Shown: piece by piece, positions 1 through 64,000 of the stretch
Numbering within the stretch: position 1 is the stretch's first letter
How the letters are laid out: the number at the start of each line of letters is the position of its first letter
Notes under the pieces: generated by a model
The model's database searches: none
What the model was told of the DNA's origin: nothing
Seen by the model: only the letters and a program-made list of their open reading frames with translations
Made by a program: the position numbers and the translations under genes
IMG/VR virus record: IMGVR_UViG_3300031576_000464
Coordinates: 4,811 to 68,810 of that record
From: a virus
Lineage: Duplodnaviria > Caudoviricetes
Strand: one strand, 5' to 3'
Length of the DNA stretch: 64,000 nucleotides

Positions 1-252
1 AAGAGGTATTAGATTCTTTATTAGAAAAGAAATATGGTAGTTCTCCACGAAGTTATATAAATAAAGATAAGAGTTTTTATGGTGGTAGCGAAAGAACCCC
101 TTATGATGACAATGATGACGGGAGTATAATATGACTAACATTGAAACAATATTAGTTCAATCCATATTTGCTGGTATTTCTTTGGTAATTACAGTTATAG
201 CTTACAAACTTACAATAGGAATACCAAGAGAAAAGTGGTGGAGGTCATATAA

Positions 253-468
253 TTGAAAGCAAGAACAGAACATATATTTATGTTAGGTGCTGTTGGTTTC
301 TATGTTCTTGATAAACTATTAACTGATATACTCAAATTGGAATCCATATATATAATAATAATATCAGTTATTGTGTTTTACTCATTTTTTGTGTGGTTTG
401 ATAGAAGATACGTATTATGCAGACGAAGTATGTTAGACAAAATAAACGGGGTGCAATTTGATTTATGA
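253..468 (+). CDS. Small membrane protein
   Basis: Two hydrophobic segments; overlaps next ORF. Confidence 0.55.
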   Translation: MKARTEHIFMLGAVGFYVLDKLLTDILKLESIYIIIISVIVFYSFFVWFDRRYVLCRRSMLDKINGVQFDL

Positions 469-662
469 TGGCGTTAACTATTATACTATTTGGTCTTTCT
501 GCTCTATGTGTAGCTGGTGGTATTAAGTGTGCCCATAACCTTAGACATGGTGATTATAAAAATACTGATACTGGTTTTTATCAGGCAATGGTTGGTGTTC
601 TTCTTACTACAGGATTTTGTTTCATTGTTATTGCACTATATATTGAGGGATTATTACAATGA
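465..662 (+). CDS. Small membrane protein
   Basis: Two hydrophobic segments; ATGA overlap with previous ORF. Confidence 0.6.
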   Translation: MMALTIILFGLSALCVAGGIKCAHNLRHGDYKNTDTGFYQAMVGVLLTTGFCFIVIALYIEGLLQ

Positions 663-674
663 TAGGTAATTAAT

Positions 675-902
675 ATGGTGGACATAATAAAGAGAATACT
701 AACTGATGATTATTCTGCGTGGGGAAGGTTTGCCCTTAGAGTATATATAATATCTATGTTTGGTATTCTTTCTTCACCTATATTTGTTTTAATATTTGAT
801 AGTCTTGAGTTATGGGCAATACAAATTATATCATTTTTTTTGTTTCTTGTATGGGGAATGTATAAACAAAACATGGAGAGTAATAAAAAACATGGATACT
901 GA
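675..902 (+). CDS. Small membrane protein
   Basis: Two hydrophobic segments. Confidence 0.55.
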   Translation: MVDIIKRILTDDYSAWGRFALRVYIISMFGILSSPIFVLIFDSLELWAIQIISFFLFLVWGMYKQNMESNKKHGY

Positions 903-1143
903 AGCTACAAATAGAGAATCATTTGCCTATTTCTTAGGATGGTCTATGGCTAAAGTAAGTGATGGAGTACATTCTGATAGAGCGTCTTTCCTTATGGGAT
1001 GGACATTCGCCAAAACATTAGGATTTACAAAAGAGGAATATATATTATATATGAAAAATATAAGACAACGTAATATTAAAGGAACTACATACATATTAGA
1101 AAACTATGATACTATAAAAAGGGGATTACAATATGACAGATAG
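892..1143 (+). CDS. Hypothetical protein (probable start ATG 892)
   Basis: In-frame ATG overlapping the end of the upstream gene; internal FxxGW repeat. Confidence 0.5.
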   Translation: MDTEATNRESFAYFLGWSMAKVSDGVHSDRASFLMGWTFAKTLGFTKEEYILYMKNIRQRNIKGTTYILENYDTIKRGLQYDR

Positions 1144-1648
1144 TAAAAAACCATCTTGGATATGCCAACAATGTACTTATCCTAACACACCAGAAACACA
1201 GGAACGCTGTAATATGTGTGGTGAAATACGCAAAGAACCAGAACTTATTAAGGAGGGTTATCCCATAAGTGATTTAAAAACACTAAAATTATTAAGTAAA
1301 ATTCATGATATAAAAACTATAATAATTTACTTTGATGGTAGTGGTGATAGTGGTAGTATTAATGATTTTCATTGTCTCCCAACATTAAAAGCAGGGTTTG
1401 TAACTTATAATGAACTAACTGATTATAAGAAGGATGAAATTGTTTCAGTTTCAGAAGATGTTGGTGGAAGAATAAAAGAAATGGGTTATTCCATATTAGA
1501 AAAATGTGGATTTGATTGGTATAATAATGAGGGAGGATATGGTGATATTAATATTAAATATGAACATGGGAAGGCTACATATTCTGTAGAGTTTATACAG
1601 CGTGTTATGCAAGAAGAAGAATCATCATTTAAAGGAGTGTTAAAGTAA
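1133..1648 (+). CDS. RanBP2/NZF-like zinc finger fused to DUF6878-like domain
   Basis: N-terminal WICQQCTYPN-x7-CNMC; C-terminal YFDGSGDSG and WYNNEGGYG motifs recognised by eye as DUF6878-like. Confidence 0.7.
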   Translation: MTDSKKPSWICQQCTYPNTPETQERCNMCGEIRKEPELIKEGYPISDLKTLKLLSKIHDIKTIIIYFDGSGDSGSINDFHCLPTLKAGFVTYNELTDYKKDEIVSVSEDVGGRIKEMGYSILEKCGFDWYNNEGGYGDINIKYEHGKATYSVEFIQRVMQEEESSFKGVLK

Positions 1649-1777
1649 TGGCGGTGGATTTGCATGACCTTTTGTTGTATTGTATAAGGAAACACTATGA
1701 AAAGAGGTGTCCCTCCCGAGATGAATGTGATTGCTTTGCTTCTTATCATGATAAGATTAAGGATATAATGAAGGGAT

Positions 1778-2002
1778 ATGAGTAGAAATACTAATCCATC
1801 CAATAGTATAGAATCAGAATATTATGAGAAGAACCGTAAATCTATTTGTAATAAATACGGAGGGAAATGGATTGCAATACTAGGTAAGAAAATAATCGCA
1901 AGTGACAAAGGAATAACACAACTCTATGAAAAAGTAACATCATTAAATCATAAAACACCTTTGATAATGTTCATACCTGAAACAGAGGTACAATTACTTT
2001 GA
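1778..2002 (+). CDS. DUF5678-like small protein
   Basis: KYGGKWIAI..KIIAS motif typical of this archaeal family. Confidence 0.55.
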   Translation: MSRNTNPSNSIESEYYEKNRKSICNKYGGKWIAILGKKIIASDKGITQLYEKVTSLNHKTPLIMFIPETEVQLL

Positions 2003-2145
2003 GCAATACCAACACAACTGAATGTAATCATGAGTGGGATTATGCTAATGAAACTACAAAGGATATTACTCAAACAAAATTCGAGTTCCATACACCATGT
2101 AAGAAATGTGGGAAAATTCAGATAAGTGAGGCTTGGTTATCTTGA
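1999..2145 (+). CDS. Micro zinc-finger protein (48 aa, TTG start; not in ORF track)
   Basis: MSNTNTTECNHEW...CKKCG; TTGA overlaps at both ends. Confidence 0.55.
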   Translation: MSNTNTTECNHEWDYANETTKDITQTKFEFHTPCKKCGKIQISEAWLS

Positions 2146-2387
2146 CAGATGCACTAGAACGTAAAGAGGTGGAATTGAAACCATACTCTCTAACAGAATT
2201 TGAACATGATTACTATAATGTAATGCAAAATCTTAGAGGTGCTTTGATTTGTTGTGACACGATACAAGAAAAAATTAGATTACGAAAAGCAGAATTTCCT
2301 TCATGGAATGATAAATTCTGTACTCTTATTACTTATCAGTCTAAAATTAGCCAGTCGTATCATGCTTTTGAGAGGAATAAAACTTGA
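2142..2387 (+). CDS. Hypothetical protein, MTDALERK N-terminus (TTG start)
   Basis: TTG overlaps upstream TGA; first 24 nt identical to the gene at 29444. Confidence 0.6.
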   Translation: MTDALERKEVELKPYSLTEFEHDYYNVMQNLRGALICCDTIQEKIRLRKAEFPSWNDKFCTLITYQSKISQSYHAFERNKT

Positions 2388-2500
2388 GCAATACATCTCA
2401 CATAGATAGTAAATATAAATATGCTCTTAAATTTGGATTAATGCTTTGTGGTATTTATACTGTAATAATAACAACTGTGGTATTAGTGATTTTAAAATGA
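2384..2500 (+). CDS. Micro membrane protein (38 aa, TTG start; not in ORF track)
   Basis: MSNTSHI... followed by a hydrophobic helix; TTGA and ATGA overlaps at its ends. Confidence 0.5.
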   Translation: MSNTSHIDSKYKYALKFGLMLCGIYTVIITTVVLVILK

Positions 2501-2655
2501 GTAAAGTTAGAATATGTAATTGTAAGGAAGAGATAAAAGACCCACGCCTTCTTATATGTACAAGATGTGGTGAGGAATTAAAGACTAAAACAGAGGAGAG
2601 AAATATAGATGATATGCCAATAATGAGTGGGACTGATATGGAGGAATTACCGTAA
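2497..2655 (+). CDS. Small zinc-ribbon protein
   Basis: CNC...CTRCG; ATG overlaps upstream TGA. Confidence 0.5.
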   Translation: MSKVRICNCKEEIKDPRLLICTRCGEELKTKTEERNIDDMPIMSGTDMEELP

Positions 2656-2849
2656 TGATTGTGTTTAGAGATAAGAGAACTTATGAAATAGCAAGTGTGT
2701 CATACTTTCTTAAAGCTTCTGCTATGTGGTGTAAGTTTGCATGGTTAAATATAAGAAGAAAAGATTATGATGAGGCTTATTATTGTTTATCACAGGCAAT
2801 AGATGTACTACTATACATAGACACAGATGAGGAGGCGGTTTATCCATAA
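2655..2849 (+). CDS. Hypothetical protein
   Basis: ORF track; abuts neighbours. Confidence 0.5.
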   Translation: MIVFRDKRTYEIASVSYFLKASAMWCKFAWLNIRRKDYDEAYYCLSQAIDVLLYIDTDEEAVYP

Positions 2850-3111
2850 TATGTATTTCTTAAAGAGTGACATGAAGATGTTTGATAAGGTATTAGCATT
2901 AAGACCAAATATTATAATAAAAACATTCTTTAACCTATTAGATAAGGGTGATTATGACACAGTAGAGTTTGATGTATATCTTCAAGTTTTTCGTCTATTA
3001 TTAGGAATGTCATCACATTATCCAAACCCATTATGTGAAACATTAAAAGAGTGTATTGAATCAGGATGGAAAAAAAGAGAATTAGTAGAATGTAAAAAAT
3101 GGAAATATTAG
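2827..3111 (+). CDS. Hypothetical protein
   Basis: ORF track; same-strand gene run. Confidence 0.5.
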   Translation: MRRRFIHNMYFLKSDMKMFDKVLALRPNIIIKTFFNLLDKGDYDTVEFDVYLQVFRLLLGMSSHYPNPLCETLKECIESGWKKRELVECKKWKY

Positions 3112-3464
3112 AGATGCACCCATATCTTCATGCCATTTCATCAGCAAGAAAGTTCGGTGGTATACCAGAAGATTACTTACATATACATAATTGGTTTGAC
3201 TATTCTAAAAGAGCTATGGCAGATTATAGACATAGAGCATTAAGACACCATGCAGAGGGTATATTTGAATGTGAAGAAAAATATGGTATTACTATTAAAA
3301 ATAGTGAAGGTAAATTGATACCAACTAGATTTATTGGTGAACAGCATGTTAAGGAAGATTTAGGGTGGATACCCAGTATGAAAGATTGGCTTATTAATAT
3401 TAAAGCAGAGAAATGGATGATTAGAACCCCAACAAAAATAGAAGGATTTGAGAATGAAAAATAA
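3099..3464 (+). CDS. DUF6915-like protein
   Basis: MHPYLHAISSARKFGG..DY..IHNWFD.SK...D.RHRALRHHAEGIF motif recognised as DUF6915. Confidence 0.75.
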   Translation: MEILEMHPYLHAISSARKFGGIPEDYLHIHNWFDYSKRAMADYRHRALRHHAEGIFECEEKYGITIKNSEGKLIPTRFIGEQHVKEDLGWIPSMKDWLINIKAEKWMIRTPTKIEGFENEK

Positions 3465-3807
3465 TGTAAGTGAACATGCAAAAAATACACATGATTGTGA
3501 TTATGAGGGAAATCCAGCAAAAAATAAAACATGTAACTATTGTGGTAAGAGTATTTATTTGAAACCAACAAAAACTTCCAAAATAGCATTTGAATCTGAA
3601 TTATTAAAATATATATCACGCCTTTCAATAAGTAGGAGTAATTATACAATAGACTATGATAGACATGAAATAATAATAGAAAAAGGATTTGTTATATATT
3701 GTTATGTTCCATTTCCTCAAGGTTTAGGATTTAAATCAATAGGGTGTAGAGGTGGTATGTTGGTTATTACTTTCAGTTATGAGTGGTTAGATGATAAAAC
3801 AGAGTAA
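3448..3807 (+). CDS. Zinc-finger (CNYCG family) protein
   Basis: HDCDYEGNPAKNKTCNYCG. Confidence 0.65.
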   Translation: MRMKNNVSEHAKNTHDCDYEGNPAKNKTCNYCGKSIYLKPTKTSKIAFESELLKYISRLSISRSNYTIDYDRHEIIIEKGFVIYCYVPFPQGLGFKSIGCRGGMLVITFSYEWLDDKTE

Positions 3808-4078
3808 TAGACCATTAACTGCGAGGGAGGACATTATGTTCACCGTGTTGAATGGTATAAAACCCATAAGTGATGAAGCATTAAAACTAGTTAAACATAG
3901 TATGTGTTTCTTCATGTCGACATTCTTCGTATGTATACATTATAAAACTGTTATATTTATAGCAGTAGGCGATGCTGATGATAAATGGAAAACTTTAAAT
4001 GAGATTAGATATTCTCCCACAAGCACAAAAATGATTAGAAGATGTAAAGAATATCTTGGGATAAATGATAATAAATGA
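3791..4078 (+). CDS. Hypothetical protein
   Basis: ORF track; overlapping gene run. Confidence 0.5.
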   Translation: MIKQSNRPLTAREDIMFTVLNGIKPISDEALKLVKHSMCFFMSTFFVCIHYKTVIFIAVGDADDKWKTLNEIRYSPTSTKMIRRCKEYLGINDNK

Positions 4079-4476
4079 CAAAATGTCCTAAATGTGATTA
4101 TAGTAATACACCACCGCATATTAAAATATGTAACTATTGTGGTATAGAGTTACCACCTGAACATGATTTGGGTGACGAACAATATATTTCAAATAATAAA
4201 TTATTAAAAGAGGAAGAGGAACAAATTAAGAATATATCTCTTATATTTAAAGCAAGGGATGGATTATCGTGTTGTGTTAAGAAACATTCAACTGATAGAC
4301 ATACAGATGGAATTATAATATATATTACTAAAAGTGAGATGGAAAATTATACTGGAGATTTATCTTGTTCTTTTAGTGAAATAAAAGAAAGATATTCATA
4401 TTATCCTTATGCTGTAAAAACTAAGGGACATGACTCAGCACCAACCATATGGATGGAACACATAAATGTGAGATGA
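4075..4476 (+). CDS. Zinc-finger (CNYCG family) protein
   Basis: CPKCDYSNTPPHIKICNYCG. Confidence 0.7.
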   Translation: MTKCPKCDYSNTPPHIKICNYCGIELPPEHDLGDEQYISNNKLLKEEEEQIKNISLIFKARDGLSCCVKKHSTDRHTDGIIIYITKSEMENYTGDLSCSFSEIKERYSYYPYAVKTKGHDSAPTIWMEHINVR

Positions 4477-4486
4477 TGGTGATATA

Positions 4487-4690
4487 ATGATAACATATTT
4501 AATGTGTTGTAAAATAATACAGGGAGATTCTAAGAATTATGTTGAAGAATATGTTGAAGGTGCTTTGGTAGGACACAGACACAGAAGATGTAGTGCAAAA
4601 TTCTATCAGAGTAAGACCGAGGGGTTTTTATCCACCGCAGACAAACCAGACGTGCCGAAGGGCGAAGGAACTAAAAATGAAATATCATAA
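4487..4690 (+). CDS. Hypothetical protein
   Basis: ORF track. Confidence 0.45.
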   Translation: MITYLMCCKIIQGDSKNYVEEYVEGALVGHRHRRCSAKFYQSKTEGFLSTADKPDVPKGEGTKNEIS

Positions 4691-4958
4691 AATAAGTAAT
4701 AAGGATATACCAATGGATTATATTAGCAATCTATTTGAAATAGTAGAGCAAGATGATAGTAGGAAAACAAGTTTGGTTAGAGTCGATAGTAGTAAGATTA
4801 ATATGGAAATAAAGCGTGGAAATATTTGTGAGGGTGAGAAGGATATAACAGGAAAGTATGTTGGTAATGGAGTTAATCCCCTAGTTGAACTAGGTAATAA
4901 TGTTAGGGGGAGATATATTATGTCATCACCACTAAAGGGAATGGGATTAAGGATATGA
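4593..4958 (+). CDS. Hypothetical protein (start probably at internal ATG, MKYHKIS)
   Basis: ORF track; ATGA overlap downstream. Confidence 0.5.
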   Translation: MQNSIRVRPRGFYPPQTNQTCRRAKELKMKYHKISNKDIPMDYISNLFEIVEQDDSRKTSLVRVDSSKINMEIKRGNICEGEKDITGKYVGNGVNPLVELGNNVRGRYIMSSPLKGMGLRI

Positions 4959-5284
4959 CACTAAATCAAAGAGAAAAGGCATTAGTTATGTCTGTATTGT
5001 TAAAAGATAGGTTGAGTTCAATGATAGATTCATCCATGAGTCAAGAAGAAAGGCAAGAACTATCAAGGTTCTTCTCTGTTATAACAGTAAAATTAGCAGA
5101 GAGATTAAACGTTGATAAAGAAACTTTGACGGAGGCAGTAGAGGATTTAATGTCATCAGGAATACCTAGATTGGCATTGGATGTATTAGATGAAATAGAC
5201 CTCGAGTTAGAGAAACAGAGAGAGCAAAAAGAGTCAATACAAAATAGTAAGTTTGAATTATATGGTGATGGTGATATAATATAA
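4955..5284 (+). CDS. Hypothetical helical protein
   Basis: ORF track; coupled starts and stops. Confidence 0.6.
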   Translation: MTLNQREKALVMSVLLKDRLSSMIDSSMSQEERQELSRFFSVITVKLAERLNVDKETLTEAVEDLMSSGIPRLALDVLDEIDLELEKQREQKESIQNSKFELYGDGDII

Positions 5285-5640
5285 TGGGTTTTTTTACTTC
5301 AAAAAAGGATGATAATAATATGGTGGTAGATATGTCAATACCGTTAGGAGATAAACCAGATGTTGATATAACTGATATAACACGGAGGGATTTAGCCATG
5401 TTATATCTTGGTATAGCATTAGAAACAAGACGAAGCATTGAGAATAAACCAGAAATAAGGAATTTCATGATTAAAATACTAAGACGTGCAGTACTAGCTT
5501 CTGTTCCAGAATATAATCCAGAACAAATAAAACAGATACAGGATAATATAAAGAAGATGTTACTTAAAGGAGTATTAATGAAAGAGTTAGATAAAGCAGC
5601 TAATAATGTAATGCGTGGGAAAAATCCATTCGATATATAG
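5284..5640 (+). CDS. Hypothetical protein
   Basis: ORF track. Confidence 0.6.
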   Translation: MGFFTSKKDDNNMVVDMSIPLGDKPDVDITDITRRDLAMLYLGIALETRRSIENKPEIRNFMIKILRRAVLASVPEYNPEQIKQIQDNIKKMLLKGVLMKELDKAANNVMRGKNPFDI

Positions 5641-5682
5641 TAAAGATATGAAACATAGTTTAGTTATGATGTATAAACAACA

Positions 5683-6702
5683 TTGTATAATATGGAGAAA
5701 ATGGTGATAGGTAAAGTAGAGAAACACACCACCACAACTAAGAGTAATGACATGAAGAGAAAAATAAAGTTATCTATAAATGAGGTAACAGGAACAATGA
5801 CAAAAATGATGAAAAAAGAAACCACAAAATATGAAACTGGTAGAATACCAACAATAGATATTAGCTTCGACCAATATAGACCAAGAAAGTTTGGTAAATA
5901 TATTGAGATAAATGGAGAGAAGGAATTAATTAAGGGTGCTATTGAAGAAGGATTACCACTACTCATTGAAGGAGATAAGGGTATAGGCAAGACAATGGCT
6001 ATAATAACCGTATGTGCAGAGATGGGATGTGGCATAGTTCCTTATGCTTGTTCTAGTGGAACAACAATGGGAGATATACTAGGGAGAACACAACTTCGTG
6101 GTGATAACTCTGTGTTTGAATTAGGTGTGTTACCAAAGTCAATAGAGGTGGCAAATCACTTCAAGCGTGGGATATTATATCTAGATGAGCTTAGTTCCTT
6201 AGAACCAGAAATACAAAAACTATTGAATCCACTAATAGATGATAGGAGAGAGATAGTGGTTAATGATAAGGTGTACTCAATAGACAAAGATGTAATGTAC
6301 ACAGTAATAGCATCACAGAATCCAATAGGATATCAGGGAACTAATCCACTCAATGAAGATTTAAGGAGTAGATTTGTGGGTGAAGCGTGGAGATACCCAC
6401 CATCAGTACAAATTGATAAGGTGATTGATTGGACAGATATAGACCCAAAGCATAGAAAACAACTATTGCAACTGGCAACAGATACTCTGTCATCAAGACA
6501 GAAGGGTGATGTGGAATATGTCATATCTATTAGAGATATTGCCCTATTTACCAGAGTTTATAGAATGTGGAAGAAAAAGAAAGATGAGAAATATCTTGAA
6601 AGGTCTATCCATAATGGCATATTAATAAAGTATGCAGAAATATCTGAGAGGGAACTAATTAAAACCCGTGCAGAGGAAACATTTGGAGTGAAGTTAGAAT
6701 GA
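5683..6702 (+). CDS. MoxR/CobS-like AAA+ ATPase
   Basis: Walker A GDKGIGKT, Walker B LYLDE, NP.GY.GT.PL...LRSRF; adjacent to vWA gene. Confidence 0.88.
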   Translation: MYNMEKMVIGKVEKHTTTTKSNDMKRKIKLSINEVTGTMTKMMKKETTKYETGRIPTIDISFDQYRPRKFGKYIEINGEKELIKGAIEEGLPLLIEGDKGIGKTMAIITVCAEMGCGIVPYACSSGTTMGDILGRTQLRGDNSVFELGVLPKSIEVANHFKRGILYLDELSSLEPEIQKLLNPLIDDRREIVVNDKVYSIDKDVMYTVIASQNPIGYQGTNPLNEDLRSRFVGEAWRYPPSVQIDKVIDWTDIDPKHRKQLLQLATDTLSSRQKGDVEYVISIRDIALFTRVYRMWKKKKDEKYLERSIHNGILIKYAEISERELIKTRAEETFGVKLE

Positions 6703-8471
6703 GTGGGGTAATAAAGAGAACGGATAAAGCAGAAGGAGAGGTATTAGACAGCGGTGAGGTATATATCCCCTCACTCCATATTTCTGAAGAAGATTTAATG
6801 GAAAGAACAAAAAACATATTTGAACAAGTTATAGGAGTTCCAATAATAATAACTGAAGATGATAAATGTAATTGGATTTCAATGGATGATAATGCCAAAT
6901 CACACATAATAAATATACAAAATCCACCAGAACCAGAAATACCAAAACAAACAGCACTACACCATGAATTAGGACATTACTTCTTTAGAAGTCCAGTACA
7001 AAAAGCATTTGAGATATTAGAAAGAATGGCAGTTTCCGATTTTACTGAAAAGGAACAGGTATTTGTTAAGGAAATATACAAAACAACTTACAATTTAATA
7101 GAGGATCAAAGAATAGAATCAATGCTTGGTGATATTTATGAAGGAACAAATAATAGATTTCTTGAAATGAGGGAAGCATTGGGATATAGAATATATAAAG
7201 ACATGAAAGATAAAGTTGATGACCCAATACATGCCCTACAAGCTTCAAGATTCTTCAATGAACACCTAGTTCCAGATAAATATAAAGAAGCATTAAGCAC
7301 TATGGAAGATGTTAAGCTAACTGGTAGAAATGGTGGTATAGTAATGACTACAAAGTATATAGAAAACGTACTGAAACCATACCTCAAGTCCATCACAATA
7401 CCAAATATAAAGGAACATAGAGGATGTAGCGGATGTAATGGAACAGGTAGAGGTTGTTCAAAATCACTATCAAAATTAAGTAATATGGGGAAAAGGTGTG
7501 AGAGAGATAATTCTAATTGTGACCATAGAGGTTTTGCAAATGTAAAACAGGAAAGTGATGAAGAAGGAGATATTGATGAAGGTATAGGTGATGATTTAGA
7601 AAGTGATGTAGATTCTCTTAAAAATCAGGGTCAAAAGGAGTTAGATAAGGCTAGAGAAGATTTAGAGAGAGTATCAAGAAGTTGGGAAAAAGAAAAATCA
7701 TTAACTTATGAAACAACTAATATAGAAAGACCGACAGGAGAATACAAAGTAAATGTTAATGTGGCACAGGATATGAATAGAATGTTTAAACGAATACAGA
7801 ATAAGACAAAACTAACTCTTGGACAGGATGGAGAATTTGTATCAATCCCACACGTTATACAAAGAAAGGCACAGGGATATGGTGATGTAATGATGAAAAC
7901 TAAGAGGGTGAGTGGTCTTACTGTTCTAGTATCTATTGATGCAAGTGGTAGCATGGATTCACCAGATATGATAGGAGAAGCACGTAATATGGCAGCTACA
8001 TTGTATAGTGCAATAAAGAACATTAAAGGAATTAATATGAATGTGATTGTTTGGGCAGGTGATGGCGGTAAAGATATTGGTATATCAGAAGCGGGAAGAA
8101 TAAAAGAATGTGCAGGTATAACGTGCGATGGTAGCTATTATCAAACACCCACACCAATGGCATTAGACTATTCAACAAGAAGATTAATGGAGATGAAGGG
8201 TAACAAAAAGGTCATGTTCTTCATAACAGATGGACAACCTGCCTGTGGAGGATATGATACAGAATACCTAACAGAGATGTCAAGAAAGGCAGTATTAAGA
8301 GCAGAAAGAATGGGAATTAAAATGATGGGTGTATTTGTTGGTAGTGATGAAGATAATATGAAAAGAATATTTAAGAGTAGATATGCCCGAGCACCTACAA
8401 TGAAGGAGGCAAACACTTTAATAACTAAGAAGTTTAAGGATATAGTGCTTAAGCAGGTGAAAAGACGTTAA
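6699..8471 (+). CDS. vWA-domain protein with N-terminal HEXXH domain (CobT-like partner)
   Basis: MIDAS DASGS, TPT, ITDGQP; HHELGH; acidic linker; CxxCxGxG motif. Confidence 0.85.
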   Translation: MSGVIKRTDKAEGEVLDSGEVYIPSLHISEEDLMERTKNIFEQVIGVPIIITEDDKCNWISMDDNAKSHIINIQNPPEPEIPKQTALHHELGHYFFRSPVQKAFEILERMAVSDFTEKEQVFVKEIYKTTYNLIEDQRIESMLGDIYEGTNNRFLEMREALGYRIYKDMKDKVDDPIHALQASRFFNEHLVPDKYKEALSTMEDVKLTGRNGGIVMTTKYIENVLKPYLKSITIPNIKEHRGCSGCNGTGRGCSKSLSKLSNMGKRCERDNSNCDHRGFANVKQESDEEGDIDEGIGDDLESDVDSLKNQGQKELDKAREDLERVSRSWEKEKSLTYETTNIERPTGEYKVNVNVAQDMNRMFKRIQNKTKLTLGQDGEFVSIPHVIQRKAQGYGDVMMKTKRVSGLTVLVSIDASGSMDSPDMIGEARNMAATLYSAIKNIKGINMNVIVWAGDGGKDIGISEAGRIKECAGITCDGSYYQTPTPMALDYSTRRLMEMKGNKKVMFFITDGQPACGGYDTEYLTEMSRKAVLRAERMGIKMMGVFVGSDEDNMKRIFKSRYARAPTMKEANTLITKKFKDIVLKQVKRR

Positions 8472-8656
8472 TGTTATATTCAATGAGTATAGAAAGGTTG
8501 GCGAGGAATATAGAAGATTTAGAAGAAGAATTATTTATCTTACCAATGCACAGATACAGAAAGAAGTGGATGGAAGCACAATCAGAAACAGAACTATTAA
8601 GAATACTACGAATGTTATTGGAGTGGAAGAATATGAATTCTAGGGTAACTATATGA
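8471..8656 (+). CDS. Hypothetical protein
   Basis: Abuts vWA stop. Confidence 0.45.
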   Translation: MLYSMSIERLARNIEDLEEELFILPMHRYRKKWMEAQSETELLRILRMLLEWKNMNSRVTI

Positions 8657-8898
8657 TGAAAAGAAGGAAGGAAGTATGGATAAAGAAGTATGGGGATTTC
8701 ATGGGGAAGGTTATGATGTTCATTGTATTTGATGGTGATAAGGGTAACACTCTTGATGGTAGAGAGGTTAATAAGATAGATGGCAGGTGGGTGTGTGAAA
8801 CATGACACTTGAAGCATTAATTCCCTTCATATCATTCTTGGCAGGATTTTTTACTAATACAATATTAAGACAAATGGTTATAAGAAGGAAAAAGAAAC

Positions 8899-9306
8899 AT
8901 GACACAACAAAATAGAATCCCATTGGAAGAATTTACAAAAAGACTTTCTATGATAGCAATAGACTGTGACATGTATCAACAAATACTAAATGATGCAAAG
9001 AAGGCAGAACTTTATAATGAATTACTAGGGAATGTAAAAACTTTTGGAATAGAAAGAATCGAATATACTAGAATGGAACAAGGAAAAGAACACACAGAAC
9101 AAGATGAAAAAAACTCCAAGATTGTAGATGAGCTTAGAAGCACCATTATTACAAAACTAAAATCAGAAATTGAGGAAGAAACAAGACACATAAATCATCC
9201 AAAGGGAATATATAGATGTGTAGAACATAACTGTGATTATAAAAAACGAACTTGTGAGTTATTAATGGAACAAATTCAATCACTACTAAAGGAGAATGAG
9301 AAATGA
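8899..9306 (+). CDS. Hypothetical protein
   Basis: ORF track; C-terminal Cys/His cluster. Confidence 0.6.
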   Translation: MTQQNRIPLEEFTKRLSMIAIDCDMYQQILNDAKKAELYNELLGNVKTFGIERIEYTRMEQGKEHTEQDEKNSKIVDELRSTIITKLKSEIEEETRHINHPKGIYRCVEHNCDYKKRTCELLMEQIQSLLKENEK

Positions 9307-9942
9307 AATATTACTGTCCTGTCTGTAAATCAGATTATTGTTTTGATGGAAGCACAGAAGAAACAATAAAGAACGATGTAAAACAACATGAAACCCATAG
9401 CAGTATGCATTTATCAATGTTGAAGGAGATCAATAATTTAGAATGACTAGACTCTGCTGGACATGCAACAAGCCAGTCTGCAAGTGGTATCTATTACACC
9501 GATTAAATGACATCATACATCGCAGACCAAAGATAGAAAGATACCCAGACAATACTCCGAAAACGTATGAGGATAAGAGTGATACACAATGATAGAGTTA
9601 GATTCAGAGAAGGAAAAACGATTTATTGCCTTTCGTAGATTTTTGAAAGCAAAGAATGTAAGAGAAGCAAAAATTGAATTGAAAGACGGAACTATTTTAT
9701 CATACAAGAGTGAGGTAGAGTCAGGGAGTACAGCTTTAGGGTGACAATGTTAGAATTGAGTGAACAAGATAGAAAATTTTTAGATGTTCTGAATAGACAC
9801 CCAGACTCAAGTGTAATTCCAATGTGTAATAAATGTCTAATTCCAGCAGAGTATGATAAAGAAGAATGGTTATATCGTTGTCCAAAGTGCAAAGCAGAGG
9901 GTTGTCTTGTAGGATGATTAATACTTTAGTGAGGAAATGTAA

Positions 9943-10182
9943 ATGAAATTAAAAATTAAACCAAACGCTGATAATAATTGTTTAGAACTTACAATGTATG
10001 ATAAGAGGAGTGAATCTAATATATCACTCACATTGTTTCAAATATCGGAATTATTTGATTATTTAAAACAAGAAAGAATAAAAAATATAATAGTATTATC
10101 AGATTATGGAGAAGAAGAAACCATATATGGTTTGGGAATAGACCAAATCACCAAACAATACATTCGGGGGAATAAGTCTTGA
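9943..10182 (+). CDS. Hypothetical protein
   Basis: ORF track; GAGG-like element upstream. Confidence 0.5.
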   Translation: MKLKIKPNADNNCLELTMYDKRSESNISLTLFQISELFDYLKQERIKNIIVLSDYGEEETIYGLGIDQITKQYIRGNKS

Positions 10183-10961
10183 CAAAACTATATAACTGTG
10201 ATTTTAATGGTAAGGGAAAACTGTGTTATATAGCAGATAATAAAAAAGAACTCATTTGGCATTATTTTAATAAACATATATCAACAGTGAACATTCACAA
10301 ATCAGGGGAAAAACAAAAGAGATGAAGTGTAAATGAGAGTAAAAGTACAAAGAATGTTTCCTAATTGTCAAAAGTACAAAAAATGTTGTTCTGAAAACTG
10401 GAAAAAGGAATTAGAAAATATAAAGGACATTCCTACCCCCATAATTATAGAAAAACATGACACAGAAAATGTTAAAGAGTATAATAAAACGAATAAAAGA
10501 GAGGAGGATTTTGAAAGTGGAATCTGATTTATGTGATGCCGAGATTCTATTAAAAACCATGTGTCATCATTGTGATGAAGCGAGAAATGAGGAAGATATG
10601 GGAGAACCATGTGATTGTTGTGGAAAATCAGTCTGCTGTTATTGTAGAGAAAGGTGGAATAGCACATGAAATATGGAGAAATAATATTTATAGTGATATT
10701 TGCAGGAACATCACTTTTATTATTATGGTTGATAAAGAAACCAATATTATGGTTATGTGATAAGGTTTATAAATGGATGGAAAAGAAATATGGTGTGAGT
10801 TTAAAAGATGAGTAAAATTGCAAAAATGAAAAAGGAACTACATATGAAGGAGATGGCTATGAAGAACCTAATTAAAAAGGGGTGGGTATTACGACAAGAG
10901 ATAATACAATTAAAGCATACCATAGAAGTATTACAGGCTAGTCCCATGATGCCAATAAGAA

Positions 10962-11375
10962 GTGATAATAATGAAAGTAACTTATAGTAGCACAGAGTGT
11001 TCTTGTGGATATAAAAACAATCCACATAATAACATAACATGTAATTACTGTGGGATTCATTTACAGAAAATAGAATATGGAGATTCAGATGCGGTAATAG
11101 ATGAAAATTATAAAGAAATAGGAAAAATAATGACAACACATCATATTAATGTAAAGACCTTAATAGAAACTGGAGAGGGAGAATTATTTTGTAAGTTGGA
11201 AAATCCAATGACAGATAATAAATGGGAAATGTTTGTAGAAATATATGATAAAACTGGATATTTTATATTTACTGTTACAGATGGAGAAGTAGGAAACGGA
11301 TTACACATATTTTGGTTTATAAATGACGCTGGAATGAAAAAGAAGTATGAAATGTTAAAATCAAGATTCACATGA
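10962..11375 (+). CDS. Zinc-finger (CNYCG family) protein
   Basis: CSCGYKNNPHNNITCNYCG. Confidence 0.7.
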   Translation: MIIMKVTYSSTECSCGYKNNPHNNITCNYCGIHLQKIEYGDSDAVIDENYKEIGKIMTTHHINVKTLIETGEGELFCKLENPMTDNKWEMFVEIYDKTGYFIFTVTDGEVGNGLHIFWFINDAGMKKKYEMLKSRFT

Positions 11376-11457
11376 CAATAACAATAGTAAAGAGTAAAGT
11401 TAAATGTGAAAAGTGTAAGAAGGATGTTTTTAATGTTGAGGGTAAAGATGTACGTAA

Positions 11458-11886
11458 ATGGTGTTGGTGTACTCTAACATGAATTGTAATGCGTGTGGAT
11501 ATGAGGGAACACCAGATAAGATTAAGAAGTGTAACTACTGTGGGTTATTAATAAGACCAAAAACTGAAATACACGAACCAATAGAACTTCCAGACTATGA
11601 AGATAAAGACCATAAGAAACTCGTACATATATTACACTCTTTTGGGTGGAAAATATTTAGAATAAATCAAAATTCAACATCGAACGAAATATGTATATGT
11701 GCTGAAACAGAAGAACACAGAGATAATATGTGGGATAGCCTGTGTTCCATACATGCTATGACAGGATATTTAATTTCTGCAATAGAAATGAAGACTGAAG
11801 ATGGTAAAATGAAAGTATGGTTTATGAACAAAGAATCTATTATAACTAGATTTAAAAGTAGTATTGAGGGTAAAAGAGCACTATGA
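11458..11886 (+). CDS. Zinc-finger (CNYCG family) protein
   Basis: CNACGYEGTPDKIKKCNYCG. Confidence 0.7.
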   Translation: MVLVYSNMNCNACGYEGTPDKIKKCNYCGLLIRPKTEIHEPIELPDYEDKDHKKLVHILHSFGWKIFRINQNSTSNEICICAETEEHRDNMWDSLCSIHAMTGYLISAIEMKTEDGKMKVWFMNKESIITRFKSSIEGKRAL

Positions 11887-12074
11887 AATTAATAAGATGT
11901 TTGAATTGTAGCTTCTCCCACACGGGAGTTTGGGGAGATAAAGAGTTATGGGAACACCAAAAGTTTGAAGAAGAAACAAATGGTAAAAATTGGATGGGGT
12001 TTGCAGAGGACAAGGATGTTGTTAATATGAGAGATAATATGAGAAGGGCAGGAATAGATGTCACAGAAGATTGA
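11883..12074 (+). CDS. Small Cys/His protein
   Basis: CLNC...H; ATGA overlap. Confidence 0.5.
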   Translation: MKLIRCLNCSFSHTGVWGDKELWEHQKFEEETNGKNWMGFAEDKDVVNMRDNMRRAGIDVTED

Positions 12075-12375
12075 CATATGTGTATGTGGATATAAGGGAA
12101 CACCCAATCATATTAAAAATTGTAATTACTGTGGAAAACCAATTAAAAAAGAAAAAGTCAGGAGAGTAAAAAGAAAAGGAAAACAATCACAAATGGAATT
12201 ATTACATGAATTGGAATCATATTTTACAAAACAAATACCAAAAGTAATAGATACAAGACAATCAGAAGAACAAGGAGATGGTAGTTTCTGTTTAGTATTC
12301 AAAACAGATAAGCTGAGAAAAAACTCATTTAATTTTACAGTTGAAACAACTAATATTTATAAAGATTTGGGTTAG
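12058..12375 (+). CDS. Zinc-finger (CNYCG family) protein
   Basis: CVCGYKGTPNHIKNCNYCG. Confidence 0.7.
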   Translation: MSQKIDICVCGYKGTPNHIKNCNYCGKPIKKEKVRRVKRKGKQSQMELLHELESYFTKQIPKVIDTRQSEEQGDGSFCLVFKTDKLRKNSFNFTVETTNIYKDLG

Positions 12376-12421
12376 AAGTTGTGTGTCTTGGTTGTGAGTA
12401 TGTAATATTAGGAAAAAAGGG

Positions 12422-12769
12422 ATGGTGTGTATAATGACAGTATGTACAAAGTGTGGATATAGAAATACCCCCGACAAGATTGAAATGTGTAACTACTGTG
12501 GAAAGAATTTTGATGTGGGGGAAGAAGGATTAGTTGTAACCAATGACAAAGTAGTTAATATATTAAAAAAGTATGGTCATAAAGTTGTCAAGGTTATAGG
12601 TGACGAGGGTGATGGTTACTATTATATAGAATTAGATAGAACAACATATAATGGTTATATGGAAGATTTTACTGTTGAGATGTCAGAGATTGAAAGCCAG
12701 TCTGGATATAGATTGCATGGAATAGACGTTAATTCAGGTAAGGATATTAAAATATGGCTAAAGAAATAA
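12422..12769 (+). CDS. Zinc-finger (CNYCG family) protein
   Basis: CTKCGYRNTPDKIEMCNYCG. Confidence 0.7.
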   Translation: MVCIMTVCTKCGYRNTPDKIEMCNYCGKNFDVGEEGLVVTNDKVVNILKKYGHKVVKVIGDEGDGYYYIELDRTTYNGYMEDFTVEMSEIESQSGYRLHGIDVNSGKDIKIWLKK

Positions 12770-13107
12770 TGGAAATAAATGATAGAAGAACAGAGTGTTC
12801 TTGTGGATATAAAAACACACCAAACCATATATCACGATGTAACTATTGTGGGTTGGCTTTATTAAGTATAATTAATAATTCAATGAGAGATTTAGACATT
12901 GCACTATCAAGTATAGGAATAGACGTGTTTGGTTCTGGAGTACATGTAGAAGAATTACCAGATAACACCATAGTAGTAGAAATAAGTGATGTATATTCTG
13001 GATTTATTCCGAAAATAAGTAAATATTTTAAAATATTACATGCGGGAAGCAGTATAACTTTAGGTTATAGAAAGTTAATATTAAAACACCTACCTCTTAA
13101 TACATGA
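12754..13107 (+). CDS. Zinc-finger (CNYCG family) protein
   Basis: CSCGYKNTPNHISRCNYCG. Confidence 0.7.
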   Translation: MAKEIMEINDRRTECSCGYKNTPNHISRCNYCGLALLSIINNSMRDLDIALSSIGIDVFGSGVHVEELPDNTIVVEISDVYSGFIPKISKYFKILHAGSSITLGYRKLILKHLPLNT

Positions 13108-13432
13108 ATTCTATCCAGAATCTTAGGTCTATAATGGCATGTTCTTCCTCTACATCTAAATCCATTGGGAATAATACATGGTGAAGTATTTCATGCTCTA
13201 TTGTAGTAAGAAGGTAGTCTGGAGTGACACAATGAGGGAGATATATTATTATCTTCTTAGCGTATGGTAAATGCCTTCCCAATACAGCATCATCTATATC
13301 CTTATCTGTAAGGTTAAAACTAAATTCGAACTCATTTATTTTTTTTTCGCCAGATACTAACTTTTTCTTTGAACTTTTTCTTTGAATTTGCCTTTGAGTT
13401 TTACCCCTATTTTTTCTTCTATTTTTAGTCAT
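13097..13432 (-). CDS. Putative zincin-like metallopeptidase with basic N-terminal tail
   Basis: IEHEILHH (HEXXH) plus downstream EEEH; Lys/Arg-rich N-terminus. Confidence 0.55.
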   Translation of the reverse strand: MTKNRRKNRGKTQRQIQRKSSKKKLVSGEKKINEFEFSFNLTDKDIDDAVLGRHLPYAKKIIIYLPHCVTPDYLLTTIEHEILHHVLFPMDLDVEEEHAIIDLRFWIEFMY

Positions 13433-13509
13433 ATTTTCTTTATAATTTTCACTATATTATAGATTATCTAGAAATACATATATATGGCACGACATTTATA
13501 AAGTGTATT

Positions 13510-13734
13510 ATGCCTGAACCCACACCAGATGATGTTAGATTAAAGGAAATTAATGAGGCGTTTGATAGCGTAGATAAGGTCTTTGTTGATGAGATAAACA
13601 AGCGTAAACTATCGTTTATGGAGATAGAGGTAATACTTCTATATATGAGGAAGAAAATAGATACAGAGGAGTGGATGGGATATATATCACATAAATCAGA
13701 TGAATCCGCCACGAGTAGCGGGTTATACTCCTAA
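13510..13734 (+). CDS. Hypothetical protein
   Basis: ORF track; TTTATAAA just upstream. Confidence 0.5.
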   Translation: MPEPTPDDVRLKEINEAFDSVDKVFVDEINKRKLSFMEIEVILLYMRKKIDTEEWMGYISHKSDESATSSGLYS

Positions 13735-14106
13735 TTCCCTCTTCACTTCATATATACTACCATCTGTAACCATATCTTTAAACATGAATGGACAATCTAT
13801 TTCATGAAGGTCTAAAACACGTACACCACTCCATTCTAGTAGGCGTCTCTGGTTTCTATCCATCTTTGTTAGGTATGTATGTGTCCTATGTCTTTCATCT
13901 TGTACTCTCACAGCAACCTTATCTGTACCATTAATAATGACTATATCTATGGTTTCTTTTTCTTGTCGTGATGACAGTCCTACGGCATACTTCTCCGTTA
14001 ATAGTTTTTTTAGGGGATATTGTATGAAATATTTGGCATTTTCTCCATATATTTTCCTTAAAATTTGTAGTGCAGCTCTCTCCCCACGGCCTATAATAGA
14101 AGCCAT
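13723..14106 (-). CDS. PD-(D/E)xK / Vsr-DUF559-like endonuclease
   Basis: IDIVI...AVRVQDERH...D..Q..LL...G.RVLDL pattern. Confidence 0.6.
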   Translation of the reverse strand: MASIIGRGERAALQILRKIYGENAKYFIQYPLKKLLTEKYAVGLSSRQEKETIDIVIINGTDKVAVRVQDERHRTHTYLTKMDRNQRRLLEWSGVRVLDLHEIDCPFMFKDMVTDGSIYEVKRELGV

Positions 14107-14282
14107 GAGAACAATTATATACTACCATTATTTATATCTTTACTATGGATTATGACAACCTTAGTTTGAAAGAATTAGAGGGGTTGAGGGAAACAATTTC
14201 AAGACAAAAGAAGGTAACAATATCAACCCTCTCAGAACTACTTGATAGAGAAAATCATGTCATGGATGCCATAATGAAAAAG

Positions 14283-14606
14283 TCAAACACTGTTCAATAC
14301 AACGTGAAATAATCTTTCTAGTTTCTTCTTATCTTTAAACCTCTTCAGTTTTTCTACCAGGTAATGATGTGGATGACATAGTAAGAAATATTGGTTTGGT
14401 TTCTTCCTCACCATGACGACTATATATTCTTGATAGTCTAGTGGATTTGGAAAGTCTCTATATGTTTTTTCTCCCTTTGTATAATCCCTATGATGGAAGG
14501 CAAATCCCTTACCAAATGGCAGGTGACATATAAAACACTCGGAGTTAAATAATTTGGCCGTATTCTTTTTTAACTCATATACATTTTCTTTTCTTGTATC
14601 TACCAC
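14283..14606 (-). CDS. HNH-like endonuclease
   Basis: CFIC...FHHRDY...LLCHPHH. Confidence 0.55.
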   Translation of the reverse strand: MVDTRKENVYELKKNTAKLFNSECFICHLPFGKGFAFHHRDYTKGEKTYRDFPNPLDYQEYIVVMVRKKPNQYFLLCHPHHYLVEKLKRFKDKKKLERLFHVVLNSV

Positions 14607-14624
14607 AGATACATATATATATAG

Positions 14625-14966
14625 TTACTTTTTAAGTCTTTCGTTAATATATCTTATCATTTCATCGTTGTCGCATTTAAACTCTTGTGGTTTTATACAC
14701 ATTATTTTCTTCCATGTAGGATTAACGTGTACCACAGTAACTCCCCACGCCAGGGCCATAATAGTCATTCTTACATCAGATGTAACCAGACCATAGTTTT
14801 CTTCAGAACAATATTGTATTATGTAATAGTCAGACGTTGATGGTTTGAATAAACGAGATGTATTTATGCAGTTTGGTATATCTCCAATCTTGACATTACA
14901 TATACGCATGTTTTCATCTACAATATACCCCCTAAGTTTTTTGGATTTCTTCTTGAAGATATTCAC
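14625..14966 (-). CDS. Hypothetical protein
   Basis: ORF track; operonic. Confidence 0.5.
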   Translation of the reverse strand: MNIFKKKSKKLRGYIVDENMRICNVKIGDIPNCINTSRLFKPSTSDYYIIQYCSEENYGLVTSDVRMTIMALAWGVTVVHVNPTWKKIMCIKPQEFKCDNDEMIRYINERLKK

Positions 14967-15495
14967 GCCTTCTTAAAACTCCTAACGCATCAGTTAAACT
15001 ATATACCCTTATTATGCCTTTACCTTCTACTCCCTGGTTCCATGGTTGGTTGTACAATATACAGGTCTTTCCCATTTCCACTATGGCCTTTGCATTCTCC
15101 GGGGAGTCATCTATATACACATCATATTTTAATTTTTCTTTTTCACGACTCTGTATAATCTTACAATCTATATTATAATTCGATAACCATTTTTTTACTA
15201 TTGGTATAAATTGTACATGAACCGCTGTGACTATATCAACACGTCCAATGAGTTTCATGGCCTCTACAGTATGAAATTGGTTCTTCTCCATTGGTTTCAA
15301 TCCTCTCCAGTCTGACCAACAAAGTTCGAATATGTCCAATACCTGTTCATTGGTTAGTCCAACAATATCTCCAAACCTCCAATGGTCTATGTCTTTATAT
15401 TGTAAATTCTTTCCATACTTTTCATTATATTTCTTTAACCATAATTCAACTGTGTTTCCAATTACACCATCAAAATCAAGGCTGATTCTAACCAA
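14932..15495 (-). CDS. HAD-family 5'(3')-deoxyribonucleotidase (NT5C-like)
   Basis: DFDGV motif I, YIDDSPEN motif IV, LYNQPWN. Confidence 0.85.
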   Translation of the reverse strand: MVRISLDFDGVIGNTVELWLKKYNEKYGKNLQYKDIDHWRFGDIVGLTNEQVLDIFELCWSDWRGLKPMEKNQFHTVEAMKLIGRVDIVTAVHVQFIPIVKKWLSNYNIDCKIIQSREKEKLKYDVYIDDSPENAKAIVEMGKTCILYNQPWNQGVEGKGIIRVYSLTDALGVLRRREYLQEEIQKT

Positions 15496-15709
15496 TTATT
15501 CTCTCCGTTAGTCTATGTGTATACTTGCTGAATATATAAAATGGAAAGGCAGATATAGTATTTACTATCCATGCAGTCTGTGTCCATATAATGTATTGTT
15601 CAATAGAATAGTTCACAACCAAAAACAAATAAGGAGTAAGTATAGAATACCAGAACACGTTAGATATAAGACTAAATAATAAAATTATTTTAATTTCTTT
15701 ACCGTTCAT
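15488..15709 (-). CDS. Small membrane protein
   Basis: Two hydrophobic segments. Confidence 0.5.
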   Translation of the reverse strand: MNGKEIKIILLFSLISNVFWYSILTPYLFLVVNYSIEQYIIWTQTAWIVNTISAFPFYIFSKYTHRLTERIIG

Positions 15710-16059
15710 TTTTCATCCACAGGGAGGTCATACCATCCCAACTCTCTCATAACACCAACAATACCGTAACCTGCAACATCTCCCCAAGTATCCATAACAG
15801 TCTCTTCTCCTAAATCTGTACCCTTAAATAAATGTTGTTCTAATCTCATTATTTTATCCCAAAGACGCATAAACACTCCCTGACCACCAAATCTTTGTAT
15901 ATTATCCTTACCATACTTATGATTCTTTGAAGTTACTAAAAGACTCAGAGCATTAGAAACTATTCTTGATGCTTCTAAAAAGTTTACTGGTTTACTTCCA
16001 AAATCTTTCTGTGCAATCCTTAATGCTGTGGGAAAATCTTTACAATCTATGATAGTCAT
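15706..16059 (-). CDS. DUF1599 / nucleotide-modification-associated domain (MazG-like helical fold)
   Basis: KNHKYG.DNI..FG..G...RLWDK..RL...DTW.D...Y motif. Confidence 0.75.
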   Translation of the reverse strand: MTIIDCKDFPTALRIAQKDFGSKPVNFLEASRIVSNALSLLVTSKNHKYGKDNIQRFGGQGVFMRLWDKIMRLEQHLFKGTDLGEETVMDTWGDVAGYGIVGVMRELGWYDLPVDEK

Positions 16060-16433
16060 AGTTCTGGTAGTTCTTCAATAATTTCAAGTGCTTCATTTGT
16101 TATAGTTGTCCATCTTTTTGGATGCTCTGTCATCTCAGTTACTACTGTGTCTATACCGACATTATATATATGTTCGTCTGGAACTTTTTTTCTAGAGTCA
16201 TCTATACGTTTATAATTATAAAAGTACTTCTCTCCATTCTTACATTGGTGATAGTAGTAAGACTCTCTTTCTTCTGGACGGTTTGCATCTTCATCACCGG
16301 TAAACTCTGCTAACGTTCTTATCTTAGTAAGAAGCAGAACATCTTTATTTGTATCTAGAGGTACTTTATGCTTAACGAATTTTGGCTTATCAATTGTTCC
16401 AAGGTTTTCTGTTTTTATTTGTATTGATTTCAT
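16056..16433 (-). CDS. Hypothetical protein
   Basis: ORF track; ATGA overlap. Confidence 0.6.
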   Translation of the reverse strand: MKSIQIKTENLGTIDKPKFVKHKVPLDTNKDVLLLTKIRTLAEFTGDEDANRPEERESYYYHQCKNGEKYFYNYKRIDDSRKKVPDEHIYNVGIDTVVTEMTEHPKRWTTITNEALEIIEELPEL

Positions 16434-16457
16434 GTCTTTATTTAATTAATGCTATAT

Positions 16458-17453
16458 TTATTTCTTTTCTTTTGGGTCTGATACCCCAGCTACGTCTAAG
16501 ATATATTCTTTATCTTCTATTCCGTCTTTGGGAGAGTCTACCATTCTCATAAATCTTTTACTTCCACGCTTCACTAGATATATTCTATAAGTTGAGGCAT
16601 GACCTACAACATTTCCTCCTATAGGTTTAATTGGGTCCATATGAAACTGTGATGCTGTTGGGTCTGACTGTACTTGGTTTGTCATTATAACTGCACACCT
16701 AAAAAAGTATGATACATTCTTAAGATGTTCCATGAATCTAGATAAGTTATTTTGTCTTACTGATAATGTTCCCCTCCCCAGGTATTCTGCCCTAAACTGT
16801 CCTATGGAACCGTCAACTACTATGAGTTTGAACTTCTTCTCTAACATGAGTGGTGTAAGATTATCTAGTGTATTAATTAGTTCATCTGTATTAGGTGCAT
16901 GTATGTATGTAATCTTGTGGAAATATTTTGCTTTTCCCTCCTCTTTATCTTTAACATACCCACGAGATATGGCTATCTCTAATATTCTCTCAGGGCGGAA
17001 TGTATCCTCACAGTCCAACCATAGAACATTAAAGTCATGTTTTTCTATGGCTTCTATTGCCGCAACATTACACATCTGTGTCTTTCCGCTTCCATATTCA
17101 CCATATAATTCTGTTACAGCTTCTAATTCGAATCCACCCTTTAGTATGTAGTCTATATTAATAGACATTGTGGGTATCTTAATTAGAGTCTCCCTAAAAT
17201 CATACATATCCATAGTGTCCATCTGTTTTGGGCGGCATAGTTTCATTTCTTCTAATCTCTTCCACGCCAATGTCACTATATCTCTTGCGTCTGGTTGTGA
17301 TATGCCAGATATTTCATTAAGTTCCATTGAGCCTCTTATACATATGTCAAATATAGTTGTTACACCTGCAGAGTTTAGTTTTTTTATTGATACTTCCCCC
17401 ACACCTGGAAGGTCTGTTATTCCAAATTCACCATCAGTTCTTTTTTTATTCAT
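16458..17453 (-). CDS. radA: Archaeal RadA/Rad51-family recombinase
   Basis: N-terminal HhH (LPGVG), Walker A GEYGSGKTQ, LIVVDG..FR.EY.GRG.L..RQ, TNQV, PIGG..VGH.STYR. Confidence 0.95.
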   Translation of the reverse strand: MNKKRTDGEFGITDLPGVGEVSIKKLNSAGVTTIFDICIRGSMELNEISGISQPDARDIVTLAWKRLEEMKLCRPKQMDTMDMYDFRETLIKIPTMSINIDYILKGGFELEAVTELYGEYGSGKTQMCNVAAIEAIEKHDFNVLWLDCEDTFRPERILEIAISRGYVKDKEEGKAKYFHKITYIHAPNTDELINTLDNLTPLMLEKKFKLIVVDGSIGQFRAEYLGRGTLSVRQNNLSRFMEHLKNVSYFFRCAVIMTNQVQSDPTASQFHMDPIKPIGGNVVGHASTYRIYLVKRGSKRFMRMVDSPKDGIEDKEYILDVAGVSDPKEKK

Positions 17454-17692
17454 GATATATTCTCCACATTATTACATACATTACATGATATTGTAATGCT
17501 TTCTCCATATCCACAGGAGTCACATCCACCCCTATTTGCGTACAACATTACACTGGTAGATTTACATTGTTTACACAACAACTTAAATCCATTATTTTTT
17601 TGTAACATCATTCTAAATTCACGGCACACTTATAACATATTGGACGCTGTATAAAGGTTTCGGTTGTAACTAACCTATCACACCTTGAACAT

Positions 17693-17971
17693 TTAAGTCT
17701 CATTTCTTTTCTTCTCCTCAATCATCCTAACTATACAATCAGGACACGGTATATATCCGTTTTCAATTTTTTCTGCATACTCATCTCCTATTTTGTCATT
17801 AAGACTAGGTATCCATGCATCATGAAACCATATAATACAACATATAGGAAATTTACATATTAATCCCTGGTAGAACCAATCATGAACTTCCCATCCATTA
17901 TTTAAATCAGAAGTGTCCTCCTCACATACTGGACACCATCCTTCTGGTAAATCGTCTAACTCAGTCTCCAT
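17693..17971 (-). CDS. Cys-rich protein (probable start ATG 17971)
   Basis: CPVC, CKFPICC, CPDC; start overlaps MCM stop region. Confidence 0.5.
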   Translation of the reverse strand: METELDDLPEGWCPVCEEDTSDLNNGWEVHDWFYQGLICKFPICCIIWFHDAWIPSLNDKIGDEYAEKIENGYIPCPDCIVRMIEEKKRNET

Positions 17972-19959
17972 CTTCCATCCAAAGCAAGGTGAATCTTTCC
18001 CTTCTTCTCCCATTCTGTCCATAATCTGTTAGCACTGTTCTCACTGTGTCTTTCTGCTGTAGATAATGTTTTAATAAACTCTGAACAATCCACAGTACCA
18101 ACTTCATTCTTTAATGATTCCCAAACTCTATATCCTATCTGTTCTTTGCTTTCCTTCTCTGTAAACCCCATAATAGATGTCTGTAATGACTTTCCCGTTT
18201 CTATGTCTATTCCAAAACTTTTATAACTTTCTCTGAATACTTCTATTACTTCATTAACATCTTCTACATCTACCACATCCTTGAATAGAATCTTGGCATG
18301 GGCCATTGATAATCTAACTATGGCTTCCAGCTGTCTTATACCAACAGGTATTGCATTCTTCTCAACTCTAGATAATCCACGCATCTTCTTATAGAGTTCT
18401 AATAGTTTATCTCCTGCCTCTTTAGACAATACTGGTTTTAAATCTCTTACATAATTTAAAAATGAACCAAGTTTTTCTTTATTAATATATACTTTAGAAT
18501 GTGCATCAGCCTTAACATAAGATGATAATACATGTCTTGCTTTATATGTATCAGATATGTCATCTATCTTATCTACAACCAAGAACACAAGATCAAATCT
18601 TGATAGTAAAGGCGGTGGTAAATCTATATTCTGTGCCAGTGATATATCTATATCATATACTCCATATATTGGATTAGCTGCAGCAAGTGTAGATACCACG
18701 GCAGGAACTGTCATGTTAACACCAGCCTTTGCCAAAGACACCGTTCCCTGCTCCATGGCCTCATGCATTCCACTCCTGTCATCTACATTCATTTTATCAA
18801 ATTCATCTATGAAGGCATGTCCGTTATGACATAACGGGTATACTCCCAGTCTAGCTATACTAGTTCCATTTGGTAGCTTAACCATTCCTGCAGTAAGACC
18901 AGCGGCGGAGGAACCCTTACCAGATGCATATATACTCTTTGGTGTAATAGATTTACCAAATTTTAATAGTTCAGATTTGGCCATTGATGGGTCTCCTACT
19001 AATAATATGTTAATCTCTCCTCTCTTATCAGTCTTTACTCCTCCCGCCAGCTGTAGCAAAATGGCCTTTTTTATGTCCCTCATACCATATATATTGGGTG
19101 CAAAACAGTCTATTAACATATCGACAAACTCTGGTTTCTTGGAATCTTTAATATATTCTGTTATCTCCTCCGGAGTCGGTTTGTTTTTCTTTACTTCATC
19201 CATATCCTTTATTCCCACCACATCTAAAATTATATTATGCTCGTGTTTTCTTATATCATTAATATCAATTTTAAACATGGCTGTAATATCCTTCTTCTGT
19301 CCAGGAAATACAGTACCTACATCAGTATGTTTAATTTTACCCACAAACAAAACCGGACTATTGTTTTCAGACTCATCCATTGGTTCCTGGAGAAGAAGAG
19401 TCTGAATATATTCCATCTTAATTGACTTTGGGTTTATCTCCATCTTACATCTATTACATCCCTTATTATCACAAAATGGTGCCATAATCTTTCTATCAGT
19501 GTCACATTTTATAATCTCTTCAGAGTAACAATTATGACATATATATTCCGCCTCTGTGATGTACACCTTCCTGTCATCCACTCCTATAATTTCACAGAAG
19601 AATGTGATTGGAGTATTTGCATATTGCGGTGATATATTATGTAGTTTTAATCTTGTACTATCTGACAATCGTACAGTAAGGTCTTTGTATACTTCTTCAG
19701 TATTAATGAATTTCTTACTCCCCTCATGAATTATTCTCAACACTACCCTTCTTGCTATTTCCAGGAATCTATCTCCACCTATATCACATAATAGTTCTAC
19801 AAATTTTAGTTCTCCCACAACATTAATTATAAAAGTACTATGAGGCATAAGGCCATCTATTATTTTTGTGTTCTGATGTGACGATAGGACATTATATATT
19901 ATGTCTTCTACAGCGGCGTCTGAAAGAATTGACACCATTCCTATTTCTTCTGTAGACAT
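17956..19959 (-). CDS. mcm: MCM replicative helicase
   Basis: Zn finger CxxC..CxxxxC; Walker A GDPSMAKS; IDEFDKM; AAANP; LLSRFDL arginine finger. Confidence 0.96.
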   Translation of the reverse strand: MSTEEIGMVSILSDAAVEDIIYNVLSSHQNTKIIDGLMPHSTFIINVVGELKFVELLCDIGGDRFLEIARRVVLRIIHEGSKKFINTEEVYKDLTVRLSDSTRLKLHNISPQYANTPITFFCEIIGVDDRKVYITEAEYICHNCYSEEIIKCDTDRKIMAPFCDNKGCNRCKMEINPKSIKMEYIQTLLLQEPMDESENNSPVLFVGKIKHTDVGTVFPGQKKDITAMFKIDINDIRKHEHNIILDVVGIKDMDEVKKNKPTPEEITEYIKDSKKPEFVDMLIDCFAPNIYGMRDIKKAILLQLAGGVKTDKRGEINILLVGDPSMAKSELLKFGKSITPKSIYASGKGSSAAGLTAGMVKLPNGTSIARLGVYPLCHNGHAFIDEFDKMNVDDRSGMHEAMEQGTVSLAKAGVNMTVPAVVSTLAAANPIYGVYDIDISLAQNIDLPPPLLSRFDLVFLVVDKIDDISDTYKARHVLSSYVKADAHSKVYINKEKLGSFLNYVRDLKPVLSKEAGDKLLELYKKMRGLSRVEKNAIPVGIRQLEAIVRLSMAHAKILFKDVVDVEDVNEVIEVFRESYKSFGIDIETGKSLQTSIMGFTEKESKEQIGYRVWESLKNEVGTVDCSEFIKTLSTAERHSENSANRLWTEWEKKGKIHLALDGRWRLS

Positions 19960-20276
19960 TATAATCCAAGCTCCTTCTCCACTATGTTACTAAGTTGACC
20001 TATCCTTCTATGTAATTGTTTCTTTTCTATTATGTCCATAGATTTAACAATCTTCTTCCATGTATCTATGTCTGTGTATATATGAGGTATGGCTATTATA
20101 CCCTCCATCGTGTAGTCTGTTATACGTGGTGCATCATGTTTATGGTTTAACATCCACTCCTGCATAGCAATGGCGAGGGAGCCACTAAATGAATTCTTAT
20201 CAGGCTGTATCTTCTTAAATGATTTAATAACTTCATCTGCATTTTCCGTAGCAGAAAATGTATATGTTCTTGCCAT
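19959..20276 (-). CDS. Putative DNA-binding protein (RHH-like) heading the MCM operon
   Basis: Short strand (RTYTFS) followed by two helices; leaderless start; abuts mcm. Confidence 0.45.
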   Translation of the reverse strand: MARTYTFSATENADEVIKSFKKIQPDKNSFSGSLAIAMQEWMLNHKHDAPRITDYTMEGIIAIPHIYTDIDTWKKIVKSMDIIEKKQLHRRIGQLSNIVEKELGL

Positions 20277-20331
20277 AAAGATAAAATAAGGAATGGGTGA
20301 TATAAGTCTTATTGACAGTAGTTAAGTAAGT

Positions 20332-20366
20332 AATAAGTAATTACTTAACACCCTCATTAGAGCTAT
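20332..20366. repeat. 35-bp repeat copy 1 with 14-bp palindrome TAAGTAATTACTTA
   Basis: aataagtaattacttaacaccctc-att-agagctat; 32/35 identical to 60527-60561. Confidence 0.85.
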
Positions 20367-20533
20367 CATTATTATTTATATCAACCTCAAATCTAGTGGT
20401 TATACCATCTTTTTCTATTTGTTGGACAAGTTCCTTCGCTTTGTCAATATGCATTATAGAACTATTTTCTTTTCCATTTCGTGTCCAAAATATTTTGAGA
20501 AACATACAACCTCAACACTATAACCCTATTTAA

Positions 20534-20767
20534 TTATTTGTATTTTTTCTTTATATTACTTTTACTTGGGAAGAATCTTTTCAGATGTCCTCCACGTCTG
20601 TTATCATCTATATTAGATAGTTCATATATATATCCAAGTGCTACAAGTATATTTTTTTGGTTTATAGTATTCCTTATTGACATGCCAGTAAAGTGGGTTA
20701 TTTCTTCATATGTACATCCTGGATTATTTATTATATAATTAAGAGTCAATTCTTGATTAGGGTTCAT
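20534..20767 (-). CDS. Winged-helix DNA-binding protein
   Basis: LNYI..NPG.T..EI....G.S...........L...GYI pattern. Confidence 0.65.
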   Translation of the reverse strand: MNPNQELTLNYIINNPGCTYEEITHFTGMSIRNTINQKNILVALGYIYELSNIDDNRRGGHLKRFFPSKSNIKKKYK

Positions 20768-20927
20768 TTTGAAAACTTCCCAAATATATTGTCTTGTTGA
20801 TACTGATAATCAGTTATGTGCTCTTCATAATGCATGTCTGATTCTTCAAAATCATCTGTGAAAAACGTACAAAATGGACAATCAAACTGTGGTTTATCCT
20901 CCTCATCTTCTAATTCTTTATTTTTTT

Positions 20928-21329
20928 TCATTTTCTCCTCCATTTATTATCTTTAAACGTTATTGGTATAACGCCTGAACTTAGTGGTATTATGATTACT
21001 CCAGCCATATATCCCCAGAACCAAAACGGTGGTATATTCACATATTCTGATATTGCTCCAGCAGTCATTCCCGCAATTAACAAAGACAACATGATATATA
21101 GATACTTGGGGTCAAATAAATGTTCTGCCCACCCACTTTTAATAGCATCTTTGAAACCATCTATTGTTTTCTTTGCTCTATAAAATAAATACATAAAGAA
21201 TATTATATTTAACATTCTCATGAATAGTAAAGTTTCTGGTGTGTTGTATAACCACATTGCTACAAATGTTCCGAGGCTTAATGCTAGTATTACTCCCCAT
21301 ATTTTAATTACTTCTTGTTTGTTTCTCAT
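20928..21329 (-). CDS. Multi-pass membrane protein
   Basis: About four hydrophobic segments. Confidence 0.6.
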   Translation of the reverse strand: MRNKQEVIKIWGVILALSLGTFVAMWLYNTPETLLFMRMLNIIFFMYLFYRAKKTIDGFKDAIKSGWAEHLFDPKYLYIMLSLLIAGMTAGAISEYVNIPPFWFWGYMAGVIIIPLSSGVIPITFKDNKWRRK

Positions 21330-21982
21330 TATACGTACGAAGAAGGGATTGGCATATATGCTTCCATCTCCTTATGAACCTTATACGTTAGGTATACATC
21401 CTTCTCATTATGGTCCAGGATGTATGTTAGGGCCTTCTTATCTCCAAACTTTGCTAGATTCCATGTGGCACCGTCTACTCTGGTTTTTACTCCGGAGAGT
21501 CCAAATATTGTACCAACCTTGTCAAGACTATAACCACTTATTTTATATAATAGATGTGACATCTTCCATGTATCTGCAAATCTTTTACTTTTATATATTG
21601 GTAGTCCAGATATTTTATTAATAACCAATCTCGTTCTTACAAATGGCATATCCATCTTGTTCCATCCATTAAAATAATGTCCAACCATAAGGTCCAGGTC
21701 TTCTATATCCTTAAGCCATTTCTTAAGTATTCGTCCATCAAAGTTTGTATGACGTGCGCGGAGGGATGAATCAATATCTTTTTTGTTGATTATTCCCTGT
21801 CGCATCTCAGTCTTGCCGGTCTGCACGTCTCTTACCAATATACAATATGAAATAATAAATCCAAAATCAGCATCGAGGTTAGTAGTCTCTATGTCGAAGT
21901 ATCCTATTTTCTTTATCTTATAATGTTCATATTTTTCCTTCATTGACATTTTTTCGAAAGGTTTAGGTAATTTCTTCGCCAT
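21329..21982 (-). CDS. DnaQ/DEDD-like 3'-5' exonuclease (RNase_H_2/YprB-like)
   Basis: FDIETT, HY.NG..K.D.PF, DTW, HNEKDV. Confidence 0.85.
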   Translation of the reverse strand: MAKKLPKPFEKMSMKEKYEHYKIKKIGYFDIETTNLDADFGFIISYCILVRDVQTGKTEMRQGIINKKDIDSSLRARHTNFDGRILKKWLKDIEDLDLMVGHYFNGWNKMDMPFVRTRLVINKISGLPIYKSKRFADTWKMSHLLYKISGYSLDKVGTIFGLSGVKTRVDGATWNLAKFGDKKALTYILDHNEKDVYLTYKVHKEMEAYMPIPSSYV

Positions 21983-22322
21983 CTTCTTCCTCTACGTCAG
22001 TGGGGTTATTTAATCCTTTCTTAACTATGAATTTTGATTGATTTGGGTCAGCCTCTGGTGCCCTCCCAGCTCTAATCTTTCTCATATATTCTGAATATCT
22101 TTTACGATTAGAGAAACTATCTGACAGATGATGTATACATGGTTCAGCATAATTAAATTCTATCTTACAAATATCACAGAATCTCTTTATATTATGTAAG
22201 GCATCTTTGCATCTGGAAGCTCCCCATCGTCTCCACTGCCAGTATTCCCAACCATCAGTGTTTATCTTTGGTAAGCTTTCTACTCTTTGGAATGTCCCGT
22301 CCGGGTTTTGTTTTAATACCAT
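21963..22322 (-). CDS. Hypothetical Cys/His protein
   Basis: CDIC...CIHH. Confidence 0.5.
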   Translation of the reverse strand: MVLKQNPDGTFQRVESLPKINTDGWEYWQWRRWGASRCKDALHNIKRFCDICKIEFNYAEPCIHHLSDSFSNRKRYSEYMRKIRAGRAPEADPNQSKFIVKKGLNNPTDVEEEDGEEIT

Positions 22323-22509
22323 GTATATCTTTTAATAATTTAACTATCTTATCCTCCACCTCTGAATTAATCGTTGCTATATTTATAAGTTCCCTTATCT
22401 CTACATCAATAGTTTCTAGTGTTTCTTCCAAAGCAGTTATAACTGCTTCTACACTAATAAGACGTTGCTTCATTTTGAGTATTTCTTCACGGTTGTCCCA
22501 CTCTTCCAT
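22255..22509 (-). CDS. Coiled-coil hypothetical protein
   Basis: Heptad pattern. Confidence 0.5.
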   Translation of the reverse strand: MEEWDNREEILKMKQRLISVEAVITALEETLETIDVEIRELINIATINSEVEDKIVKLLKDIHGIKTKPGRDIPKSRKLTKDKH

Positions 22510-22711
22510 GTCACCAGAACGACCCCTTATCGGAACATGTTAGCTCTGCACCACAATGATAACAACGAAGATGACATGGCTGAATGTCAAACATCTGGTG
22601 GTCACATTTAATACAGAGTGGAAGTTTCTTAGTCATATTGGTCAACTGATAAAGCTCTGAATAGTTCAGGGTTTTCTTCTCTGATTTTCTTTAGTTGTTT
22701 TCTTAATCTTG

Positions 22712-22948
22712 TCATTGTAATTCTGGTATATGTAGCTCTAATGTCCTATTAAGTATTCTGAACATTCTCATGGTTCCTTTGAGTGTTGTATGCTTTGTAG
22801 AATGATATCTAACTAAACTTGTTGTTTTATTAGCCTCATTCATACATGGATAGGAGCAATAATTAGAAGGCCTCCCCGCCCTTTGCGGGGGAATGAATTC
22901 TTTTTTACAAATACCACATATGGGCTTTCCCATAAAGTTACGGTACAT
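22712..22948 (-). CDS. Small zinc-finger protein
   Basis: CGICKKEF...YCSYPC. Confidence 0.55.
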   Translation of the reverse strand: MYRNFMGKPICGICKKEFIPPQRAGRPSNYCSYPCMNEANKTTSLVRYHSTKHTTLKGTMRMFRILNRTLELHIPELQ

Positions 22949-22950
22949 GT

Positions 22951-23385
22951 CTACTCCTTATACGCTACCAAGAGTTGGTCTACTAGTTTGCTTCTTATCT
23001 GTCCAAATGTGTGTGAGTTCTCTGGAATGTTTGGATACATTTCTCCGGCAATACTGTGAGCCAAAGATATCAAGGCCTTTACTTCCTCTCCAGCTCTTAC
23101 CATTCCTTCTGATATTGTCATATTAGGAATTGTTGCATTGAGTTCTGGATTTGATGACATGAATTTGTCTGTATATGAAGCATTGTTCACGGTTGTTCTT
23201 TGTGGAACAAAACTTCCTGTAACACTTACATTATGTTCCTTAGCACAATCTTCATTTGTACATGCAAAACTCTTTCCTTTGGAGTTCTTTACAAACTTAT
23301 CATAGAATATTGGTGCTCCCGTACTCCATGTGGCTCCACATTCTGGACACTGGCTAGCAAACTTAGCTGCTATTGTTTTTCCCAT
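22951..23385 (-). CDS. Zinc-ribbon protein
   Basis: CPECG...CTNEDC; TTTATATA 22-29 nt upstream. Confidence 0.65.
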   Translation of the reverse strand: MGKTIAAKFASQCPECGATWSTGAPIFYDKFVKNSKGKSFACTNEDCAKEHNVSVTGSFVPQRTTVNNASYTDKFMSSNPELNATIPNMTISEGMVRAGEEVKALISLAHSIAGEMYPNIPENSHTFGQIRSKLVDQLLVAYKE

Positions 23386-23392
23386 GGTAAGG

Positions 23393-23414
23393 TTTATATT
23401 CAGGCCTATATAAA
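23393..23414. promoter_or_regulatory. Overlapping divergent TATA promoters
   Basis: TTTATATT at 23393-23400 precedes + ATG 23422; TTTATATA on - strand at 23407-23414 precedes - ATG 23385. Confidence 0.6.
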
Positions 23415-23421
23415 TCTTATC

Positions 23422-23988
23422 ATGAGATTAGTGTTCTCCCCAGAATTGACTAAATTCACATTTAAGGATAAGTTAATGTATGAATCTGGAGTGTTAAATT
23501 TTATAGTTAAACACATTTCATATAAAGACTATATGAGATATGTTATGATGAATGAGTGGACAATTAATATATCTCATGTGAGTGAGTCAGATGAAGCCAA
23601 GTTTAAATCTGTAACACCAGGAGCGGTATTAGATTTCTCCATACCTCATGGTATAACTAATAATGTTAGTAAGACTGTGGATTGCTATCTTAGTAATGGT
23701 TCTGGTGATTTGTTTATCAGACAGAATATGTCTACAATTTTACATGAATTATGTCATATGATTTTATATCTATATTATGGTAATATGAAGATGAGATTAA
23801 GACTACAAGATAAAGCTGTTAGGAGTGGGCAAGAAGTAACACTCGCCAATGGGGAAGTACATAATAGGAAGGATGAGGGAAGGTTTTGGACTTACTCATT
23901 CGGAGGGAGGAAGGTAGGACCATTTACAATAGGAAAAATATCTATAAAGGCCATTGACATAAGAGATTTGTGTATAACCTCATTATAA
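23422..23988 (+). CDS. HEXXH metallopeptidase-like protein (probable start ATG 23422)
   Basis: LHELCH motif; TATA-proximal ATG. Confidence 0.6.
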   Translation: MRLVFSPELTKFTFKDKLMYESGVLNFIVKHISYKDYMRYVMMNEWTINISHVSESDEAKFKSVTPGAVLDFSIPHGITNNVSKTVDCYLSNGSGDLFIRQNMSTILHELCHMILYLYYGNMKMRLRLQDKAVRSGQEVTLANGEVHNRKDEGRFWTYSFGGRKVGPFTIGKISIKAIDIRDLCITSL

Positions 23989-24251
23989 TATGTTCATTAA
24001 TGTTCAATGCACCATTCTATGACTGCGATGATAGATGGATTATAGATATACAGCCAGAGGTTTTCTGTGAAAGCGGAAGTGGATGTACTAATTATAGGAC
24101 ACATGTCCTATATTTAAGACAAGACTTATTATATCCTGGTAGTGACATATTATGGCATGAACTAAAACATCTTAAGTGTTGGAACTATTATGACCCAAAG
24201 TATTGCCTGGGACATTTTGACCATCCAAAGAATTGGGATAAGTGGCACTGA
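23970..24251 (+). CDS. Small HEXXH protein with hydrophobic N-terminus
   Basis: LWHELKH; several Cys. Confidence 0.5.
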   Translation: MYNLIIICSLMFNAPFYDCDDRWIIDIQPEVFCESGSGCTNYRTHVLYLRQDLLYPGSDILWHELKHLKCWNYYDPKYCLGHFDHPKNWDKWH

Positions 24252-24288
24252 TAGAAATGCTTTTATAAACGATGATTCTATTATCTGT

Positions 24289-24528
24289 ATGGCTAAACCA
24301 AGAAAATCGGGAAACAAATTTACTACTATATCCATAAGTTGGGAAGACAAAACACTTTTAAGACGATTTGCAGAGAAGAAAAAGACTACCAAACATGGTG
24401 ATGTATACGAAAGTGACGGGGAAGTTCTACATAAACTACTCAAAGACCTTTCTGACGACCCGAAGTTGTATGAGCAATCTCATCCGACATATCCTTCAAG
24501 GCCTCAAGATGAATCCCAGCCAAATTAG
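24289..24528 (+). CDS. Ribbon-helix-helix-like regulator (probable start ATG 24289)
   Basis: TTISISWEDK.LL...ESD.EVL.KLL; TATA upstream. Confidence 0.6.
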   Translation: MAKPRKSGNKFTTISISWEDKTLLRRFAEKKKTTKHGDVYESDGEVLHKLLKDLSDDPKLYEQSHPTYPSRPQDESQPN

Positions 24529-24859
24529 TTCTTCTGGGAATCCATTTTACATGTATATCTTTATCCATTTTCTCTAGGCATTTTCCATGTAACTCTCTAA
24601 GTTTATCATTATTTACTTCCCACCTTCCATTAATTTGATTAACTATAAGCTGAGAGTCAGAATAAATTGTTATACCATCTTTTATATTATATGTCATTCC
24701 TCGTATATATTCAAGCGCAAATATCAGGGCAAGATACTCTAATTCATTATTGGTGGGTTCTCCCCTTCTGTGTTTTACTACATATCTCTCATGACTTGGG
24801 TCATATAGGCATATATTATGACAATGTGTTCCACCATCGATAAAAATCTCCATCACCAT
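24440..24859 (-). CDS. rnhA: Ribonuclease HI
   Basis: IFIDGG, TNNELEY.AL..ALE, IYSDSQL..NQ..G.W.V, WIPR..N. Confidence 0.9.
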   Translation of the reverse strand: MVMEIFIDGGTHCHNICLYDPSHERYVVKHRRGEPTNNELEYLALIFALEYIRGMTYNIKDGITIYSDSQLIVNQINGRWEVNNDKLRELHGKCLEKMDKDIHVKWIPRRTNLAGIHLEALKDMSDEIAHTTSGRQKGL

Positions 24860-25065
24860 CTATACCCTTTTATTCTCCAGAACCATACTATAGGAACCCA
24901 CACGTCACAATATAAACATAGAAATTTTTCTTTATTAAATGGCCATCCATATATAACAATATGACCTTCCTCAACCTCTATCTTCATTGTTTAGTTGTTT
25001 GATGTTTGGTAGTATAAATCTTTCTATGTATAAATCTTTATATACTCATAACCAAATAAATACAT

Positions 25066-25475
25066 ATGAAGAAAACTTGGGTTAATCCAAGACAACAAAA
25101 ATATTTTTTGAAAAATCATGATAAACTATTAGAATATCAACATCTATACAGAATAACAATAGAGAAAAATGGTTAGAGTCTCAGAAGAAAACGAGAGAAA
25201 AAAGAGGACATATTTATAATGAAAAAAAACGCGAATCATGGAATAAAATGAGAATTTATATTATAAATGATTTGGGAGGGAAATGTGTTAATTGTGGATA
25301 TAATGAAAACATAAATGGATTACAAATTGACCATATAAACGGAGTTTCTGGTAAAGAGAAAGAGTTGAGGAAAAAACATCATGGGTCGTGGTATATGATG
25401 AAAAACTATAACCTATTAAAAAAAGAGTTACAGGTTTTATGTGGGACCTGCCATTGTATTAAAACTAGGTTTTAG
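25066..25475 (+). pseudogene. HNH endonuclease, apparently frameshifted
   Basis: C-terminal CVNCG...LQIDHING...LQVLCGTCH; upstream ATG 25066 is out of frame by one base, with switch window about 25125-25176. Confidence 0.55.
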
Positions 25476-25630
25476 GGTGATTTGAGGTGTACAGTTTCCT
25501 ACAATTGTTACTACAATATATTCGTTGTCTTCCTTTATATCTATCGGGTAAAGTTACACCACACTCAATACAATAAAATTCATCTTTTGCTCTCATATAA
25601 ATGTTTCGTTCTTTCTAGTATTTAAATCTT

Positions 25631-26575
25631 TTAGGAGAATATCTTCTTTCTGAGCGTGCCTTTTTCTCTGAATTCTTGCAGCTCTTCTGGTGTTATTCCA
25701 TACTTCATACCATATGTTGTTCCATGTTGTTCTGGTACTCCCTTCATTTTTCTTTTTGGTTTGTCATCTCCACCATAAACTGGATTACTGGCTCCAGGTG
25801 TTCCTGTTGTCATACCTTCTCCGCCTTCTCCATCCTTCTCTTCTAGTTCAACGGCATTTATTGTTGGTATATCTGCACCCTTAAACTTTGAACCCTCTAC
25901 TGGGTCATGAACTTGAACTTTACCTGACGGTCCGGACAACGGCTTTGTGGCTCTTACTCCATCATCCTCGTATTCATCCGTAGCATCTAAATATGTGCGG
26001 GTTGTAATTCCTCCATACGCACCATACTCAACATCTGATTTCTCCTTTTTATCGGCGTCTTCATCTACTGGTTTTTGTACATGGGGATTATTAATAGCAT
26101 CTCTATATGATTCGCTTTCTTGTTTACGTGTAACTCCTTCTTCTCTACCTGCAAACCCTGACTTTTTCAATGTTTCTTTAGCTTCTTTTGGTAGGTCAAA
26201 CCAACCTCTTGAAGCCAACATTTGTGGTATTCCCACCTTATTTAGTATGTTTATTCTGGCATCCATGAACATTTTAGTCCACAAGTGAGATTCAATGTCT
26301 CCGGCATGGTATGTTTCGTTAATATGAGCATGTTCCATTTTATCTCCATTTATTATAGTAATATATTCACCCGTTTTTTGTATAACTTTTCCTGTTCCTC
26401 CAGGGTAAACTACAGTGTCTCCTATATGTGTATTTTGATAACGTTTATTAGTTTCATCTTCAGTGGGTGATTTCTTTCCCATTCCTCCCTCTACATATCC
26501 AATCTCTTCTTTCACGGGTTTGTCCTCATGGTCAGTTCCCTGTATATGTTGCTGTTCTAAGAATTTAGTTACCAT
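25631..26575 (-). CDS. Hypothetical acidic protein, possible internal virion protein
   Basis: Own leaderless promoter; low-complexity C-terminal half; downstream of terminase. Confidence 0.65.
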   Translation of the reverse strand: MVTKFLEQQHIQGTDHEDKPVKEEIGYVEGGMGKKSPTEDETNKRYQNTHIGDTVVYPGGTGKVIQKTGEYITIINGDKMEHAHINETYHAGDIESHLWTKMFMDARINILNKVGIPQMLASRGWFDLPKEAKETLKKSGFAGREEGVTRKQESESYRDAINNPHVQKPVDEDADKKEKSDVEYGAYGGITTRTYLDATDEYEDDGVRATKPLSGPSGKVQVHDPVEGSKFKGADIPTINAVELEEKDGEGGEGMTTGTPGASNPVYGGDDKPKRKMKGVPEQHGTTYGMKYGITPEELQEFREKGTLRKKIFS

Positions 26576-26581
26576 TACTTT

Positions 26582-26596
26582 ACCTAGTAACTAGGT
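26582..26596. promoter_or_regulatory. Inverted repeat ACCTAG-TAA-CTAGGT between TATA and start codon
   Basis: Perfect 6-bp inverted repeat seen directly. Confidence 0.4.
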
Positions 26597-26611
26597 TGTT
26601 TTTATATATTA

Positions 26612-27994
26612 TTACCCAAAAATAGCCTTTTGTATGTTTTTTCCTATATCCATAACATGCCAATTATCTCCTGAAGATACAGCTCTACAGGCCAAAACAA
26701 GAGCCGAGGGGTAGTCATCATGTACTTCAGATTTGATTTTAAGCTGTCCTGACTCTGTATATTCTCTCTTGAGATAACCTAATTGATAAATCATTTTATC
26801 TATATTCTTAATCTTTACTCTATGATTTTCAAATAATACTCTTAGGTCTGAATACATCTTTGCCTTCTCCTGTAATGACCACATAACTCCTCTTATTGGT
26901 AAGTCTTGTTTCCTTCCCAAATCCACAACTCCTCCACCAAGACCAGTTTCATCTACATATATGGTCTCAGCACGATACTTTCTATAATATTCACCCATTC
27001 TTCCCACAACATCTACAAGGTTACTCTGTGCTTCGGAATATGTTTCCACTATATAACAAACATCATTTTTATCTATGGCTAATACAACAAATACGGTTTC
27101 ATCTCTACCACTCCTCGCTACATCAACACCTATTACATATCTAACATCATCTGGTGTCTTGGCATCTGATATTGCTTCCATTAAAAGTGAGTTTGGTATT
27201 AGGGCATCACCAATATCTAGAAACTCTCCCTCAACTTCCATTACATATTCTTCCTGTGCTAGATTCTTTACTTCATCTACAAATACCTGGTTGTCTTGTA
27301 CTAACGGACTCCTAAGAGAAGATACATGAAACTCACGCCATAGTCCATCTGCCTTACGTGGGCGGGAATTCATACATGCTTCATAGAAATAACTATTCTT
27401 GGCAAATGGAGTAGATGTCAACCATACCCTCGCCTTTGTTGCCAATCCTGATGGTAAGAAGGCTCTAAGTATACTAGTCTTAATGAAAGAACATTCATCT
27501 GCTATGATAATATGTGGTGAATATCCTCTTAATGTAATACCGGTTTCTCCTGTAGCGCGTGTTACTATTCTTGATACACCACTTCCATCTAGAAAAGACA
27601 CCCATATCTCTGACTGAGTATTGCGTACAATATATCCCTTAAGAAATTCACTTCCTTCTATGAGTTGTCTTATACGATTGAACATAATGGCTGACTGATT
27701 TTGTGTTGGTGCTGCTATAAGAATGGTGCATTCTTTTTCTACTGTATCTAAAAGAGTTGGTGCAAAGAAGGCAAAATGTATGGCTTTTACTGCAGTTGTT
27801 GTGGTCTTTCCCGCCTGACGTCCGGAACGATATACAATAAACCTATCTGTACAGTCTGCATATTCGGCATTATATGGAAATAGTTCTAAACCCAAAAATA
27901 TCTTAGAGAACAGGCTAGGCTTCTTGGCACATTCAAATATGGTATTAACAAATGCCTCCCGTTCCTCTAGAATATCTTTATCTGGTCGGGCCAT
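26612..27994 (-). CDS. terL: Terminase large subunit
   Basis: SGRQAGKTT, IIIADEC, LTSTP, GVDVARSGRD.T, VDETGLG.GV.D, HDD. Confidence 0.95.
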   Translation of the reverse strand: MARPDKDILEEREAFVNTIFECAKKPSLFSKIFLGLELFPYNAEYADCTDRFIVYRSGRQAGKTTTTAVKAIHFAFFAPTLLDTVEKECTILIAAPTQNQSAIMFNRIRQLIEGSEFLKGYIVRNTQSEIWVSFLDGSGVSRIVTRATGETGITLRGYSPHIIIADECSFIKTSILRAFLPSGLATKARVWLTSTPFAKNSYFYEACMNSRPRKADGLWREFHVSSLRSPLVQDNQVFVDEVKNLAQEEYVMEVEGEFLDIGDALIPNSLLMEAISDAKTPDDVRYVIGVDVARSGRDETVFVVLAIDKNDVCYIVETYSEAQSNLVDVVGRMGEYYRKYRAETIYVDETGLGGGVVDLGRKQDLPIRGVMWSLQEKAKMYSDLRVLFENHRVKIKNIDKMIYQLGYLKREYTESGQLKIKSEVHDDYPSALVLACRAVSSGDNWHVMDIGKNIQKAIFG

Positions 27995-28090
27995 TCTCCA
28001 TCGCCTTATTCATACATTCCATATGTGCATACTCTCCAGTGGAACATTTCTTTTGACAAAAATAACACAATCCATCTCTATATATTGCCA

Positions 28091-28609
28091 TTATGATTTT
28101 ACCATATTACCCTTTAACATTCTAAATACAGAGTCTAAATCTCCACGCTCATTAAAGTGTTTTTTCTCTGTTACTACTATTTTATTGTTAAGTTCGTTTA
28201 TCACTTTAACCACATTCATTAGATTGTTAATCTGTTGGGTTGTACCCCTATCTGGAATATTTCCATCCATCTTAGATTGATAAAGTGCCATTAGAAGGTC
28301 TTCAAGAGATAATTTTGCTATCATGTCCAGCATACTCTTCAAGTCTTCTGGGTCCCTTGTGTCTAGGGCATTTATAAATTTAAGAAAGTCTTTTCGTATA
28401 GCACAAACAGCCCCTTCCTCGTACTTTGGACACTTTCCATTCCCACCCATATCTACAGAACGATAAACACAGTCATCGCACTTTGCTGGGAGGTTGGCAT
28501 ATTTTAGATTCTTTACACTATTGAATGGGCTAACTGTCTTATGTTTATTAAGTACAAGTTTTGCCTTATCATCTATAGGTATGATTTGAAATATGTCTTC
28601 TTCAACCAT
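28091..28609 (-). CDS. Putative terminase small subunit (Zn-finger plus helical)
   Basis: Position directly upstream of terL; CDDC..C..C cluster. Confidence 0.5.
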   Translation of the reverse strand: MVEEDIFQIIPIDDKAKLVLNKHKTVSPFNSVKNLKYANLPAKCDDCVYRSVDMGGNGKCPKYEEGAVCAIRKDFLKFINALDTRDPEDLKSMLDMIAKLSLEDLLMALYQSKMDGNIPDRGTTQQINNLMNVVKVINELNNKIVVTEKKHFNERGDLDSVFRMLKGNMVKS

Positions 28610-28610
28610 T

Positions 28611-28820
28611 TTACATCGCCAAATATGTATTTATAGTACTTTGTATGTTTACTCCGGTTTTAGATAAAATATCAGCTTTAAGTTGTTTAATTTTCTTAAG
28701 ATAACCTATGCAATCAACCGCCTGTCTCATTATATTACCATCCTCTCCTGGGTGTTTGTTCGTCATAAATGTCTCCAAAAGTTCTAATCTAGTTTGAAGA
28801 TATTCATCATCTGCAGCCAT
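28611..28820 (-). CDS. Hypothetical protein
   Basis: Leaderless start; first gene of the terminase operon. Confidence 0.55.
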   Translation of the reverse strand: MAADDEYLQTRLELLETFMTNKHPGEDGNIMRQAVDCIGYLKKIKQLKADILSKTGVNIQSTINTYLAM

Positions 28821-28866
28821 GATAAATTGTGGTAAGACTTATATTTAAGTTTGTTTGAGTAATTGT

Positions 28867-29837
28867 ATGACATTAACCAACGAGAGTGGAACTCTTCCCG
28901 CCAGGGGTTTTTGTGATGTTTGTAATAAAGACAGGATTTTAAGTAGATGTGATATACATACAGAAACACATGGAAAATGTTATAGATGTCACCTTTCAGA
29001 ATTTCATTTAAACAAGGAGGAATTAGTAAAATGATTAACAATACCAACACAACTTTGGATATAGGTGCTTATTTCCATTGTAAAAAATGTATGATAGGTA
29101 GATTGGCGGTTGGGTGGACAAAAAAAGGCTTACAAGTTTGGTGTGAGAATTGTAATCTCAATGTACTTAATTTAGATTTTAAAGGACAAAAGGTGGATGC
29201 TGTATGACAGGTACAACTATATGCAAACATCATGTTATATTTAGAGAATCACTACCACAGAATAGTAAGTGGTATTGCAGAACGTGTTTTATGGAGGTTA
29301 AGAATCATGACAAGTACAACTAAGAGTCAATGTCGACATATTGAATTAAAAAAGATAAGAAGTTCACAATATGAATGTAGTTCTTGTCATAGAACCACAG
29401 TAGCATACTTCGATGAACCTGTAAAAGGTGTGTGTGATTTAGTTTGACAGATGCACTAGAACGTAAAAACATCCAAGACATTATACCAGACAGATATATC
29501 ATAAAACAAGATAATATTTCATTTGCAGGATTAGATTATGAGGTGTGGAAAGTACAACCACCAATTTTTAGCGACCAAGTAGAAACATTATTAGAGAATA
29601 GTTATATGTTGTTCATTGATGACAGAAGAGAAATTTTTATTGAAAAATTAATAAATCCTAGTCCAAAACAACTTCAAGAAAATAAACATTTTTGGCGTGA
29701 ATTGAGAAATAAAATTGATTAGCAATACATCTCACATAAAATATAAAAATTTACATGATATAAATCATAAATCAAAGATGGTTAGAGAGTGTGAATTATG
29801 TCAAATCGAAATGTCAATAATGACTGGAAGTTGGTAA
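28867..29837 (+). other. Island of six coupled micro-ORFs (28867-29034, 29031-29207, 29204-29323, 29307-29447, 29444-29722, 29715-29837)
   Basis: Manually translated; ATGA/TTGA overlaps; five of six carry CxxC motifs; opposite strand to flanking genes. Confidence 0.65.
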
Positions 29838-29871
29838 TGACTTCACACATAAAGAGTATTGAAAAAACAAG

Positions 29872-30619
29872 TCAAGTAAAGTTATAATTGTAAATTCCTA
29901 ATCCTTTGAATAGTGGTTTATAGTATATAGCTATAACTATCTTAAGTAAAGAAGAGTAGTCTCCCGCCAGGACTGATTTTATATCTATATTACAACTATT
30001 TAAATGTGTTTTGTATATTGAACATATATTCTGTACGGTTGATACTTCAGACCTTCCTTTTCTTCCGAAGGTTACGTGTTGTCCATTAGCTGTATCTGCC
30101 TTTCGTCCTATTACTGCTGACAACCAGTTTGAACTATCTATGCTTGTTATATTTGTATTTTTTATCCACCTTCCCTTGGCTAATCCATGATAACCAAAAG
30201 TTCTGGGAAGTTTTCTTATCTGTTCGTCCTCTTCTATATGTCCAGACATTTTTCCTAGTGCTACTAATGTATTTGCCAGTGGTTTTATTTGTGATAGGGC
30301 ATGAAGATAGTTTCCATGTAGAACTGGTATTAGGTTCTTTATCCCAGTACCCTGTTTGTATAGTTTTATTGTTTCCCACATGTTGTATGGTATATCTACT
30401 TGTATAGCATAATTATAATGGTCTTCTTTTTCTCGGAGGAAATCATAATAACTCTTAGGGTCTACTCCTTCCCCTGCATTTAACATCTTACGTTCAAAAT
30501 CAAATCTATCTATGTTGTCTCCTGTGAATTTGTATGTTAGCATAACGTTTTTTACTCCACATTCCTTCAGAGCGTCTGCCTGTGTTTTATTATTACAATT
30601 AAAGAAAAAAATACTTCAT
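29872..30619 (-). CDS. TGT/DpdA-like TIM-barrel protein, split by a one-base shift near its 5' end
   Basis: NVMLTY, IPVLHG, YHGLA, SIDSSNW resemble phage DpdA2-type transglycosylases; ATG 30619 overlaps upstream TGA but is out of frame by one base. Confidence 0.5.
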
Positions 30620-31386
30620 TTTAAAGTCACTCTCTCATCAGTAAAACACTTTATTGCGTGGGGACACATACCATCACACATAAAATTCTTAACTCTATTA
30701 GGAAGGAGTTTATCTCTAATATGTGTACGTATGTTTTCTGCACGTTCTTTCATAATTTCAAATGTTTTATCTGTATCAGTCAGTCTAAATGATTTTGGTG
30801 TTGGTGTATCCCTTTCATCTTGTGTGTTGTTGGAAATATACATGACACAGCCCCATTTTGACTCTATTCCCATACACTTTTCTAGTAGAACTTTATACAT
30901 ATTAATCTGAAATTTATGATTATCATTGGCGCTGGAACTGTCCTTTTTAAAATAGTCTATATGGCCAGTTGTCTTCTTATCACAGATAACATATTCATCA
31001 CCAATCTGCATTATATCGTCCACAGAACCATATATTATATCTAGTTGCCGAGGGTCGTCTTTTGGAATTTGTACGGCTTCTGCATAAGTTAAACTTTTAT
31101 CATTGATAAAATCGTATGCTAAAAACACTTCATGTAAACTACAGTTTGTCATATAACTATTACTGTGTACAAGTTGACCGAAGTAAAGAGACCTTATATC
31201 TTCTGTTGTTCCTCCTGAAGTTGGTTCCAGTTTATTATATACAACAAGGCGAGGGCATTCTTTTAATAAATCTGATACATGTATGATACCTAGACGCTCA
31301 GTTTCCATTGATTTTATTTGTGATTTACGAAATGCAAAATATATGTTATCTTCTATTTGTGACTTGTTTAGCATATTATAAATCAT
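30616..31386 (-). CDS. Cas4/AddB-like PD-(D/E)xK nuclease with Fe-S cluster ligands
   Basis: HVSDL..CPR, G..VH, GSVDD...ICDKKT, Q...Y, C...CP....C. Confidence 0.85.
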   Translation of the reverse strand: MIYNMLNKSQIEDNIYFAFRKSQIKSMETERLGIIHVSDLLKECPRLVVYNKLEPTSGGTTEDIRSLYFGQLVHSNSYMTNCSLHEVFLAYDFINDKSLTYAEAVQIPKDDPRQLDIIYGSVDDIMQIGDEYVICDKKTTGHIDYFKKDSSSANDNHKFQINMYKVLLEKCMGIESKWGCVMYISNNTQDERDTPTPKSFRLTDTDKTFEIMKERAENIRTHIRDKLLPNRVKNFMCDGMCPHAIKCFTDERVTLK

Positions 31387-31957
31387 TCTTTGGATTATTT
31401 ATACCTTTCTTATCATCTTTCCACTCTGCGTAAGGTCCGTTTTGGTCTACATAATGAAGGAATATCTGTGCTTGATGTTCTCCTTCAAATGGATAACGCC
31501 AATGAGATAAATCACACCCACGATATATAAGGGCATCACCCGCCTCAAGTTTGGCTTCTACCTTATCATCATTCTTATCTCTAATGAATATTGGCCAGGT
31601 TTCTCCTTCTCCATGTCCTAAACATAATGTAACACTTATTTCACATGATGGCCTATCTACATGCGATGCTAATATGTCTCCATTCTTGTATACTCTACAA
31701 TAACTATATGTTTTAAATAATTTTAACCCTGTATGTTTTTCCATTATTGGAAGAATTTTTTCATGTAAATCATCCATTCCTTGTAAACTATAAAATGAAG
31801 GAGTATTTGGTACTTGGTCATCATTATTCCATGGTTTTTCTTTTGATGCAGTCATTATAACATCATAAAATGGCTTAACGTCTATTACATTACGGATTAT
31901 TAATACACCATTTTTTTTAAACGATTCCAATCCAAATATTAGAGGAAAATCTTCCAC
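31376..31957 (-). CDS. 2OG-Fe(II) oxygenase
   Basis: Y.RVY..G..L..H.DR..CEISVT...GDAL.Y.G....HWR. Confidence 0.88.
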   Translation of the reverse strand: MEDFPLIFGLESFKKNGVLIIRNVIDVKPFYDVIMTASKEKPWNNDDQVPNTPSFYSLQGMDDLHEKILPIMEKHTGLKLFKTYSYCRVYKNGDILASHVDRPSCEISVTLCLGHGEGETWPIFIRDKNDDKVEAKLEAGDALIYRGCDLSHWRYPFEGEHQAQIFLHYVDQNGPYAEWKDDKKGINNPKNDL

Positions 31958-32564
31958 TACCCCAATCTTTAGGTGATTTTGTTGCTAAAACTCTATGTGC
32001 AACATTACCAGCAAAAACAAGACCCATATTATTTTCTGGTATTATGGTTATTATTTCTGCATTTTTATCTAATACTATACCATCATTTATGGGTGAATTA
32101 GTCAATTGTATTTCCCCACCAGTCCATTTCTTTGGATCTTTAAAGAAATAATAAACAAGGGTTATAAATCTAGACCTGTCACCTAGTTTATCTACATGAA
32201 AATCATATTTTTGACCAGAATAACCATATCTACTTACTTGTGTTTCATGTTTATTAGTTAAACTAAAATCTGCTAAGGGATAAGGTGAGGATGACATTAT
32301 AGACTTAAACATCATATCATTAAACAACTTATCTAAGTTTATTAATAAATCAGAACCCGTTCGGAAGTTCTTAAAATATTCATCATAATATATTACATGA
32401 TTAGTTCTAAAATCTTTCTTTGGAACATGCCCCACCGTTGTTGCCACTTTAAAATCCTTTTCTAGACTTATGGCTTCATCTAAAATCTTCTTGTTTACCT
32501 TCTCAGAGAATAAATTTTTTAGTTTTAAACAAAAAACTGGTCTACTTATTACTTCTACATCCAT
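31917..32564 (-). CDS. Prolyl-4-hydroxylase-like 2OG-Fe(II) oxygenase
   Basis: YDFHVD, GGEIQ, VF.G...HRV, GRF..N.W. Confidence 0.85.
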   Translation of the reverse strand: MDVEVISRPVFCLKLKNLFSEKVNKKILDEAISLEKDFKVATTVGHVPKKDFRTNHVIYYDEYFKNFRTGSDLLINLDKLFNDMMFKSIMSSSPYPLADFSLTNKHETQVSRYGYSGQKYDFHVDKLGDRSRFITLVYYFFKDPKKWTGGEIQLTNSPINDGIVLDKNAEIITIIPENNMGLVFAGNVAHRVLATKSPKDWGSGRFSSNIWIGIV

Positions 32565-32594
32565 AGGATTACATAATTAATGATATATATAAAT

Positions 32595-32825
32595 CTATTT
32601 AATTATTCCATTACTTATTCTTATTTTTATTACTTCATTTTCCATATATTCTGATAATTCTGCCCTCTTTTCCATTAGTTTAACTTTGAGGTTATATATT
32701 ATAATTGGTTGTGATAGTGGATTTTTATCTGGAGATATGGATTCTAACCCCTCAATTTCTTTTTTTAGGAATAAACAATGGTCTAGTTTCTCTATCATCA
32801 TTTTTTCAAATTCTTCTGTTATCAT
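32595..32825 (-). CDS. Hypothetical protein
   Basis: ATGA overlap with the Gly-rich gene. Confidence 0.55.
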   Translation of the reverse strand: MITEEFEKMMIEKLDHCLFLKKEIEGLESISPDKNPLSQPIIIYNLKVKLMEKRAELSEYMENEVIKIRISNGIIK

Positions 32826-34507
32826 ATACTTACCTTTAATATTAATCCTGTTCCAGGTGCTGCACTTCCTGAGTTACCTGCAGTTGTATTTCTCCCTCCA
32901 GCACCACCAGAAGCTGCTGGATTTGTTGGTCCTCCAGGACTTCCAGTGCTTGCAGCCGGAGCAGTTGTACCTGCTGCTCCTGCACCTCCTGGATTTACAG
33001 TAATGGTTGCACCGTTATCAGTTAAAGATTTATAATATAATATTATTACTCCTCCTCCGCCACCTCCACCGCCAGCACCTGGTCTTCCAGCTCCTCCTCC
33101 ACCACTTCCTCCAGCTGCATTAGCCGTTGGATTTGTTGTACCTCCATTTCCACCATTTGCTGCATTTCCTCCAGTACCTCCAATTGCTCCATTTGATGAT
33201 AGTGTTGTTCCTGACGCTAATACTATAGTTCTAGCAACAATACATAATGTGCCTCCTCCAGCACCACCTGGACCACCTCCACCACCACCGCCACCTCCGG
33301 CTCCTCCTCCAGAACCTCCTGCTGCCGGGGCCGGACCTCCGTTTCCACCTGTACCTCCTGGTGTACCTCCTGGTCCTGCTGTTCCTGCGGTTCCAGATGA
33401 ACCCCCAGTACCTCCAGTACCAGCTCCACTGGCACCTCCACCGCCACCTGCTCCGCCACCGCCACCGCCACCTCCGGCTCCTGTTATATTATCAACTGTA
33501 CCAAGATATGTTATTATATTATGAATTTTTAGACTCGTTGTTGTAGCAGCTCCTCCAGAACCTGGTCCTGCACCTACATTTCCTGCACCACCTGTACCAC
33601 CAGCATTTGCTGCTGTTGCTCCTCCTCCACCTCCTCCAGAAGAACCCTGACCTGTTCCGTTTCCACCAGCTCCTCCAGCACCGTTGGGTGTGGCTCCTGG
33701 AGTTCCACCAGAACCAGCTGCTGGTGTAGATGATAGACCACCAGCACCACCAGCACTTGATAATGTACTAGAAGATGAACCAGCTGAACCTGCAACCGCC
33801 CCAGCCGGAGCAGTTGTACCTGCTGCTCCTGCCGCTAATGCTACACCTGCAGCTCCAGCTCCTCCAGGACCTCCAGTTCCCCCTGAACCTCCTGAACCAC
33901 CTTTACCATTCGTATGTATTGTTCCTGTTCCATTCATGGTTAAAGTTCTCTTAACAAATATTATAAATGGTGAGTTTGCTTGTAGTATATGACCCGTATT
34001 TATAGTTAAATTATTATAAAATTTCATATTTGCTGTTCCGAAATCAGAGTTTCCAGATGTACTTAAATCCCCATCTGACCCATCACCAAATGCTGATTCG
34101 AATGATACAGCTGTTGTAATAACTCCTACATAATCAACGCTTGTAACATCAACCGTATTTGTTATTGCTCTACCTATTAATACAGAATCTGCCGGTAGTA
34201 CTCCTGTGGTGTTAAATGTAAATGCACATGATTCTGCTTCTCCAGCGTTCCTTGTAAATTGAAAATAAATATAATTTGTACTACTTGCAGTAAGCCCCGC
34301 TAGATTAAATATTGCATCATTGTTTAAATAAAGTCCTTTACATCTAGCCACTCCAACAGCAATATCTGTATCAAGTCCAGTTCCTGTTCCAAGAGTTAGA
34401 CCACTTACTACATAATCATTAAGGAATGCGAAATATTTTTCCCAATCAGAGGAAGCTACAAGTTTTGCTGATATTGTATCTGTTCTTGGTATTATTACTC
34501 TAGCCAT
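32822..34507 (-). CDS. Glycine-rich tail fibre/adhesin
   Basis: Fibre-type N-terminal domain then long GGAGG/GGGGG runs with Pro; located after tail-tip genes. Confidence 0.75.
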   Translation of the reverse strand: MARVIIPRTDTISAKLVASSDWEKYFAFLNDYVVSGLTLGTGTGLDTDIAVGVARCKGLYLNNDAIFNLAGLTASSTNYIYFQFTRNAGEAESCAFTFNTTGVLPADSVLIGRAITNTVDVTSVDYVGVITTAVSFESAFGDGSDGDLSTSGNSDFGTANMKFYNNLTINTGHILQANSPFIIFVKRTLTMNGTGTIHTNGKGGSGGSGGTGGPGGAGAAGVALAAGAAGTTAPAGAVAGSAGSSSSTLSSAGGAGGLSSTPAAGSGGTPGATPNGAGGAGGNGTGQGSSGGGGGGATAANAGGTGGAGNVGAGPGSGGAATTTSLKIHNIITYLGTVDNITGAGGGGGGGGAGGGGGASGAGTGGTGGSSGTAGTAGPGGTPGGTGGNGGPAPAAGGSGGGAGGGGGGGGGPGGAGGGTLCIVARTIVLASGTTLSSNGAIGGTGGNAANGGNGGTTNPTANAAGGSGGGGAGRPGAGGGGGGGGVIILYYKSLTDNGATITVNPGGAGAAGTTAPAASTGSPGGPTNPAASGGAGGRNTTAGNSGSAAPGTGLILKVSI

Positions 34508-34516
34508 TCATTTCAC

Positions 34517-34990
34517 CTATAAAGACAGTTGCCACTCAACTATCGCCCTCTTAGAAGAAGTTTTAACAAATGGTGTACCGTCAACCTGTCTTGCCCATAA
34601 AAGTGGGGAACCCTGATTATCCCTAATACCTAACTCATTCCATGTCCAATTAGCAACAGAATATCCAAAATCAGAACTTACAAACAATGTAGGTCTAACA
34701 TATACTTTATCTGATGCCGCCACGGTTTGCCATAATTTATTAGTGGAAGCCAATAAGTCTGTATCTGTAGCGCCGGCTGCGGTGGCACTATCTCCAACTC
34801 CTACATCATTAGCATAACCTCCTCCTGATATGTTACCTAAATATTTAAGTATGGAATCTTTTCCCACGTTAACAACGAGGTTTTTAATGAGTTTTTCTCC
34901 TATTTTATGCTCTACTCCGTTCTCGTCTTTCTCGAACATTATTATTTTAACATGACCATTTAGTGGAATGACTTCATTAGGCAAAGACAT
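34517..34990 (-). CDS. Tail-collar/baseplate fibre-attachment protein
   Basis: NLVV..G...VG.....A..TDT.L...W.E.G...K.S motif typical of tail-collar fibre proteins. Confidence 0.6.
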   Translation of the reverse strand: MSLPNEVIPLNGHVKIIMFEKDENGVEHKIGEKLIKNLVVNVGKDSILKYLGNISGGGYANDVGVGDSATAAGATDTDLLASTNKLWQTVAASDKVYVRPTLFVSSDFGYSVANWTWNELGIRDNQGSPLLWARQVDGTPFVKTSSKRAIVEWQLSL

Positions 34991-35026
34991 ATATTACCTT
35001 TATAAAAGGCTCTTATAAAAGATTTT

Positions 35027-38000
35027 CTATGCTGTATAAATTACTCTTGATGAGTAAAATGAACCTTTTATATTGTTAACCAAATCTGTTACTTCTGCAG
35101 ATGATATTGACCTACTATATATGCGTAATTCATCTAATTGTCCTGTATATTGAGTTGTTCCCGACCCATCTTGTCCCATTCTTACGGCTGTTGCGTTTGT
35201 TACTGTTCCTGTCATGGCTAGGGCAGTTCCATTTGTTACCGTTCCATCTACATAAATATACATTCCTGAGCGGTTGGAAGTACCATCGAATGTACATGTT
35301 ACTAAATGCCAAGAACCATTGGCTAGTGTTGTTTGTGATGAAGTTACGGCATATTGTGTGGTACCGTTTGAAATTTCGAAAAGTATGGCATTGGTAGCGG
35401 TAGTAGATGCTGCCCACCCTGCAGTTACGCTTGACACTGTTGATTTCTTTGTTATGAGTGATTTTATAGTTCCCGTGGTAGATGATTTCATCCAGAATGA
35501 TACTGTGAAGGGAGATGTTATGGCAAAATCAAAGCTAGCTTCGTTTGCCAACTCTACTCTGTTTATAAATGAACCAGCGGCGAAATCTCCTGCATATCCT
35601 CCAACGGCGTGAGTTGCCAAGACATATATCTCTGTACCTGTTACTGTTCCATGATTTGTTCCATAGTGGTCATATGTATTTTGTCCCATATCTATATGTG
35701 ATAGGAAACTTGTTTTAGATATTACATCGGCATTATATGTAGCCTGATATACTTCTGTGGTGTCTACTACATCTGCTAATGATAATGTCTCCGCCGGGGA
35801 TTCCTGTACTACAAGGTCTACGGTATCTGTAAGACCTAAAATTTCTTCTGGAGATTTATATTCGCTTAATTCTTTTACCTGTGATATGGCATGTTCTAGG
35901 TCGTGAATTTTTTCAGTTGTCATCTTATCAAACTCTAATTGGTCAAATGAGTATTCTCCTAGGTTTGTTAGTGTTTTTCCCTCTGGGTATTTAAACGTAA
36001 TACTCTTAATTACGAATGCTGTATTAATATTCTTGAGTGAGTTTTTCACTATTACTGTTTTATTTATATCTAATAGAGTAACAAGTGTAGGTATTTCGGC
36101 CTTTATTTTTGACTTTATATCTTTAAATTTACCCAAATATCCCTGAACATACCTCACTCCATCCAACCTGTTTTTAATCCATGAAGCAACTAATCTCTTT
36201 GCATGTAGTCCATTTAGAGCTATACTTGATGGTTTAGTTCCCTTTATTATGAGTGGTTTTTCAAATTCATATTCAACTTTTATATTGTTTGTTCCTGCTG
36301 CTGGGGCTACTACAAATGTTACAGTTCTTGTTAATGTATCAAATGTATAATCTATTTCTGGTGTTTTTTGTATTCCTATAGGATGCTCCACCCTCATACT
36401 TATTGGTGGGTCTGTTAATGTGAAAACTTTTTGTGAACCATTTCCATCAAACTGGTCTTCTATCTGCCTATAAATTACATTTGCTCCTATAACTGTTAAT
36501 TCATTGACAATTTCTGTATCATCTGCAGTGTTATCGTTAATTATTGCGTTTTTTCCCTGTTGGAGTGTTATTCCTGATGCCTCTATTTCATTTTCTTCTA
36601 GATGAAAATCTCCCCAGGGAGTAACATGAAAGGATTTGTTCATTATTGCAGCCAAATCTCTTACAATATCTATTACTTTTCCATCTGCTACATATGTTGT
36701 CATTGTTAGTCCCGATGGAAGACCAAATGAAAAGAACCTAAAATCGGTAAATTTTCTAATTATGTTTTCCACTATGTATTCTGGTGTTCTATTTTGATAA
36801 ATCTCTCCTCTTACTTCAGTATTTCCCAGACCAGACCCAATGCTTTCTATTATTGCTGTTTTGGAAAAGCTTTTTTTATCTATTTTAGTAATATTTCCTC
36901 CCAACCACATTATTTGTATGGGTGGTTTCTTTAGACCAAGTCTTGGTATTTCCAAGGAAGATAAAACTCTACTATATATCCTCACACCATCTACATATCC
37001 TATAAATTTATCACTTCCATCACCCCCTGAGCCTATAAATGGATTAATTGAGTTCAAAATAGAGCCGGTCATTCCTAATGCTGACCCAGTAGAAACTAGA
37101 GAGCCATCTACATATATCTTCATTCCGTTTTGGTTTGATAGTCCATCGAATGTGCATATAACATGATGCCATGAACCATCAAGTATGCTTGTTGTGTATG
37201 TAACAGAATACTGTGTCGCGCTGGCATTATGAAAACTAAATATTAAATGATTAGATGTGTTGAAACGTACATCATATCCAGCACTTGTGTCTGTATTCTT
37301 TTTAGAAATAACCTTTTGTGCCACACCAACAGTTGATGATTTTATAAAGAATCCTATAGAAAATGTATTAATTATGTCAAAATCAAATGGTGTTTCATTT
37401 TGTAGTTTTATGGAATATATACCATCTAAATTTAAAGCATCTCCAGAGAACTCTCCTGTTACAAATCTTAAATATCCCTCATGATATAACGCTGTAACCT
37501 CTTCTGCAGTCAACTGTTTTCTAAATATATATGCATTATCCATATCTCCAGTGTATTTGTTAGAAGCGTCTTGGAAAGCTCCCACAGTAACTACTACGGA
37601 ATTAAGTATTGATGCTGCTAACGTATTTGTGTTTGTTACGGTTGCAGATATAACATTATCTATATAGAATACTACTCCGGCAGCAAGGCTTAATCCATCA
37701 TATGTTACAACTACATGATGCCAGGCATTATCATTTATTGATGCCGTTGATTCTACATCTAGTGTGTTTGTACCACTATAAAGAACAAACTGTGCTTTAC
37801 CTGTTGATTTTAATCTTAAATCCCACCCGGCGGTGGCAGAAGTTGTCTTTTTTGTTATCAGTCCATTAGTAGCTGCTGCTGAAGTTTTAACCCATAATGA
37901 TAATGATATTTTATCTGTTCGTTCAAAATCGTAGTTGGCCTCATCACTTAGGGCAAGATAATCTGTAGAGCCATCAAATGTACCAGAGTATGTTCCAACC

Positions 38001-38362
38001 TTTCCTGTACCAAATACTATTGTACCATTGGTGGTAACAGTTGTACATGGTGTATCTCCAGTATCTTGTGTATTGTTTTCAAAGTCAAATTTTGATATAC
38101 ATAGTGGTATCTTGACAGAACCATACCCATTGTTATTTTGACCACTTTCATCTACAATATCATTTTCAAATCCTAAATACGTCTTAAGACCATTCATATC
38201 TACTAGGTCATGGTGATATGTAATTTCATCATGTATTGAGGCATCTATATCGGCTGGTAATTCTATGGTTCCTTGGTCTACTGCTCTATCACCTTCCATT
38301 GTTATTTCAGTAGAGAGAACTTTTATATCAACACCATTTTTAAATACTTTTACTTGTGACAT
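35027..38362 (-). CDS. Tail-tip hub protein with three LamG (ConA-like) domains
   Basis: Three copies of S.W.K...WHH...T.DG...Y.DG...G..D...Y...L; hub-like segments between them. Confidence 0.8.
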   Translation of the reverse strand: MSQVKVFKNGVDIKVLSTEITMEGDRAVDQGTIELPADIDASIHDEITYHHDLVDMNGLKTYLGFENDIVDESGQNNNGYGSVKIPLCISKFDFENNTQDTGDTPCTTVTTNGTIVFGTGKVGTYSGTFDGSTDYLALSDEANYDFERTDKISLSLWVKTSAAATNGLITKKTTSATAGWDLRLKSTGKAQFVLYSGTNTLDVESTASINDNAWHHVVVTYDGLSLAAGVVFYIDNVISATVTNTNTLAASILNSVVVTVGAFQDASNKYTGDMDNAYIFRKQLTAEEVTALYHEGYLRFVTGEFSGDALNLDGIYSIKLQNETPFDFDIINTFSIGFFIKSSTVGVAQKVISKKNTDTSAGYDVRFNTSNHLIFSFHNASATQYSVTYTTSILDGSWHHVICTFDGLSNQNGMKIYVDGSLVSTGSALGMTGSILNSINPFIGSGGDGSDKFIGYVDGVRIYSRVLSSLEIPRLGLKKPPIQIMWLGGNITKIDKKSFSKTAIIESIGSGLGNTEVRGEIYQNRTPEYIVENIIRKFTDFRFFSFGLPSGLTMTTYVADGKVIDIVRDLAAIMNKSFHVTPWGDFHLEENEIEASGITLQQGKNAIINDNTADDTEIVNELTVIGANVIYRQIEDQFDGNGSQKVFTLTDPPISMRVEHPIGIQKTPEIDYTFDTLTRTVTFVVAPAAGTNNIKVEYEFEKPLIIKGTKPSSIALNGLHAKRLVASWIKNRLDGVRYVQGYLGKFKDIKSKIKAEIPTLVTLLDINKTVIVKNSLKNINTAFVIKSITFKYPEGKTLTNLGEYSFDQLEFDKMTTEKIHDLEHAISQVKELSEYKSPEEILGLTDTVDLVVQESPAETLSLADVVDTTEVYQATYNADVISKTSFLSHIDMGQNTYDHYGTNHGTVTGTEIYVLATHAVGGYAGDFAAGSFINRVELANEASFDFAITSPFTVSFWMKSSTTGTIKSLITKKSTVSSVTAGWAASTTATNAILFEISNGTTQYAVTSSQTTLANGSWHLVTCTFDGTSNRSGMYIYVDGTVTNGTALAMTGTVTNATAVRMGQDGSGTTQYTGQLDELRIYSRSISSAEVTDLVNNIKGSFYSSRVIYTA

Positions 38363-39081
38363 TATTCTACATCTTCTACTGATATTATATTGTCGCCTAT
38401 GGCCAAATCCATGTTTGCTGTAAACACTACAGGAGATGTACCTGTAAGATTAAATGATAGATTTTTAATTGTTCCCATTCTTTTAAATGCCGTTGTATTA
38501 GCAAATTTCTTATTTTCTGTTGGTGCTCCCACAGTATAATTATTATCAGTCTTAAAAGGTGGTTGCGGTGCGTTGAATGCAGGAGCCGATGAATCATCTA
38601 TTGCATTTGGTCCTGAGTTTTCTACTCCTATAAATATATGGTATCGTGCATTAATATCTCTCGGTACAAACTCATTCATTAATATCTTCATTTGGTCATT
38701 AACAGTAAATATTCTCTTTCCAGATGCAAGTGCTGGAGGATATACCGGTATACCAAAGGCGGGAACTGCCGTTATAGATGTGTTTGTTGTTCCATCTTCT
38801 GAAAATATCATTGTATTAGCTGGTTCTACATCTATATCTGATATTATCCACGATAGAGCTATATTTGTTACATTTCCCATTATTTTTACCAATATCTGTG
38901 ATTGGTCTTCTGATAAAGGTAAAGGAAATTCTGTTACGGCAGAGTTCTGTGTTATTGATAGACTTTCTATATTTCTTATTCTATATGTTAATGGTACTAT
39001 TTCTATAGGTCTTACTGTGAATCCTGTAACCGGGTCAGCTGCTTGTGCCCCCTGAACTTTTCTTATTGCTATTCCTGCCAT
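38362..39081 (-). CDS. Putative distal tail protein
   Basis: Position between tape measure and hub. Confidence 0.5.
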   Translation of the reverse strand: MAGIAIRKVQGAQAADPVTGFTVRPIEIVPLTYRIRNIESLSITQNSAVTEFPLPLSEDQSQILVKIMGNVTNIALSWIISDIDVEPANTMIFSEDGTTNTSITAVPAFGIPVYPPALASGKRIFTVNDQMKILMNEFVPRDINARYHIFIGVENSGPNAIDDSSAPAFNAPQPPFKTDNNYTVGAPTENKKFANTTAFKRMGTIKNLSFNLTGTSPVVFTANMDLAIGDNIISVEDVE

Positions 39082-39083
39082 GT

Positions 39084-41684
39084 CTAAATAATACCCTTCC
39101 TACTGGTGGAGTCTCTAATCCACATCATTATTCTTCTTTTCAAGTCTTCTATATCAACCTCTTTTGCTACTTTATCTATATTAATATTAAGTGTAAAGTA
39201 TTGGTCTCCTTTTCTTCTCATATAATCTGATTCATGTCCTCTCCACATAGGTGATATTCTCTCCGGTCCTTGTTCTCCGAAATTATACCTTGTACCACTT
39301 TTACCAATACCAAATATTGGCTCTCTTATTATTCCTCCATGTGCCAGTCCAACTGCTCCTGCTGCCAGCGCCTGTGATTTAGCCAGTTGTAAATCTTTAG
39401 CCATGGCTTCTGTACTTTTCCTATATGTAGTTCCAATTCCTCCACTAGAAGAATATACAGTGTCTTCCCATGGAACCTGGCCACCACCATAAAGAACCAT
39501 TTTTCCTTTATTCTCATTATATCTAACCATCCATTGGTTATACTGGGCTTTTTTTTGCTGATATACTCGAGTTAATTGTGCAATATCTCCAGAACTTTGC
39601 TCGGCTGTTTTTATATACTTTCCACTCTCATCAAATTGCATATCTGATACATTTAATTCTCCACTCATTAATTGTTTATATGCCGTTTGACCAAGCATAT
39701 CTTGTAGTTGTTTATTAAAACCTGATGCCTGGTTTGCCATAGCTGTAATTTTTGCTCCACCAAACATACCAGGAACATTACTCCAATCTTGTACTTGTGC
39801 TTGAGCAGTTTTATATCTAGAAAGTAGGTCAGAAACTTTTTCTTGTGGAGTCATATTTGGTTTTGGTGCACCCATATTTTGTAACATATCAGATACACCT
39901 CCACTCTGTGTACCAGAACCACCACCGGATAAATATTGTCCTGCCCAGGATTGGTCTGCGGCGCTCCCACTTCCGTATTGCATTCCCGGTGCAGAATCAT
40001 TTGGTCTAAATCTAGCGGCAGCCTTTGCCATATCATCTATTGCATCTTGAGCTTTCTTTATTTGTTCATTTGCTTCTCCCCATGTTATTGTACCAGCTTC
40101 AACCTGTTCTATTATTTCTTTCATTTTTTCTTCTGCTACTCCTATGGTTTTTCCCCAAACACCCACTCCCGTATTTGCATTTTCTGTTTTTTTTACTTTT
40201 TCTTCTTCTTGTTTTGCAATCATGTCTCTAATGTACTGTCTTTGTGGACTTATTACCTTCTCTCCGGTTCCATATTTTTCGTCATCTTTAATTTGTTGTT
40301 CAGTTCTTCCTTCTTTATAATAATCTGGATTTGCATAGTTTTGATATGGAGATATAACACCACCCATAGTTCCTACCGTTGATTTGTACTCCTCAAATGC
40401 TTTTAATATTTCATTACGCCTCTTCTCGTTTTCGTTATAATGTGGTTCTTGATATACACCCTCCTTAGCTCCTGTACTTCCACCGGTTATTTTTGAAACT
40501 ATCTCTATGGTTCCTCGTAATTCATCCATTCTCTTCCTCCACTCCTCTCTTAGTTTTTTACTCTCTTCTGATAATACCCTATCTTCTGGTCTAACTCTAA
40601 CAGGAGCATTTAATTCTCCCATACCAGGAGGAAGATTTACTGGTTCAGGTCCATTTGGTCCAACAACTGTATTGTTTGCTTCATATGGTTGTATTGGTCC
40701 AAGTGGACCTACATTAGGAAATGTGTTTAATCCGAGTTTTTCTTTTAGTTTCTCAACTTCTACAGTAGTATCAGAAATAGCTTGTGCGAAAGGCAAAAGA
40801 ATAAGAGGAAATCCCTTCTGTGCCCATGACCAGAAATCATCCAGTCCCTTCTGTAATCCTTTGACTAATTCTGCAAAGTTTTTCTTTCCTTCCTCGTTTT
40901 TTAATCTCAAATTCTTTGCCTGTTCCTCTGGTGTTAGAGGTTTTACGTTTGGTTCTGGAGGTTGTCCTTTTAATATTCTCTCTATATTTAAAATTGCATT
41001 TTCTATCTCCTTTCCAGCTGAGGTTGCTGTCTGTAAAAGTTTATTTTGATATGCCCACTTATAGAATCTTATTCCATATTTTAACATAAGTAATATGAAT
41101 GGTTTGAATAGAAATCCCATAAAGTCTCCTATTGGTCTTAAGAAGAAGAAAACAGCTTGTTCTAATATTGATAACATTGCCTGTAAAACTGGAGACGAAT
41201 CTATCAATGCCTTTCCCAATAATGCTAGACCACTCATGGCTCCGGCAATTCCGGCTAGTTTTACTAGTTGTATTCCAGCTCCCTTGTAATTACCTCCTCC
41301 CAACTTCTCTTGAAATAGTTTTATTGACTTTGTAAACTGCATTCCAAGGTTTGCAGTTATCATTCTCTTTCCTATAGTTGCTGGGGAAACACCCTCTAGG
41401 AATGCCCTCATTATAGTATGTTGTTTTACATAGGCATCTCTAACTTTTAAAATCTCTACCCGTGCTAATTTGTCTGCTTCTATAACTCCTTTTTTAGCCT
41501 TTCCCCACGCAGCCCAATCTGTTGTTTTTGATGAACCTCCTCCTCTACCACCAGAAGACGTTCCACCTACTCCTCCCTCTGCACCTACACCAATACCAGC
41601 CTTCTTTAATCCTTGTTGTATCTTCTTAACAAATTCGTCTACATCAATATCAATTTTTAATTTATACTCATCTTGACCAGCCAT
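39084..41684 (-). CDS. Tape measure protein
   Basis: Helical; hydrophobic segment; C-terminal LAHGGII.EP...GEQGPE.I.P; follows tail chaperones. Confidence 0.8.
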   Translation of the reverse strand: MAGQDEYKLKIDIDVDEFVKKIQQGLKKAGIGVGAEGGVGGTSSGGRGGGSSKTTDWAAWGKAKKGVIEADKLARVEILKVRDAYVKQHTIMRAFLEGVSPATIGKRMITANLGMQFTKSIKLFQEKLGGGNYKGAGIQLVKLAGIAGAMSGLALLGKALIDSSPVLQAMLSILEQAVFFFLRPIGDFMGFLFKPFILLMLKYGIRFYKWAYQNKLLQTATSAGKEIENAILNIERILKGQPPEPNVKPLTPEEQAKNLRLKNEEGKKNFAELVKGLQKGLDDFWSWAQKGFPLILLPFAQAISDTTVEVEKLKEKLGLNTFPNVGPLGPIQPYEANNTVVGPNGPEPVNLPPGMGELNAPVRVRPEDRVLSEESKKLREEWRKRMDELRGTIEIVSKITGGSTGAKEGVYQEPHYNENEKRRNEILKAFEEYKSTVGTMGGVISPYQNYANPDYYKEGRTEQQIKDDEKYGTGEKVISPQRQYIRDMIAKQEEEKVKKTENANTGVGVWGKTIGVAEEKMKEIIEQVEAGTITWGEANEQIKKAQDAIDDMAKAAARFRPNDSAPGMQYGSGSAADQSWAGQYLSGGGSGTQSGGVSDMLQNMGAPKPNMTPQEKVSDLLSRYKTAQAQVQDWSNVPGMFGGAKITAMANQASGFNKQLQDMLGQTAYKQLMSGELNVSDMQFDESGKYIKTAEQSSGDIAQLTRVYQQKKAQYNQWMVRYNENKGKMVLYGGGQVPWEDTVYSSSGGIGTTYRKSTEAMAKDLQLAKSQALAAGAVGLAHGGIIREPIFGIGKSGTRYNFGEQGPERISPMWRGHESDYMRRKGDQYFTLNINIDKVAKEVDIEDLKRRIMMWIRDSTSRKGII

Positions 41685-41716
41685 ATATAAATGATAAATC
41701 TAGGACTTAATATTGT

Positions 41717-41935
41717 TTATTTGAAGGTGTGTACTTTCTTTGGTTTTGCAGGACTAAATTGTTCTTTAGCCATTGCCAACACTAACCTTAGATATTTGCT
41801 TGGTTGTCTATCAACGGTGGATTTATCCCATCCAAAGAGGGTGGCACAGGCTGTGTAAACTGAATATTCGATGCTATCTCCTCCTCCGAGCCTAAGAAGC
41901 TCTTCATCCAATCCCCTAGTGAATCTACTAAAGGG
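41717..41935 (-). CDS. Tail assembly chaperone gpT-like extension in the -1 frame
   Basis: CA.LFGW....VD..P..YL motif; open frame overlapping the chaperone; slippery C CCT TTA at 41935-41929. Confidence 0.6.
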   Translation of the reverse strand, partial: PFSRFTRGLDEELLRLGGGDSIEYSVYTACATLFGWDKSTVDRQPSKYLRLVLAMAKEQFSPAKPKKVHTFK

Positions 41936-42210
41936 TATTCTTTCATGACCTCCGTCACGATTTTATTCATTGCTTTTCTTGGAACATCTCTTACTAGAGT
42001 TATATCTGTTATAGTAAAAGGTGCTTTTTTTAATACTGCCATAAGAACTCCTATCCTATATGATGCCATATCAATTTTTGGTTTTGTAATATCTGAAATG
42101 TCTACGGTTCTTTTTATTATTGATTCCATCATTCCAAAAGATATATCATCTTCAAACTCTACTGTTTCTTTTGCACCCTTCCAATCTACTTCTATGGTTT
42201 TAATTGCCAT
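41788..42210 (-). CDS. Tail assembly chaperone (gpG-like)
   Basis: Position between tail tube and tape measure. Confidence 0.7.
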   Translation of the reverse strand: MAIKTIEVDWKGAKETVEFEDDISFGMMESIIKRTVDISDITKPKIDMASYRIGVLMAVLKKAPFTITDITLVRDVPRKAMNKIVTEVMKEYPLVDSLGDWMKSFLGSEEEIASNIQFTQPVPPSLDGINPPLIDNQANI

Positions 42211-42246
42211 ATAAAATATATAGAATAAGTTTGTATATAAATGTTT

Positions 42247-43290
42247 CTACGCTGGTTCTGTTACTGTATCTGTTATTGCTTCTACTGTAATTCCCCTGGC
42301 TTGGAAGGGTATGTCTTCAAATATTGGTTCATTTGGTTCAATGCTTACAGAGTGTTCATCTAATACTACACCGGTTAGTTTGAATGTAATTGCCCTCTTT
42401 GCAGTTGTAGCTAGACCGTTATCAAATGTTAGTGTTAACGTTGCTCCTTCGGCTGATAGTGCCTGTGAGTTTGCTCCAATCTGTGCATAAATCCAGTTTA
42501 ACATATCCATTGTGGTTCCTGCCGGTGTTACGTCTGGTGAATCCGCTCTATCTGCCATTGAAAGTGAAAATCGTCCAGTGAGTTCAAATAATTTTCTATA
42601 TGCTCCTACTGGTTGATTTCCAGTTGGATTTGCTCCTCCCGTTCCTACACTATAAAGTAATTCTGCATTAGTGTTAAGTGTTAGGTCTATGGATTGTACT
42701 TCTGCCAAAACTCTTTCTGTACCGGTTGGTGTAGTTACTTGTAGTTTACCATAGGCAAATGTATAGGGAAATGATATGTTATCAGTTGGTGGTGTTGTAT
42801 CTATTGCCTGTGTACTATCTTCTGTACCATATGCTATATCTGCAGTGCATCTTACAACATCTCCCACTGGTGCTGATAATGTTATTGATTTTAAAACTGA
42901 CCCCTTTCCAACTCTAACAGAATCTATTGTTGCTTGGTCATGAGCAATTTCTAATGAGAATGATGGCATTAATTTTGTTGATATGGAATAAATTATTGGT
43001 GCTGCTATGGTTCCTCCTCCTGTAGAGGGAGTTCTTGTATCAAATATCATTTTCAACCACCATGGGTTTGAAAGTACAAATGCTATTGAAACGTCTGCTC
43101 TTGCTTGACCAAATGCATATCTAAGTGGAAAAACGGTATTAAGTTCTGAAAGCACAATCTTGTTATTAGTATAAGTTACAGAGGATGCTTTTTGTTCTAA
43201 TCCGAACACATTATCGCGTGTAGCCGCCAGAGAGCCATATGTAGCTTCATAACCCCATTTAATATAACCAAACGCACCGGTTCGAACCAT
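42247..43290 (-). CDS. Major tail tube protein
   Basis: Beta-rich, Thr/Gly-rich, 347 aa; canonical position. Confidence 0.8.
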   Translation of the reverse strand: MVRTGAFGYIKWGYEATYGSLAATRDNVFGLEQKASSVTYTNNKIVLSELNTVFPLRYAFGQARADVSIAFVLSNPWWLKMIFDTRTPSTGGGTIAAPIIYSISTKLMPSFSLEIAHDQATIDSVRVGKGSVLKSITLSAPVGDVVRCTADIAYGTEDSTQAIDTTPPTDNISFPYTFAYGKLQVTTPTGTERVLAEVQSIDLTLNTNAELLYSVGTGGANPTGNQPVGAYRKLFELTGRFSLSMADRADSPDVTPAGTTMDMLNWIYAQIGANSQALSAEGATLTLTFDNGLATTAKRAITFKLTGVVLDEHSVSIEPNEPIFEDIPFQARGITVEAITDTVTEPA

Positions 43291-43323
43291 AATATAAACC
43301 TATAACCTTTTGCTTAATATAGT

Positions 43324-43758
43324 TTACGTGGGGTCTAATTTACGATAAGTAACATCCAGCGTATGTCTGAACATATTTCTATAGTCTACATTATATGATT
43401 TAGAATATCCCAACAAAACATCTATAAAACCGGTTGGTGCCCTTCTTATGTTTAATTTTACTATTCTTGCTATCTCCTTAACTACTTGTTCATGTCTTGT
43501 CATCTCAGTAAATGTTCTAATGTCTATTAGAATTGGAATGTGATGTAGATGGTTTAGACCATATAATGCAAAATATTGTATGAATTCATCTAAAGGTGTT
43601 AAAATTATCTCGTCTGTATTGTCGTCTATAAGTCCTACTGCTTTTACTATCCATGCTTCTCTTATATTAGGTACTGCCCCACCCTGACCAGTTCCATTCC
43701 AGTCTGTCGTGAGCATTGTCTTAAGGTCATCTACTGCGTCATACATTGCTACTGCCAT
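43324..43758 (-). CDS. Putative tail terminator
   Basis: Position and size. Confidence 0.55.
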   Translation of the reverse strand: MAVAMYDAVDDLKTMLTTDWNGTGQGGAVPNIREAWIVKAVGLIDDNTDEIILTPLDEFIQYFALYGLNHLHHIPILIDIRTFTEMTRHEQVVKEIARIVKLNIRRAPTGFIDVLLGYSKSYNVDYRNMFRHTLDVTYRKLDPT

Positions 43759-44171
43759 TATAGTCTAAACCTCGATAAAACTCGTCTAGCAAACCATGTG
43801 GGGTCTATTCCTTTATCTTTAATCTTATTCATTATCTTCCAAGTAATATCGGTTATTTGATTTTCTGTTAGTCTCTTTCCAGCCTCTTTTACATACATTA
43901 CCCAATCTCGTATTTTATTGAATGGTGGATATTCCCCCGCAACTCTCCCTGCATCCAACACTGCTATACCCCAATCGGTACTTCCTACTAATTTATTTTC
44001 TTTATCATACACGATTTTATCTAATGTGTTTATATATTCTCCAGATGAACTGGATCTATCATATCCCACTATTCTAAGTTCTGTTTTGAGTTCTCCTGCA
44101 AGATTTGTTCCCACCTTATCTAGAAGATGTTCTGTAAGTTTTTCTTTTTCTCCGCGAGCAAGTTTGAACAT
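43758..44171 (-). CDS. Putative neck/tail-completion protein (HK97 gp10-like)
   Basis: A.LD.GR..G..PP...I..W...I..KI...GI.P motif. Confidence 0.6.
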   Translation of the reverse strand: MFKLARGEKEKLTEHLLDKVGTNLAGELKTELRIVGYDRSSSSGEYINTLDKIVYDKENKLVGSTDWGIAVLDAGRVAGEYPPFNKIRDWVMYVKEAGKRLTENQITDITWKIMNKIKDKGIDPTWFARRVLSRFRL

Positions 44172-44172
44172 A

Positions 44173-44781
44173 TCAAATCACGTATACTTCCTCTCTGTTC
44201 TTGATATGTGTTTCTGCATCGAATTTCCATCTATCCATTGATTCATGGTATTTTATCTGTCCTCCTCCAGGTATTATGTCCATTTTAAAACTGGATGCTA
44301 GAAGGTCTATACTTGTAAGTTTAATACATGCATCTTTTATATCGCCGGGGACAACAGTATCACCATATCTATAAGTTATTCTAATACGTCCTTTTCTCAT
44401 TATAGTGAAAAGCACTCCACGCACATATAATTTCCCTCTTACTTTATCTAGTTTATAATTTGTAGTATCTGATGTAACATCCTGATAACTATCTCCATTC
44501 CATAACTCTATTTTATCCCCTGACCCAGCACTTATATCTAATATTCTTCTATGATGTAAAAATATTGGTGTTCCCCACCCATATGTATAAATTAATCCAA
44601 GGTCATGTTCTTCTTCTGTTATTATTGTCGATCTCCAAGCATGACCAGTTCTTCTATCTATAATGTCTTCCTGTCTGTTAATTATTGACTCAACTTGTGT
44701 TGTTGTGGGATTTGTAGAACCTGATATTGTAACCCTAAGAAAACTAGCAATATCTGAAGCTTGACAATAGGTCGTTACCAT
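44173..44781 (-). CDS. Head-tail adaptor/connector
   Basis: YC...DI..FL...I.Y.YG...VP.DIK.A..KL pattern. Confidence 0.7.
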   Translation of the reverse strand: MVTTYCQASDIASFLRVTISGSTNPTTTQVESIINRQEDIIDRRTGHAWRSTIITEEEHDLGLIYTYGWGTPIFLHHRRILDISAGSGDKIELWNGDSYQDVTSDTTNYKLDKVRGKLYVRGVLFTIMRKGRIRITYRYGDTVVPGDIKDACIKLTSIDLLASSFKMDIIPGGGQIKYHESMDRWKFDAETHIKNREEVYVI

Positions 44782-44813
44782 GATAAAATAATATATAGTT
44801 TGCTATTTAATGA

Positions 44814-45083
44814 TTATTCCCAAACCACTAGATAACTTCCGCCTACTACATGGTCTGCAAAAATTCCCGTACTAAATGGCTTGTTAAGATAGGGAAGTTG
44901 CTGTACGCCTTCTCCCTCAATTGTAAGTATTATAGGGGCGGCTACTGTTGTACCGTCTCTTAAATTAAGAAGAGAGCCTCCTGCCCCGGATTTAGTGACA
45001 TAAACGGCTTTTACTATACCGTGACCATTTTTTAATAATAAATCGGCCGTTACACTTCTAGCCTCATTAACCATTCCTACCAT
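44814..45083 (-). CDS. Small virion structural protein
   Basis: Beta-rich; within the head module. Confidence 0.5.
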   Translation of the reverse strand: MVGMVNEARSVTADLLLKNGHGIVKAVYVTKSGAGGSLLNLRDGTTVAAPIILTIEGEGVQQLPYLNKPFSTGIFADHVVGGSYLVVWE

Positions 45084-45175
45084 GTTACAAAATCAACCCC
45101 GAGGTTTCCATAATATATACCTTCTGCTAGTGTGATTAATATAGTTTCCTAAAAAGAAAAGGAAGCTCGCTAGGT

Positions 45176-45535
45176 CTATATACCAACTACGAGAAATTCA
45201 AATGTTTTGTTTTGTGTTATTGTTGAAGCGTTTACGACTTCTATTAATGGTACAGAGGCACCGTTAGAGCCATACATCAGTATTTTACTATTTACCTTAT
45301 CGTATTGGAATACGACAGCTAAATCAGTATATGCTGGTATTGCAGCTACTATGGTACTTATCCTACCGTCAGCTTTGAGGTTTGCAACAACTCCGTTTGT
45401 GACGTAGTTATCTGAAGCACCAAAAACCACTTTTACTGTGTATATCTTATACTTGCTTGTTAGAAGTGATTGTATACTCAGGTTTTTGTTTACACCTCGA
45501 CTTGTCCAGTCTGTGACGCTTATAGTTAAAGCCAT
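45176..45535 (-). CDS. Putative capsid decoration protein
   Basis: Beta-rich; own TATA promoter (45557-45564); near capsid gene. Confidence 0.5.
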   Translation of the reverse strand: MALTISVTDWTSRGVNKNLSIQSLLTSKYKIYTVKVVFGASDNYVTNGVVANLKADGRISTIVAAIPAYTDLAVVFQYDKVNSKILMYGSNGASVPLIEVVNASTITQNKTFEFLVVGI

Positions 45536-45567
45536 ATATAATATTTAATATGTTTGTTTATAAAGAT

Positions 45568-45762
45568 TCAGTCAGTTCCTAATCCAAACTCAAATGTTCC
45601 AGAATGTTCGTATAGGTCTATATTATTGAATTTTTCTGAATATTCTTTTCCCGCCTGTAATCTTATTAATTTTTCTACTTTTTCCCACGCATCATCTGGT
45701 ATTAGTTTCAAGATTTCATCGGTGGTCATTTTAATAGAAAACCATTTACTTTCTAATTCCAT
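45568..45762 (-). CDS. Hypothetical protein
   Basis: ORF track; TATA upstream. Confidence 0.5.
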   Translation of the reverse strand: MELESKWFSIKMTTDEILKLIPDDAWEKVEKLIRLQAGKEYSEKFNNIDLYEHSGTFEFGLGTD

Positions 45763-45798
45763 AATACAATCATAATAGTTCCTTTATATAAACGTTAT

Positions 45799-45832
45799 TA
45801 AAAAGTTCGGGGCAATTCTACCGTAAGAATTG
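45799..45832 (-). terminator. Hairpin plus oligo-T downstream of the capsid gene
   Basis: CAATTCT(45813-19)/AGAATTG(45826-32) stem followed on - strand by CTTTTT. Confidence 0.45.
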
Positions 45833-45841
45833 TTAATTGTT

Positions 45842-47062
45842 TTAGAGTTTTATATCTCTGATTTTCCCTTGAGATTTGAAGTGTCTGCACACTGTTTCTC
45901 CCATCGTTCTGAACACTCCCTTTTCAGTGAATGCGTCATTGATGAATGGGTATCCTGGTGTACGTCTTGTTGCTTCGTAGTATTCTGTTGGAATTGCTAT
46001 TTGTATACCAATTCTTGGGTATCCATATCCTTCTGCATCAGATGTATCCAATGCGAATAGTCTACCAAGTTCTACTGTGTCAGCAGAGTTCTTTGGTGCA
46101 TCCTTTGTTGGGATGAATGGTACGCCGTAAATTGCGTCTACATGAATTCCTACTCCTGTGCCTTTGAATGTTTGAATTCCGTTTACATCGATTTGTACTA
46201 GGGCCTCTCCGTATGGATTTCCAATACGAACTGAGGGCATATACAATCCTTGTATTTCAGAATAAACTTCGTGCGAACCTAAGAATACGTTTGGGTCTTT
46301 ACCTGCTGCAATTCTAATCTTTCGTAAGAAAGAACGAATTGTGTCATCGGTTAGAACACCGTTAGTTCCTATAGTTCCGCTGGCTGAATCTACTGTACTA
46401 TCATAGGTCGTCACTGCATCTCTATCAACTTTAAACCATGGGTCTGCCCAATCAGTTCCTGCTAAGACGGTATCATAGTAGTCTGCCTCCGCTTTCGCAG
46501 ATACAATTCTATCTAATGTTTCCCAATCGTTGTAGGGTGATGCTCTAGTACCACCAGTTGTGGTTGCGCCGTTTTCTACGTCCGCTAGTAACATCCTGTT
46601 TAGGTTTTCTTTGTGTTGCACAGCCATATACAATCGTAGTGAACCAAGTCCACCCCAAATGTCGTCTCTGCTGTGAGTTGCTAACCATTCCATCACTTCT
46701 GATGCACTAAATGGTAATTGTGCCGTTTTTGGTCGGAGATCAATTTCCTCTAGTGTTGGTTTTACAGTGTCTTGTATTATGCCGCCTTCAACAGTACCAC
46801 CTAATGTGGAACCGCCTACTGCAGCCAATGTTGCTCTTGCCGTAATAATTCTCCATCCGCTTTTATCCCAAGGATATTTTGGAAGGATTCCGAAGGCGTT
46901 TGCCTCTAAGTTAAGCTGAGCCCATGCATAAGCACCATATATGGCGTTGAAAACGCCTGTAGTGGATGTTAAGATTGGAGCATCTGCTTTTCGGAGTAAA
47001 TTACGGTTGTGACCATAGTACAATGCTTCTAATTCTTCGATTCTAGTAATTTTGCCTGCCAT
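45842..47062 (-). CDS. Major capsid protein (HK97-fold, archaeal caudovirus type)
   Basis: YG...W.QLN.EAN.F..LPK.PW..SGWR motif; follows protease/scaffold. Confidence 0.88.
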   Translation of the reverse strand: MAGKITRIEELEALYYGHNRNLLRKADAPILTSTTGVFNAIYGAYAWAQLNLEANAFGILPKYPWDKSGWRIITARATLAAVGGSTLGGTVEGGIIQDTVKPTLEEIDLRPKTAQLPFSASEVMEWLATHSRDDIWGGLGSLRLYMAVQHKENLNRMLLADVENGATTTGGTRASPYNDWETLDRIVSAKAEADYYDTVLAGTDWADPWFKVDRDAVTTYDSTVDSASGTIGTNGVLTDDTIRSFLRKIRIAAGKDPNVFLGSHEVYSEIQGLYMPSVRIGNPYGEALVQIDVNGIQTFKGTGVGIHVDAIYGVPFIPTKDAPKNSADTVELGRLFALDTSDAEGYGYPRIGIQIAIPTEYYEATRRTPGYPFINDAFTEKGVFRTMGETVCRHFKSQGKIRDIKL

Positions 47063-47064
47063 GT

Positions 47065-48918
47065 CTAGTACAACCTCTCTTCCTCAGACGGAGTGTAATA
47101 CTTGCCGCTGATGATATTTTTTGCTACAATACTTAGGCCTTCATGTCCAAGTGCACGTGCGTCATTCAGTACTTCTGAATAATCAGCACCTACAGACTTG
47201 TTCACATTCTCTGGAGCAGAGCTTGGTCTTGGAGTCTCAGTTGTGAAACTGGTACCCAGTGCCTTCTCTTGCATTTTGAGTCCTGTTGGGTCCGTAGAAT
47301 TTTCGTTCTTCGGGTCGGAATCTCTAATGCTTGCTTGCTGAGAATTGCTTTGGTATGTATCTGGTACTTTAACTTTAGCACCTATATCTTCCTTATCATC
47401 CGTTGCCGGTTTGATAGGTAAGTTAGTTGGTGTTTCCAGTGCTTTGATTTTATCTTCTACAGTTTTTAGGCTGGTTGAAAATGCATCAATCTTGGCATCG
47501 GTCTTTTTCAAAGTATCAGCGATTGCTGACAGTGTGGCTGATATAGAATCTACTGGAGTAACAGTCTTTTCTTCTGTTTTCTCAATAGGTTTTTGTTCTG
47601 TGTTTTCAGTCATGCCGTTATTTATATGTTTCGCATCTGTATTTATATATATTTTGTTTTTTTCCTCTTTTTTGGGCTCTTTTTCCTCAGTAATTTGAGC
47701 TGAATCATTTTCTGGAGTGTTTCCTTGTCTTGATGTGTCATATCCTGAACCAGTTCTTACTCCTCCCTGTAATTGTGATAAATCTTTCTTTTTAGTTGCA
47801 TCGTCTGAATGTGTATCATCATCTACCTCGCCCACGACTCTATCTTCTGGCTCGTATACATCCTGTGTTCCCACCTGTTCTCCTACTGCAGATATTGTGG
47901 TTCCTATCTCTTTTTCTAGGTTTTCTGGTTTTAATTCTTCTGGAAGGTCAGTCCAGTGTAGAGGTCTGGTTAATTCTACCTTTGGAGGTGGTCCTCTTTT
48001 AATTACCTGATTATAAATAAATTCTGATACTTCTGATGCTTTTTCTTTCTCCCAACTCCCTATGATTTTTCCCCTTGTTTCTTTGTCATATCCATCACTC
48101 TCTAATTGAGAATCCCAATATGACCAATCATGACCTCTTATTGGCTTGTTTAAATTTGTTAGGTTTTCTGCTCCATCTACTAGACCAGCTTTAGCCTCTG
48201 GTGTTGAGTCTCTTGGTAATGCGGGTGTAGGGTCTTTAATAGATGATTCTCTATCTTTTTCGTCTTCATCAGTTGTGGCGCTTGCAGACATATTACCTGT
48301 AGCATTATCTGAAATTTCCGCCTTTTCTATAATACAACCAAAATTAGTACATCTTATAGTTGCCTTACCATCACCACGGTCTATTAGTTTATCACCCATC
48401 ATGGCTTTTGCCAGTGGATTTACATCTATTATTAGTGCTAGTGGCACCGCCGGTTCAGCGCAAACAGCTACCTCATAATGTTCCAGGTCTTTGAGAGAAT
48501 AGGCTATTGTTCCATTGGATTGTTTTACTGGTGTTCTATCTGATTTAGTAGCACCACCAAAACTGAGACCTTTGTATTTACCTGTTTTTATCGCATCCCA
48601 TATTTGGTCATCTAATTTATAATCTTTAAAAATTTTACCTGTTATTGTTATTGCCGGATATTCTATTTTGTTTTCATCTACAACTGTGGTTTTAGCAAAG
48701 TTAATACCTTTACCTACTATGCGATTAGAATGTGTGTCTGTAATTGGGGCCCCCCTGTCCATCCAAATAGGAAGTACTTTCATAAGTTCATCTACAACAG
48801 TAATTTCATTTTGACGGTCTACCATTTGTACTGTTAGTATTCCCTCAAAGAAACGCTCCAGAGAATCTTTTGTTGTTAGACTCTTCGTTACAAATGTATT
48901 AAAGAATACGTCTGCCAT
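47065..48918 (-). CDS. Prohead protease fused to scaffold
   Basis: TDTHSN, YKGLSFGG, EVAVC..PA; acidic linker and C-terminal coiled coil. Confidence 0.85.
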   Translation of the reverse strand: MADVFFNTFVTKSLTTKDSLERFFEGILTVQMVDRQNEITVVDELMKVLPIWMDRGAPITDTHSNRIVGKGINFAKTTVVDENKIEYPAITITGKIFKDYKLDDQIWDAIKTGKYKGLSFGGATKSDRTPVKQSNGTIAYSLKDLEHYEVAVCAEPAVPLALIIDVNPLAKAMMGDKLIDRGDGKATIRCTNFGCIIEKAEISDNATGNMSASATTDEDEKDRESSIKDPTPALPRDSTPEAKAGLVDGAENLTNLNKPIRGHDWSYWDSQLESDGYDKETRGKIIGSWEKEKASEVSEFIYNQVIKRGPPPKVELTRPLHWTDLPEELKPENLEKEIGTTISAVGEQVGTQDVYEPEDRVVGEVDDDTHSDDATKKKDLSQLQGGVRTGSGYDTSRQGNTPENDSAQITEEKEPKKEEKNKIYINTDAKHINNGMTENTEQKPIEKTEEKTVTPVDSISATLSAIADTLKKTDAKIDAFSTSLKTVEDKIKALETPTNLPIKPATDDKEDIGAKVKVPDTYQSNSQQASIRDSDPKNENSTDPTGLKMQEKALGTSFTTETPRPSSAPENVNKSVGADYSEVLNDARALGHEGLSIVAKNIISGKYYTPSEEERLY

Positions 48919-48991
48919 TAAAAGAATTATATAAACTTTACTTATTATAGTTTACTCTAGAGAATAAAAAATTTGGACGGTATATCATTCT

Positions 48992-49312
48992 TTATTCTAT
49001 ACCTAAAACTCCACCAACAATTACTTTATCTACTGCTGCAACTAGAGCGAATGAACCGGCTGCTGCTGCGACAAATCCTTGTGCTGATGTTATTGCTTCT
49101 GGTGTAGTACCTTGTATTGCCTGTGAAATCAGAACTCCTATTCCAAGGATTACTCCCAGGATGATGTCATTTCTCAGTTTCTTTGTTTCGAAACCGTTCC
49201 AATCTTCCTCGTTTCTGTGTTTTCTCCATGCACTTAGATAGCCGAAACCAGTCCAGGTAACTCCTGCTGCTACGACTGCTAATATTGGTGCTACTATTGT
49301 CTCTAAGACCAT
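48992..49312 (-). CDS. Membrane protein (holin-like)
   Basis: Three hydrophobic segments; own promoter. Confidence 0.55.
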   Translation of the reverse strand: MVLETIVAPILAVVAAGVTWTGFGYLSAWRKHRNEEDWNGFETKKLRNDIILGVILGIGVLISQAIQGTTPEAITSAQGFVAAAAGSFALVAAVDKVIVGGVLGIE

Positions 49313-49436
49313 ATTGATACTGATAAACCCCTTAATTTAAAGTTTTCTAATAATGTTATGAGTGTTATATTACTTTATTGGTATACAGTGGTCTAGTATA
49401 TCCTTTAGTATATCCCATTTACATTTATGTTCTGTT

Positions 49437-49661
49437 TCAGACTTTATTGCTTCCATAATCTATTGCTTCCCGAGATATAGAGAGACCTGTAATAATCATT
49501 GCAGATATTAATGAAATCAATACTGTTTCTGAGAAAGGTATTCCAGTAGTGTTGTGGAGTAATGCTGTTCCTATATTTATAGATGCTAAAGGGGAGAGAA
49601 AAGATACCCCAAAATTTCCCAGGATTCGTGCTATCCTTCTGCGGTGAGAGCATTGAGTCAT
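49437..49661 (-). CDS. Small membrane protein
   Basis: Two hydrophobic segments. Confidence 0.5.
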   Translation of the reverse strand: MTQCSHRRRIARILGNFGVSFLSPLASINIGTALLHNTTGIPFSETVLISLISAMIITGLSISREAIDYGSNKV

Positions 49662-49699
49662 ACATTATAATTCTTTTATAATAAGTTGTTATTTATAGT

Positions 49700-49924
49700 T
49701 TAAGGTATTGGTTTAAGTAGCTTATTCTGAATTAGGTACATTATGGTCATGGGATTTTCCATTATTATTTTTGTGAAATCATCATCAATCATTGTTTTTC
49801 CATCAAATTTACCACACTTCCAGCATAAATATACCTGATGTCGTATGTCTGAATATCCCAACATTCTTTTCTTACATTGAGGACACTCATGTGTTGAATT
49901 TTCCATGGGATGTATTAACAACAT
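49700..49924 (-). CDS. Zinc-ribbon protein
   Basis: CPQC...CWKCG. Confidence 0.55.
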   Translation of the reverse strand: MLLIHPMENSTHECPQCKKRMLGYSDIRHQVYLCWKCGKFDGKTMIDDDFTKIIMENPMTIMYLIQNKLLKPIP

Positions 49925-50418
49925 ATAAATATAAGTATTTAGTTAGATGTTTTGTGGCTCCATCAATATATGTTTTTGATAGTAAATCTAGTTATTTGTC
50001 ATATTATGGAGAATATTATAAAGATAAAGAATATTCTTCTCCTTTGACACATATGTATGTGGCTGGGAAGGAACACCACTTTAAACAATTAATAGTTTCT
50101 GTTAAAATGAGTAATGTGAAAGACAGACCTTCATTTGCCAGGAGTTTAGTTGTTATATTGGACGGAAGTTCTGTATATGACCATATGGATGGATTATATT
50201 TCTCTGTTCCTGAATCACTTCCACTATATTATAACAAAAAAAGTCATAATTTAGAAGTAAAACCACATAAATGGCAATTTTGGAGGGAACCAGAATATCT
50301 TAATCATCATATAGATAGATTTATAGGTGAAATACCAGTTGATAAACGAAGTTTTGTAAAGCCTGAAGCATATTATGATGCAGTACGTAATAGGATATGT
50401 CTTATACTAGTGTGTTAA
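49792..50418 (+). CDS. Hypothetical protein (true start uncertain, likely downstream)
   Basis: Long open frame filling an otherwise empty gap. Confidence 0.45.
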   Translation: MFFHQIYHTSSINIPDVVCLNIPTFFSYIEDTHVLNFPWDVLTTYKYKYLVRCFVAPSIYVFDSKSSYLSYYGEYYKDKEYSSPLTHMYVAGKEHHFKQLIVSVKMSNVKDRPSFARSLVVILDGSSVYDHMDGLYFSVPESLPLYYNKKSHNLEVKPHKWQFWREPEYLNHHIDRFIGEIPVDKRSFVKPEAYYDAVRNRICLILVC

Positions 50419-50839
50419 AATCTTGAAACATTAACTGCCAATCTTTTCCATGTTTCCTCTTCATTGAAAGCCAAAATGGGTCTACATTATACATACCTCC
50501 TCTTCTATTATACTCTTGTAAGATTTTTCTTACTTTAAGATGACAAGACTCACATAATCTGGCATTAATTTGCCAAACATGAAATGTATATGTATTACAA
50601 AAGAAACACATACCATAATAATTATATTTAATCTTGGTTAGAATGGCTTCCTTGGCTTTTTTAAGCATGCATGGTTCACATATGTCCACTATTGTTGACC
50701 CCACTGACCTGTTTTTGAAACATCCGAAGCAATATCCTTCTTTATAATGATTTACTCTAAGATATTCATTATCTTGATGTTTTTTCCATAATCTTTTAGC
50801 ATAATCAGACCCTAAAACTACGGGTAGTTCGGTGGGCAT
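50402..50839 (-). CDS. Multi-Cys zinc-binding protein
   Basis: Four CxxC pairs. Confidence 0.65.
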   Translation of the reverse strand: MPTELPVVLGSDYAKRLWKKHQDNEYLRVNHYKEGYCFGCFKNRSVGSTIVDICEPCMLKKAKEAILTKIKYNYYGMCFFCNTYTFHVWQINARLCESCHLKVRKILQEYNRRGGMYNVDPFWLSMKRKHGKDWQLMFQDFNTLV

Positions 50840-50918
50840 TACTCACAATCACATGTTCCTTCTTCGCAGTCACAATCTTCTTCTTTTTCTCCACATTCTT
50901 CACATGTGTATTCTATTT

Positions 50919-51122
50919 TCATATGTATTTTGCTCCTGTTATCTCCCTGCTGACAAATCCTATACACCGGTCTAGTGGTATTCCCGTCTTTTCACTAATC
51001 TCTCTTGATAATTCTATTGTGTTTGTATTGTTTTTTATACCTTTTTTAAGTAATTCTTTTATTATGTCAAAGTTTTCTTTTGTAATTGCCTTATACAGTA
51101 TTCTAGATTCATTGATTTTCAT
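50919..51122 (-). CDS. Small helical protein
   Basis: ORF track; overlaps upstream stop. Confidence 0.45.
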   Translation of the reverse strand: MKINESRILYKAITKENFDIIKELLKKGIKNNTNTIELSREISEKTGIPLDRCIGFVSREITGAKYI

Positions 51123-53679
51123 CTTCTGCCTCCTTTATTGCCTTTATCATCTTAATTATATCTTTAATCTTCCTCTTATTTATAACTTTTGTTTTATTTG
51201 ACTTTATAAGTACAATATTCTCTCTTATTTTTGACTGTTTTATGCTCATATTTTCACTTCCTATAGTTCCTATTTTTGGTTTTGTAACTTCTTGTGTGGT
51301 AAACCTGTCTAATATTGAAGGTTTTGTTATTGTTGTACCAAATGCTACTGGCTCATGTACGGCTGTTTCTGATTTTATTATATCACTTAGTCCATCTAAT
51401 ATTATTGTTGGGGAGAAGAATGATAAATCTACTGATTCTACTACATCGGCATGTGTTCCTACATCTGAACTGAAGAATGATTCTATTAGTTCCTGTACTA
51501 CTGTGTCAGTTTCATGTAATGTTAATGCCCCGGCGACTCTTCTCTTATGATAATATCCTATTCCTGCATTTCCTTGTTTTAGTGGGTCTAAACCTCCATC
51601 GGCGGTTAATTTATTTACTAATTCAGACGTATTTAGTGTTTCATTTACATTCTTAATTATTGCTGTAAAGGCTGTTAATATATAATTAAATAATTCAGAA
51701 ATGTTAAGTGTCTCATTTACATTTTTAGCTATCCCTAATACCTTGTTTGTTAACTCACTATTGTTTATTGTTTCTAATATGTTCCTAACTATACCTAATA
51801 GCTTATTTGTTGACTCTCCTACTTGTTCAGTTTCATTAGTGTTTACTGTTATGGCCAGTAGTTTGTTAACCAATTCAGATATTTGTTCATTTTCTCCTAT
51901 GTTCTTGACTAAAGATAATACCTTGTTTGTTAGTTCTTGAATGTCTTCCGTCTCGTTTAATACTTTGGTTATTGCCAATAGTTTGTTTATTAGTTCTGAT
52001 ATGTTCTCAGGTTCATTTATGTTTCTTATGAACCCAGTTAGTTTATTTGTTAGTTCAGATAGTTGTACTGTTTCCACCCCGACATTTCTCACAATACCCA
52101 AAACCTTATCTGTTAATTCTGATATATTTTCGGTTTCATTTGCATTCTTAACTTGACCCAATACTCTGTTAGATAATTCCTGTATATCTTCTATCTCATT
52201 TATATTCTTAACAAGACTCAATACACGGTTAACTAGTTCTGATATTTGCTCTTCTTCGTTTACGTTCCTGTTTATTGCTAATAACTTATTAATTAATTCT
52301 TGAATGTTTTCTGTTTCGTTTGAAACTCTCACCATATTCATGAGTTTGTTGGTTAGTTCGCTTATATCATCTGTTTCATTAATTATCCTTATTATTCCTA
52401 AAATCCTATTTAGTGCTTCTACTATCTGTTCTATTTCATCTACGGTTTTTACTATTCCTAATACCTTATTTGATAATTCCCCTATATTTTCTGTATCTGA
52501 TACATTTCTAACTAATGCAAGAAGTTTGTTAACTAACTCTGATATGTTTTCTGTTTCTAATATATTTTTTACTAATGCCAGTAGTTTGTTGATTAACTCT
52601 GATGTTTCCTCAGTTTCATTGAGGTTTCTAACCACTGCCATTATTTTGTTGTTTAGTTCTGATATATCAACGGTTTCGTTTATTATTCTTATTATTCCCA
52701 ACAGTCTATTGGTTAATTCTGATGACCGTTCCTCCTCGTTTACTATTTTTATTATTAATGTCCCACCAGATAAAATATAATTTAATGATTCTGTTATTTC
52801 TTCTATAGAGTCAACCGGAATTGATTTAAGAGCGTTTTTTAACTCTGATATATTCTCTGTTTCAAGTATATTTTTTATTATACCTAATACTCTATTGGTT
52901 AATTCGCTTGAACGTTCCTCTTCGTTTATATTTTTAACAGGTCCAAGTATTTTATTAGATAGTTCACTTGATTGTTCTGTTTCGTTTGTGTTTTTGTTTA
53001 AACCTAATATTTTGTTTGTTAGTTCACTGGAACGCTCTTCTTCGTTTGTGTTTTTAGTTATTATTATTCCTATTGACGCCGGAGCAAGTATATAACTGGC
53101 GGCATTACTAGTGCCTGTACCATCTGTTGGGTCTGTTGTACCGTCATAGTAAATTGTATTTGTATATGCTGTTGCCATTGATTGAGTTTGGTTTCTCCAT
53201 AATTCAAACACAAGAACGTCTCCATCTGATATTGTTACATTAGCTCCAGTTACATTATTAACCTCTCCTGTTTCTGAATTATTCCACTCTGTTCCTATTT
53301 GTGTTGTTGCATCATATATAAAACCAACAACTGTTGAGCTTGATGGCCTCCAGAAATATATAGACGCCGCCAAAAAGGCATTAGACGCAGCGTTAGATTC
53401 CTCTGCGGCTATTGCTATTGTCCATGTTCCAGAACCATATGTTCCTGCAAGTAATGGTTCAGATGTAAAACGTGCATGGTATCCCCGTTCTGCACCACTT
53501 GATGCATCTGTGGTTTGTGCTATACTAGTTTGTGAGCTTCCAACCCCTGGTAAAAGAGAAAGTGTCTCTTCTGTACCTGATGCGTTGTCAGCCTGAGTTG
53601 ATGCAAGGGCTGTTGATTTTTCACCTGTTGTTGGTGTTTTTGCGGCGGTTATATTTCTTAGATAAAATTTAGTTGCCAT
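51109..53679 (-). CDS. Virion fibre-like protein with about 23-24 tandem 20-aa repeats
   Basis: Repeat consensus (K/R)N.NE.E.ISEL.NK.L... counted by eye; beta-rich N-terminal domain. Confidence 0.75.
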   Translation of the reverse strand: MATKFYLRNITAAKTPTTGEKSTALASTQADNASGTEETLSLLPGVGSSQTSIAQTTDASSGAERGYHARFTSEPLLAGTYGSGTWTIAIAAEESNAASNAFLAASIYFWRPSSSTVVGFIYDATTQIGTEWNNSETGEVNNVTGANVTISDGDVLVFELWRNQTQSMATAYTNTIYYDGTTDPTDGTGTSNAASYILAPASIGIIITKNTNEEERSSELTNKILGLNKNTNETEQSSELSNKILGPVKNINEEERSSELTNRVLGIIKNILETENISELKNALKSIPVDSIEEITESLNYILSGGTLIIKIVNEEERSSELTNRLLGIIRIINETVDISELNNKIMAVVRNLNETEETSELINKLLALVKNILETENISELVNKLLALVRNVSDTENIGELSNKVLGIVKTVDEIEQIVEALNRILGIIRIINETDDISELTNKLMNMVRVSNETENIQELINKLLAINRNVNEEEQISELVNRVLSLVKNINEIEDIQELSNRVLGQVKNANETENISELTDKVLGIVRNVGVETVQLSELTNKLTGFIRNINEPENISELINKLLAITKVLNETEDIQELTNKVLSLVKNIGENEQISELVNKLLAITVNTNETEQVGESTNKLLGIVRNILETINNSELTNKVLGIAKNVNETLNISELFNYILTAFTAIIKNVNETLNTSELVNKLTADGGLDPLKQGNAGIGYYHKRRVAGALTLHETDTVVQELIESFFSSDVGTHADVVESVDLSFFSPTIILDGLSDIIKSETAVHEPVAFGTTITKPSILDRFTTQEVTKPKIGTIGSENMSIKQSKIRENIVLIKSNKTKVINKRKIKDIIKMIKAIKEAEDENQ

Positions 53680-53896
53680 TATTTACCCACTCTCCTATTA
53701 GACCACAATTACATTCATATTCCGGAGTTACTGGACAGTCTAACTCATATAATTTTTTATCGCATATAGACGAATTATTTTTACACTTACCTATCATAAT
53801 CCAACTTCTATCTCTTATACAATCGTGATATACTATGACATTATGTTGCCTATAAATTATTATTACTGACTTGTCTTGAGTCAGCTCTAAAGTCAT
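53669..53896 (-). CDS. Small Cys-rich protein
   Basis: Several Cys; overlapping neighbours. Confidence 0.45.
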   Translation of the reverse strand: MTLELTQDKSVIIIYRQHNVIVYHDCIRDRSWIMIGKCKNNSSICDKKLYELDCPVTPEYECNCGLIGEWVNNGN

Positions 53897-54087
53897 GGAG
53901 GAAGTTGTACTTGTGTGGAGATTACAACCACTATGGTGGGTGCACTGTTAGGGGAGAATGGTTTTCCCATATATGTCCAGTCTAGGTTTTGAGTTTCTAC
54001 TGTGTCTTTTCCCTGTGTTTGCATAAATGGTTTTCCCATATATGTCCAGTCTAGGTTTTGAATGTCTTCTTTTTGCGGTAAAACCAT
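53893..54087 (-). CDS. Small protein with duplicated QNLDWTYMGKPF motif
   Basis: Direct translation. Confidence 0.55.
   Translation of the reverse strand: MVLPQKEDIQNLDWTYMGKPFMQTQGKDTVETQNLDWTYMGKPFSPNSAPTIVVVISTQVQLPP
53957..54061. repeat. Perfect 36-bp direct repeat (53957-53992, 54026-54061), 33-bp spacer
   Basis: aatggttttcccatatatgtccagtctaggttttga occurs twice, with a 69-bp in-frame period. Confidence 0.9.
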
Positions 54088-54089
54088 GA

Positions 54090-56420
54090 TTACACCTGTG
54101 TCACTGATGGGTCAGAATACCATCCAGAATATGTTGTTACACCGTCTGTCGTATAAAACTGTGCCTGTATCTCTACAACACCTTTTTCAGTTGGAGTAAA
54201 TTGTATTGTAAGTTGTTCCCATGTATTAGCTGCTACTGTCATTGTATCAGAAACATCGGATGAAACTCCAGCCACCTGCCCCCCTTTAATTATTAATTTT
54301 CCAACACAGTTTGCATGTGTAGCCCTAAACCAAGCATTTACAGTAACTTGAGCGTTAGCATTACATGCTATATGAATTACTGGTAGATTCATTGCATTTG
54401 AGCTTGTAATAGTTGAAGAGGTGGGTTGAAATTTCCATGAATAGTTTGATGAACCATGTAGTTGGTCTGTTGATTTTGATATTAAACTACCTGCACCATT
54501 CATATATATTATATCATTATTAAGAGTACCATCATGTTTTTCAGAAAATGTATATGTTTGTATTCCTGTGCCAGTCGTAGTAAATTCATTCGCATTATCT
54601 ATTGTACAATTTCTCAAAACAACATCAGTAAATGCAAAATTAAATGGACCAGGATCAGAGTTTGTACTCGTTGAATTTATTATTGTTTGTATGCCCCTTG
54701 CTCCATCAATCGAATTAATAGAACTAGAGCATCTATCAAATGTACAACTATCTATAAATCCTTGTGTAGAGTTCATACTTATACCAGTTGTACAATTATT
54801 TATTGTGTTTGATTTTGCATAAGATTTATTTGAACCAAAAAGTATACCAGTTACACATGATTTTATTTTTGCATTTATAGCTTTACAACCTAGGGCACTA
54901 ACAAAATTTATACCAGCAGTAGCACAACATAAATAAACACCACCATCAACTGTTGAACTATACGCATTTAGACTAATGCCGTTAGAACATGAAACAGCCC
55001 CACAACTTATATATTTTATACGTCTTGCAGAAGTGCTAGCAGACTCAAACCCATTAGTATATCTAGATGTGTATATTTTTTCTAAAGTTACATCATTGTT
55101 TGTTGATACCTCAACATATGAACCAACGCCATTTTGACCATCCATATATGTTTCACCTGTTTGTGTTGACATATCTGTTCTATTCCATCCACCAGAATAT
55201 GTTATTGGTAATACTTCTGTTCCACTCTCTTGAATTGTTTCTGCATCAGCACTAGATGCATTCATGGACCTAATTATTGGTTCTCTTTTATGGGTTGTAA
55301 CTGTCTCTGATGTTCCAGTATATCCCTTTACAGCGGTTGCTGTCATACTGTTTGAATTTGCAGCTGCTAGAAAAACCCTTGTTCCTGATTTATCTATACT
55401 CATTATAGCAAACCATCCATCATCTGTCACATTTTTTCCTATAAGTGATGATAGAGTTAGACTATCTGTAGATGCTTTTGCTTTACCTGCTATTATATTT
55501 GATAGTAAAAAAGTCTGTGATCCATTATCAGTATTAACATATAATGCTATGCTTTGTATAGCACTTCCTAAAGCACTTCCTTTATCAATTGTAACACATG
55601 CCCACTGTCCGGTTACACCTACATGTGGTATGTTAAATGTATCAACAGCAGTATCGCCTATGGTGTCACTACAAAGTTTTATTGATATGTCACCATATGC
55701 ACCTATAGTACCACTAGCTAGCCTTATCCATAATGATATTTGTTGATATCCTGAATAATCGGTGGATGCTGGCAGTGCCCAATATGCTGCTTTTCCTGTG
55801 GTGAATGCAACGTCTATTACCAGTTGTTCAAAAACATCTCCTTCTTTTAATATAGCATCTGTTGTTACAAGAGAGGATGAAACATTTGCTGATGCTGTCC
55901 ATGCTGTTCTAGGATTTGTTACATCTCCTCTATTTCCAGTACATGCTATCCATTTAGTTACTGCTGATGCAAGTGTTACTACACTGGCAGTACGTTTTGT
56001 ACTTGTTCCGGTTGCCCCACCTACACCATTTCCGGTGCTACCAGATAACTCATATGTGTTTGTTGTAACATTTGCTAATGTCCAAGTACCGTTTGCAAAT
56101 GTGTTTGTTGTATGTCCTGTAATAACTGCTGTGTCACCATTAGAATACCCATGACCATTTTGTGTCACCACGATTGGTGTGGCGTTTGTAGACGACCCTA
56201 ATGTGGACGATACTGGTGGTTCACCTCCAATCGGTGCATTTGTCCAAACACCAGTCACTCCCAAACTTGTTGCGGTTGGTGATGCCATCATGCGAATTGT
56301 ATCTCCTGGGGCTGTTCTTGCTGCTGTTGCTCCAGATGTAATTGTCTTCCACCTATTAGTAAATGTAGTGCCATCATTGGAATCATTTCCACCCTCATAA
56401 TCAAGATAAAAAGTAGCCAT
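54090..56420 (-). CDS. Fibre/spike protein with parallel beta-helix (pectin-lyase-like) region
   Basis: YLD..GGNDSNDG start; repeated C..GI motifs; Ser/Thr-rich. Confidence 0.7.
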   Translation of the reverse strand: MATFYLDYEGGNDSNDGTTFTNRWKTITSGATAARTAPGDTIRMMASPTATSLGVTGVWTNAPIGGEPPVSSTLGSSTNATPIVVTQNGHGYSNGDTAVITGHTTNTFANGTWTLANVTTNTYELSGSTGNGVGGATGTSTKRTASVVTLASAVTKWIACTGNRGDVTNPRTAWTASANVSSSLVTTDAILKEGDVFEQLVIDVAFTTGKAAYWALPASTDYSGYQQISLWIRLASGTIGAYGDISIKLCSDTIGDTAVDTFNIPHVGVTGQWACVTIDKGSALGSAIQSIALYVNTDNGSQTFLLSNIIAGKAKASTDSLTLSSLIGKNVTDDGWFAIMSIDKSGTRVFLAAANSNSMTATAVKGYTGTSETVTTHKREPIIRSMNASSADAETIQESGTEVLPITYSGGWNRTDMSTQTGETYMDGQNGVGSYVEVSTNNDVTLEKIYTSRYTNGFESASTSARRIKYISCGAVSCSNGISLNAYSSTVDGGVYLCCATAGINFVSALGCKAINAKIKSCVTGILFGSNKSYAKSNTINNCTTGISMNSTQGFIDSCTFDRCSSSINSIDGARGIQTIINSTSTNSDPGPFNFAFTDVVLRNCTIDNANEFTTTGTGIQTYTFSEKHDGTLNNDIIYMNGAGSLISKSTDQLHGSSNYSWKFQPTSSTITSSNAMNLPVIHIACNANAQVTVNAWFRATHANCVGKLIIKGGQVAGVSSDVSDTMTVAANTWEQLTIQFTPTEKGVVEIQAQFYTTDGVTTYSGWYSDPSVTQV

Positions 56421-56734
56421 TATTTCTCAGCCTCTTCTTTTATTACAGTATTATTATATTCTGTTTGTTTAATGGATATATCTTCCTGTAATCTTGATAA
56501 TTCATTTTGTTTTTGTTGGATTTCTTGTTCTAGTTTAACACTTTCTGATATATTTACAAATTTAAGATATTCTGATACCTTATCCATTATTTCTGCTTCT
56601 GTTGGTGTATGAGTTTGAAATTTTAGAAATCTGCATCCATCTACTCCATCAACAGTGAACATTATCTTTACATATGATGTCTCATTCCAGCTGTTTGGTT
56701 GAATCTCAACTATCTGTTTAAATGTTATGGTCAT
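56420..56734 (-). CDS. Small protein, possible fibre chaperone
   Basis: Position; C-terminal coiled coil. Confidence 0.45.
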   Translation of the reverse strand: MTITFKQIVEIQPNSWNETSYVKIMFTVDGVDGCRFLKFQTHTPTEAEIMDKVSEYLKFVNISESVKLEQEIQQKQNELSRLQEDISIKQTEYNNTVIKEEAEK

Positions 56735-57009
56735 GCCCTCACCCAGTCTTTATTACATCCATCGCAATGAACATTAATCCTACCTCTGTTATTACAATCA
56801 GGACATTTATGACAGTGAAAGATTTCCTCTTTAAGATTCGATGACACGTTTTACTTCCTTCCCATCTTTATGAGAAGTCAATACAACGTTTACTTTTTCT
56901 GGAAATCTAATTTTATCATTGGGATTACCAGTGGGATTTTTTTGGAATAAACCAACCGAATCTAAGATTTCAAACATCTCCTTATTAGTAATAGGGTGTT
57001 TATACATTT

Positions 57010-57627
57010 TTATACACCGTTCATTAAATGATTTACGAATAGTTTTAGTGTTGAGCTTGAATCTTTGTTAAATGATGTTATAGAGAAATGAGTTAAAAGT
57101 TTAGTCGCACCAACTGGTGAGGCGTTATCATGTAAACATCCACCCTGTACCGCTGCATCGTTAAAGTCTCCTGTAGTCCAACTATATGAATATGAAACTG
57201 TGTCTATTGTATCTCCGGTATTATCTGCATCACCTGTATCATTTGTTTTTGGATATGTACCAGATATTGTCTTTCTGCTTGCTGTGATTGGTCCAAGAAC
57301 ACTTGTGTATGTATCTCCTTTTGCTGGAGTATCTGCCATGTTTCGTAGTTCGCATCTAGCCTGTAAGAAATTCTCATTGGCTGCTGGAGTCTCTCCTGCA
57401 CCCTTTTTCGCATAATAAATATCACCGTCATCTGTTACAATATTTGCACCATACATCCAATCTCTAAAAACGTCATTACCTTCTTGTCTTGATAAAACCA
57501 CCACAACATTATTTCTTGGGTCGTAAGGAGTATATCTATCCAGGTAATTTGGTTGATGGTCTGCCCATGATTGGAATCGTTCATATGCTAAACGTTGCTC
57601 ATAAGACATGGGTTTTATGGCTATCAT
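57010..57627 (-). CDS. Collar/fibre-attachment protein, paralogue of 34517-34990
   Basis: NIVT..G, TPA..DT, F.K.SSSTL similarity by eye. Confidence 0.5.
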   Translation of the reverse strand: MIAIKPMSYEQRLAYERFQSWADHQPNYLDRYTPYDPRNNVVVVLSRQEGNDVFRDWMYGANIVTDDGDIYYAKKGAGETPAANENFLQARCELRNMADTPAKGDTYTSVLGPITASRKTISGTYPKTNDTGDADNTGDTIDTVSYSYSWTTGDFNDAAVQGGCLHDNASPVGATKLLTHFSITSFNKDSSSTLKLFVNHLMNGV

Positions 57628-57672
57628 ATACTAGGTTTAAAACCTCCGTTTATATAAATATATCGTGACATA

Positions 57673-58041
57673 TTAAATCTCCTCGATGTATTTCACACTT
57701 TTGACCTCTATAAAGATTATGAATGGTTCTTTGTGCATTTTCCCATCAGATTTACGAATCCATTCGTCATATTTTGCAGGAACAATAACTTCTATTCCTA
57801 AATCTTCTGACTTGTTAGGATAAATCTCTTTTGGAGTAGATATTACTTTGGCATAGTTATCTTTTGTTCTCGTGTATTTTGGTGGTGTAGAGTCGTCCTT
57901 TAAAGCAGTATAGGCTGTGGCTTCTATATCTTTTATCTTGAATTCTGTGTTGTTTTTAACCTTATAAGTAACTGTTTTTGACGCCCCGGTAAAGAATCTA
58001 AAGTCCTTCTCTGTTGGTTCTATTATTTCCAAGTCAGTCAT
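57673..58041 (-). CDS. Ig-like small virion protein
   Basis: Beta-sandwich pattern (Y.VKN.T.F.I.DI...P..I.P.....L.I.V); coupled to portal. Confidence 0.45.
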   Translation of the reverse strand: MTDLEIIEPTEKDFRFFTGASKTVTYKVKNNTEFKIKDIEATAYTALKDDSTPPKYTRTKDNYAKVISTPKEIYPNKSEDLGIEVIVPAKYDEWIRKSDGKMHKEPFIIFIEVKSVKYIEEI

Positions 58042-60110
58042 TTCTCTTCTTCCCCATCGTCAAATTCAACTTCATATCCATCTTCATTATCCTTTATAAA
58101 GTATTTAGTTTTTGCGGGTTTGATTTTTGGGAGGGCCTTTTCCACAGGATAATATAGTCCATCCTTTACATGCCATCCATCTATTATGATATTTGACTGT
58201 TCTAAATCTAATCCATCTATTTTTGTTAGACGTTTAATCCAATATTCTTTAGTATGTCCTCTCATTGGAAGGTCTAAGGCAGTAGACTTTGCACTGGGGT
58301 TTATACCACCATCACGTTTAGCTCCTGATGCGGGGTGTCCTTGTCCTACTCCTCCTTCGAATGAGTTTCTCTTCTTCTGTGGTTGACCTTCGAAATCTGA
58401 TACCTTATCTCTATCTCCAAATTTACCAGGGCCTCTTCCTGCACCTTCCATAGGCATTTGTGAGAATGTTGGTTTCTTTGATACTTTCCACTTTCCTGTG
58501 TGTGTGCGTTCCACCTCGAATCCCATCTGTTGAAGCTGCATATGATTTTGTATATCTTGTGCTTGAATTTCTAAATCTCTTAGGTCATCAGTCTCTTCAG
58601 ATGATTTTAATTTTAAATCCCAATCATTAATATCTAGTTCTTGTGCTAATCTATCAAGAAATGTTCTCTTTAATTCCCGTTGACCCCACTCTATTGTTCT
58701 GTTTGATACTGTTAGCTCATATCCCTGGCTTGTTTGGCCTGTATTGTGCTCTCCTACGAAAATTTGTTGGAGACCATATTCAGCCATAATAATCATTCTT
58801 AACTCCTTTCTCATTTCCATAAATTCTAATTCTTTAAGAGACCCAGTAAAATCTAACCACTGTGCCATGTTACGCCCACCCTTATCTGATTCAACCATGA
58901 GTGGGTGTACCATATATGGGTCTTCTGTTGCCTTCTCTTCTAGTTTATCCCAGGCCTTTTGGAATGTTTCATAGTTCTTTGATGCTACAACCAACAGTCC
59001 TCTGGGAGGTCTCATTTTGTCAAAGTATTTCCTAATGTATTCATCCATATGTGATAGAGCCATTGCCTTACTCCATATGGCATATATTGGGCTATATCCA
59101 TATATTAATCCAGGTTTATATTTACCCGCCTTCCATATAACTTCTCCCTCTCCGTATATTACTCTTTTTGGCTGGGGAAGACCTATACTATATACAGATG
59201 ATACTTCCATTGTTGCTTTTAATGCCTTTGTATTAGTGCATATCTTTCCTCCCTCAGTAGATGAGCATACTCCAGATGTTAGTCTGGAACTTCTATGTTC
59301 AAATCTTGGACACACCCATACAGGATTACGTTTGTCATCATAGCCTATTCTTCCATCAGAGTCTGCAATTATGGCTACCTGTGGAGGGTCTATTCTTAAT
59401 ATTTCTTTAATCTGTGTAGCCTTTTTATTAATCTCTCCTGTTGAATCGTTAATACTATAGTTCTTTAATAAAAGTAGATATCCACCATCAGCAATCTCAA
59501 GGTCGCGTTCAACCATACGCATAACATCTTCAATAGTCTGATTGTTAGAGTTAACATATTCGTTTACCAAACTTAAAAGTTTTTTCCTATTCTCTGGTTT
59601 TGGTCGTATTAGTTGGTCAGAACCACATTGGTCACATTCTAGGTCATCTTCATCTTCCTCCTTCTGGTTTGTTGTTTTAGGATTTTTATCACCAAATGCC
59701 TTGTTTACAGGCTTTTGTGGCTTTGAATCCATGCCTCCATTTGGCTTTGGTTTCCCATTGGAACCTGTAGGCTCTTCACTATCCTTTTCTTCTCCCTTTA
59801 AAGGTTTGTACATGAATTCTTTATGACAGTTAGTACACTTGTATTGGAACTTTTCAGCTACATCAAAACCGTTTTTGAACATTTCGCGATTAATAGCTTC
59901 AATGGGGATTCTAAGAGCATCTATGTTATCTGCCAACTCATAAATCATTATGAGAGGATATGGAAATATTGGAAGTTTGGCACCTGTGTCTGTAGCCATA
60001 TATGGCTGCATTATTGCAGGTCTTGATGTGGTTTCAGTATAGAATTTAGCTACCTGACTGTAATTTTTAATAATGTAGCCCAAGTCCTTGAAGGCAGTAA
60101 AAACTCCCAT
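58038..60110 (-). CDS. Portal protein
   Basis: DLEIAD.GYL.L, ILRIDP..V, YGYSPI, P.RGLL, F.E.RK..R..I...YG motifs; heads the morphogenesis operon. Confidence 0.88.
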   Translation of the reverse strand: MGVFTAFKDLGYIIKNYSQVAKFYTETTSRPAIMQPYMATDTGAKLPIFPYPLIMIYELADNIDALRIPIEAINREMFKNGFDVAEKFQYKCTNCHKEFMYKPLKGEEKDSEEPTGSNGKPKPNGGMDSKPQKPVNKAFGDKNPKTTNQKEEDEDDLECDQCGSDQLIRPKPENRKKLLSLVNEYVNSNNQTIEDVMRMVERDLEIADGGYLLLLKNYSINDSTGEINKKATQIKEILRIDPPQVAIIADSDGRIGYDDKRNPVWVCPRFEHRSSRLTSGVCSSTEGGKICTNTKALKATMEVSSVYSIGLPQPKRVIYGEGEVIWKAGKYKPGLIYGYSPIYAIWSKAMALSHMDEYIRKYFDKMRPPRGLLVVASKNYETFQKAWDKLEEKATEDPYMVHPLMVESDKGGRNMAQWLDFTGSLKELEFMEMRKELRMIIMAEYGLQQIFVGEHNTGQTSQGYELTVSNRTIEWGQRELKRTFLDRLAQELDINDWDLKLKSSEETDDLRDLEIQAQDIQNHMQLQQMGFEVERTHTGKWKVSKKPTFSQMPMEGAGRGPGKFGDRDKVSDFEGQPQKKRNSFEGGVGQGHPASGAKRDGGINPSAKSTALDLPMRGHTKEYWIKRLTKIDGLDLEQSNIIIDGWHVKDGLYYPVEKALPKIKPAKTKYFIKDNEDGYEVEFDDGEEEK

Positions 60111-60526
60111 ATATAATGGTTTGGATACTACTTATTAAATATATCTTATTATATTATTTATTGTATATTTTCTTTTCCTAGGTCTTCAATGAGATTCTCC
60201 CGCATTTCATGGAGGGCTTCTAATTCTATATGAAGTTCTTCTATACGTTTGTTTATATCTAATATGTTAAGTGCTATATGTCTTGTCTCTAACGACATAC
60301 TATATTATAATAAATACCTTTATATATACCTATTGATGTGTACACAAAGCATCTCTATGTTCTGGTGAGCATTGACAAACATGTGTAGAAGATTCTTTCA
60401 CTACTGATTTTGGTTGTTCGTCTACTAATTTAACTTCTCTTCTCTTCTCTTCTATAGCCATATAACTCTATGATATTAGGCATATTTATTGTTTGTTTGT
60501 GGATGTATTATAATAATAAATAAATA

Positions 60527-60561
60527 AATAAGTAATTACTTAACACCCTCTAAAGAGCTAT
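60527..60561. repeat. 35-bp repeat copy 2 with 14-bp palindrome TAAGTAATTACTTA
   Basis: aataagtaattacttaacaccctc-taa-agagctat. Confidence 0.85.
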
Positions 60562-60578
60562 GAGTTAATTTAATATAA

Positions 60579-60586
60579 TTTATATA
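60579..60586 (+). promoter_or_regulatory. TATA box upstream of the tRNA-like RNA
   Basis: TTTATATA ending 21 nt before the predicted 5' end. Confidence 0.5.
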
Positions 60587-60606
60587 TGGTATGATATATG
60601 TTATAG

Positions 60607-60731
60607 TGTACTGTAGTGTGAGCTCAAGCACGCCTGCAGGTAGCTAATAGACATCAAGCCTAAGTTTTAAGGTTATGATTGGTCATCATAACAAAGCCGA
60701 GGAAGACCGGAGTGGCGACCCGGCGGTACAT
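60607..60731 (+). ncRNA. tRNA-like structured RNA candidate
   Basis: 7-bp acceptor stem TGTACTG/CGGTACA, D arm GTGT/GCAC, T-like arm CCGG/CCGG, anticodon arm replaced by about 65 nt with hairpins; GC-rich island in AT-rich non-coding DNA. Confidence 0.6.
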
Positions 60732-60735
60732 AATA

Positions 60736-60936
60736 TTAATCTCCACCCACTCTATAGTTTGGCTCTTTCTTTAATACCTTTTTTTGTAATTCTCGTCCTA
60801 TCTTATCAATCACCTGGCGGTGGCACTTACACCTACAACCTGCATGGGTCATAGTAAATGTGCAGAATTCAGTATGTTCTATATGAGGTTTTATTATTGG
60901 TGTTTTTGCTTCAGCCATGTTCTCTGTCATGAACAT
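60736..60936 (-). CDS. Small Cys/His protein
   Basis: HAGCRCKCH. Confidence 0.45.
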   Translation of the reverse strand: MFMTENMAEAKTPIIKPHIEHTEFCTFTMTHAGCRCKCHRQVIDKIGRELQKKVLKKEPNYRVGGD

Positions 60937-61087
60937 GTTCCATCACACTGAAGAGTAACATTTGATGGTGTATAGTCTGTATAATTTGTCCATGTTACAC
61001 CAGTATTACTCGCATGACATAAGCATTCACACACTTTACCAGTAGGAACATGTAGGTGTTCGCATCTTTCACATGTCATTATTATCA

Positions 61088-61702
61088 CTATTGATTTTTC
61101 TTTCTCGGTACGTTGCTTGGTCTATCAGAACTAATTACTTCCTTTATGCTATCTGCCAGTGGTGTTCTCTCGTCAGGACCGCTTCCTATTGGTCTTGTGT
61201 AGTTGGCATCTACTATCTCTGCCATCTTTTTAATTGGTAGTCCCTCTAATGCTTTAATTGCTGCCCTTTTCTCTTCTCTAGACATGTCACTATTTCTAAG
61301 TATATCTCTTACCTGTAAAGCCACTATTTCAGTTGCGGCTCTCAATGGAGCAAATAATGGGTCTGTAGATTTAATCTTTCTATGTTCTACTATGTCATCT
61401 GCAATCCTTCTGGCTACTTCACTTGGACGTCCAGTACCTAGTGTTTCTCTAATGATGTCTGCTAGTGGTGTAGTTTCTCCCGGTCCTTTTCCCTCTTTCT
61501 TTGAGTAGAACTTTGTTACAAGCTCTGCCATTTTCTTTTGAGGAATTCCAGTTAATGATTTTACCAGTTTTTCCTTTTCTGCACGAGTCAGGTCTTCATT
61601 TTTCCATATAGACTTTATTTGAGCTCCTACTGAATCAGTTATTGCTTTCAAAGGTGCAAACAGTGGGTCTGTAGACTTTATATTATTTCGTAATCTTGCC
61701 AT
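61088..61702 (-). CDS. Protein of two tandem ~95-aa repeats
   Basis: IKSTDPLFAPL...KKMAE.V...G.GP.E.TPLAD.I occurs twice; leaderless promoter. Confidence 0.75.
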   Translation of the reverse strand: MARLRNNIKSTDPLFAPLKAITDSVGAQIKSIWKNEDLTRAEKEKLVKSLTGIPQKKMAELVTKFYSKKEGKGPGETTPLADIIRETLGTGRPSEVARRIADDIVEHRKIKSTDPLFAPLRAATEIVALQVRDILRNSDMSREEKRAAIKALEGLPIKKMAEIVDANYTRPIGSGPDERTPLADSIKEVISSDRPSNVPRKKNQ

Positions 61703-61959
61703 ATGTTATTGTAATACTGCCATAATATAAGTTTATCGAATATATAATATAATAAAAAAATCCACTCCCGTATCGTTTACCAGTGCTTATCTAGAAAGCC
61801 TGGAGGGTTTACGATTCCCGATAACTATCTCTAGTCTTGGTTATATATAAATTATAGCATTCTGGGCATATTCCATTAAGAATGGCTGCCCTCTCCTTCC
61901 TACACCTAGTACAAAATGACTTAATATTATGCTCTTCCACAACGTTCATATAACATATC

Positions 61960-62208
61960 ATGTATATTATGTTATCTATGTCTATTAATCCTAGAAAGAC
62001 GAAACCATTAACCAAGGCACAGGTTTTTGGAAAATCAGAATTACTACAAAAACCATATTATAATTCTTTTGCTATAGATAATCTGGGAAAAAATATGTTT
62101 AGAATAACTTTACATGATAGTATTTCTGGTTCTAAAAAAGTGGTAGGAGAATATTATATGGAAGAAAATACATCTATTGGCATTTCTGGTGATATATTAC
62201 GAAGATAA
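61960..62208 (+). CDS. Hypothetical protein
   Basis: ORF track. Confidence 0.45.
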   Translation: MYIMLSMSINPRKTKPLTKAQVFGKSELLQKPYYNSFAIDNLGKNMFRITLHDSISGSKKVVGEYYMEENTSIGISGDILRR

Positions 62209-62825
62209 AAAAGCCTAAAACATGTTCACAGAAAAAAGGGCTTTACAATGAAGAAGAATCAAATGAAAAACTACTGCCGTTTACACCTTGGCCTTATCTA
62301 TTTGGGTCCACCACTGACACTACTGGTATTCCCTACATTATAACAACTGATAATACTACTGGTGCATCAACAACTATACCAACATATGGCATTCCTCGTA
62401 TTACTTATAAAACATAATTCTCGTGATTACATCTACACTTTACAACCTGACCTTTTTCAGTGTATAGTGTTAGTGAACAAAACTGACATTCTCCTGCATC
62501 GCAGGGTGTACATATTCTAGACTTTCTTTCTTTCCGCAATCTCTTCTATCCTTTTATAACATGTAGCACACACATCAAGTTCTCCATATCTCCTAACCTC
62601 TACTCCTTCCAAACAAATGTTACAGAACTCTGACACAAACCTTACATACACTATACCTTATATAAACTATATGCCATTTAAATTGTGGTTTGTAGTATTG
62701 GTTGCATGTTTCGCGGCGGCAAGCATATTCCTAGATTCCATTCAAAATCTATTCCATTAGTAAAGTTTATATTTATATATATAACATAGATATTTGTCGA
62801 CACTGCGTTATTTTTTTACAGGATT

Positions 62826-62984
62826 ATGAATGACGAAGTCATAAACAACCACAGAGTACGATGTCCAAAATGTGGAGGAAGGCTTAATCGTAATATCAAC
62901 CTCACAAGATATTATTTGGTAGACGGCAATAGAGAAATTCACACATTAAGCTGTAAAACATGTCCATGGTGGACCTGGTACTAA
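62826..62984 (+). CDS. Zinc-ribbon micro-protein (52 aa; not in ORF track)
   Basis: RCPKCGG...SCKTCPW. Confidence 0.55.
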   Translation: MNDEVINNHRVRCPKCGGRLNRNINLTRYYLVDGNREIHTLSCKTCPWWTWY

Positions 62985-63271
62985 CTAGGGTAATACAACA
63001 TCACAATCAAAACAACGTAGTTTTCCCAGGCCTGACTTTTTGTCTAATGATGAATAACATATGGGACACATTTCCACCCTTAGGCATTTCTCTAGTTTTG
63101 TTGGAGGCCTAATATATGCCTTTTCTTTTGTACTCTTTAACAAACTCATCAGCAATCTTTTCCAAAACCCTTATGCATCCCGGACATATACAATCGTCAT
63201 CATTCTTATTATGTAATTTATGTTTTACGTTTTTAAACCAGTCTTTTTGCACTCGTGGTGGTGGTGATGGT

Positions 63272-63772
63272 TTATCTTTCACATATTCTCAACTCTATAT
63301 CTGTTATAATGACTTGATTATTACTTATTACATTACTAGAACCTAACGAATAAAATGGCTCTGTCTGTCTGTTTACTTTACACACCTGCAGTCTTCCTTC
63401 ACTATTTGCCTTTACTATCATATTAATTATATCATTAAATGGCATTATTCCTGATTTTGTCTTTGACACTCCAACCTTTACACTCTTATCCAAACCACAA
63501 TAGTTACATTTTGTAGTCGTGCTGGGGTTACTCTTATAGTCACACTCATTACACTCCCAGTCTGTGTTTACTTTCGTTCCTGTAAAGTTAATCTTTTTGA
63601 GGTATGCTGGCACTACTGTTCCCGTTGTTAATGTTGAATACATATTATTAATAGCCTGATGAGAAATGATATTGTTATAATTAGAACCCATAATATGAGA
63701 AAAAACAGAAGTATCATCTGAAGAATGTGAACCTCCTGATGGTCCCATTAGAAAGTCTTTAATACTTTTCAT
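63272..63772 (-). CDS. Zinc-finger (CNYCG family) protein with internal finger
   Basis: WECNECDYKSNPSTTTKCNYCG. Confidence 0.7.
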   Translation of the reverse strand: MKSIKDFLMGPSGGSHSSDDTSVFSHIMGSNYNNIISHQAINNMYSTLTTGTVVPAYLKKINFTGTKVNTDWECNECDYKSNPSTTTKCNYCGLDKSVKVGVSKTKSGIMPFNDIINMIVKANSEGRLQVCKVNRQTEPFYSLGSSNVISNNQVIITDIELRICER

Positions 63773-64000
63773 GTTCTCTTCTCTGATAGTATTATATACA
63801 CCATAACTCCCACAAAACCTATTCCTAATATTAATGTTATTATGTCATACATTGTTCCTAAATAAACTCCATATTGTCATATACAAATCTGCCATATGCT
63901 TCGTTGAAAACATATGTTGGTATTTTCTTTGTTCTAATTGAACCATCTGTCATTTTGATATGTTGTGGTGTTCTAGTCATAGTTAAAACATTCTTTCTTA

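Follow-up and report, generated by a model that had tools for sequence, protein, structure and literature searches.

A tailed virus whose host is probably a marine or cave archaeon carries, in a record of about 68.5 kb, nine small zinc-finger genes that, judged by their sequences, form a real and lineage-specific family (Table 1). A six-frame regular-expression scan of the window, the whole stretch of 64,000 nucleotides analysed, with the motif [CH]-x(1-2)-C-[GDT]-Y-x-[NGS]-[TN]-P-x5-C-N-[YM]-C-G returned exactly nine sites. Each lies inside one of the open reading frames (ORFs) that an earlier note had named as a nine-member family, and neither this motif nor the pentapeptide C-N-[YMFW]-C-G was matched in 50 mononucleotide shuffles. 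The remaining 4.8 kb of the viral record beyond the window holds no further copy. With a finger HMM, the nine members score 50-58 bits and anything else in six to seven related viral genomes at most 12.8 bits.

The finger is about 20 residues long. It is N-terminal in eight of the nine ORFs, with the first ligand at residue 4-17 (about 3-15 counted from the starts set by the gene callers), and internal in o63272 (residue 74). Over an alignment of 23 members its Tyr, Pro, Asn, and Gly never vary, and the second-knuckle inner residue after Asn is Tyr in 20, Met in two, and Phe in one. In AF2 models, the finger is predicted with low to middling pLDDT (45-59 in o12422, 69-78 in o1133), and the linkers that follow it fall below 50 in both proteins.

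Table 1. Positions of the finger genes and of neighbouring genes in the window, with their counterparts (L073/L074, sister contig)
Feature	Position	Strand	Finger	Other features	Counterpart
o1133, 171 aa	1133..1648	+	1163-1222; Trp, Thr-Tyr, Asn, C-N-M-C	C-terminal DUF6878	L073:3200-3709; 70% identical in finger, 42% in rest
o3448, 119 aa	3448..3807	+	3490-3546	Gene caller start 3454	L073:5524-5841; hhalign E 1.3e-4, blastp 1.8e-10
o4075, 133 aa	4075..4476	+	4084-4143	C-terminal domain in shared alpha-beta-beta-alpha-beta-beta group	L073:6225-6566
o10962, 137 aa	10962..11375	+	10998-11054	Caller start 10971; shared C-terminal domain group	
o11458, 142 aa	11458..11886	+	11485-11544	Caller start 11479; shared C-terminal domain group	L073:11936-12334
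o12058, 105 aa	12058..12375	+	12079-12135	Basic linker and short C-terminal part	
o12422, 115 aa	12422..12769	+	12443-12502	C-terminal domain modelled as alpha-beta-beta-alpha-beta-beta	L073:13182-13526 (61% identical) and P0011
o12754, 117 aa	12754..13107	+	12796-12852	16-nt overlap with o12422 end	L074:10001-10318 (P0025), 38% identical
o63272, 166 aa	63272..63772	-	63494-63553, internal; Asp-Trp-x-Cys start	Upstream of portal gene; other transcription direction	P0020 (positional); likewise upstream of a portal gene, finger internal
DUF6915 gene	3099..3464	+		Pfam E 4.7e-46	
MoxR-type AAA+ ATPase	5683-6702	+		Pfam AAA_5 3.1e-17	
vWA protein	6699-8471	+		Pfam VWA 2.9e-5; HExxH motif at residue 89	

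The six relatives and L074 all keep the MoxR-vWA pair (5683..8471, + strand), the conserved core of its genome arm. The early regions of the virus and its relatives are crowded with assorted unrelated small zinc-ribbon ORFs.

Affinities of the finger

The earlier note had called the fingers RanBP2/NZF-like, and the motif and the solved-structure matches of o1133 and o63272 agree with this description. NZF and RanBP2 fingers lead the lists of solved matches: the o1133 finger is closest to Npl4 (E 0.002) and TRABID (0.008), followed by the NZFs of HOIP, HOIL-1L, and TAB2/3, and the o63272 finger to the RanBP2 fingers of RBM10 and RBM5 (E 0.02-0.09). However, none of the nine members reaches the 27-bit cut-off of Pfam Zn_ribbon_RanBP (PF00641), for which the isolated fingers of o63272 and o1133 score 25.2 bits (E 9.8e-6) and 16.5 bits, and prokaryotic ribbons are nearer. 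The NZF definition and its ligand patch are given in PMC11372445. With this subgroup of RanBP2 fingers, modules of about 25-30 residues, the family shares two C-x-x-C knuckles, [Thr/Gly]-[Tyr] after Cys2, a loop with Asn-x-Pro, and a second C-x-x-C that encloses a hydrophobic residue; Trp precedes Cys1 in two members, and the signature Trp / Thr-Tyr / Asn / Met is complete in o1133. It differs from NZFs in its loop, since Cys2 and Cys3 are 11 residues apart (C-x3-[N]-x7-C) instead of 10, the x7 rather than x6 that the earlier note had rightly counted. In addition, seven of the nine members lack the Trp and eight the Thr, the first knuckle is C-x-C or H-x-C in four (in o3448, His-x-Cys replaces the first Cys pair), and the family belongs to an archaeal-type virus, with ubiquitin not found in the candidate host family.

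Outside the family, the proteins that score highest with the finger profile among 1.84 billion are bacterial DZR (PF12773) and Zn_Ribbon_1 (PF13240) ribbons, such as the N-termini of FHA and pentapeptide-repeat proteins. These nearest ribbons are members of the two Pfam families above the cut-off, whereas the viral ones stay below (best DZR 20.2 vs 27.3). They align with the family profile without gaps at 35-41 bits and with identical spacing (C-x2-C-G-Y-x-N-x-P-x5-C-x2-C-G), whereas the TRABID NZF aligns with a gap at 16.5 bits; by this measure, the finger is therefore nearer to generic prokaryotic zinc ribbons, which belong to the same Pfam clan, than to eukaryotic fingers. The nearest bacterial ribbons keep G-Y-x-N-x-P, and thus much of the conservation of Tyr, Asn-x-Pro, and Gly may be structural. 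Their two second-knuckle inner residues vary, so that the Asn-Tyr of the viral family is specific to it and not a demand of the fold. The viral family is further set apart from DZR/Zn_Ribbon_1 by the invariance of this second-knuckle Asn-Tyr(Met/Phe), by the lack of an aromatic residue before Cys3, and by the presence of 9-10 copies per genome, each with a folded domain after the finger.

C-terminal domains

The part after the finger measures 73-141 aa. The earlier note had regarded these C-terminal domains as interchangeable and mostly unrelated, which overstates the case. The pattern that it had seen in o10962, o11458, and o12422 reflects real homology, with a blastp E of 3.5e-4 between o10962 and o11458 and an hhalign E of 7e-5 (63% probability) between the group of these two and that of o12422. 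In the same way, o4075 joins the shared group (hhalign E 2.2e-4 against the o12422 group; alignment A4). By sequence comparison, at least four of the nine C-terminal domains are thus one diverged homologous domain; a fifth is of the same predicted fold class, and perhaps six have one fold. Neither o12058 nor o12754 gave a sequence-profile match to A4. Outside this group and apart from the DUF6878 of o1133, four C-terminal domains have no assignment, among them the short part of o12058.

The C-terminal domains of GspM, GspL, PilN, and PilO mediate homo- and heterodimerisation in type II secretion and type IV pilus systems. The AF2 model of o12422 (residues 40-115, pLDDT 76-88) has its best Foldseek matches in the C-terminal domains of EpsM/PulM (E 1.3e-3, TM 0.65 by target), and in the Atlas, o11458 has GspM, PilN/PilO, and GspL_C as structure neighbours and o12754 has HMA, GspL_C, GspM, and PilN. 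The likeness lies in the predicted alpha-beta-beta-alpha-beta-beta topology of the ferredoxin-like domains of GspM (EpsM, PulM), GspL, PilN, and PilO, known as homo- and heterodimerisation modules, in part from the titles of 8ab1 and 1uv7. In contrast, identity is only 8-11%, and the viral proteins have neither a membrane anchor nor a secretion-system context. As the GspM/PulM fold is small and very common, the match speaks for a like architecture and not for a like function or common descent.

Residues 56-166 of o1133 match DUF6878 (PF21798) with E 4.9e-13 and 49.6 bits, above the cut-off of 24.3, and the alignment keeps the motifs G-S-G-D-S-G and D-W-Y-N-N-E-G-G without variation. Ordinary DUF6878 proteins elsewhere are without the finger, so at the sequence level o1133 is a true fusion. 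Its DUF6915 neighbour recurs beside DUF6878 genes in other phage-like contigs; the pair is also found in L073 and, without a finger, in the unrelated contig L083. No mention of DUF6878 was found in the literature, its model in o1133 has no clear solved-structure match (Z <=5.2), and profile and structure searches revealed no recognisable activity in the C-terminal domains. The DUF6878 fusion and the internal position in o63272 and P0020 suggest that the finger acts as a portable module.

Relatives and turnover of the array

The sister contig L073/L074 is syntenic, with an MCM 80% identical, and has 10 copies in the same positions, six of them orthologues. The finger is thus multi-copy in a second related virus, and not single-copy in relatives, as the earlier note had thought would tell against its proposal. 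More distant contigs have one or two copies, and when 1.84 billion proteins were searched exhaustively, no more than about 12 further family members came up. The family is missing from all six nearest IMG/VR relatives and is therefore dispensable for the virus group. In every one of the six orthologue pairs, conservation is higher in the finger (56-80% identical) than in the rest of its protein (26-56%); core genes are 70-85% identical.

The array also differs in gene content. The DNA synteny map shows no L074 counterpart of o10962, which by this comparison is an insertion specific to the present virus inside the tandem array, and a copy at L073:12851 is present only in the sister contig. A 28-bp stretch in o10962 is identical to 12790-12817; the two fingers are otherwise 67% identical. 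Between o12058 and its positional counterpart in L074, DNA similarity covers 11883-12150 (upstream flank and finger) and ends just past the finger.

Possible roles of the finger

The nine genes, a tandemly expanding set in an archaeal-type tailed virus, may encode accessory proteins with two modules, in which the constant finger would tether variable domains to a common partner. As a whole, this explanation is favoured tentatively; a shared docking role of the finger is plausible. A somewhat unlikely alternative is that the ribbon merely caps and stabilises very small proteins, a finger-plus-ferredoxin-like gene having been duplicated in tandem and having drifted rapidly, with no partner or function common to the paralogues through the finger. 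G-Y-x-N-x-P and C-x-x-C-G are indeed features of generic DZR/Zn_Ribbon_1 ribbons, the fold that four C-terminal domains at least, and perhaps six, have in common fits plain duplication with later divergence, unrelated small zinc-ribbon ORFs abound in all relatives, and close relatives lack the family. A cap is harder to reconcile with a finger that is joined to DUF6878, a domain functioning elsewhere without it, and that is internal in two members. The flexible linkers argue against packing of the finger on its C-terminal domain, and the second-knuckle Asn-Tyr, constant over 23 members (Met/Phe in three), is not constant in the outgroup ribbons. It is unlikely that the finger binds single-stranded RNA or DNA like the ZRANB2/RBM5/FUS class, the C-terminal domain oligomerising or acting on nucleic acid and the family regulating, as small proteins, the transcripts of host or virus. 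In RanBP2 fingers that bind RNA, Cys1 is often preceded by Asp-Trp and the second C-x-x-C often encloses Asn, and the loop has an aromatic-x-x-Arg. The first two features occur in o63272, whose best solved matches are RNA-binding RBM10 and RBM5, and some linkers are strongly basic, e.g., in o12058. However, the family loop has Thr/Asn-Pro in place of aromatic-x-x-Arg, and a family of readers would be expected to vary its reading module, not to hold it constant. The net charge of the finger spans -4 to +4, which argues against plain electrostatic binding of nucleic acids, and several of the proteins are acidic as a whole (pI 4.5-5.5).

Two narrower readings concern particular partners. For o1133 and its orthologue only, it is quite improbable that the finger is a functional NZF that binds a host beta-grasp (ubiquitin-like) modifier or protein and brings DUF6878 there. 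The NZF ligand signature of PMC11372445 is fully present in both orthologues (Trp-x-Cys, Thr-Tyr, Asn, and C-N-Met-C), and the best solved matches of o1133 are ubiquitin-binding NZFs, but the loop exceeds that of any NZF by one residue and the Pfam score is below the cut-off. Ubiquitin (PF00240) was found neither in the virus nor in the 16 genomes covered from the family of a Nitrosopelagicus bin, a candidate host in which a related viral contig lies; the virus also has no ThiS-type protein. A role of the fingers as adaptors for, or substrates of, the MoxR AAA+/vWA pair that the virus itself encodes is very improbable. The single member in the more distant contig L075 sits between the MoxR and vWA genes, the relative G001 has a 56-aa ORF with exact RanBP2 spacing at the same place, and the family and the pair are on one genome arm here and in L073. 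Yet early regions are so full of zinc-ribbon ORFs that adjacency is expected by chance, and six relatives retain MoxR-vWA without the family.

Under the favoured explanation of a constant docking finger with variable domains, the first module would be a Cys4 zinc ribbon of about 20 residues with two rubredoxin-type knuckles, of DZR/Zn_Ribbon_1 type with an NZF-like signature. The second, past a poorly ordered linker, would be a small fast-evolving alpha/beta domain, usually ferredoxin-like alpha-beta-beta-alpha-beta-beta of the GspM/PulM-C kind, and DUF6878 in one member. The ferredoxin-like fold often dimerises. General knuckle geometry suggests that the second-knuckle Asn-Tyr is surface-exposed. 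The Tyr after Cys2, the loop Asn/Thr-Pro, and the second-knuckle Asn-Tyr/Met/Phe could then form an exposed patch, at the site of the ligand-binding Thr-Phe/hydrophobic patch of NZF fingers, and the finger would be an autonomous recognition module.

Viral multigene families with a constant docking module and a variable part are known from poxviruses, whose ankyrin/PRANC (F-box-like) and BTB-kelch proteins have a cullin ligase as partner. The two cases are analogous in their many clustered paralogues in an accessory arm, one short constant module, and fast copy-number turnover; they are unlike in that there is no sequence or fold relationship and the constant module here is a zinc ribbon. In the archaeal-type virus, the finger would tether all C-terminal domains to a single conserved partner that they have in common, most probably a protein, and these domains may owe their diversity to birth-and-death and to recombination where the finger-coding DNA ends.

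Identity and limits of the finger family

The finger family belongs to a known fold class, within which it is a new subfamily of very narrow distribution that shows an unusual expansion to 9-10 copies. In the window, a six-frame regular-expression search found the finger, a zinc ribbon of about 20 residues, in nine ORFs named here by their starts: o1133, o3448, o4075, o10962, o11458, o12058, o12422 and o12754 on the + strand and o63272 on the - strand. This is the set that the earlier note had listed. None appeared in 50 shuffles, where even the bare C-N-[YMFW]-C-G was absent, and the 4.8 kb of the record outside the window hold no extra copy. The limits of the family are sharp: an HMM of the nine fingers, scanned against 2,238 ORFs of this genome and six related complete genomes, gave 50-58 bits for its own members and 12.8 bits for the best other ORF. 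From Cys2 onward, 23 members follow the pattern C-[GDNT..]-Y-x-[NG]-[TN]-P-x5-C-N-[YMF]-C-G-x2-[FIL].

No Pfam or PHROGs model captures the family; the best PHROGs match (E 0.0027, nothing lower) was merely an NrdD zinc ribbon. Feature matches in the ESM Atlas all lay below 0.85, without any family assignment, and nothing on the family was found in the literature on thaumarchaeal viruses or archaeal RanBP2 fingers.

Relationship to RanBP2/NZF and DZR-type ribbons

The finger is a two-knuckle ribbon with four ligands. Four zinc-ligand Cys are present in eight of the nine window members, and in o3448 the first pair is His-x-Cys. The first knuckle is C-x-C or H-x-C, not C-x-x-C, in four members. 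Eleven residues separate Cys2 from Cys3 in all nine window members and in all 23 family members, so the loop has indeed x7 rather than x6, as had been read from the sequence. The RanBP2/NZF spacing is C-x2-C-x10-C-x2-C (W-x-C-x2-C-x3-N-x6-C-x2-C), and every alignment of the finger to solved NZF/RanBP2 structures needs a one-residue gap. NZF/RanBP2 fingers also have a structural Trp before Cys1 and an Asn between Cys2 and Cys3 (PMC11372445). The Trp occurs only in o1133 and o63272; the Asn stands at its expected loop place in five of the nine in the window and in 15 of 23 across the family, the others having Gly or Ser.

Isolated fingers scored below the Pfam gathering cut-off of Zn_ribbon_RanBP PF00641 (27 bits), with 25.2 bits for o63272, 16.5 for o1133 and 13.5 for o12422, and no match at E 0.05 or better for the rest. 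The same holds for DZR PF12773 (cut-off 27.3) and Zn_Ribbon_1 PF13240 (25), for which o4075 (20.2 and 17.4 bits) and o12422 (16.2 and 16.9) were best. Among solved structures, the o1133 finger matched Npl4 (E 0.002) and TRABID (0.008), then the NZFs of HOIP, HOIL-1L and TAB2/3, and the o63272 finger matched the RanBP2 fingers of RBM10/RBM5 and Npl4. The RanBP2/NZF affinity proposed in the earlier note is therefore upheld as a resemblance but not as family membership, given the scores and the gap.

The finger profile fits bacterial ribbons of the form C-x2-C-G-Y-x-N-x-P-x5-C-x2-C-G much better than it fits NZF/RanBP2 fingers, aligning with them ungapped at 35-41 bits. Because the nearest non-family relatives pass the DZR/Zn_Ribbon_1 cut-offs (they also show sub-threshold RanBP matches), we read the finger as a diverged branch of the prokaryotic DZR-type zinc ribbons, whose likeness to RanBP2/NZF is distant and confined to the motif. 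What distinguishes the family from the bacterial ribbons lies inside the second knuckle, namely an invariant Asn and a Tyr, Met or Phe. In rubredoxin-type knuckles, the side chains of both residues inside the knuckle point outward. The second residue inside the second knuckle is part of the NZF ligand patch (PMC11372445).

Distribution among related viruses

A wider HMM search, as suggested earlier, was run exhaustively with HMMER on 1.84 billion representative proteins. It returned 30 at E 0.001 or better; besides the nine of the window these were about 12 additional genuine members, followed by bacterial ribbons of generic type and some artefacts from repeat proteins. Ten of the additional members are encoded on a single 21-kb contig (L073/L074) of a close sister virus, fully syntenic with the window and 80% (MCM), 85% (MoxR), 78% (RadA) and 71% (vWA) identical to it. 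With ten copies there, the family is not single-copy in the sister virus, whereas single-copy status in related viruses was the situation in which the original proposal was to be given up. Six sister members pair as orthologues with o1133, o3448, o4075, o11458, o12422 and o12754, and in every pair the finger is 56-80% identical, against 26-56% for the remainder. Finger and remainder are both less conserved than the core genes, and DNA identity between these orthologues is no more than about 70%, a divergence at which synonymous sites would be saturated.

Contigs of more distant viruses have one or two members each. P0021 sits between MoxR and vWA; next to P0026 there is a weaker second finger protein; P0020 lies upstream of a portal gene, as does o63272. 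The closest relatives in IMG/VR, six in number and with a terminase about 65% identical, have structural, replication and MoxR-vWA genes in common with the window's virus, and none has a finger-family member or any of the window's small early ORFs. Each has 3-10 other zinc-ribbon ORFs around MoxR-vWA in its early arm; zinc-ribbon mini-proteins are general in this virus group, with lineage-specific families. The Cys4 patterns of the small ORFs in these arms (loci L053-L072) are mutually unrelated. One 56-aa ORF between MoxR and vWA of relative G001 has the exact RanBP2 spacing C-x2-C-x3-N-x6-C-x2-C.

The finger profile found no member in 12 related IMG/VR records and three MAGs with related capsid genes. 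When the family alignment was used for a word-indexed search of 5.8 billion proteins, the window's own proteins alone came back, and an exact degenerate DNA pattern gave no match in IMG/VR outside the virus's own record. Three matches to the degenerate pattern in JGI metagenome contigs were all due to chance (GC 42-53%, only C-N-Y-C-G within unrelated ORFs). Within the wider virus group the family is rare and dispensable.

The virus and its host

The virus is tailed and of archaeal type. Its terminal direct repeat indicates that the genome, of about 68.56 kb, is complete and either has redundant ends or is circular in the assembly; IMG/VR classes the record as 'linear' despite this repeat, and the start of o63272 falls within it. 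GC is 31-37% over most of the window. All eight + strand finger genes lie in a + strand arm of tightly packed, often overlapping small ORFs around the conserved MoxR AAA+/vWA pair, with o63272 apart on the - strand. The vWA protein has HExxH (H-E-L-G-H) at residue 89 and a Cys-rich stretch ahead of the vWA domain, which suggests a fused zincin-like metallopeptidase domain. Probably a tail fibre or adhesin, a 1111-aa protein contains three lectin domains of concanavalin/laminin-G type (Laminin_G_3, E 1.9e-66); it also matches, by fold only, the lectin-like N-terminal receptor-binding fold of clostridial neurotoxins.

The viral DNA was found in one cave-metagenome sample only, in two DNA sequencing runs, with no RNA run among those listed. 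The capsid protein is 76-80% identical to those of the six IMG/VR relatives. Since capsid relatives occur in bins labelled Nitrosopelagicus and Poseidoniales, the host is probably a marine-type archaeon, a tentative assignment because such relatives occur even in a Paraglaciecola MAG. The viral MCM shares only 31-40% identity with cellular MCMs of the Nitrosopelagicus-bin family, which is uninformative for the host.

Location of features in the window, the record and related contigs (window coordinates unless stated)
Feature	Location	Strand	Remark
Window	record 4811-68810		record of 68,810 bp (IMG/VR)
Terminal direct repeat	record 1-253 = record 68558-68810 (window 63748-64000)		253 bp, one mismatch
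ORF-crowded arm	1-13107	+	
o1133 (DUF6878)	1133-1648	+	
DUF6915 gene	3099-3464		
MoxR AAA+ ATPase	5683-6702	+	
vWA protein	6699-8471	+	
28-bp identical run	10992-11019 = 12790-12817		o10962/o12754
63-aa ORF	11883-12074	+	
RadA/Rad51	16458-17453	-	
MCM helicase	17956-19959	-	
Lectin-domain protein	35027-38362	-	1111 aa
Large terminase, T4-type			best named match Halogranum tailed virus 1, 30%
Portal gene			encoded by the virus
Sister DUF6878 and DUF6915 genes	L073:3200-3709, 4813-5163		
P0021	L075:734-1252		more distant contig
Finger-less DUF6878 then DUF6915	L083:737-1539		unrelated phage-like contig
56-aa ORF	G001 28165-28335		

The C-terminal domains

The dominant C-terminal type is one rapidly diverging small domain. 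It is common to o10962, o11458, o12422, o4075 and their orthologues (blastp 3.5e-4; hhalign E 7e-5 and 2.2e-4); the pattern already noticed in the first three thus reflects homology, which reaches o4075 as well. The alignment of this domain has an invariant Trp, and AlphaFold2 modelled it as alpha-beta-beta-alpha-beta-beta (pLDDT 76-88). The best Foldseek matches were the C-terminal dimerisation domains of EpsM/PulM, which have a common fold (E 1.3e-3; TM 0.45 by query and 0.65 by target; 11% identity). Atlas models of o11458 and o12754 retrieve the same GspM/GspL_C/PilN set. Neither o12058 nor o12754 gave a profile match between its C-terminal part and the shared-domain alignment, so a placement of the two in this domain is without sequence support.

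The C-terminal domain of o1133 is DUF6878 (PF21798), at 49.6 bits against a cut-off of 24.3 and over model positions 14-126 of 128; its orthologue and finger-less homologues have the same precomputed Pfam match. One finger-less DUF6878 protein is directly followed by DUF6915 on an unrelated phage-like contig, which also carries a PD-(D/E)XK nuclease and an SNF2 helicase. The two domains are neighbours in the window and the sister virus too, and may form a functional pair. Given the finger-less proteins and the conserved pairing, the finger was therefore joined to an early-gene domain that already existed. For the DUF6878 model there was no Foldseek match at E 0.001 or better; an ATP-grasp-like candidate (best VIA-align Z 5.2, part of the ATP-grasp domain) was within noise, and no paper on DUF6878 was found. 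Structure prediction, as earlier advised, yielded for the shared domain a common predicted fold with GspM/PulM-type domains as best matches, and no convincing solved-structure match for DUF6878.

Orthologues or positional counterparts are present for o3448 and o63272, with no assignable fold. In sum, four of the nine C-terminal parts are one domain, one more belongs by fold class only, one is a clear fusion and three to four are unassigned. The description of these domains as interchangeable and mostly unrelated is overstated and comes down to this tally.

Evolution of the array

The region at 10.6-13.5 kb was aligned with the sister contig. ORF 10962 is an insertion specific to the window's virus, and L073:12851 is specific to the sister virus. 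At the o12058 locus, the two genomes are 72% identical over 273 nt, covering the upstream ORF and the finger; the match ends about 15 nt past the finger, and beyond it o12058 and its counterpart encode unrelated sequence. This upstream ORF, of 63 aa, overlaps o12058, is conserved in DNA in the sister and begins Cys-x2-Cys...His. Between paralogues, the finger-coding stretches match one another at 75-83% along some 50-60 nt. A 28-bp run encoding T-E-C-S-C-G-Y-K-N is identical in o10962 and o12754, whose fingers are otherwise about 67% identical. It is unlikely to be due to chance (by estimate, a probability of roughly a few per cent when all pairs are counted) and may be a short gene-conversion tract. 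Taken together, the insertions, the break after the o12058 finger, the cross-matches and the 28-bp run in these two genomes suggest that the array evolves by birth and death and now and then recombines within the finger-coding DNA or where it ends.

Possible functions of the finger

The linker after the finger was modelled as disordered (pLDDT below 50). Because of this linker, its N-terminal or internal position, its fusion to an independent domain and its greatest conservation in every member, the finger is favoured as a putative autonomous module with its own function. It would act as a constant docking module to which variable small domains are attached, and the family members are tentatively regarded as candidate accessory or host-takeover proteins of this design. 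The finger might instead be merely a structural zinc cap within a duplicating family, an explanation that is unlikely but deserves attention. That it reads RNA or DNA is likewise unlikely, since its charge varies from -4 to +4 and its invariant residues are neutral and aromatic, which favours protein recognition over electrostatic binding of nucleic acid.

Two specific partners have been considered for the docking module. In the ubiquitin-binding NZF subgroup, the finger contacts ubiquitin, or a protein like it, at the Ile44 patch. The signature of this subgroup is Thr-(Phe/Tyr) after Cys2 and a hydrophobic residue inside the second C-x-x-C (PMC11372445). Only o1133 and its orthologue show it in full, with Thr-Tyr and, in the second knuckle, Met; they also have the Trp and the Asn that complete the general NZF signature. 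In the remaining members, Tyr is preceded by Gly, Asp, Asn, Gln or Glu, and the second knuckle holds Tyr or Phe. Thus o1133 is a candidate binder of a ubiquitin-like protein, but ubiquitin (PF00240) was found neither in 16 genomes of the candidate host family nor in the virus, and this candidacy is improbable. ThiS was not found in the virus. The viral MoxR/vWA pair, as candidate partner, is very improbable, as adjacency is non-specific in arms so crowded with ORFs.

The idea of an adaptor library or anti-defence toolkit, put forward in the earlier note, is a reasonable hypothesis. Rather doubtful is the fuller picture, in which the finger would be a prokaryotic-virus counterpart of the NZF, a constant docking knuckle for one conserved host hub, e.g., a beta-grasp/ubiquitin-like protein or another that is small and abundant. 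In this picture the 9-10 paralogues would make up an 'adaptor library': their C-terminal domains, which evolve fast and may dimerise, would recruit some targets and block others in early infection, with new members arising by recombination at the end of finger-coding DNA.

Significance

To our knowledge, no other unexplained genes are as common in the genomes of archaeal viruses as small zinc-ribbon ORFs. The finger family offers a handle on them, with one finger constant across 9-10 paralogues in two related viruses, fused to an independent domain and adjoining a tandem array of fast turnover. Should all members bind one partner through the finger, its discovery would reveal the host or viral hub targeted by this virus lineage and would show that NZF-like ligand patches are used outside eukaryotes. 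If there is no partner, the family would illustrate cleanly how zinc-stabilised mini-proteins evolve by birth and death. In both cases, it provides a new annotation profile for such viruses, currently missed by Pfam and PHROGs.

Follow-up and report, generated by a model that had tools for sequence, protein, structure and literature searches.

How can two clusters of tiny genes in one virus genome begin with identical letters and then continue with unrelated ones? The question is raised by the window, by which we mean the whole 64,000-nt stretch of DNA analysed here, where a run of minute reading frames (locus A) shares three gene starts with a second run far downstream (locus B). The window covers bases 4811-68810 of record IMGVR_UViG_3300031576_000464, a complete virus genome of 68,810 nt with 35% GC and a terminal direct repeat of about 253 nt. 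Among the Pfam-supported genes of this virus are a RadA/Rad51 recombinase (16458..17453, minus strand; Pfam Rad51, E 5e-58), a Cas4-like PD-(D/E)XK nuclease (30616..31386, minus strand; Pfam Cas_Cas4, E 1e-6, and PDDEXK_1), an MCM protein and an RNase H-fold protein. The nearest annotated terminase belongs to a haloarchaeal tailed virus (30% identity), suggesting that this is probably an archaeal tailed virus.

Three gene starts shared by two loci

Locus A runs on the plus strand. Its first gene, A0 (1778..2002), encodes a 74-aa DUF5678 protein (Pfam PF18929, E 1.7e-9), whose stop codon overlaps the start of A1 (1999..2145), a 48-aa mini zinc ribbon of the CxH...CxxC type recognised from its sequence in the list of open reading frames and carrying segment 1. 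A2 (2142..2387), an 81-aa protein predicted from its family and an AlphaFold model to form four helices, contains the second shared patch, while A3 (2384..2500) is a 38-aa mini protein of membrane type by sequence; the third patch spans the end of A2 and the start of A3. Locus B, also on the plus strand, opens with Bm1 (28855..29034), a 59-aa Cys-rich reading frame from the same list, followed by B1 (29031..29207), a 58-aa zinc ribbon of a family of its own that carries segment 1. Two further mini zinc ribbons with A1-like CxH...CxxC sequences, B1b (29204-29323) and B1c (29307-29447), have no partner in locus A and sit between segments 1 and 2 of locus B. Then come B2 (29444..29722), a 92-aa protein that carries segment 2 and that alignments and an AlphaFold model assign to the alpha/beta type, and B3 (29715..29837), a 40-aa reading frame identified as a carrier of patch 3 by alignment. 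By eye, a putative TATA-like A/T box lies ahead of Bm1 at about 28838-28847.

Segment 1 is an exact match of 16 nt (2004-2019 in A1, 29039-29054 in B1), segment 2 one of 24 nt (2142-2165 in A2, 29444-29467 in B2) and segment 3 one of 18 nt (2387-2404 in A3, 29721-29738 in B3), which makes 58 nt of perfect identity between the loci in total. The segments are collinear on the plus strand at both loci, and a count over all 68,810 nt of the genome gives exactly two copies of each. Two of the patches are longer than the exact match: patch 2 extends over 29 nt with 2 mismatches (2137-2165 and 29439-29467), and patch 3 over 43 matched positions with four indels (2368-2419 and 29702-29747), taking in the last codons of A2 and B2 besides the starts of A3 and B3. 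Every segment stands at the start of a reading frame, where the stop codon of the gene before it overlaps the new start codon (TTGA or ATGA; at B3 the overlap is 8 nt), and in six of six junctions a purine stretch resembling an SD sequence lies 9-12 nt upstream. From start to start, segments 2 and 3 are separated by 245 nt in locus A and by 277 nt in locus B. An earlier note on this DNA had reported three exact segments in the same order at two loci, each opening a translationally coupled reading frame, and this same difference in spacing; coordinates, strand, stop/start overlaps and distances were all confirmed.

Could such matches have arisen by chance? The longest exact repeat in 30 Markov simulations of the genome was at most 18 nt; chance therefore does not account for a 24-mer that has two collinear partners inside 0.8 kb, and we reject this origin. 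Nor is the likeness one of peptides alone: given identical peptides, the probability that the same codon is chosen in 18 of 18 codons is about 5e-7, so the shared starts are identical as DNA. Their composition is unusual as well, with 72-88% A+C and 0-8% G in the start islands against a background of 21% G. Genome-wide, first codons are only slightly depleted of G and no less structured than internal sequence. A genome-wide habit of shared starts was considered and rejected, as gene starts other than the A/B pairs share no more sequence than control positions anywhere in the genome. The patches match no Rfam family, complementary copies of the segments occur nowhere else in the genome, and promoter and terminator scans (of sigma-70 type and thus ill suited to an archaeal virus) stayed at background level with no site at the patches.

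Unrelated bodies and an inserted locus

Behind the starts, the paired proteins have little in common. BLASTP alignments of A with B proteins are confined to the N-termini, and profile-profile comparison (hhalign) gives a probability of 0.2% for the A2 family against the B2 family and of 0.6% for the A1-like group (A1, B1b, B1c) against the B1 family. AlphaFold (AF2) predicts an all-alpha four-helix bundle for A2 (pLDDT 72) and an alpha/beta fold with six strands for B2 (pLDDT 86); the eight residues that they share lie outside the predicted fold in both, in low-confidence and probably disordered stretches. Neither A2 nor B2 has a Pfam family or a significant PDB fold match. The alignment of A3 with B3 is weak and covers 35 residues, both proteins being too short for homology to be judged. 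That the sequences between the segments are unrelated, earlier a judgement by eye, is thus borne out for pairs 1 and 2 by the hhalign values and, for pair 2, by the differing folds; the possibility that would have spoken against it, full-length diverged paralogues, is contradicted for both pairs by the profile comparison.

The relatives of the individual genes help to tell which parts belong together. A1 is related to the N-terminal parts of P0006, a protein of the relative L058, and of g94 in the distant virus G020 described below. For A2, two relatives were found, and at the nucleotide level A2 is about 80% identical to L055 and L058 from position 2166 onward, that is, from the end of segment 2. 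L055, with 78% amino-acid identity the closest of them, has a 5' end of its own, which aligns with segment 2 in 15 of 21 positions, and its orthologue of A3 keeps 17 of the 18 nt of segment 3. These alignments show segments 2 and 3 to be native to the A-type cluster. A sister contig has an identical A2. On the other side, the B1 family comprises 11 relatives with variable N-termini, none of which has the shared start, and the two relatives of B2 begin directly at the body, without the seven extra residues of B2.

B2 itself is a chimera of three plus-strand parts. Positions 29444-29467 are the 5' end of A2 (24/24), positions ~29465-29701 are a body of the B2 family with about 80% nucleotide identity to L057, and from 29702 on the sequence is that of the last codons of A2 and then of the start of A3. 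In the nucleotide alignments the breakpoints are sharp and coincide with the patch edges, and B2 lacks the C-terminal tail of about 14 residues that is native to its family. The geometry is that of a body dropped into the A2 frame. More generally, what relatives have in common with the window are single gene bodies only; the tiny genes thus move individually.

Locus B also stands out by its position. About 30 viruses whose large terminases are 62-71% identical share a conserved module in the order Cas4-like, p223, p172, TerL, with p223 and p172 separated by 27-60 nt; here the gap is 1,262 nt. The difference is a 1.26-kb insertion (28610..29871) between p172 and p223, found only in this genome in the comparison with the ~30 relatives and made up of a 69-aa minus-strand reading frame (28611-28820) and plus-strand locus B, the latter opposite in orientation to the surrounding late (packaging) genes. 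The near-adjacency of p223 and p172 in the relatives marks locus B as an insertion and the derived locus, placed and oriented like a moron. An element conserved near TerL was considered and rejected, the neighbourhoods of this module in the relatives containing no A/B homologues. p223 has no Pfam match. A GC-rich 10-mer flanks locus B (28896 and 29962); alone it is not significant, and its right copy lies inside p223.

The same starts in a distant virus

Is this arrangement private to one genome? The 24-mer of segment 2 has no match in IMG/VR, and the 54 matches of the 16-mer all lie in unrelated contexts, as expected by chance. Segment 3 gave 36 matches in JGI metagenome contigs, 35 of them by chance; the remaining one lies on the contig of G020, which is also its sole true match in the IMG/VR scan. 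Scans of IMG/VR with the A2 and B2 families and of the metagenomes with the A2 family returned nothing, and the segment motifs are absent from 19 of 19 fuller records of TerL relatives. The carriers found in IMG/VR and the JGI metagenomes are therefore two genomes with three clusters, and any idea of population-wide linkers rests on this very small sample.

G020 (40,318 nt, 41% GC) is a distant virus: in a tblastx comparison with the present virus, RadA and MCM alone are detectably shared, at about 40% identity. Even so, it has a segment 1-like start, the core of segment 2 and an exact segment 3 at successive gene starts, in the same order and with other bodies behind them. The exact 18-mer of segment 3 (20 nt in comparison with B3) starts a 30-aa reading frame. 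The gene directly upstream encodes a 210-aa protein with an HExxH motif that begins with MTDAL; the DNA for this peptide has the 14 nt of the segment 2 core, and 19 of the 24 positions of segment 2 match. Farther upstream lies an A1-like zinc-ribbon gene that starts with ten bases of the segment 1 region. The family of the 210-aa body has 12 representatives whose homology begins at about residue 8, the others lacking the MTDAL start. The segment 2 start thus stands ahead of three unrelated body families, in each of which other members are without it. Linker and body have decoupled histories: L055 has the nearest A2 body and the less similar segment 2 region (15/21), whereas G020 has an unrelated body and the exact core.

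The likeness to G020 is not limited to the three segments. Five exact matches of at least 18 nt exist between the window and G020, against about 0.3 expected. The whole set is collinear inside 2 kb of G020, and all but one of the matches fall at gene boundaries. Three of the five fall in a plus-strand gene for a 135-aa protein (8899..9306), where a 25-mer at the start (8899-8923), a 24-mer in mid-gene (9109-9132) and 20+13 nt at the end of the gene and the next start (9274-9307) are shared with G020; what lies between one island and the next is unrelated in the two viruses and not of equal length. The 25-nt start island in G020 and the reading frame behind it are not in the same frame. Islands can thus be sub-genic, like the one in mid-gene, and can persist as scars, the unit of exchange not being strictly the gene. 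The earlier note had proposed a search of viral metagenomes for other genes behind the same segments, and had named as a counterargument that the segments never precede other payloads in relatives. G020, with its other bodies, answers both partly in favour of the proposal, yet it is the one carrier among matches otherwise due to chance, and the 19 fuller TerL relatives are without the motifs.

A proposed exchange between start linkers, its rivals and its known counterparts

How, then, did the same starts come to stand before different genes? The reading that we prefer, with a probability of roughly one in two, is modular exchange of the linker type, brought about by general homologous recombination: a variant of Botstein/PeSL shuffling that acts at coding starts. 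The segments would be start linkers, each consisting of the stop/start overlap and the first 5-8 codons of a coupled tiny early gene, and they would persist while the bodies between them are exchanged. Locus A would be the resident early-gene cluster and locus B a second copy of the linker frame in a moron-like insertion, holding bodies of foreign families (B1, B2). The exchange could proceed by ordinary homologous recombination anchored in identical stretches of 14-25 nt, with the viral RadA as the candidate enzyme and presumably the Cas4-like nuclease as a candidate end-processing partner, and it may take place during mixed infection or between two loci of one genome. The same recombination would keep the A and B copies of the linkers identical. 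The linkers may be retained for their working translation start and the coupling to the next gene, so that bodies swapped in frame would stay expressed. Stretches of 14-24 nt come close to the shortest on which recombinases exchange DNA efficiently. The known relatives of B2 sit in linker-free contexts, which suggests that the first capture of the B2 body, at least, needed non-homologous joints. The mid-gene and out-of-frame islands shared with G020 fit scars or anchors and not tidy gene cassettes.

Does the genome contain a dedicated machinery for such swaps? The earlier note had seen expression-ready slots into which new genes are swapped, a capture mechanism with no integrase or reverse transcriptase visible. 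The slots find support in the unrelated bodies, the B2 chimera and G020. With two copies per segment, no other shared gene starts and few carriers, however, there is no sign of a dedicated gene-capture system, and this part of the proposal finds no support. The remark on enzymes holds for the complete genome, in which no tyrosine integrase, serine recombinase, resolvase or reverse transcriptase and no att-like repeated site were found. A more far-reaching version of exchange between linkers, which we advance tentatively and think rather unlikely to hold, would be an exchange grammar for a lineage of tailed viruses of archaeal type. Start modules in a set series, letter-identical across viruses with about 40% identity in core genes, would mark the places between which RadA swaps small, unrelated genes in frame. 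Such swaps would occur between co-infecting viruses and between loci, and a captured body would be translated and coupled at once. As a still more speculative addition, the antisense transcript of locus B, which is inverted within the late module, could pair with the A1-A3 starts and time the shut-off of these genes.

The patches could also be relics of a single event without a later role in exchange. Stretches of A may have been copied ectopically into B by gene conversion or by template switching during repair or replication; in another form of this idea, A was duplicated and the copy then received other bodies. In either form the patches would be by-products. The perfection of the A/B identity over 58 nt, set against 19 of 24 positions of segment 2 in G020, is what one would expect of such copying, and so are the nativeness of segments 2 and 3 to the A-type cluster (15/21 and 17/18 in L055), the derived, inserted nature of locus B and the lack of further gene starts that share sequence in the genome. 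We nevertheless consider a one-off event unlikely. It would take three in-frame patches of separate origin, or six breakpoints, every one of them at a gene start and without a change of order. Conversion, for its part, requires flanking homology, of which there is none here. Moreover, it leaves the order and the other bodies in G020 and the islands at 8899-9306 unexplained.

Somewhat less probable still is that the patches are conserved for a function of the nucleotides themselves. They could be initiation modules of the TTG-started coupled mini-genes, with an A+C-rich, G-poor sequence directly after the start. They could also be pairing sites: a late minus-strand RNA running through the inverted locus B would be perfectly complementary to the starts of the early genes A1-A3 and could silence them. 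In favour of a function of the nucleotides are the identity at the DNA level that is centred on start codons, with an SD-like stretch in six junctions, the composition of the islands (72-88% A+C, 0-8% G against 21% G), their retention in a virus whose core genes are about 40% identical, and the position of locus B, antisense inside a module that is contiguous in relatives. Against it stand the first codons genome-wide, which are only slightly G-depleted and no less structured than internal sequence, and the start island that is out of frame with its reading frame in G020. Three sequences with two copies each are unlike a single operator, B1 and B2 are intact members of real families, which makes locus B more than an antisense gene, and neither an Rfam match nor a complementary copy elsewhere was found.

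Might the shared N-terminal peptides instead serve as address tags on unrelated proteins, like the capsid-targeting sequence of T4 internal proteins? They are outside the predicted folds, in low-confidence and probably disordered regions, and the same peptide is found on different bodies in two viruses. We regard this as very improbable all the same: there are three peptides with two copies each and not one tag on many proteins, selection on peptides cannot account for identical codons (~5e-7), the genes lie in an early-type block of tiny genes and not among virion genes, and one island is out of frame in G020. Hardly tenable, finally, is an old duplication whose full-length diverged paralogues are recognisable at the N-termini only, for despite the same gene order, the similar sizes, the zinc ribbons in both A1 and B1 and the weak A3/B3 alignment over 35 residues, paralogy is rejected for pairs 1 and 2 by BLASTP, by hhalign (0.2% and 0.6%), by the different predicted folds of A2 and B2, by relatives of B1 and B2 without the shared starts, by the sharp B2 breakpoints and by a perfection of the patches that is incompatible with bodies diverged past recognition.

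We return to exchange between start linkers to place it in the context of known systems. The linker exchange of phage modules is an idea from about 1980, and to our knowledge few systems have yielded actual linkers, chief among them the intergenic PeSLs of T4-type phages. Here the linkers lie within coding sequence, are resolved to the base and have clean breakpoints. The Botstein/Campbell linker model and the T4-type PeSL cassettes are described by Arbiol et al. 2010 (PMC2839356) and Comeau et al. 2014 (PMC4122927), PeSLs being intergenic units of a promoter and a stem-loop terminator that occur in many copies per genome (PMC2839356). As in these systems, short conserved sequences flank small, variable and mostly orphan genes in a plastic early region. 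As with PeSLs, the exchange is ascribed to viral general recombination at small patches of homology without an integrase, and the linker supplies expression signals, so that an incoming gene would work at once. Conserved short flanks around interchangeable non-homologous modules are indeed present in A, B and G020, and the same linkers in the same order recur in G020 and partly in L055 (17/18 of segment 3), though not in the 19 TerL relatives nor in any other public contig scanned. Unlike PeSLs, the linkers are coding (the stop/start overlap and the first 5-8 codons), which creates N-terminal in-frame fusions in coupled operons. The patches are coding starts and not intergenic early promoters with stem-loop terminators, there are three distinct linkers in two copies each instead of many copies of one motif across hyperplastic regions, and the host lineage is apparently archaeal (RadA, MCM).

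Moron accretion (Hendrix et al. 2000, as far as summarised in PMC2839356) also offers a likeness. Locus B is a small extra block between genes that are adjacent in relatives, in opposite orientation to the late genes. Morons are thought, however, to be non-homologous arrivals without linkers, and locus B shares three start linkers with a resident cluster. The T4 internal-protein loci with their capsid-targeting sequence (reviewed in PMC3012670 and mentioned in PMC2839356) likewise have a short conserved N-terminus before many unrelated bodies in a hyperplastic locus. There, one tag serves all proteins, acts at the peptide level and is removed by the prohead protease; here, three starts follow in a fixed order with identity at the DNA level and no sign of virion targeting, and the set has no single N-terminal peptide in common but three peptides with two copies each. 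Integron-like capture would involve an integrase with attI/attC sites, of which the complete genome has none. A diversity-generating retroelement does not fit either, with no reverse transcriptase, bodies that cannot be aligned and lengths that differ, and pairs 1 and 2 do not have the whole-length homology of paralogous pairs. With regard to the enzyme, phage recombinases studied by Martinsohn et al. (2008) and De Paepe et al. (2014) reportedly exchange at short or imperfect homologies and generate mosaics. Those are Red/Rad52-type annealases of temperate bacteriophages acting on longer diverged homologies; here, the only candidate is a recombinase of the RadA/Rad51 type.

What would exchange between start linkers mean for such viruses? 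The linkers are kept across very distant viruses that encode a recombinase of eukaryote/archaeal type, with three families behind one start. Tiny orphan genes coupled in translation frequently serve counter-defence. If further genomes bear the pattern out, it would account for the way in which operons of such genes take up new members without loss of expression, and it would provide a simple sequence signature of exchange points in viral dark matter. On the practical side, N-terminal identity between tiny viral reading frames should not be taken as protein homology.

Two further repeats deserve a brief mention. A 19-mer common to positions 23759 and 29974 is an isolated match, and a 28-nt patch, confirmed as an exact 28-mer, is identical in two zinc-finger genes of the same genome.

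Gene boundaries and neighbours in relatives

The boundary between A1, the mini zinc ribbon of locus A, and A2, the predicted four-helix protein that follows it, is plastic too: in the relative L058, an A1-like zinc ribbon and an A2-like body are joined in a single 113-aa ORF (P0006, L058:873-1214). In G020, the distant virus that carries the same gene starts in the same order, the 25-nt start island in common with the window gene at 8899 opens only a 22-codon ORF (L127:14972-15040), which overlaps out of frame with the 121-aa ORF bearing the other two islands. A frameshift could account for this, or the short ORF could be a leader or a scar left by recombination.

In the relative L055, the A2/A3-like genes are followed immediately 3' by a gene for a 115-aa protein (L055:1176-1523), which by eye looks like an archaeal Holliday-junction-resolvase-type nuclease. 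In L054, a gene of the family of B2, the alpha/beta chimera of locus B, directly follows, with an 8-nt overlap, a 609-aa gene (L054:124-1953) that resembles a large terminase. This suggests that B2-type genes may tend to lie beside packaging genes, as is the case for locus B in the window.

Borders and end of locus B

Two short repeats are found around locus B, neither of which is significant by itself: a GC-rich 10-mer with exactly two copies in the window, one on either side of the locus (28896-28905 and 29962-29971), and a 19-mer (23759-23777 and 29974-29992), whose second copy comes after the right-hand copy of the 10-mer. The right-hand copies of both fall within the 3' part of the packaging-module gene p223. 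At the end of the locus, a 29-aa ORF (29798-29887) opens with the recurrent M-S-N motif in a different frame from B3, the 40-aa ORF whose 3' end it overlaps. Since B3 contains only one CxxC pair, the true coding arrangement at this end is uncertain.

Other repeats in the window

An exact 28-nt repeat (10992-11019 and 12790-12817) lies inside two paralogous zinc-finger genes, embedded in 97 nt at 76% identity. Both genes belong to a family of 7-8 members with C..C...CNYCG fingers and differing C-terminal parts, and the patchy identity is of the same sort as in the starts shared by loci A and B. An exact 24-nt intergenic repeat with a palindromic core (20332-20355 and 60527-60550; 63 nt at 75% around it) is probably a regulatory site.

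Genome ends and virus type

Despite its IMG/VR class of 'linear, no end repeats', the record has direct repeats of ~253 nt at its two ends, at genome 1-253 (upstream of the window) and at window 63748-64000, which differ by one mismatch. The genome is therefore complete, and its unique part amounts to ~68.56 kb. Window positions 5683-8471 encode an AAA_5 (MoxR/CobS-like) ATPase and, after it, a VWA-domain protein; together with RadA, MCM and a Cas4-like nuclease, this pair points to an archaeal tailed virus, possibly of the thaumarchaeal type.

Follow-up and report, generated by a model that had tools for sequence, protein, structure and literature searches.

A predicted RNA family with the fold of a tRNA body and without a decoding arm in ammonia-oxidising archaea and their tailed viruses

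Non-decoding RNAs with the shape of a tRNA have been described in several systems, with the primary work on the t-elements of archaea reportedly being that of Holzle et al. in 2008 and 2012. In Haloferax volcanii, t-elements are tRNA-like structures, located for example upstream of the 5S rRNA, which serve as substrates of RNase P and tRNase Z (PMC4326828; PMC3296008). They have the archaeal origin, the tRNA shape and the lack of decoding in common with the RNA family reported here, and their cutting by tRNA end-processing enzymes can set the 5′ end of the next RNA; most members of the present family likewise closely precede another gene. What sets the present family apart is a promoter of its own, a core that does not vary, a 3-bp helix between two loops, copies in viruses and members without a downstream gene, and the likeness between the two is one of fold. 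In eukaryotes, mascRNA and menRNA are non-decoding cloverleaves of about 60 nt with a reduced and poorly conserved anticodon arm, which RNase P and RNase Z free from long precursors and whose function is largely unknown. These tRNA-like small RNAs are cut from MALAT1 and NEAT1, respectively (PMC9777231). The present family, in contrast, consists of independent archaeal and viral genes with a T loop unlike that of tRNA. Equally, the bacterial and phage Y RNA YrlA and the tRNA-like domain of tmRNA stand for non-decoding tRNA mimicry that is also carried by viruses; unlike the present family, both retain a canonical T loop and are parts of larger RNAs with Ro-binding or mRNA-like modules. The pRNA of phi29, finally, resembles the present family as a virus-encoded small RNA with two complementary loops, and here the gene adjoins the portal operon.

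Comparison of homologous sequences shows a conserved, promoter-preceded and strand-specific structured RNA family which possesses the fold of a tRNA body and lacks a decoding arm. The family is common to ammonia-oxidising archaea (Nitrosopumilaceae and relatives), which are hosts of considerable ecological weight, and to their tailed viruses. It is not catalogued in Rfam, and in the literature on tRNA-like or structured RNA of Nitrosopumilus and Thaumarchaeota no description of it was found. The viral copy at the centre of this analysis is a member with an expanded third arm.

The viral locus and its RNA

The window, that is the whole stretch of DNA analysed, covers 64,000 nt (35% G+C) of the 68.8-kb IMG/VR record IMGVR_UViG_3300031576_000464. 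Window DNA is present in two DNA runs only, both from one cave-metagenome sample, and no RNA run is listed. The gene content, including a portal protein, TerL, a tail tube protein, an MCM helicase, RadA, a Cas4-like nuclease and an AAA_5 plus VWA pair (CobS/CobT-like), marks an archaeal tailed virus. In GenBank, the closest portal proteins share about 25% identity with that of the window and belong to tailed viruses of haloarchaea, HCTV-1 and HVTV-1 among them; blastn to GenBank phages gave no match. Neither an RNA ligase nor a CCA-adding enzyme nor RtcB is present among the 28 viral ORFs scanned.

Several genes of the virus deserve a remark in their own right. The AAA_5 ATPase (339 aa) is followed by the VWA-domain protein (590 aa), an arrangement resembling the CobS/CobT-like pair known from archaeal and bacterial tailed viruses (PMC8651126). 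A protein of 1111 aa with three Laminin_G_3 lectin-like domains matches the fold of the receptor-binding N-domain of clostridial neurotoxins and is probably a tail fibre or adhesin. The portal protein displays CxxC pairs (CTNCHKEF...CDQCGSD, then CPRFEH...) inserted in its core and a Gly/Pro-rich tail.

The RNA is encoded on the plus strand within a long block of minus-strand genes and is flanked by an ORF of 66 aa, which ends 5 nt past it, and by two small ORFs preceding the portal gene. Only one copy is found in the entire virus record. Two overlapping Cys/His-rich microprotein ORFs (66 aa and 53 aa) converge on the RNA, neither of them with a homologue in any fetched locus; the coding strand of this segment is uncertain, because the opposite strand also contains a Cys/His-rich ORF. 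On its 5′ side, the RNA gene is situated within a very compact divergent promoter region, as in equivalent loci, and in relatives a divergent leaderless-looking ORF begins about 31–50 nt from the RNA 5′ end, leaving room for two back-to-back TATA boxes. The coordinates of all features are collected in Table 1.

Table 1. Parts of the RNA and other features of the viral window (positions and strand of the window; R1 and R2 are covariance models).
Feature	Position	Strand	Remark
Whole RNA, cloverleaf four-way junction, 125 nt	60607..60731	+	R1 128 bits; R2 51 bits, E ~1e-14, model 1-66
Discriminator-like U, last base of whole RNA	60731	+	sequence
Acceptor-like stem	60607-13 with 60724-30	+	six Watson-Crick pairs and U60612.G60725
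Connector UA (U8-A9)	60614-15	+	precedes D-like arm
D-like arm	60616..60631	+	stem GUGU 60616-19 / GCAC 60628-31, loop GAGCUCAA 60620-27
Kissing helix, D-loop half (G, C, U)	60622..60624	+	pairs with T-loop half 60714-16
Arm 3, 70 nt	60633..60702	+	base CCU 60633-35 with AGG 60700-02
Perfect 8-bp hairpin inside arm 3	60672-79 with 60685-92	+	
Variable-region-like connector AAGA	60703..60706	+	alignment columns 167-170; family consensus A-G-G-N
T-like arm	60707..60723	+	stem CCGG 60707-10 / CCGG 60720-23, 9-nt loop AGUGGCGAC 60711-19
TATA box TTTATATA	60579..60586	+	-28..-21 from RNA 5′ end
T7 run, possible transcription stop	60779..60785	+	~50 nt 3′ of RNA; sequence
Compact divergent promoter region	60462-60606		
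Portal protein	58038-60110	-	
Microprotein ORF, 66 aa	60736-60936	-	
Microprotein ORF, 53 aa	60927-61088	-	
AAA_5 ATPase, then VWA-domain protein	5683-8471	+	
Laminin_G_3 protein, 1111 aa	35027-38362	-	

In the first-pass annotation, which was made from the window sequence, the element had been drawn as a cloverleaf with a TATA box, the UA and AAGA connectors, an inner T-like loop GUGGCGA, a perfect 8-bp hairpin in the third arm and no encoded CCA. All of these pairings and motifs were recovered, and no support was found for the second hairpin thought possible in arm 3. The fifth position of the T stem is a mismatch in the window copy (A60711 x C60719), and the base of arm 3 may alternatively be formed with a second GCCU at 60658-61. 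No CCA is encoded by any other family member either. Considered as a single sequence, the fold of the window element is not significant (MFE z-score of -1.27 on the plus strand), and the arm-3 insert has a z-score of -0.12; the interior of this arm shows neither a homologue nor a fold signal. The cloverleaf of the single window sequence is consequently no more than expected by chance and it is the homologues which lift it above chance.

Homologues in viruses and in host chromosomes

Via the portal protein, 80 related viral contigs were collected. An intergenic blastn against these 80 loci gave as sole match a 27-nt seed in contig L079, which became the key lead to the RNA family: the L079 site folds into the cloverleaf of the window, from which it departs by compensatory changes, three of them in the terminal stem and a further one in the T-like stem. 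The covariance model R1, built from four copies, matches 65 loci, and R2, built from 46 copies, three more, so that about 68 of the 80 portal-related viral contigs carry the RNA; R2 recovers exactly the extent of the window element given in Table 1. With few exceptions, viral copies lie on the strand opposite to that of the portal gene and 150–500 nt upstream of it, and most are 63–81 nt long. In one relative, L080, the RNA (1898-1974, plus strand) is inverted, being on the strand of the portal gene about 110 nt upstream of it. Contig L086 and bacterial contigs, which had been matched by DNA patterns, scored weakly or not at all with the model and were discarded as chance matches.

The RNA had initially been taken for a viral ncRNA. 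It is not specific to viruses; RNAs with near-identical cores reside in host chromosomes beside core genes. A scan with the D-arm pattern over one genome per prokaryote species matched many contigs of Nitrosopumilus, Nitrosarchaeum, Nitrosotenuis, Nitrosotalea, Nitrosopelagicus and other Nitrososphaeria, with R2 scores of host contigs of 47–71 bits. The neighbours of the host copies include topoisomerase IB (TopoIB), a Trm112-methyltransferase, FEN1, TFB, a thermosome fragment and the rRNA operon; the copies sit among chromosomal genes and not in proviruses, save for L163 with its viral-looking flank. Five genomes searched as a whole contain one or two copies each, mostly a single one. Among Nitrosopumilaceae, the pattern occurs in 26 of 101 species genomes (a count which takes in one unpublished genome, G169) versus 1 of 101 for the reversed control, and at the level of the class at least 23 of 121 genomes are matched by the model with part of the candidates scored. 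As only about a quarter of the Nitrosopumilaceae species genomes carry the motif, carriage is patchy and not that of a housekeeping RNA. Host copies are highly conserved across genera and in part occupy syntenic core positions. The RNA provides a sequence marker by which viral contigs from marine, cave and soil sources, all uncultivated, are linked to Nitrosopumilaceae as hosts.

Covariation, promoter and comparison with tRNA

Alignment A5 comprises 93 members (47 viral and 46 host copies). Throughout this alignment, 93.3% of pair cells form standard pairs versus 23–45% in slid controls, and compensatory changes on both sides occur in 16 of 22 pairs, values reached in 0 of 500 shuffles; the refuting outcome named along with the original drawing, homologues without covariation, has thus clearly not occurred. 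Pairs that covary are distributed over the terminal stem (7/7), the base of arm 3 (3/3) and the T stem (4/5). Every helix of the drawing is kept in the 93 relatives with compensatory changes, bar the inner arm 3, with the D-like stem being invariant, without covariation, except that G10 has either U or C as its partner at position 25. Since G.U pairs are strand-specific and would turn into A-C mismatches on the other strand, the invariant U13.G22 and the G10.U25 pair present in 53 of 93 members fix the transcribed strand.

The nucleotides close to the junction hardly vary at all. Invariant in the 93 members are U8, the stretches G10, U11, G12, U13, G14, A15, G16 and G22, C23, A24, the G at alignment column 169 (G46) and, in the T-like loop, U3, C6 and A8. 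The consensus of the D loop reads G-A-G-Y-N-U and that of the T loop N-K-U-N-R-C-K-A-N. Mutual information revealed in addition a tertiary loop-loop kissing helix of 3 bp, in which G16-Y17-N18 of the D loop pair antiparallel with N4-R5-C6 of the T loop (columns 16-18 with 181-183; 97.8% paired; types UA/CG/AU/UG/GU); the window copy contributes G60622-C60716, C60623-G60715 and U60624.G60714. Column 168, the second connector base at position 45, covaries with position 25, as in the 10-25-45 triple of tRNA.

In the junction, U8-R9 joins a 7-bp stem to a 4-bp D stem, a single nucleotide separates the latter from arm 3, and 4 nt lead from arm 3 to a 4-5-bp T stem. Connector lengths of 2/1/4/0 and a stack of 7+5 bp match those of a class I tRNA, so that the fold closely reproduces the tRNA body, albeit with an elbow built differently. 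With the canonical tRNA (RF00005) the family has in common the 7-bp acceptor stem, U8 plus one purine, the 4-bp D stem, the 4-nt variable region, the 4-5-bp T stem, a contact between D loop and T loop and the 10-25-45-like covariation. It lacks, however, the anticodon stem-loop, G18-G19 and T-Psi-C-R-A, and its predicted elbow, formed by three Watson-Crick pairs between the loops, would represent a new solution to the tRNA elbow.

Arm 3 measures 10 nt (3 bp plus tetraloop) in 37 of 93 members and reaches 87 nt in L085, with the 70-nt arm of the window being the second largest of the 93. The description of the element as a promoter-preceded, tRNA-shaped and non-decoding RNA agrees well with its relatives, most of which have a 3-bp stub with a tetraloop for an anticodon arm. 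The notion of an anticodon arm that has been replaced, on the other hand, had to be abandoned: the family never has such an arm, and the window copy represents an expansion of a variable one. In some arms of intermediate length, an AGUA/GAA arrangement is by eye reminiscent of a loop E motif. A k-turn in the D arm, and a word-level resemblance to the SRP Alu domain (CCAGCUAC, GGGAGGCUG), were considered and dropped, with no model hit and no consistent motif in either case.

Among viral copies, TATA-like 8-mers concentrate at -31..-27 (8-mer start) in 45 different upstream regions, and host copies have CTATAAG or CTTTTAAT at the same distance. Judged by archaeal promoter spacing, we infer that transcription starts at about 60607, the first stem base, which would leave nothing for RNase P to remove. 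A T run of at least five within 60 nt downstream occurs in only 16 of 93 members.

Tools for the detection of tRNAs do not see the RNA. ARAGORN found nothing at the site in default, intron, lowered-threshold, -mt and tmRNA (-m) modes, nor did it hit other viral or host copies, and its seven low-threshold calls elsewhere in the window were spurious, with 'introns' of 48–2230 nt. Rfam, in gathering and E-value modes (with E values of at most 10 for the window element and at most 1 for relatives), offers no family for the element in the window, in ten viral loci or in five host loci; a tmRNA or YrlA is accordingly not indicated by ARAGORN -m or by Rfam. The Rfam tRNA model is silent on the RNA and yet, in host loci, picks up the genuine tRNAs with introns that lie a few hundred bases from it. 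As to the features of a tRNA, an anticodon stem of 5 bp capped by a 7-nt loop containing U33 and the anticodon is missing, given the tetraloop arms of relatives and a 70-nt arm without such a loop in the window; equally, the family consensus includes neither G18-G19 nor T54-Psi55-C56-R57-A58 in a 7-nt T loop, and a bulge-helix-bulge motif was not evident by eye in arm 3 of the window. Given an arm 3 that usually consists of just 3 bp and a tetraloop, the RNA has no anticodon and is not a tRNA. The fact that tRNA finders and Rfam both miss it makes the RNA a cautionary case for annotation.

Candidate roles of the RNA

By analogy with the described systems, we tentatively favour a non-decoding mimic of the tRNA body which is handled by tRNA end-processing enzymes to give a stable trans-acting RNA; the steps on enzymes, ends and partners we infer. 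According to this proposal, the element would be a small RNA gene in its own right, preceded by an archaeal TATA promoter, in which arm 3 is a dispensable stub, enlarged to 70 nt in the window virus, and its RNA would be non-decoding and act by mimicking the body of a tRNA. The acceptor/T minihelix and the elbow are features recognised by certain host enzymes, such as tRNase Z, the CCA-adding enzyme and possibly RNase P, which might trim the RNA, and the trimmed and perhaps CCA-tailed product might persist as a stable small RNA acting in trans with some partner. In most relatives, the same cut might also set the 5′ end of the small gene 30–55 nt downstream, a part played for 5S rRNA by the t-elements of Haloferax. 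The virus's own diverged copy might then serve to use or saturate the same host pathway, and an RNA encoded by hosts and many tailed viruses provides a testable handle on the use of host RNA machinery by viruses. Among the functions initially suggested for the element, that of a processing substrate would be the most plausible.

Several observations do not sit easily with this proposal, among them the transcription start placed at the first stem base and the carriage by only about a quarter of the Nitrosopumilaceae species genomes. Recognition by tRNA enzymes would not be assured, because the T-like loop is without T54-Psi55-C56-R57-A58 and the D-like loop without G18-G19. Furthermore, the invariant core (U8, G10-G16, G22-A24, G46) is more typical of a specific pocket for a ligand or a protein than of generic mimicry.

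The main rival to tRNA-body mimicry is a cis-acting 5′ leader of the following small gene, which might be an aptamer of the riboswitch type, a leader bound by a protein or purely a signal for processing. The four-way-junction core would be the pocket for a ligand or protein and the acceptor-like stem the switching helix P1. We consider such a role rather unlikely, although the gene order speaks for it and against mimicry in trans: in 43 of 47 viral copies a same-strand small ORF starts 16–70 nt downstream, most commonly at +31/32, and about half of the host copies (23 of 44) have a same-strand ORF close downstream. The viral ORF mostly encodes a 58-64-aa MVELE-type protein (MVELExxDY...WF...FWKLxFLxEDK), which is conserved and whose gene, for instance L058:1151-1339 (-), has equivalents in about 29 viral loci and in most relatives starts 31–32 nt after the RNA. 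Among host loci, at least 20 of Nitrosopumilaceae are such that the RNA lies directly before a conserved microprotein operon (L101:5450-5848 (-); L093:767-1131 (+)) for a Lys-rich protein of 36–37 aa, a C2H2-like protein of 34–42 aa and a third small Cys-containing protein. The anatomy of the RNA is likewise in line with a leader: an invariant junction, a variable P1, a variable arm and a loop-loop lock are the usual architecture of riboswitch aptamers, and in the family the junction-proximal nucleotides are invariant while the outer P1 pairs vary, one arm varies in length and a loop-loop helix is present.

Against a leader and for independence from a downstream gene speak the window and the nearest relatives of its copy, L005, L006 and L085, all of which keep the fold with no same-strand ORF downstream of the RNA; in the window, the adjacent ORF even converges on it. 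The downstream genes of hosts and viruses are unrelated, with no viral homologue of the host microprotein operon and no tblastn match of the MVELE-type protein in the window at E<1e-3. Other host neighbours of the RNA are inconsistent and do not include a constant protein partner. Equally, the spacers contain a TATA-like box that is placed, at about -25 relative to the ATG, where a separate leaderless promoter would have it, and the many viral cases come from a single clade, that of the MVELE genes, and hence are not independent.

A narrower variant with an emphasis on the pocket, for which we see still less likelihood than for a leader in general, would have the core, locked by the loop-loop helix, bind a metabolite or a small protein as a new archaeal riboregulator or riboswitch class for microprotein genes of ammonia-oxidising archaea. 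Should it be true, viruses would have copied the RNA to read or override a host signal, with arm 3 as a site of free expansion.

Another possibility, improbable in our estimation, is that of a decoy or regulator against tRNA-directed defence, toxins or tRNA-binding host factors, which would soak up binders of the acceptor stem and elbow. The patchy host carriage established above would befit an accessory, conflict-related gene, and carriage by viruses as well as host neighbourhoods that are variable and rich in small ORFs point in the same direction. No defence or toxin gene was seen beside host or viral copies, though, and the conservation of host copies across genera at partly syntenic core positions does not suggest a gene involved in conflict. 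The more specific proposal of a decoy for anticodon nucleases is unlikely because an RNA without an anticodon loop cannot mimic their target.

Packaging has equally been considered, with an RNA like the phi29 pRNA, in which pairing of the D-like loop of one molecule with the T-like loop of another would build a ring on the portal. The proximity to the portal noticed in the first-pass annotation is borne out, about 68 of 80 related contigs having the RNA beside the portal operon, and the covariation fits intramolecular and intermolecular loop pairing alike. The role in packaging deduced from this proximity is nevertheless weakened by the presence of the same RNA in host chromosomes, far from virion genes, and appears very doubtful: L085 carries the RNA with no portal homologue in the 13 kb fetched, the virus has an ordinary TerL terminase, the pRNA model of Rfam gives no match and, given the tRNA-like junction, the loops most simply pair within one molecule.

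A chance cloverleaf, or a DNA-level signal such as an origin, att or cos site, for which the non-significant single-sequence fold and the location within a divergent promoter region might be quoted, is hardly credible and already contradicted by compensatory changes in four helices and the tertiary helix, by strand-specific G.U pairs and by a promoter conserved at a fixed distance. Last, an ordinary intron-containing or otherwise disrupted tRNA gene might be suspected from the cloverleaf geometry, and thaumarchaeal tRNA genes often have introns that are missed by ARAGORN; this has next to no probability and is already contradicted by the short arms of 37 of 93 members, which leave no room for an intron and from which no spliced product could have a 7-nt anticodon loop, by the lack of G18-G19 and of a T-Psi-C loop, and by the outcome of the proposed ARAGORN and Rfam check, in which neither the intron search of the former nor the tRNA model of the latter scored the RNA as such a gene. 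True intron-containing host tRNA genes of 96–115 nt are situated at L101:5250-5364 (+), L137:4775-4889 (+) and L092:5978-6073 (+), where they are missed by ARAGORN in default mode and found by Rfam.
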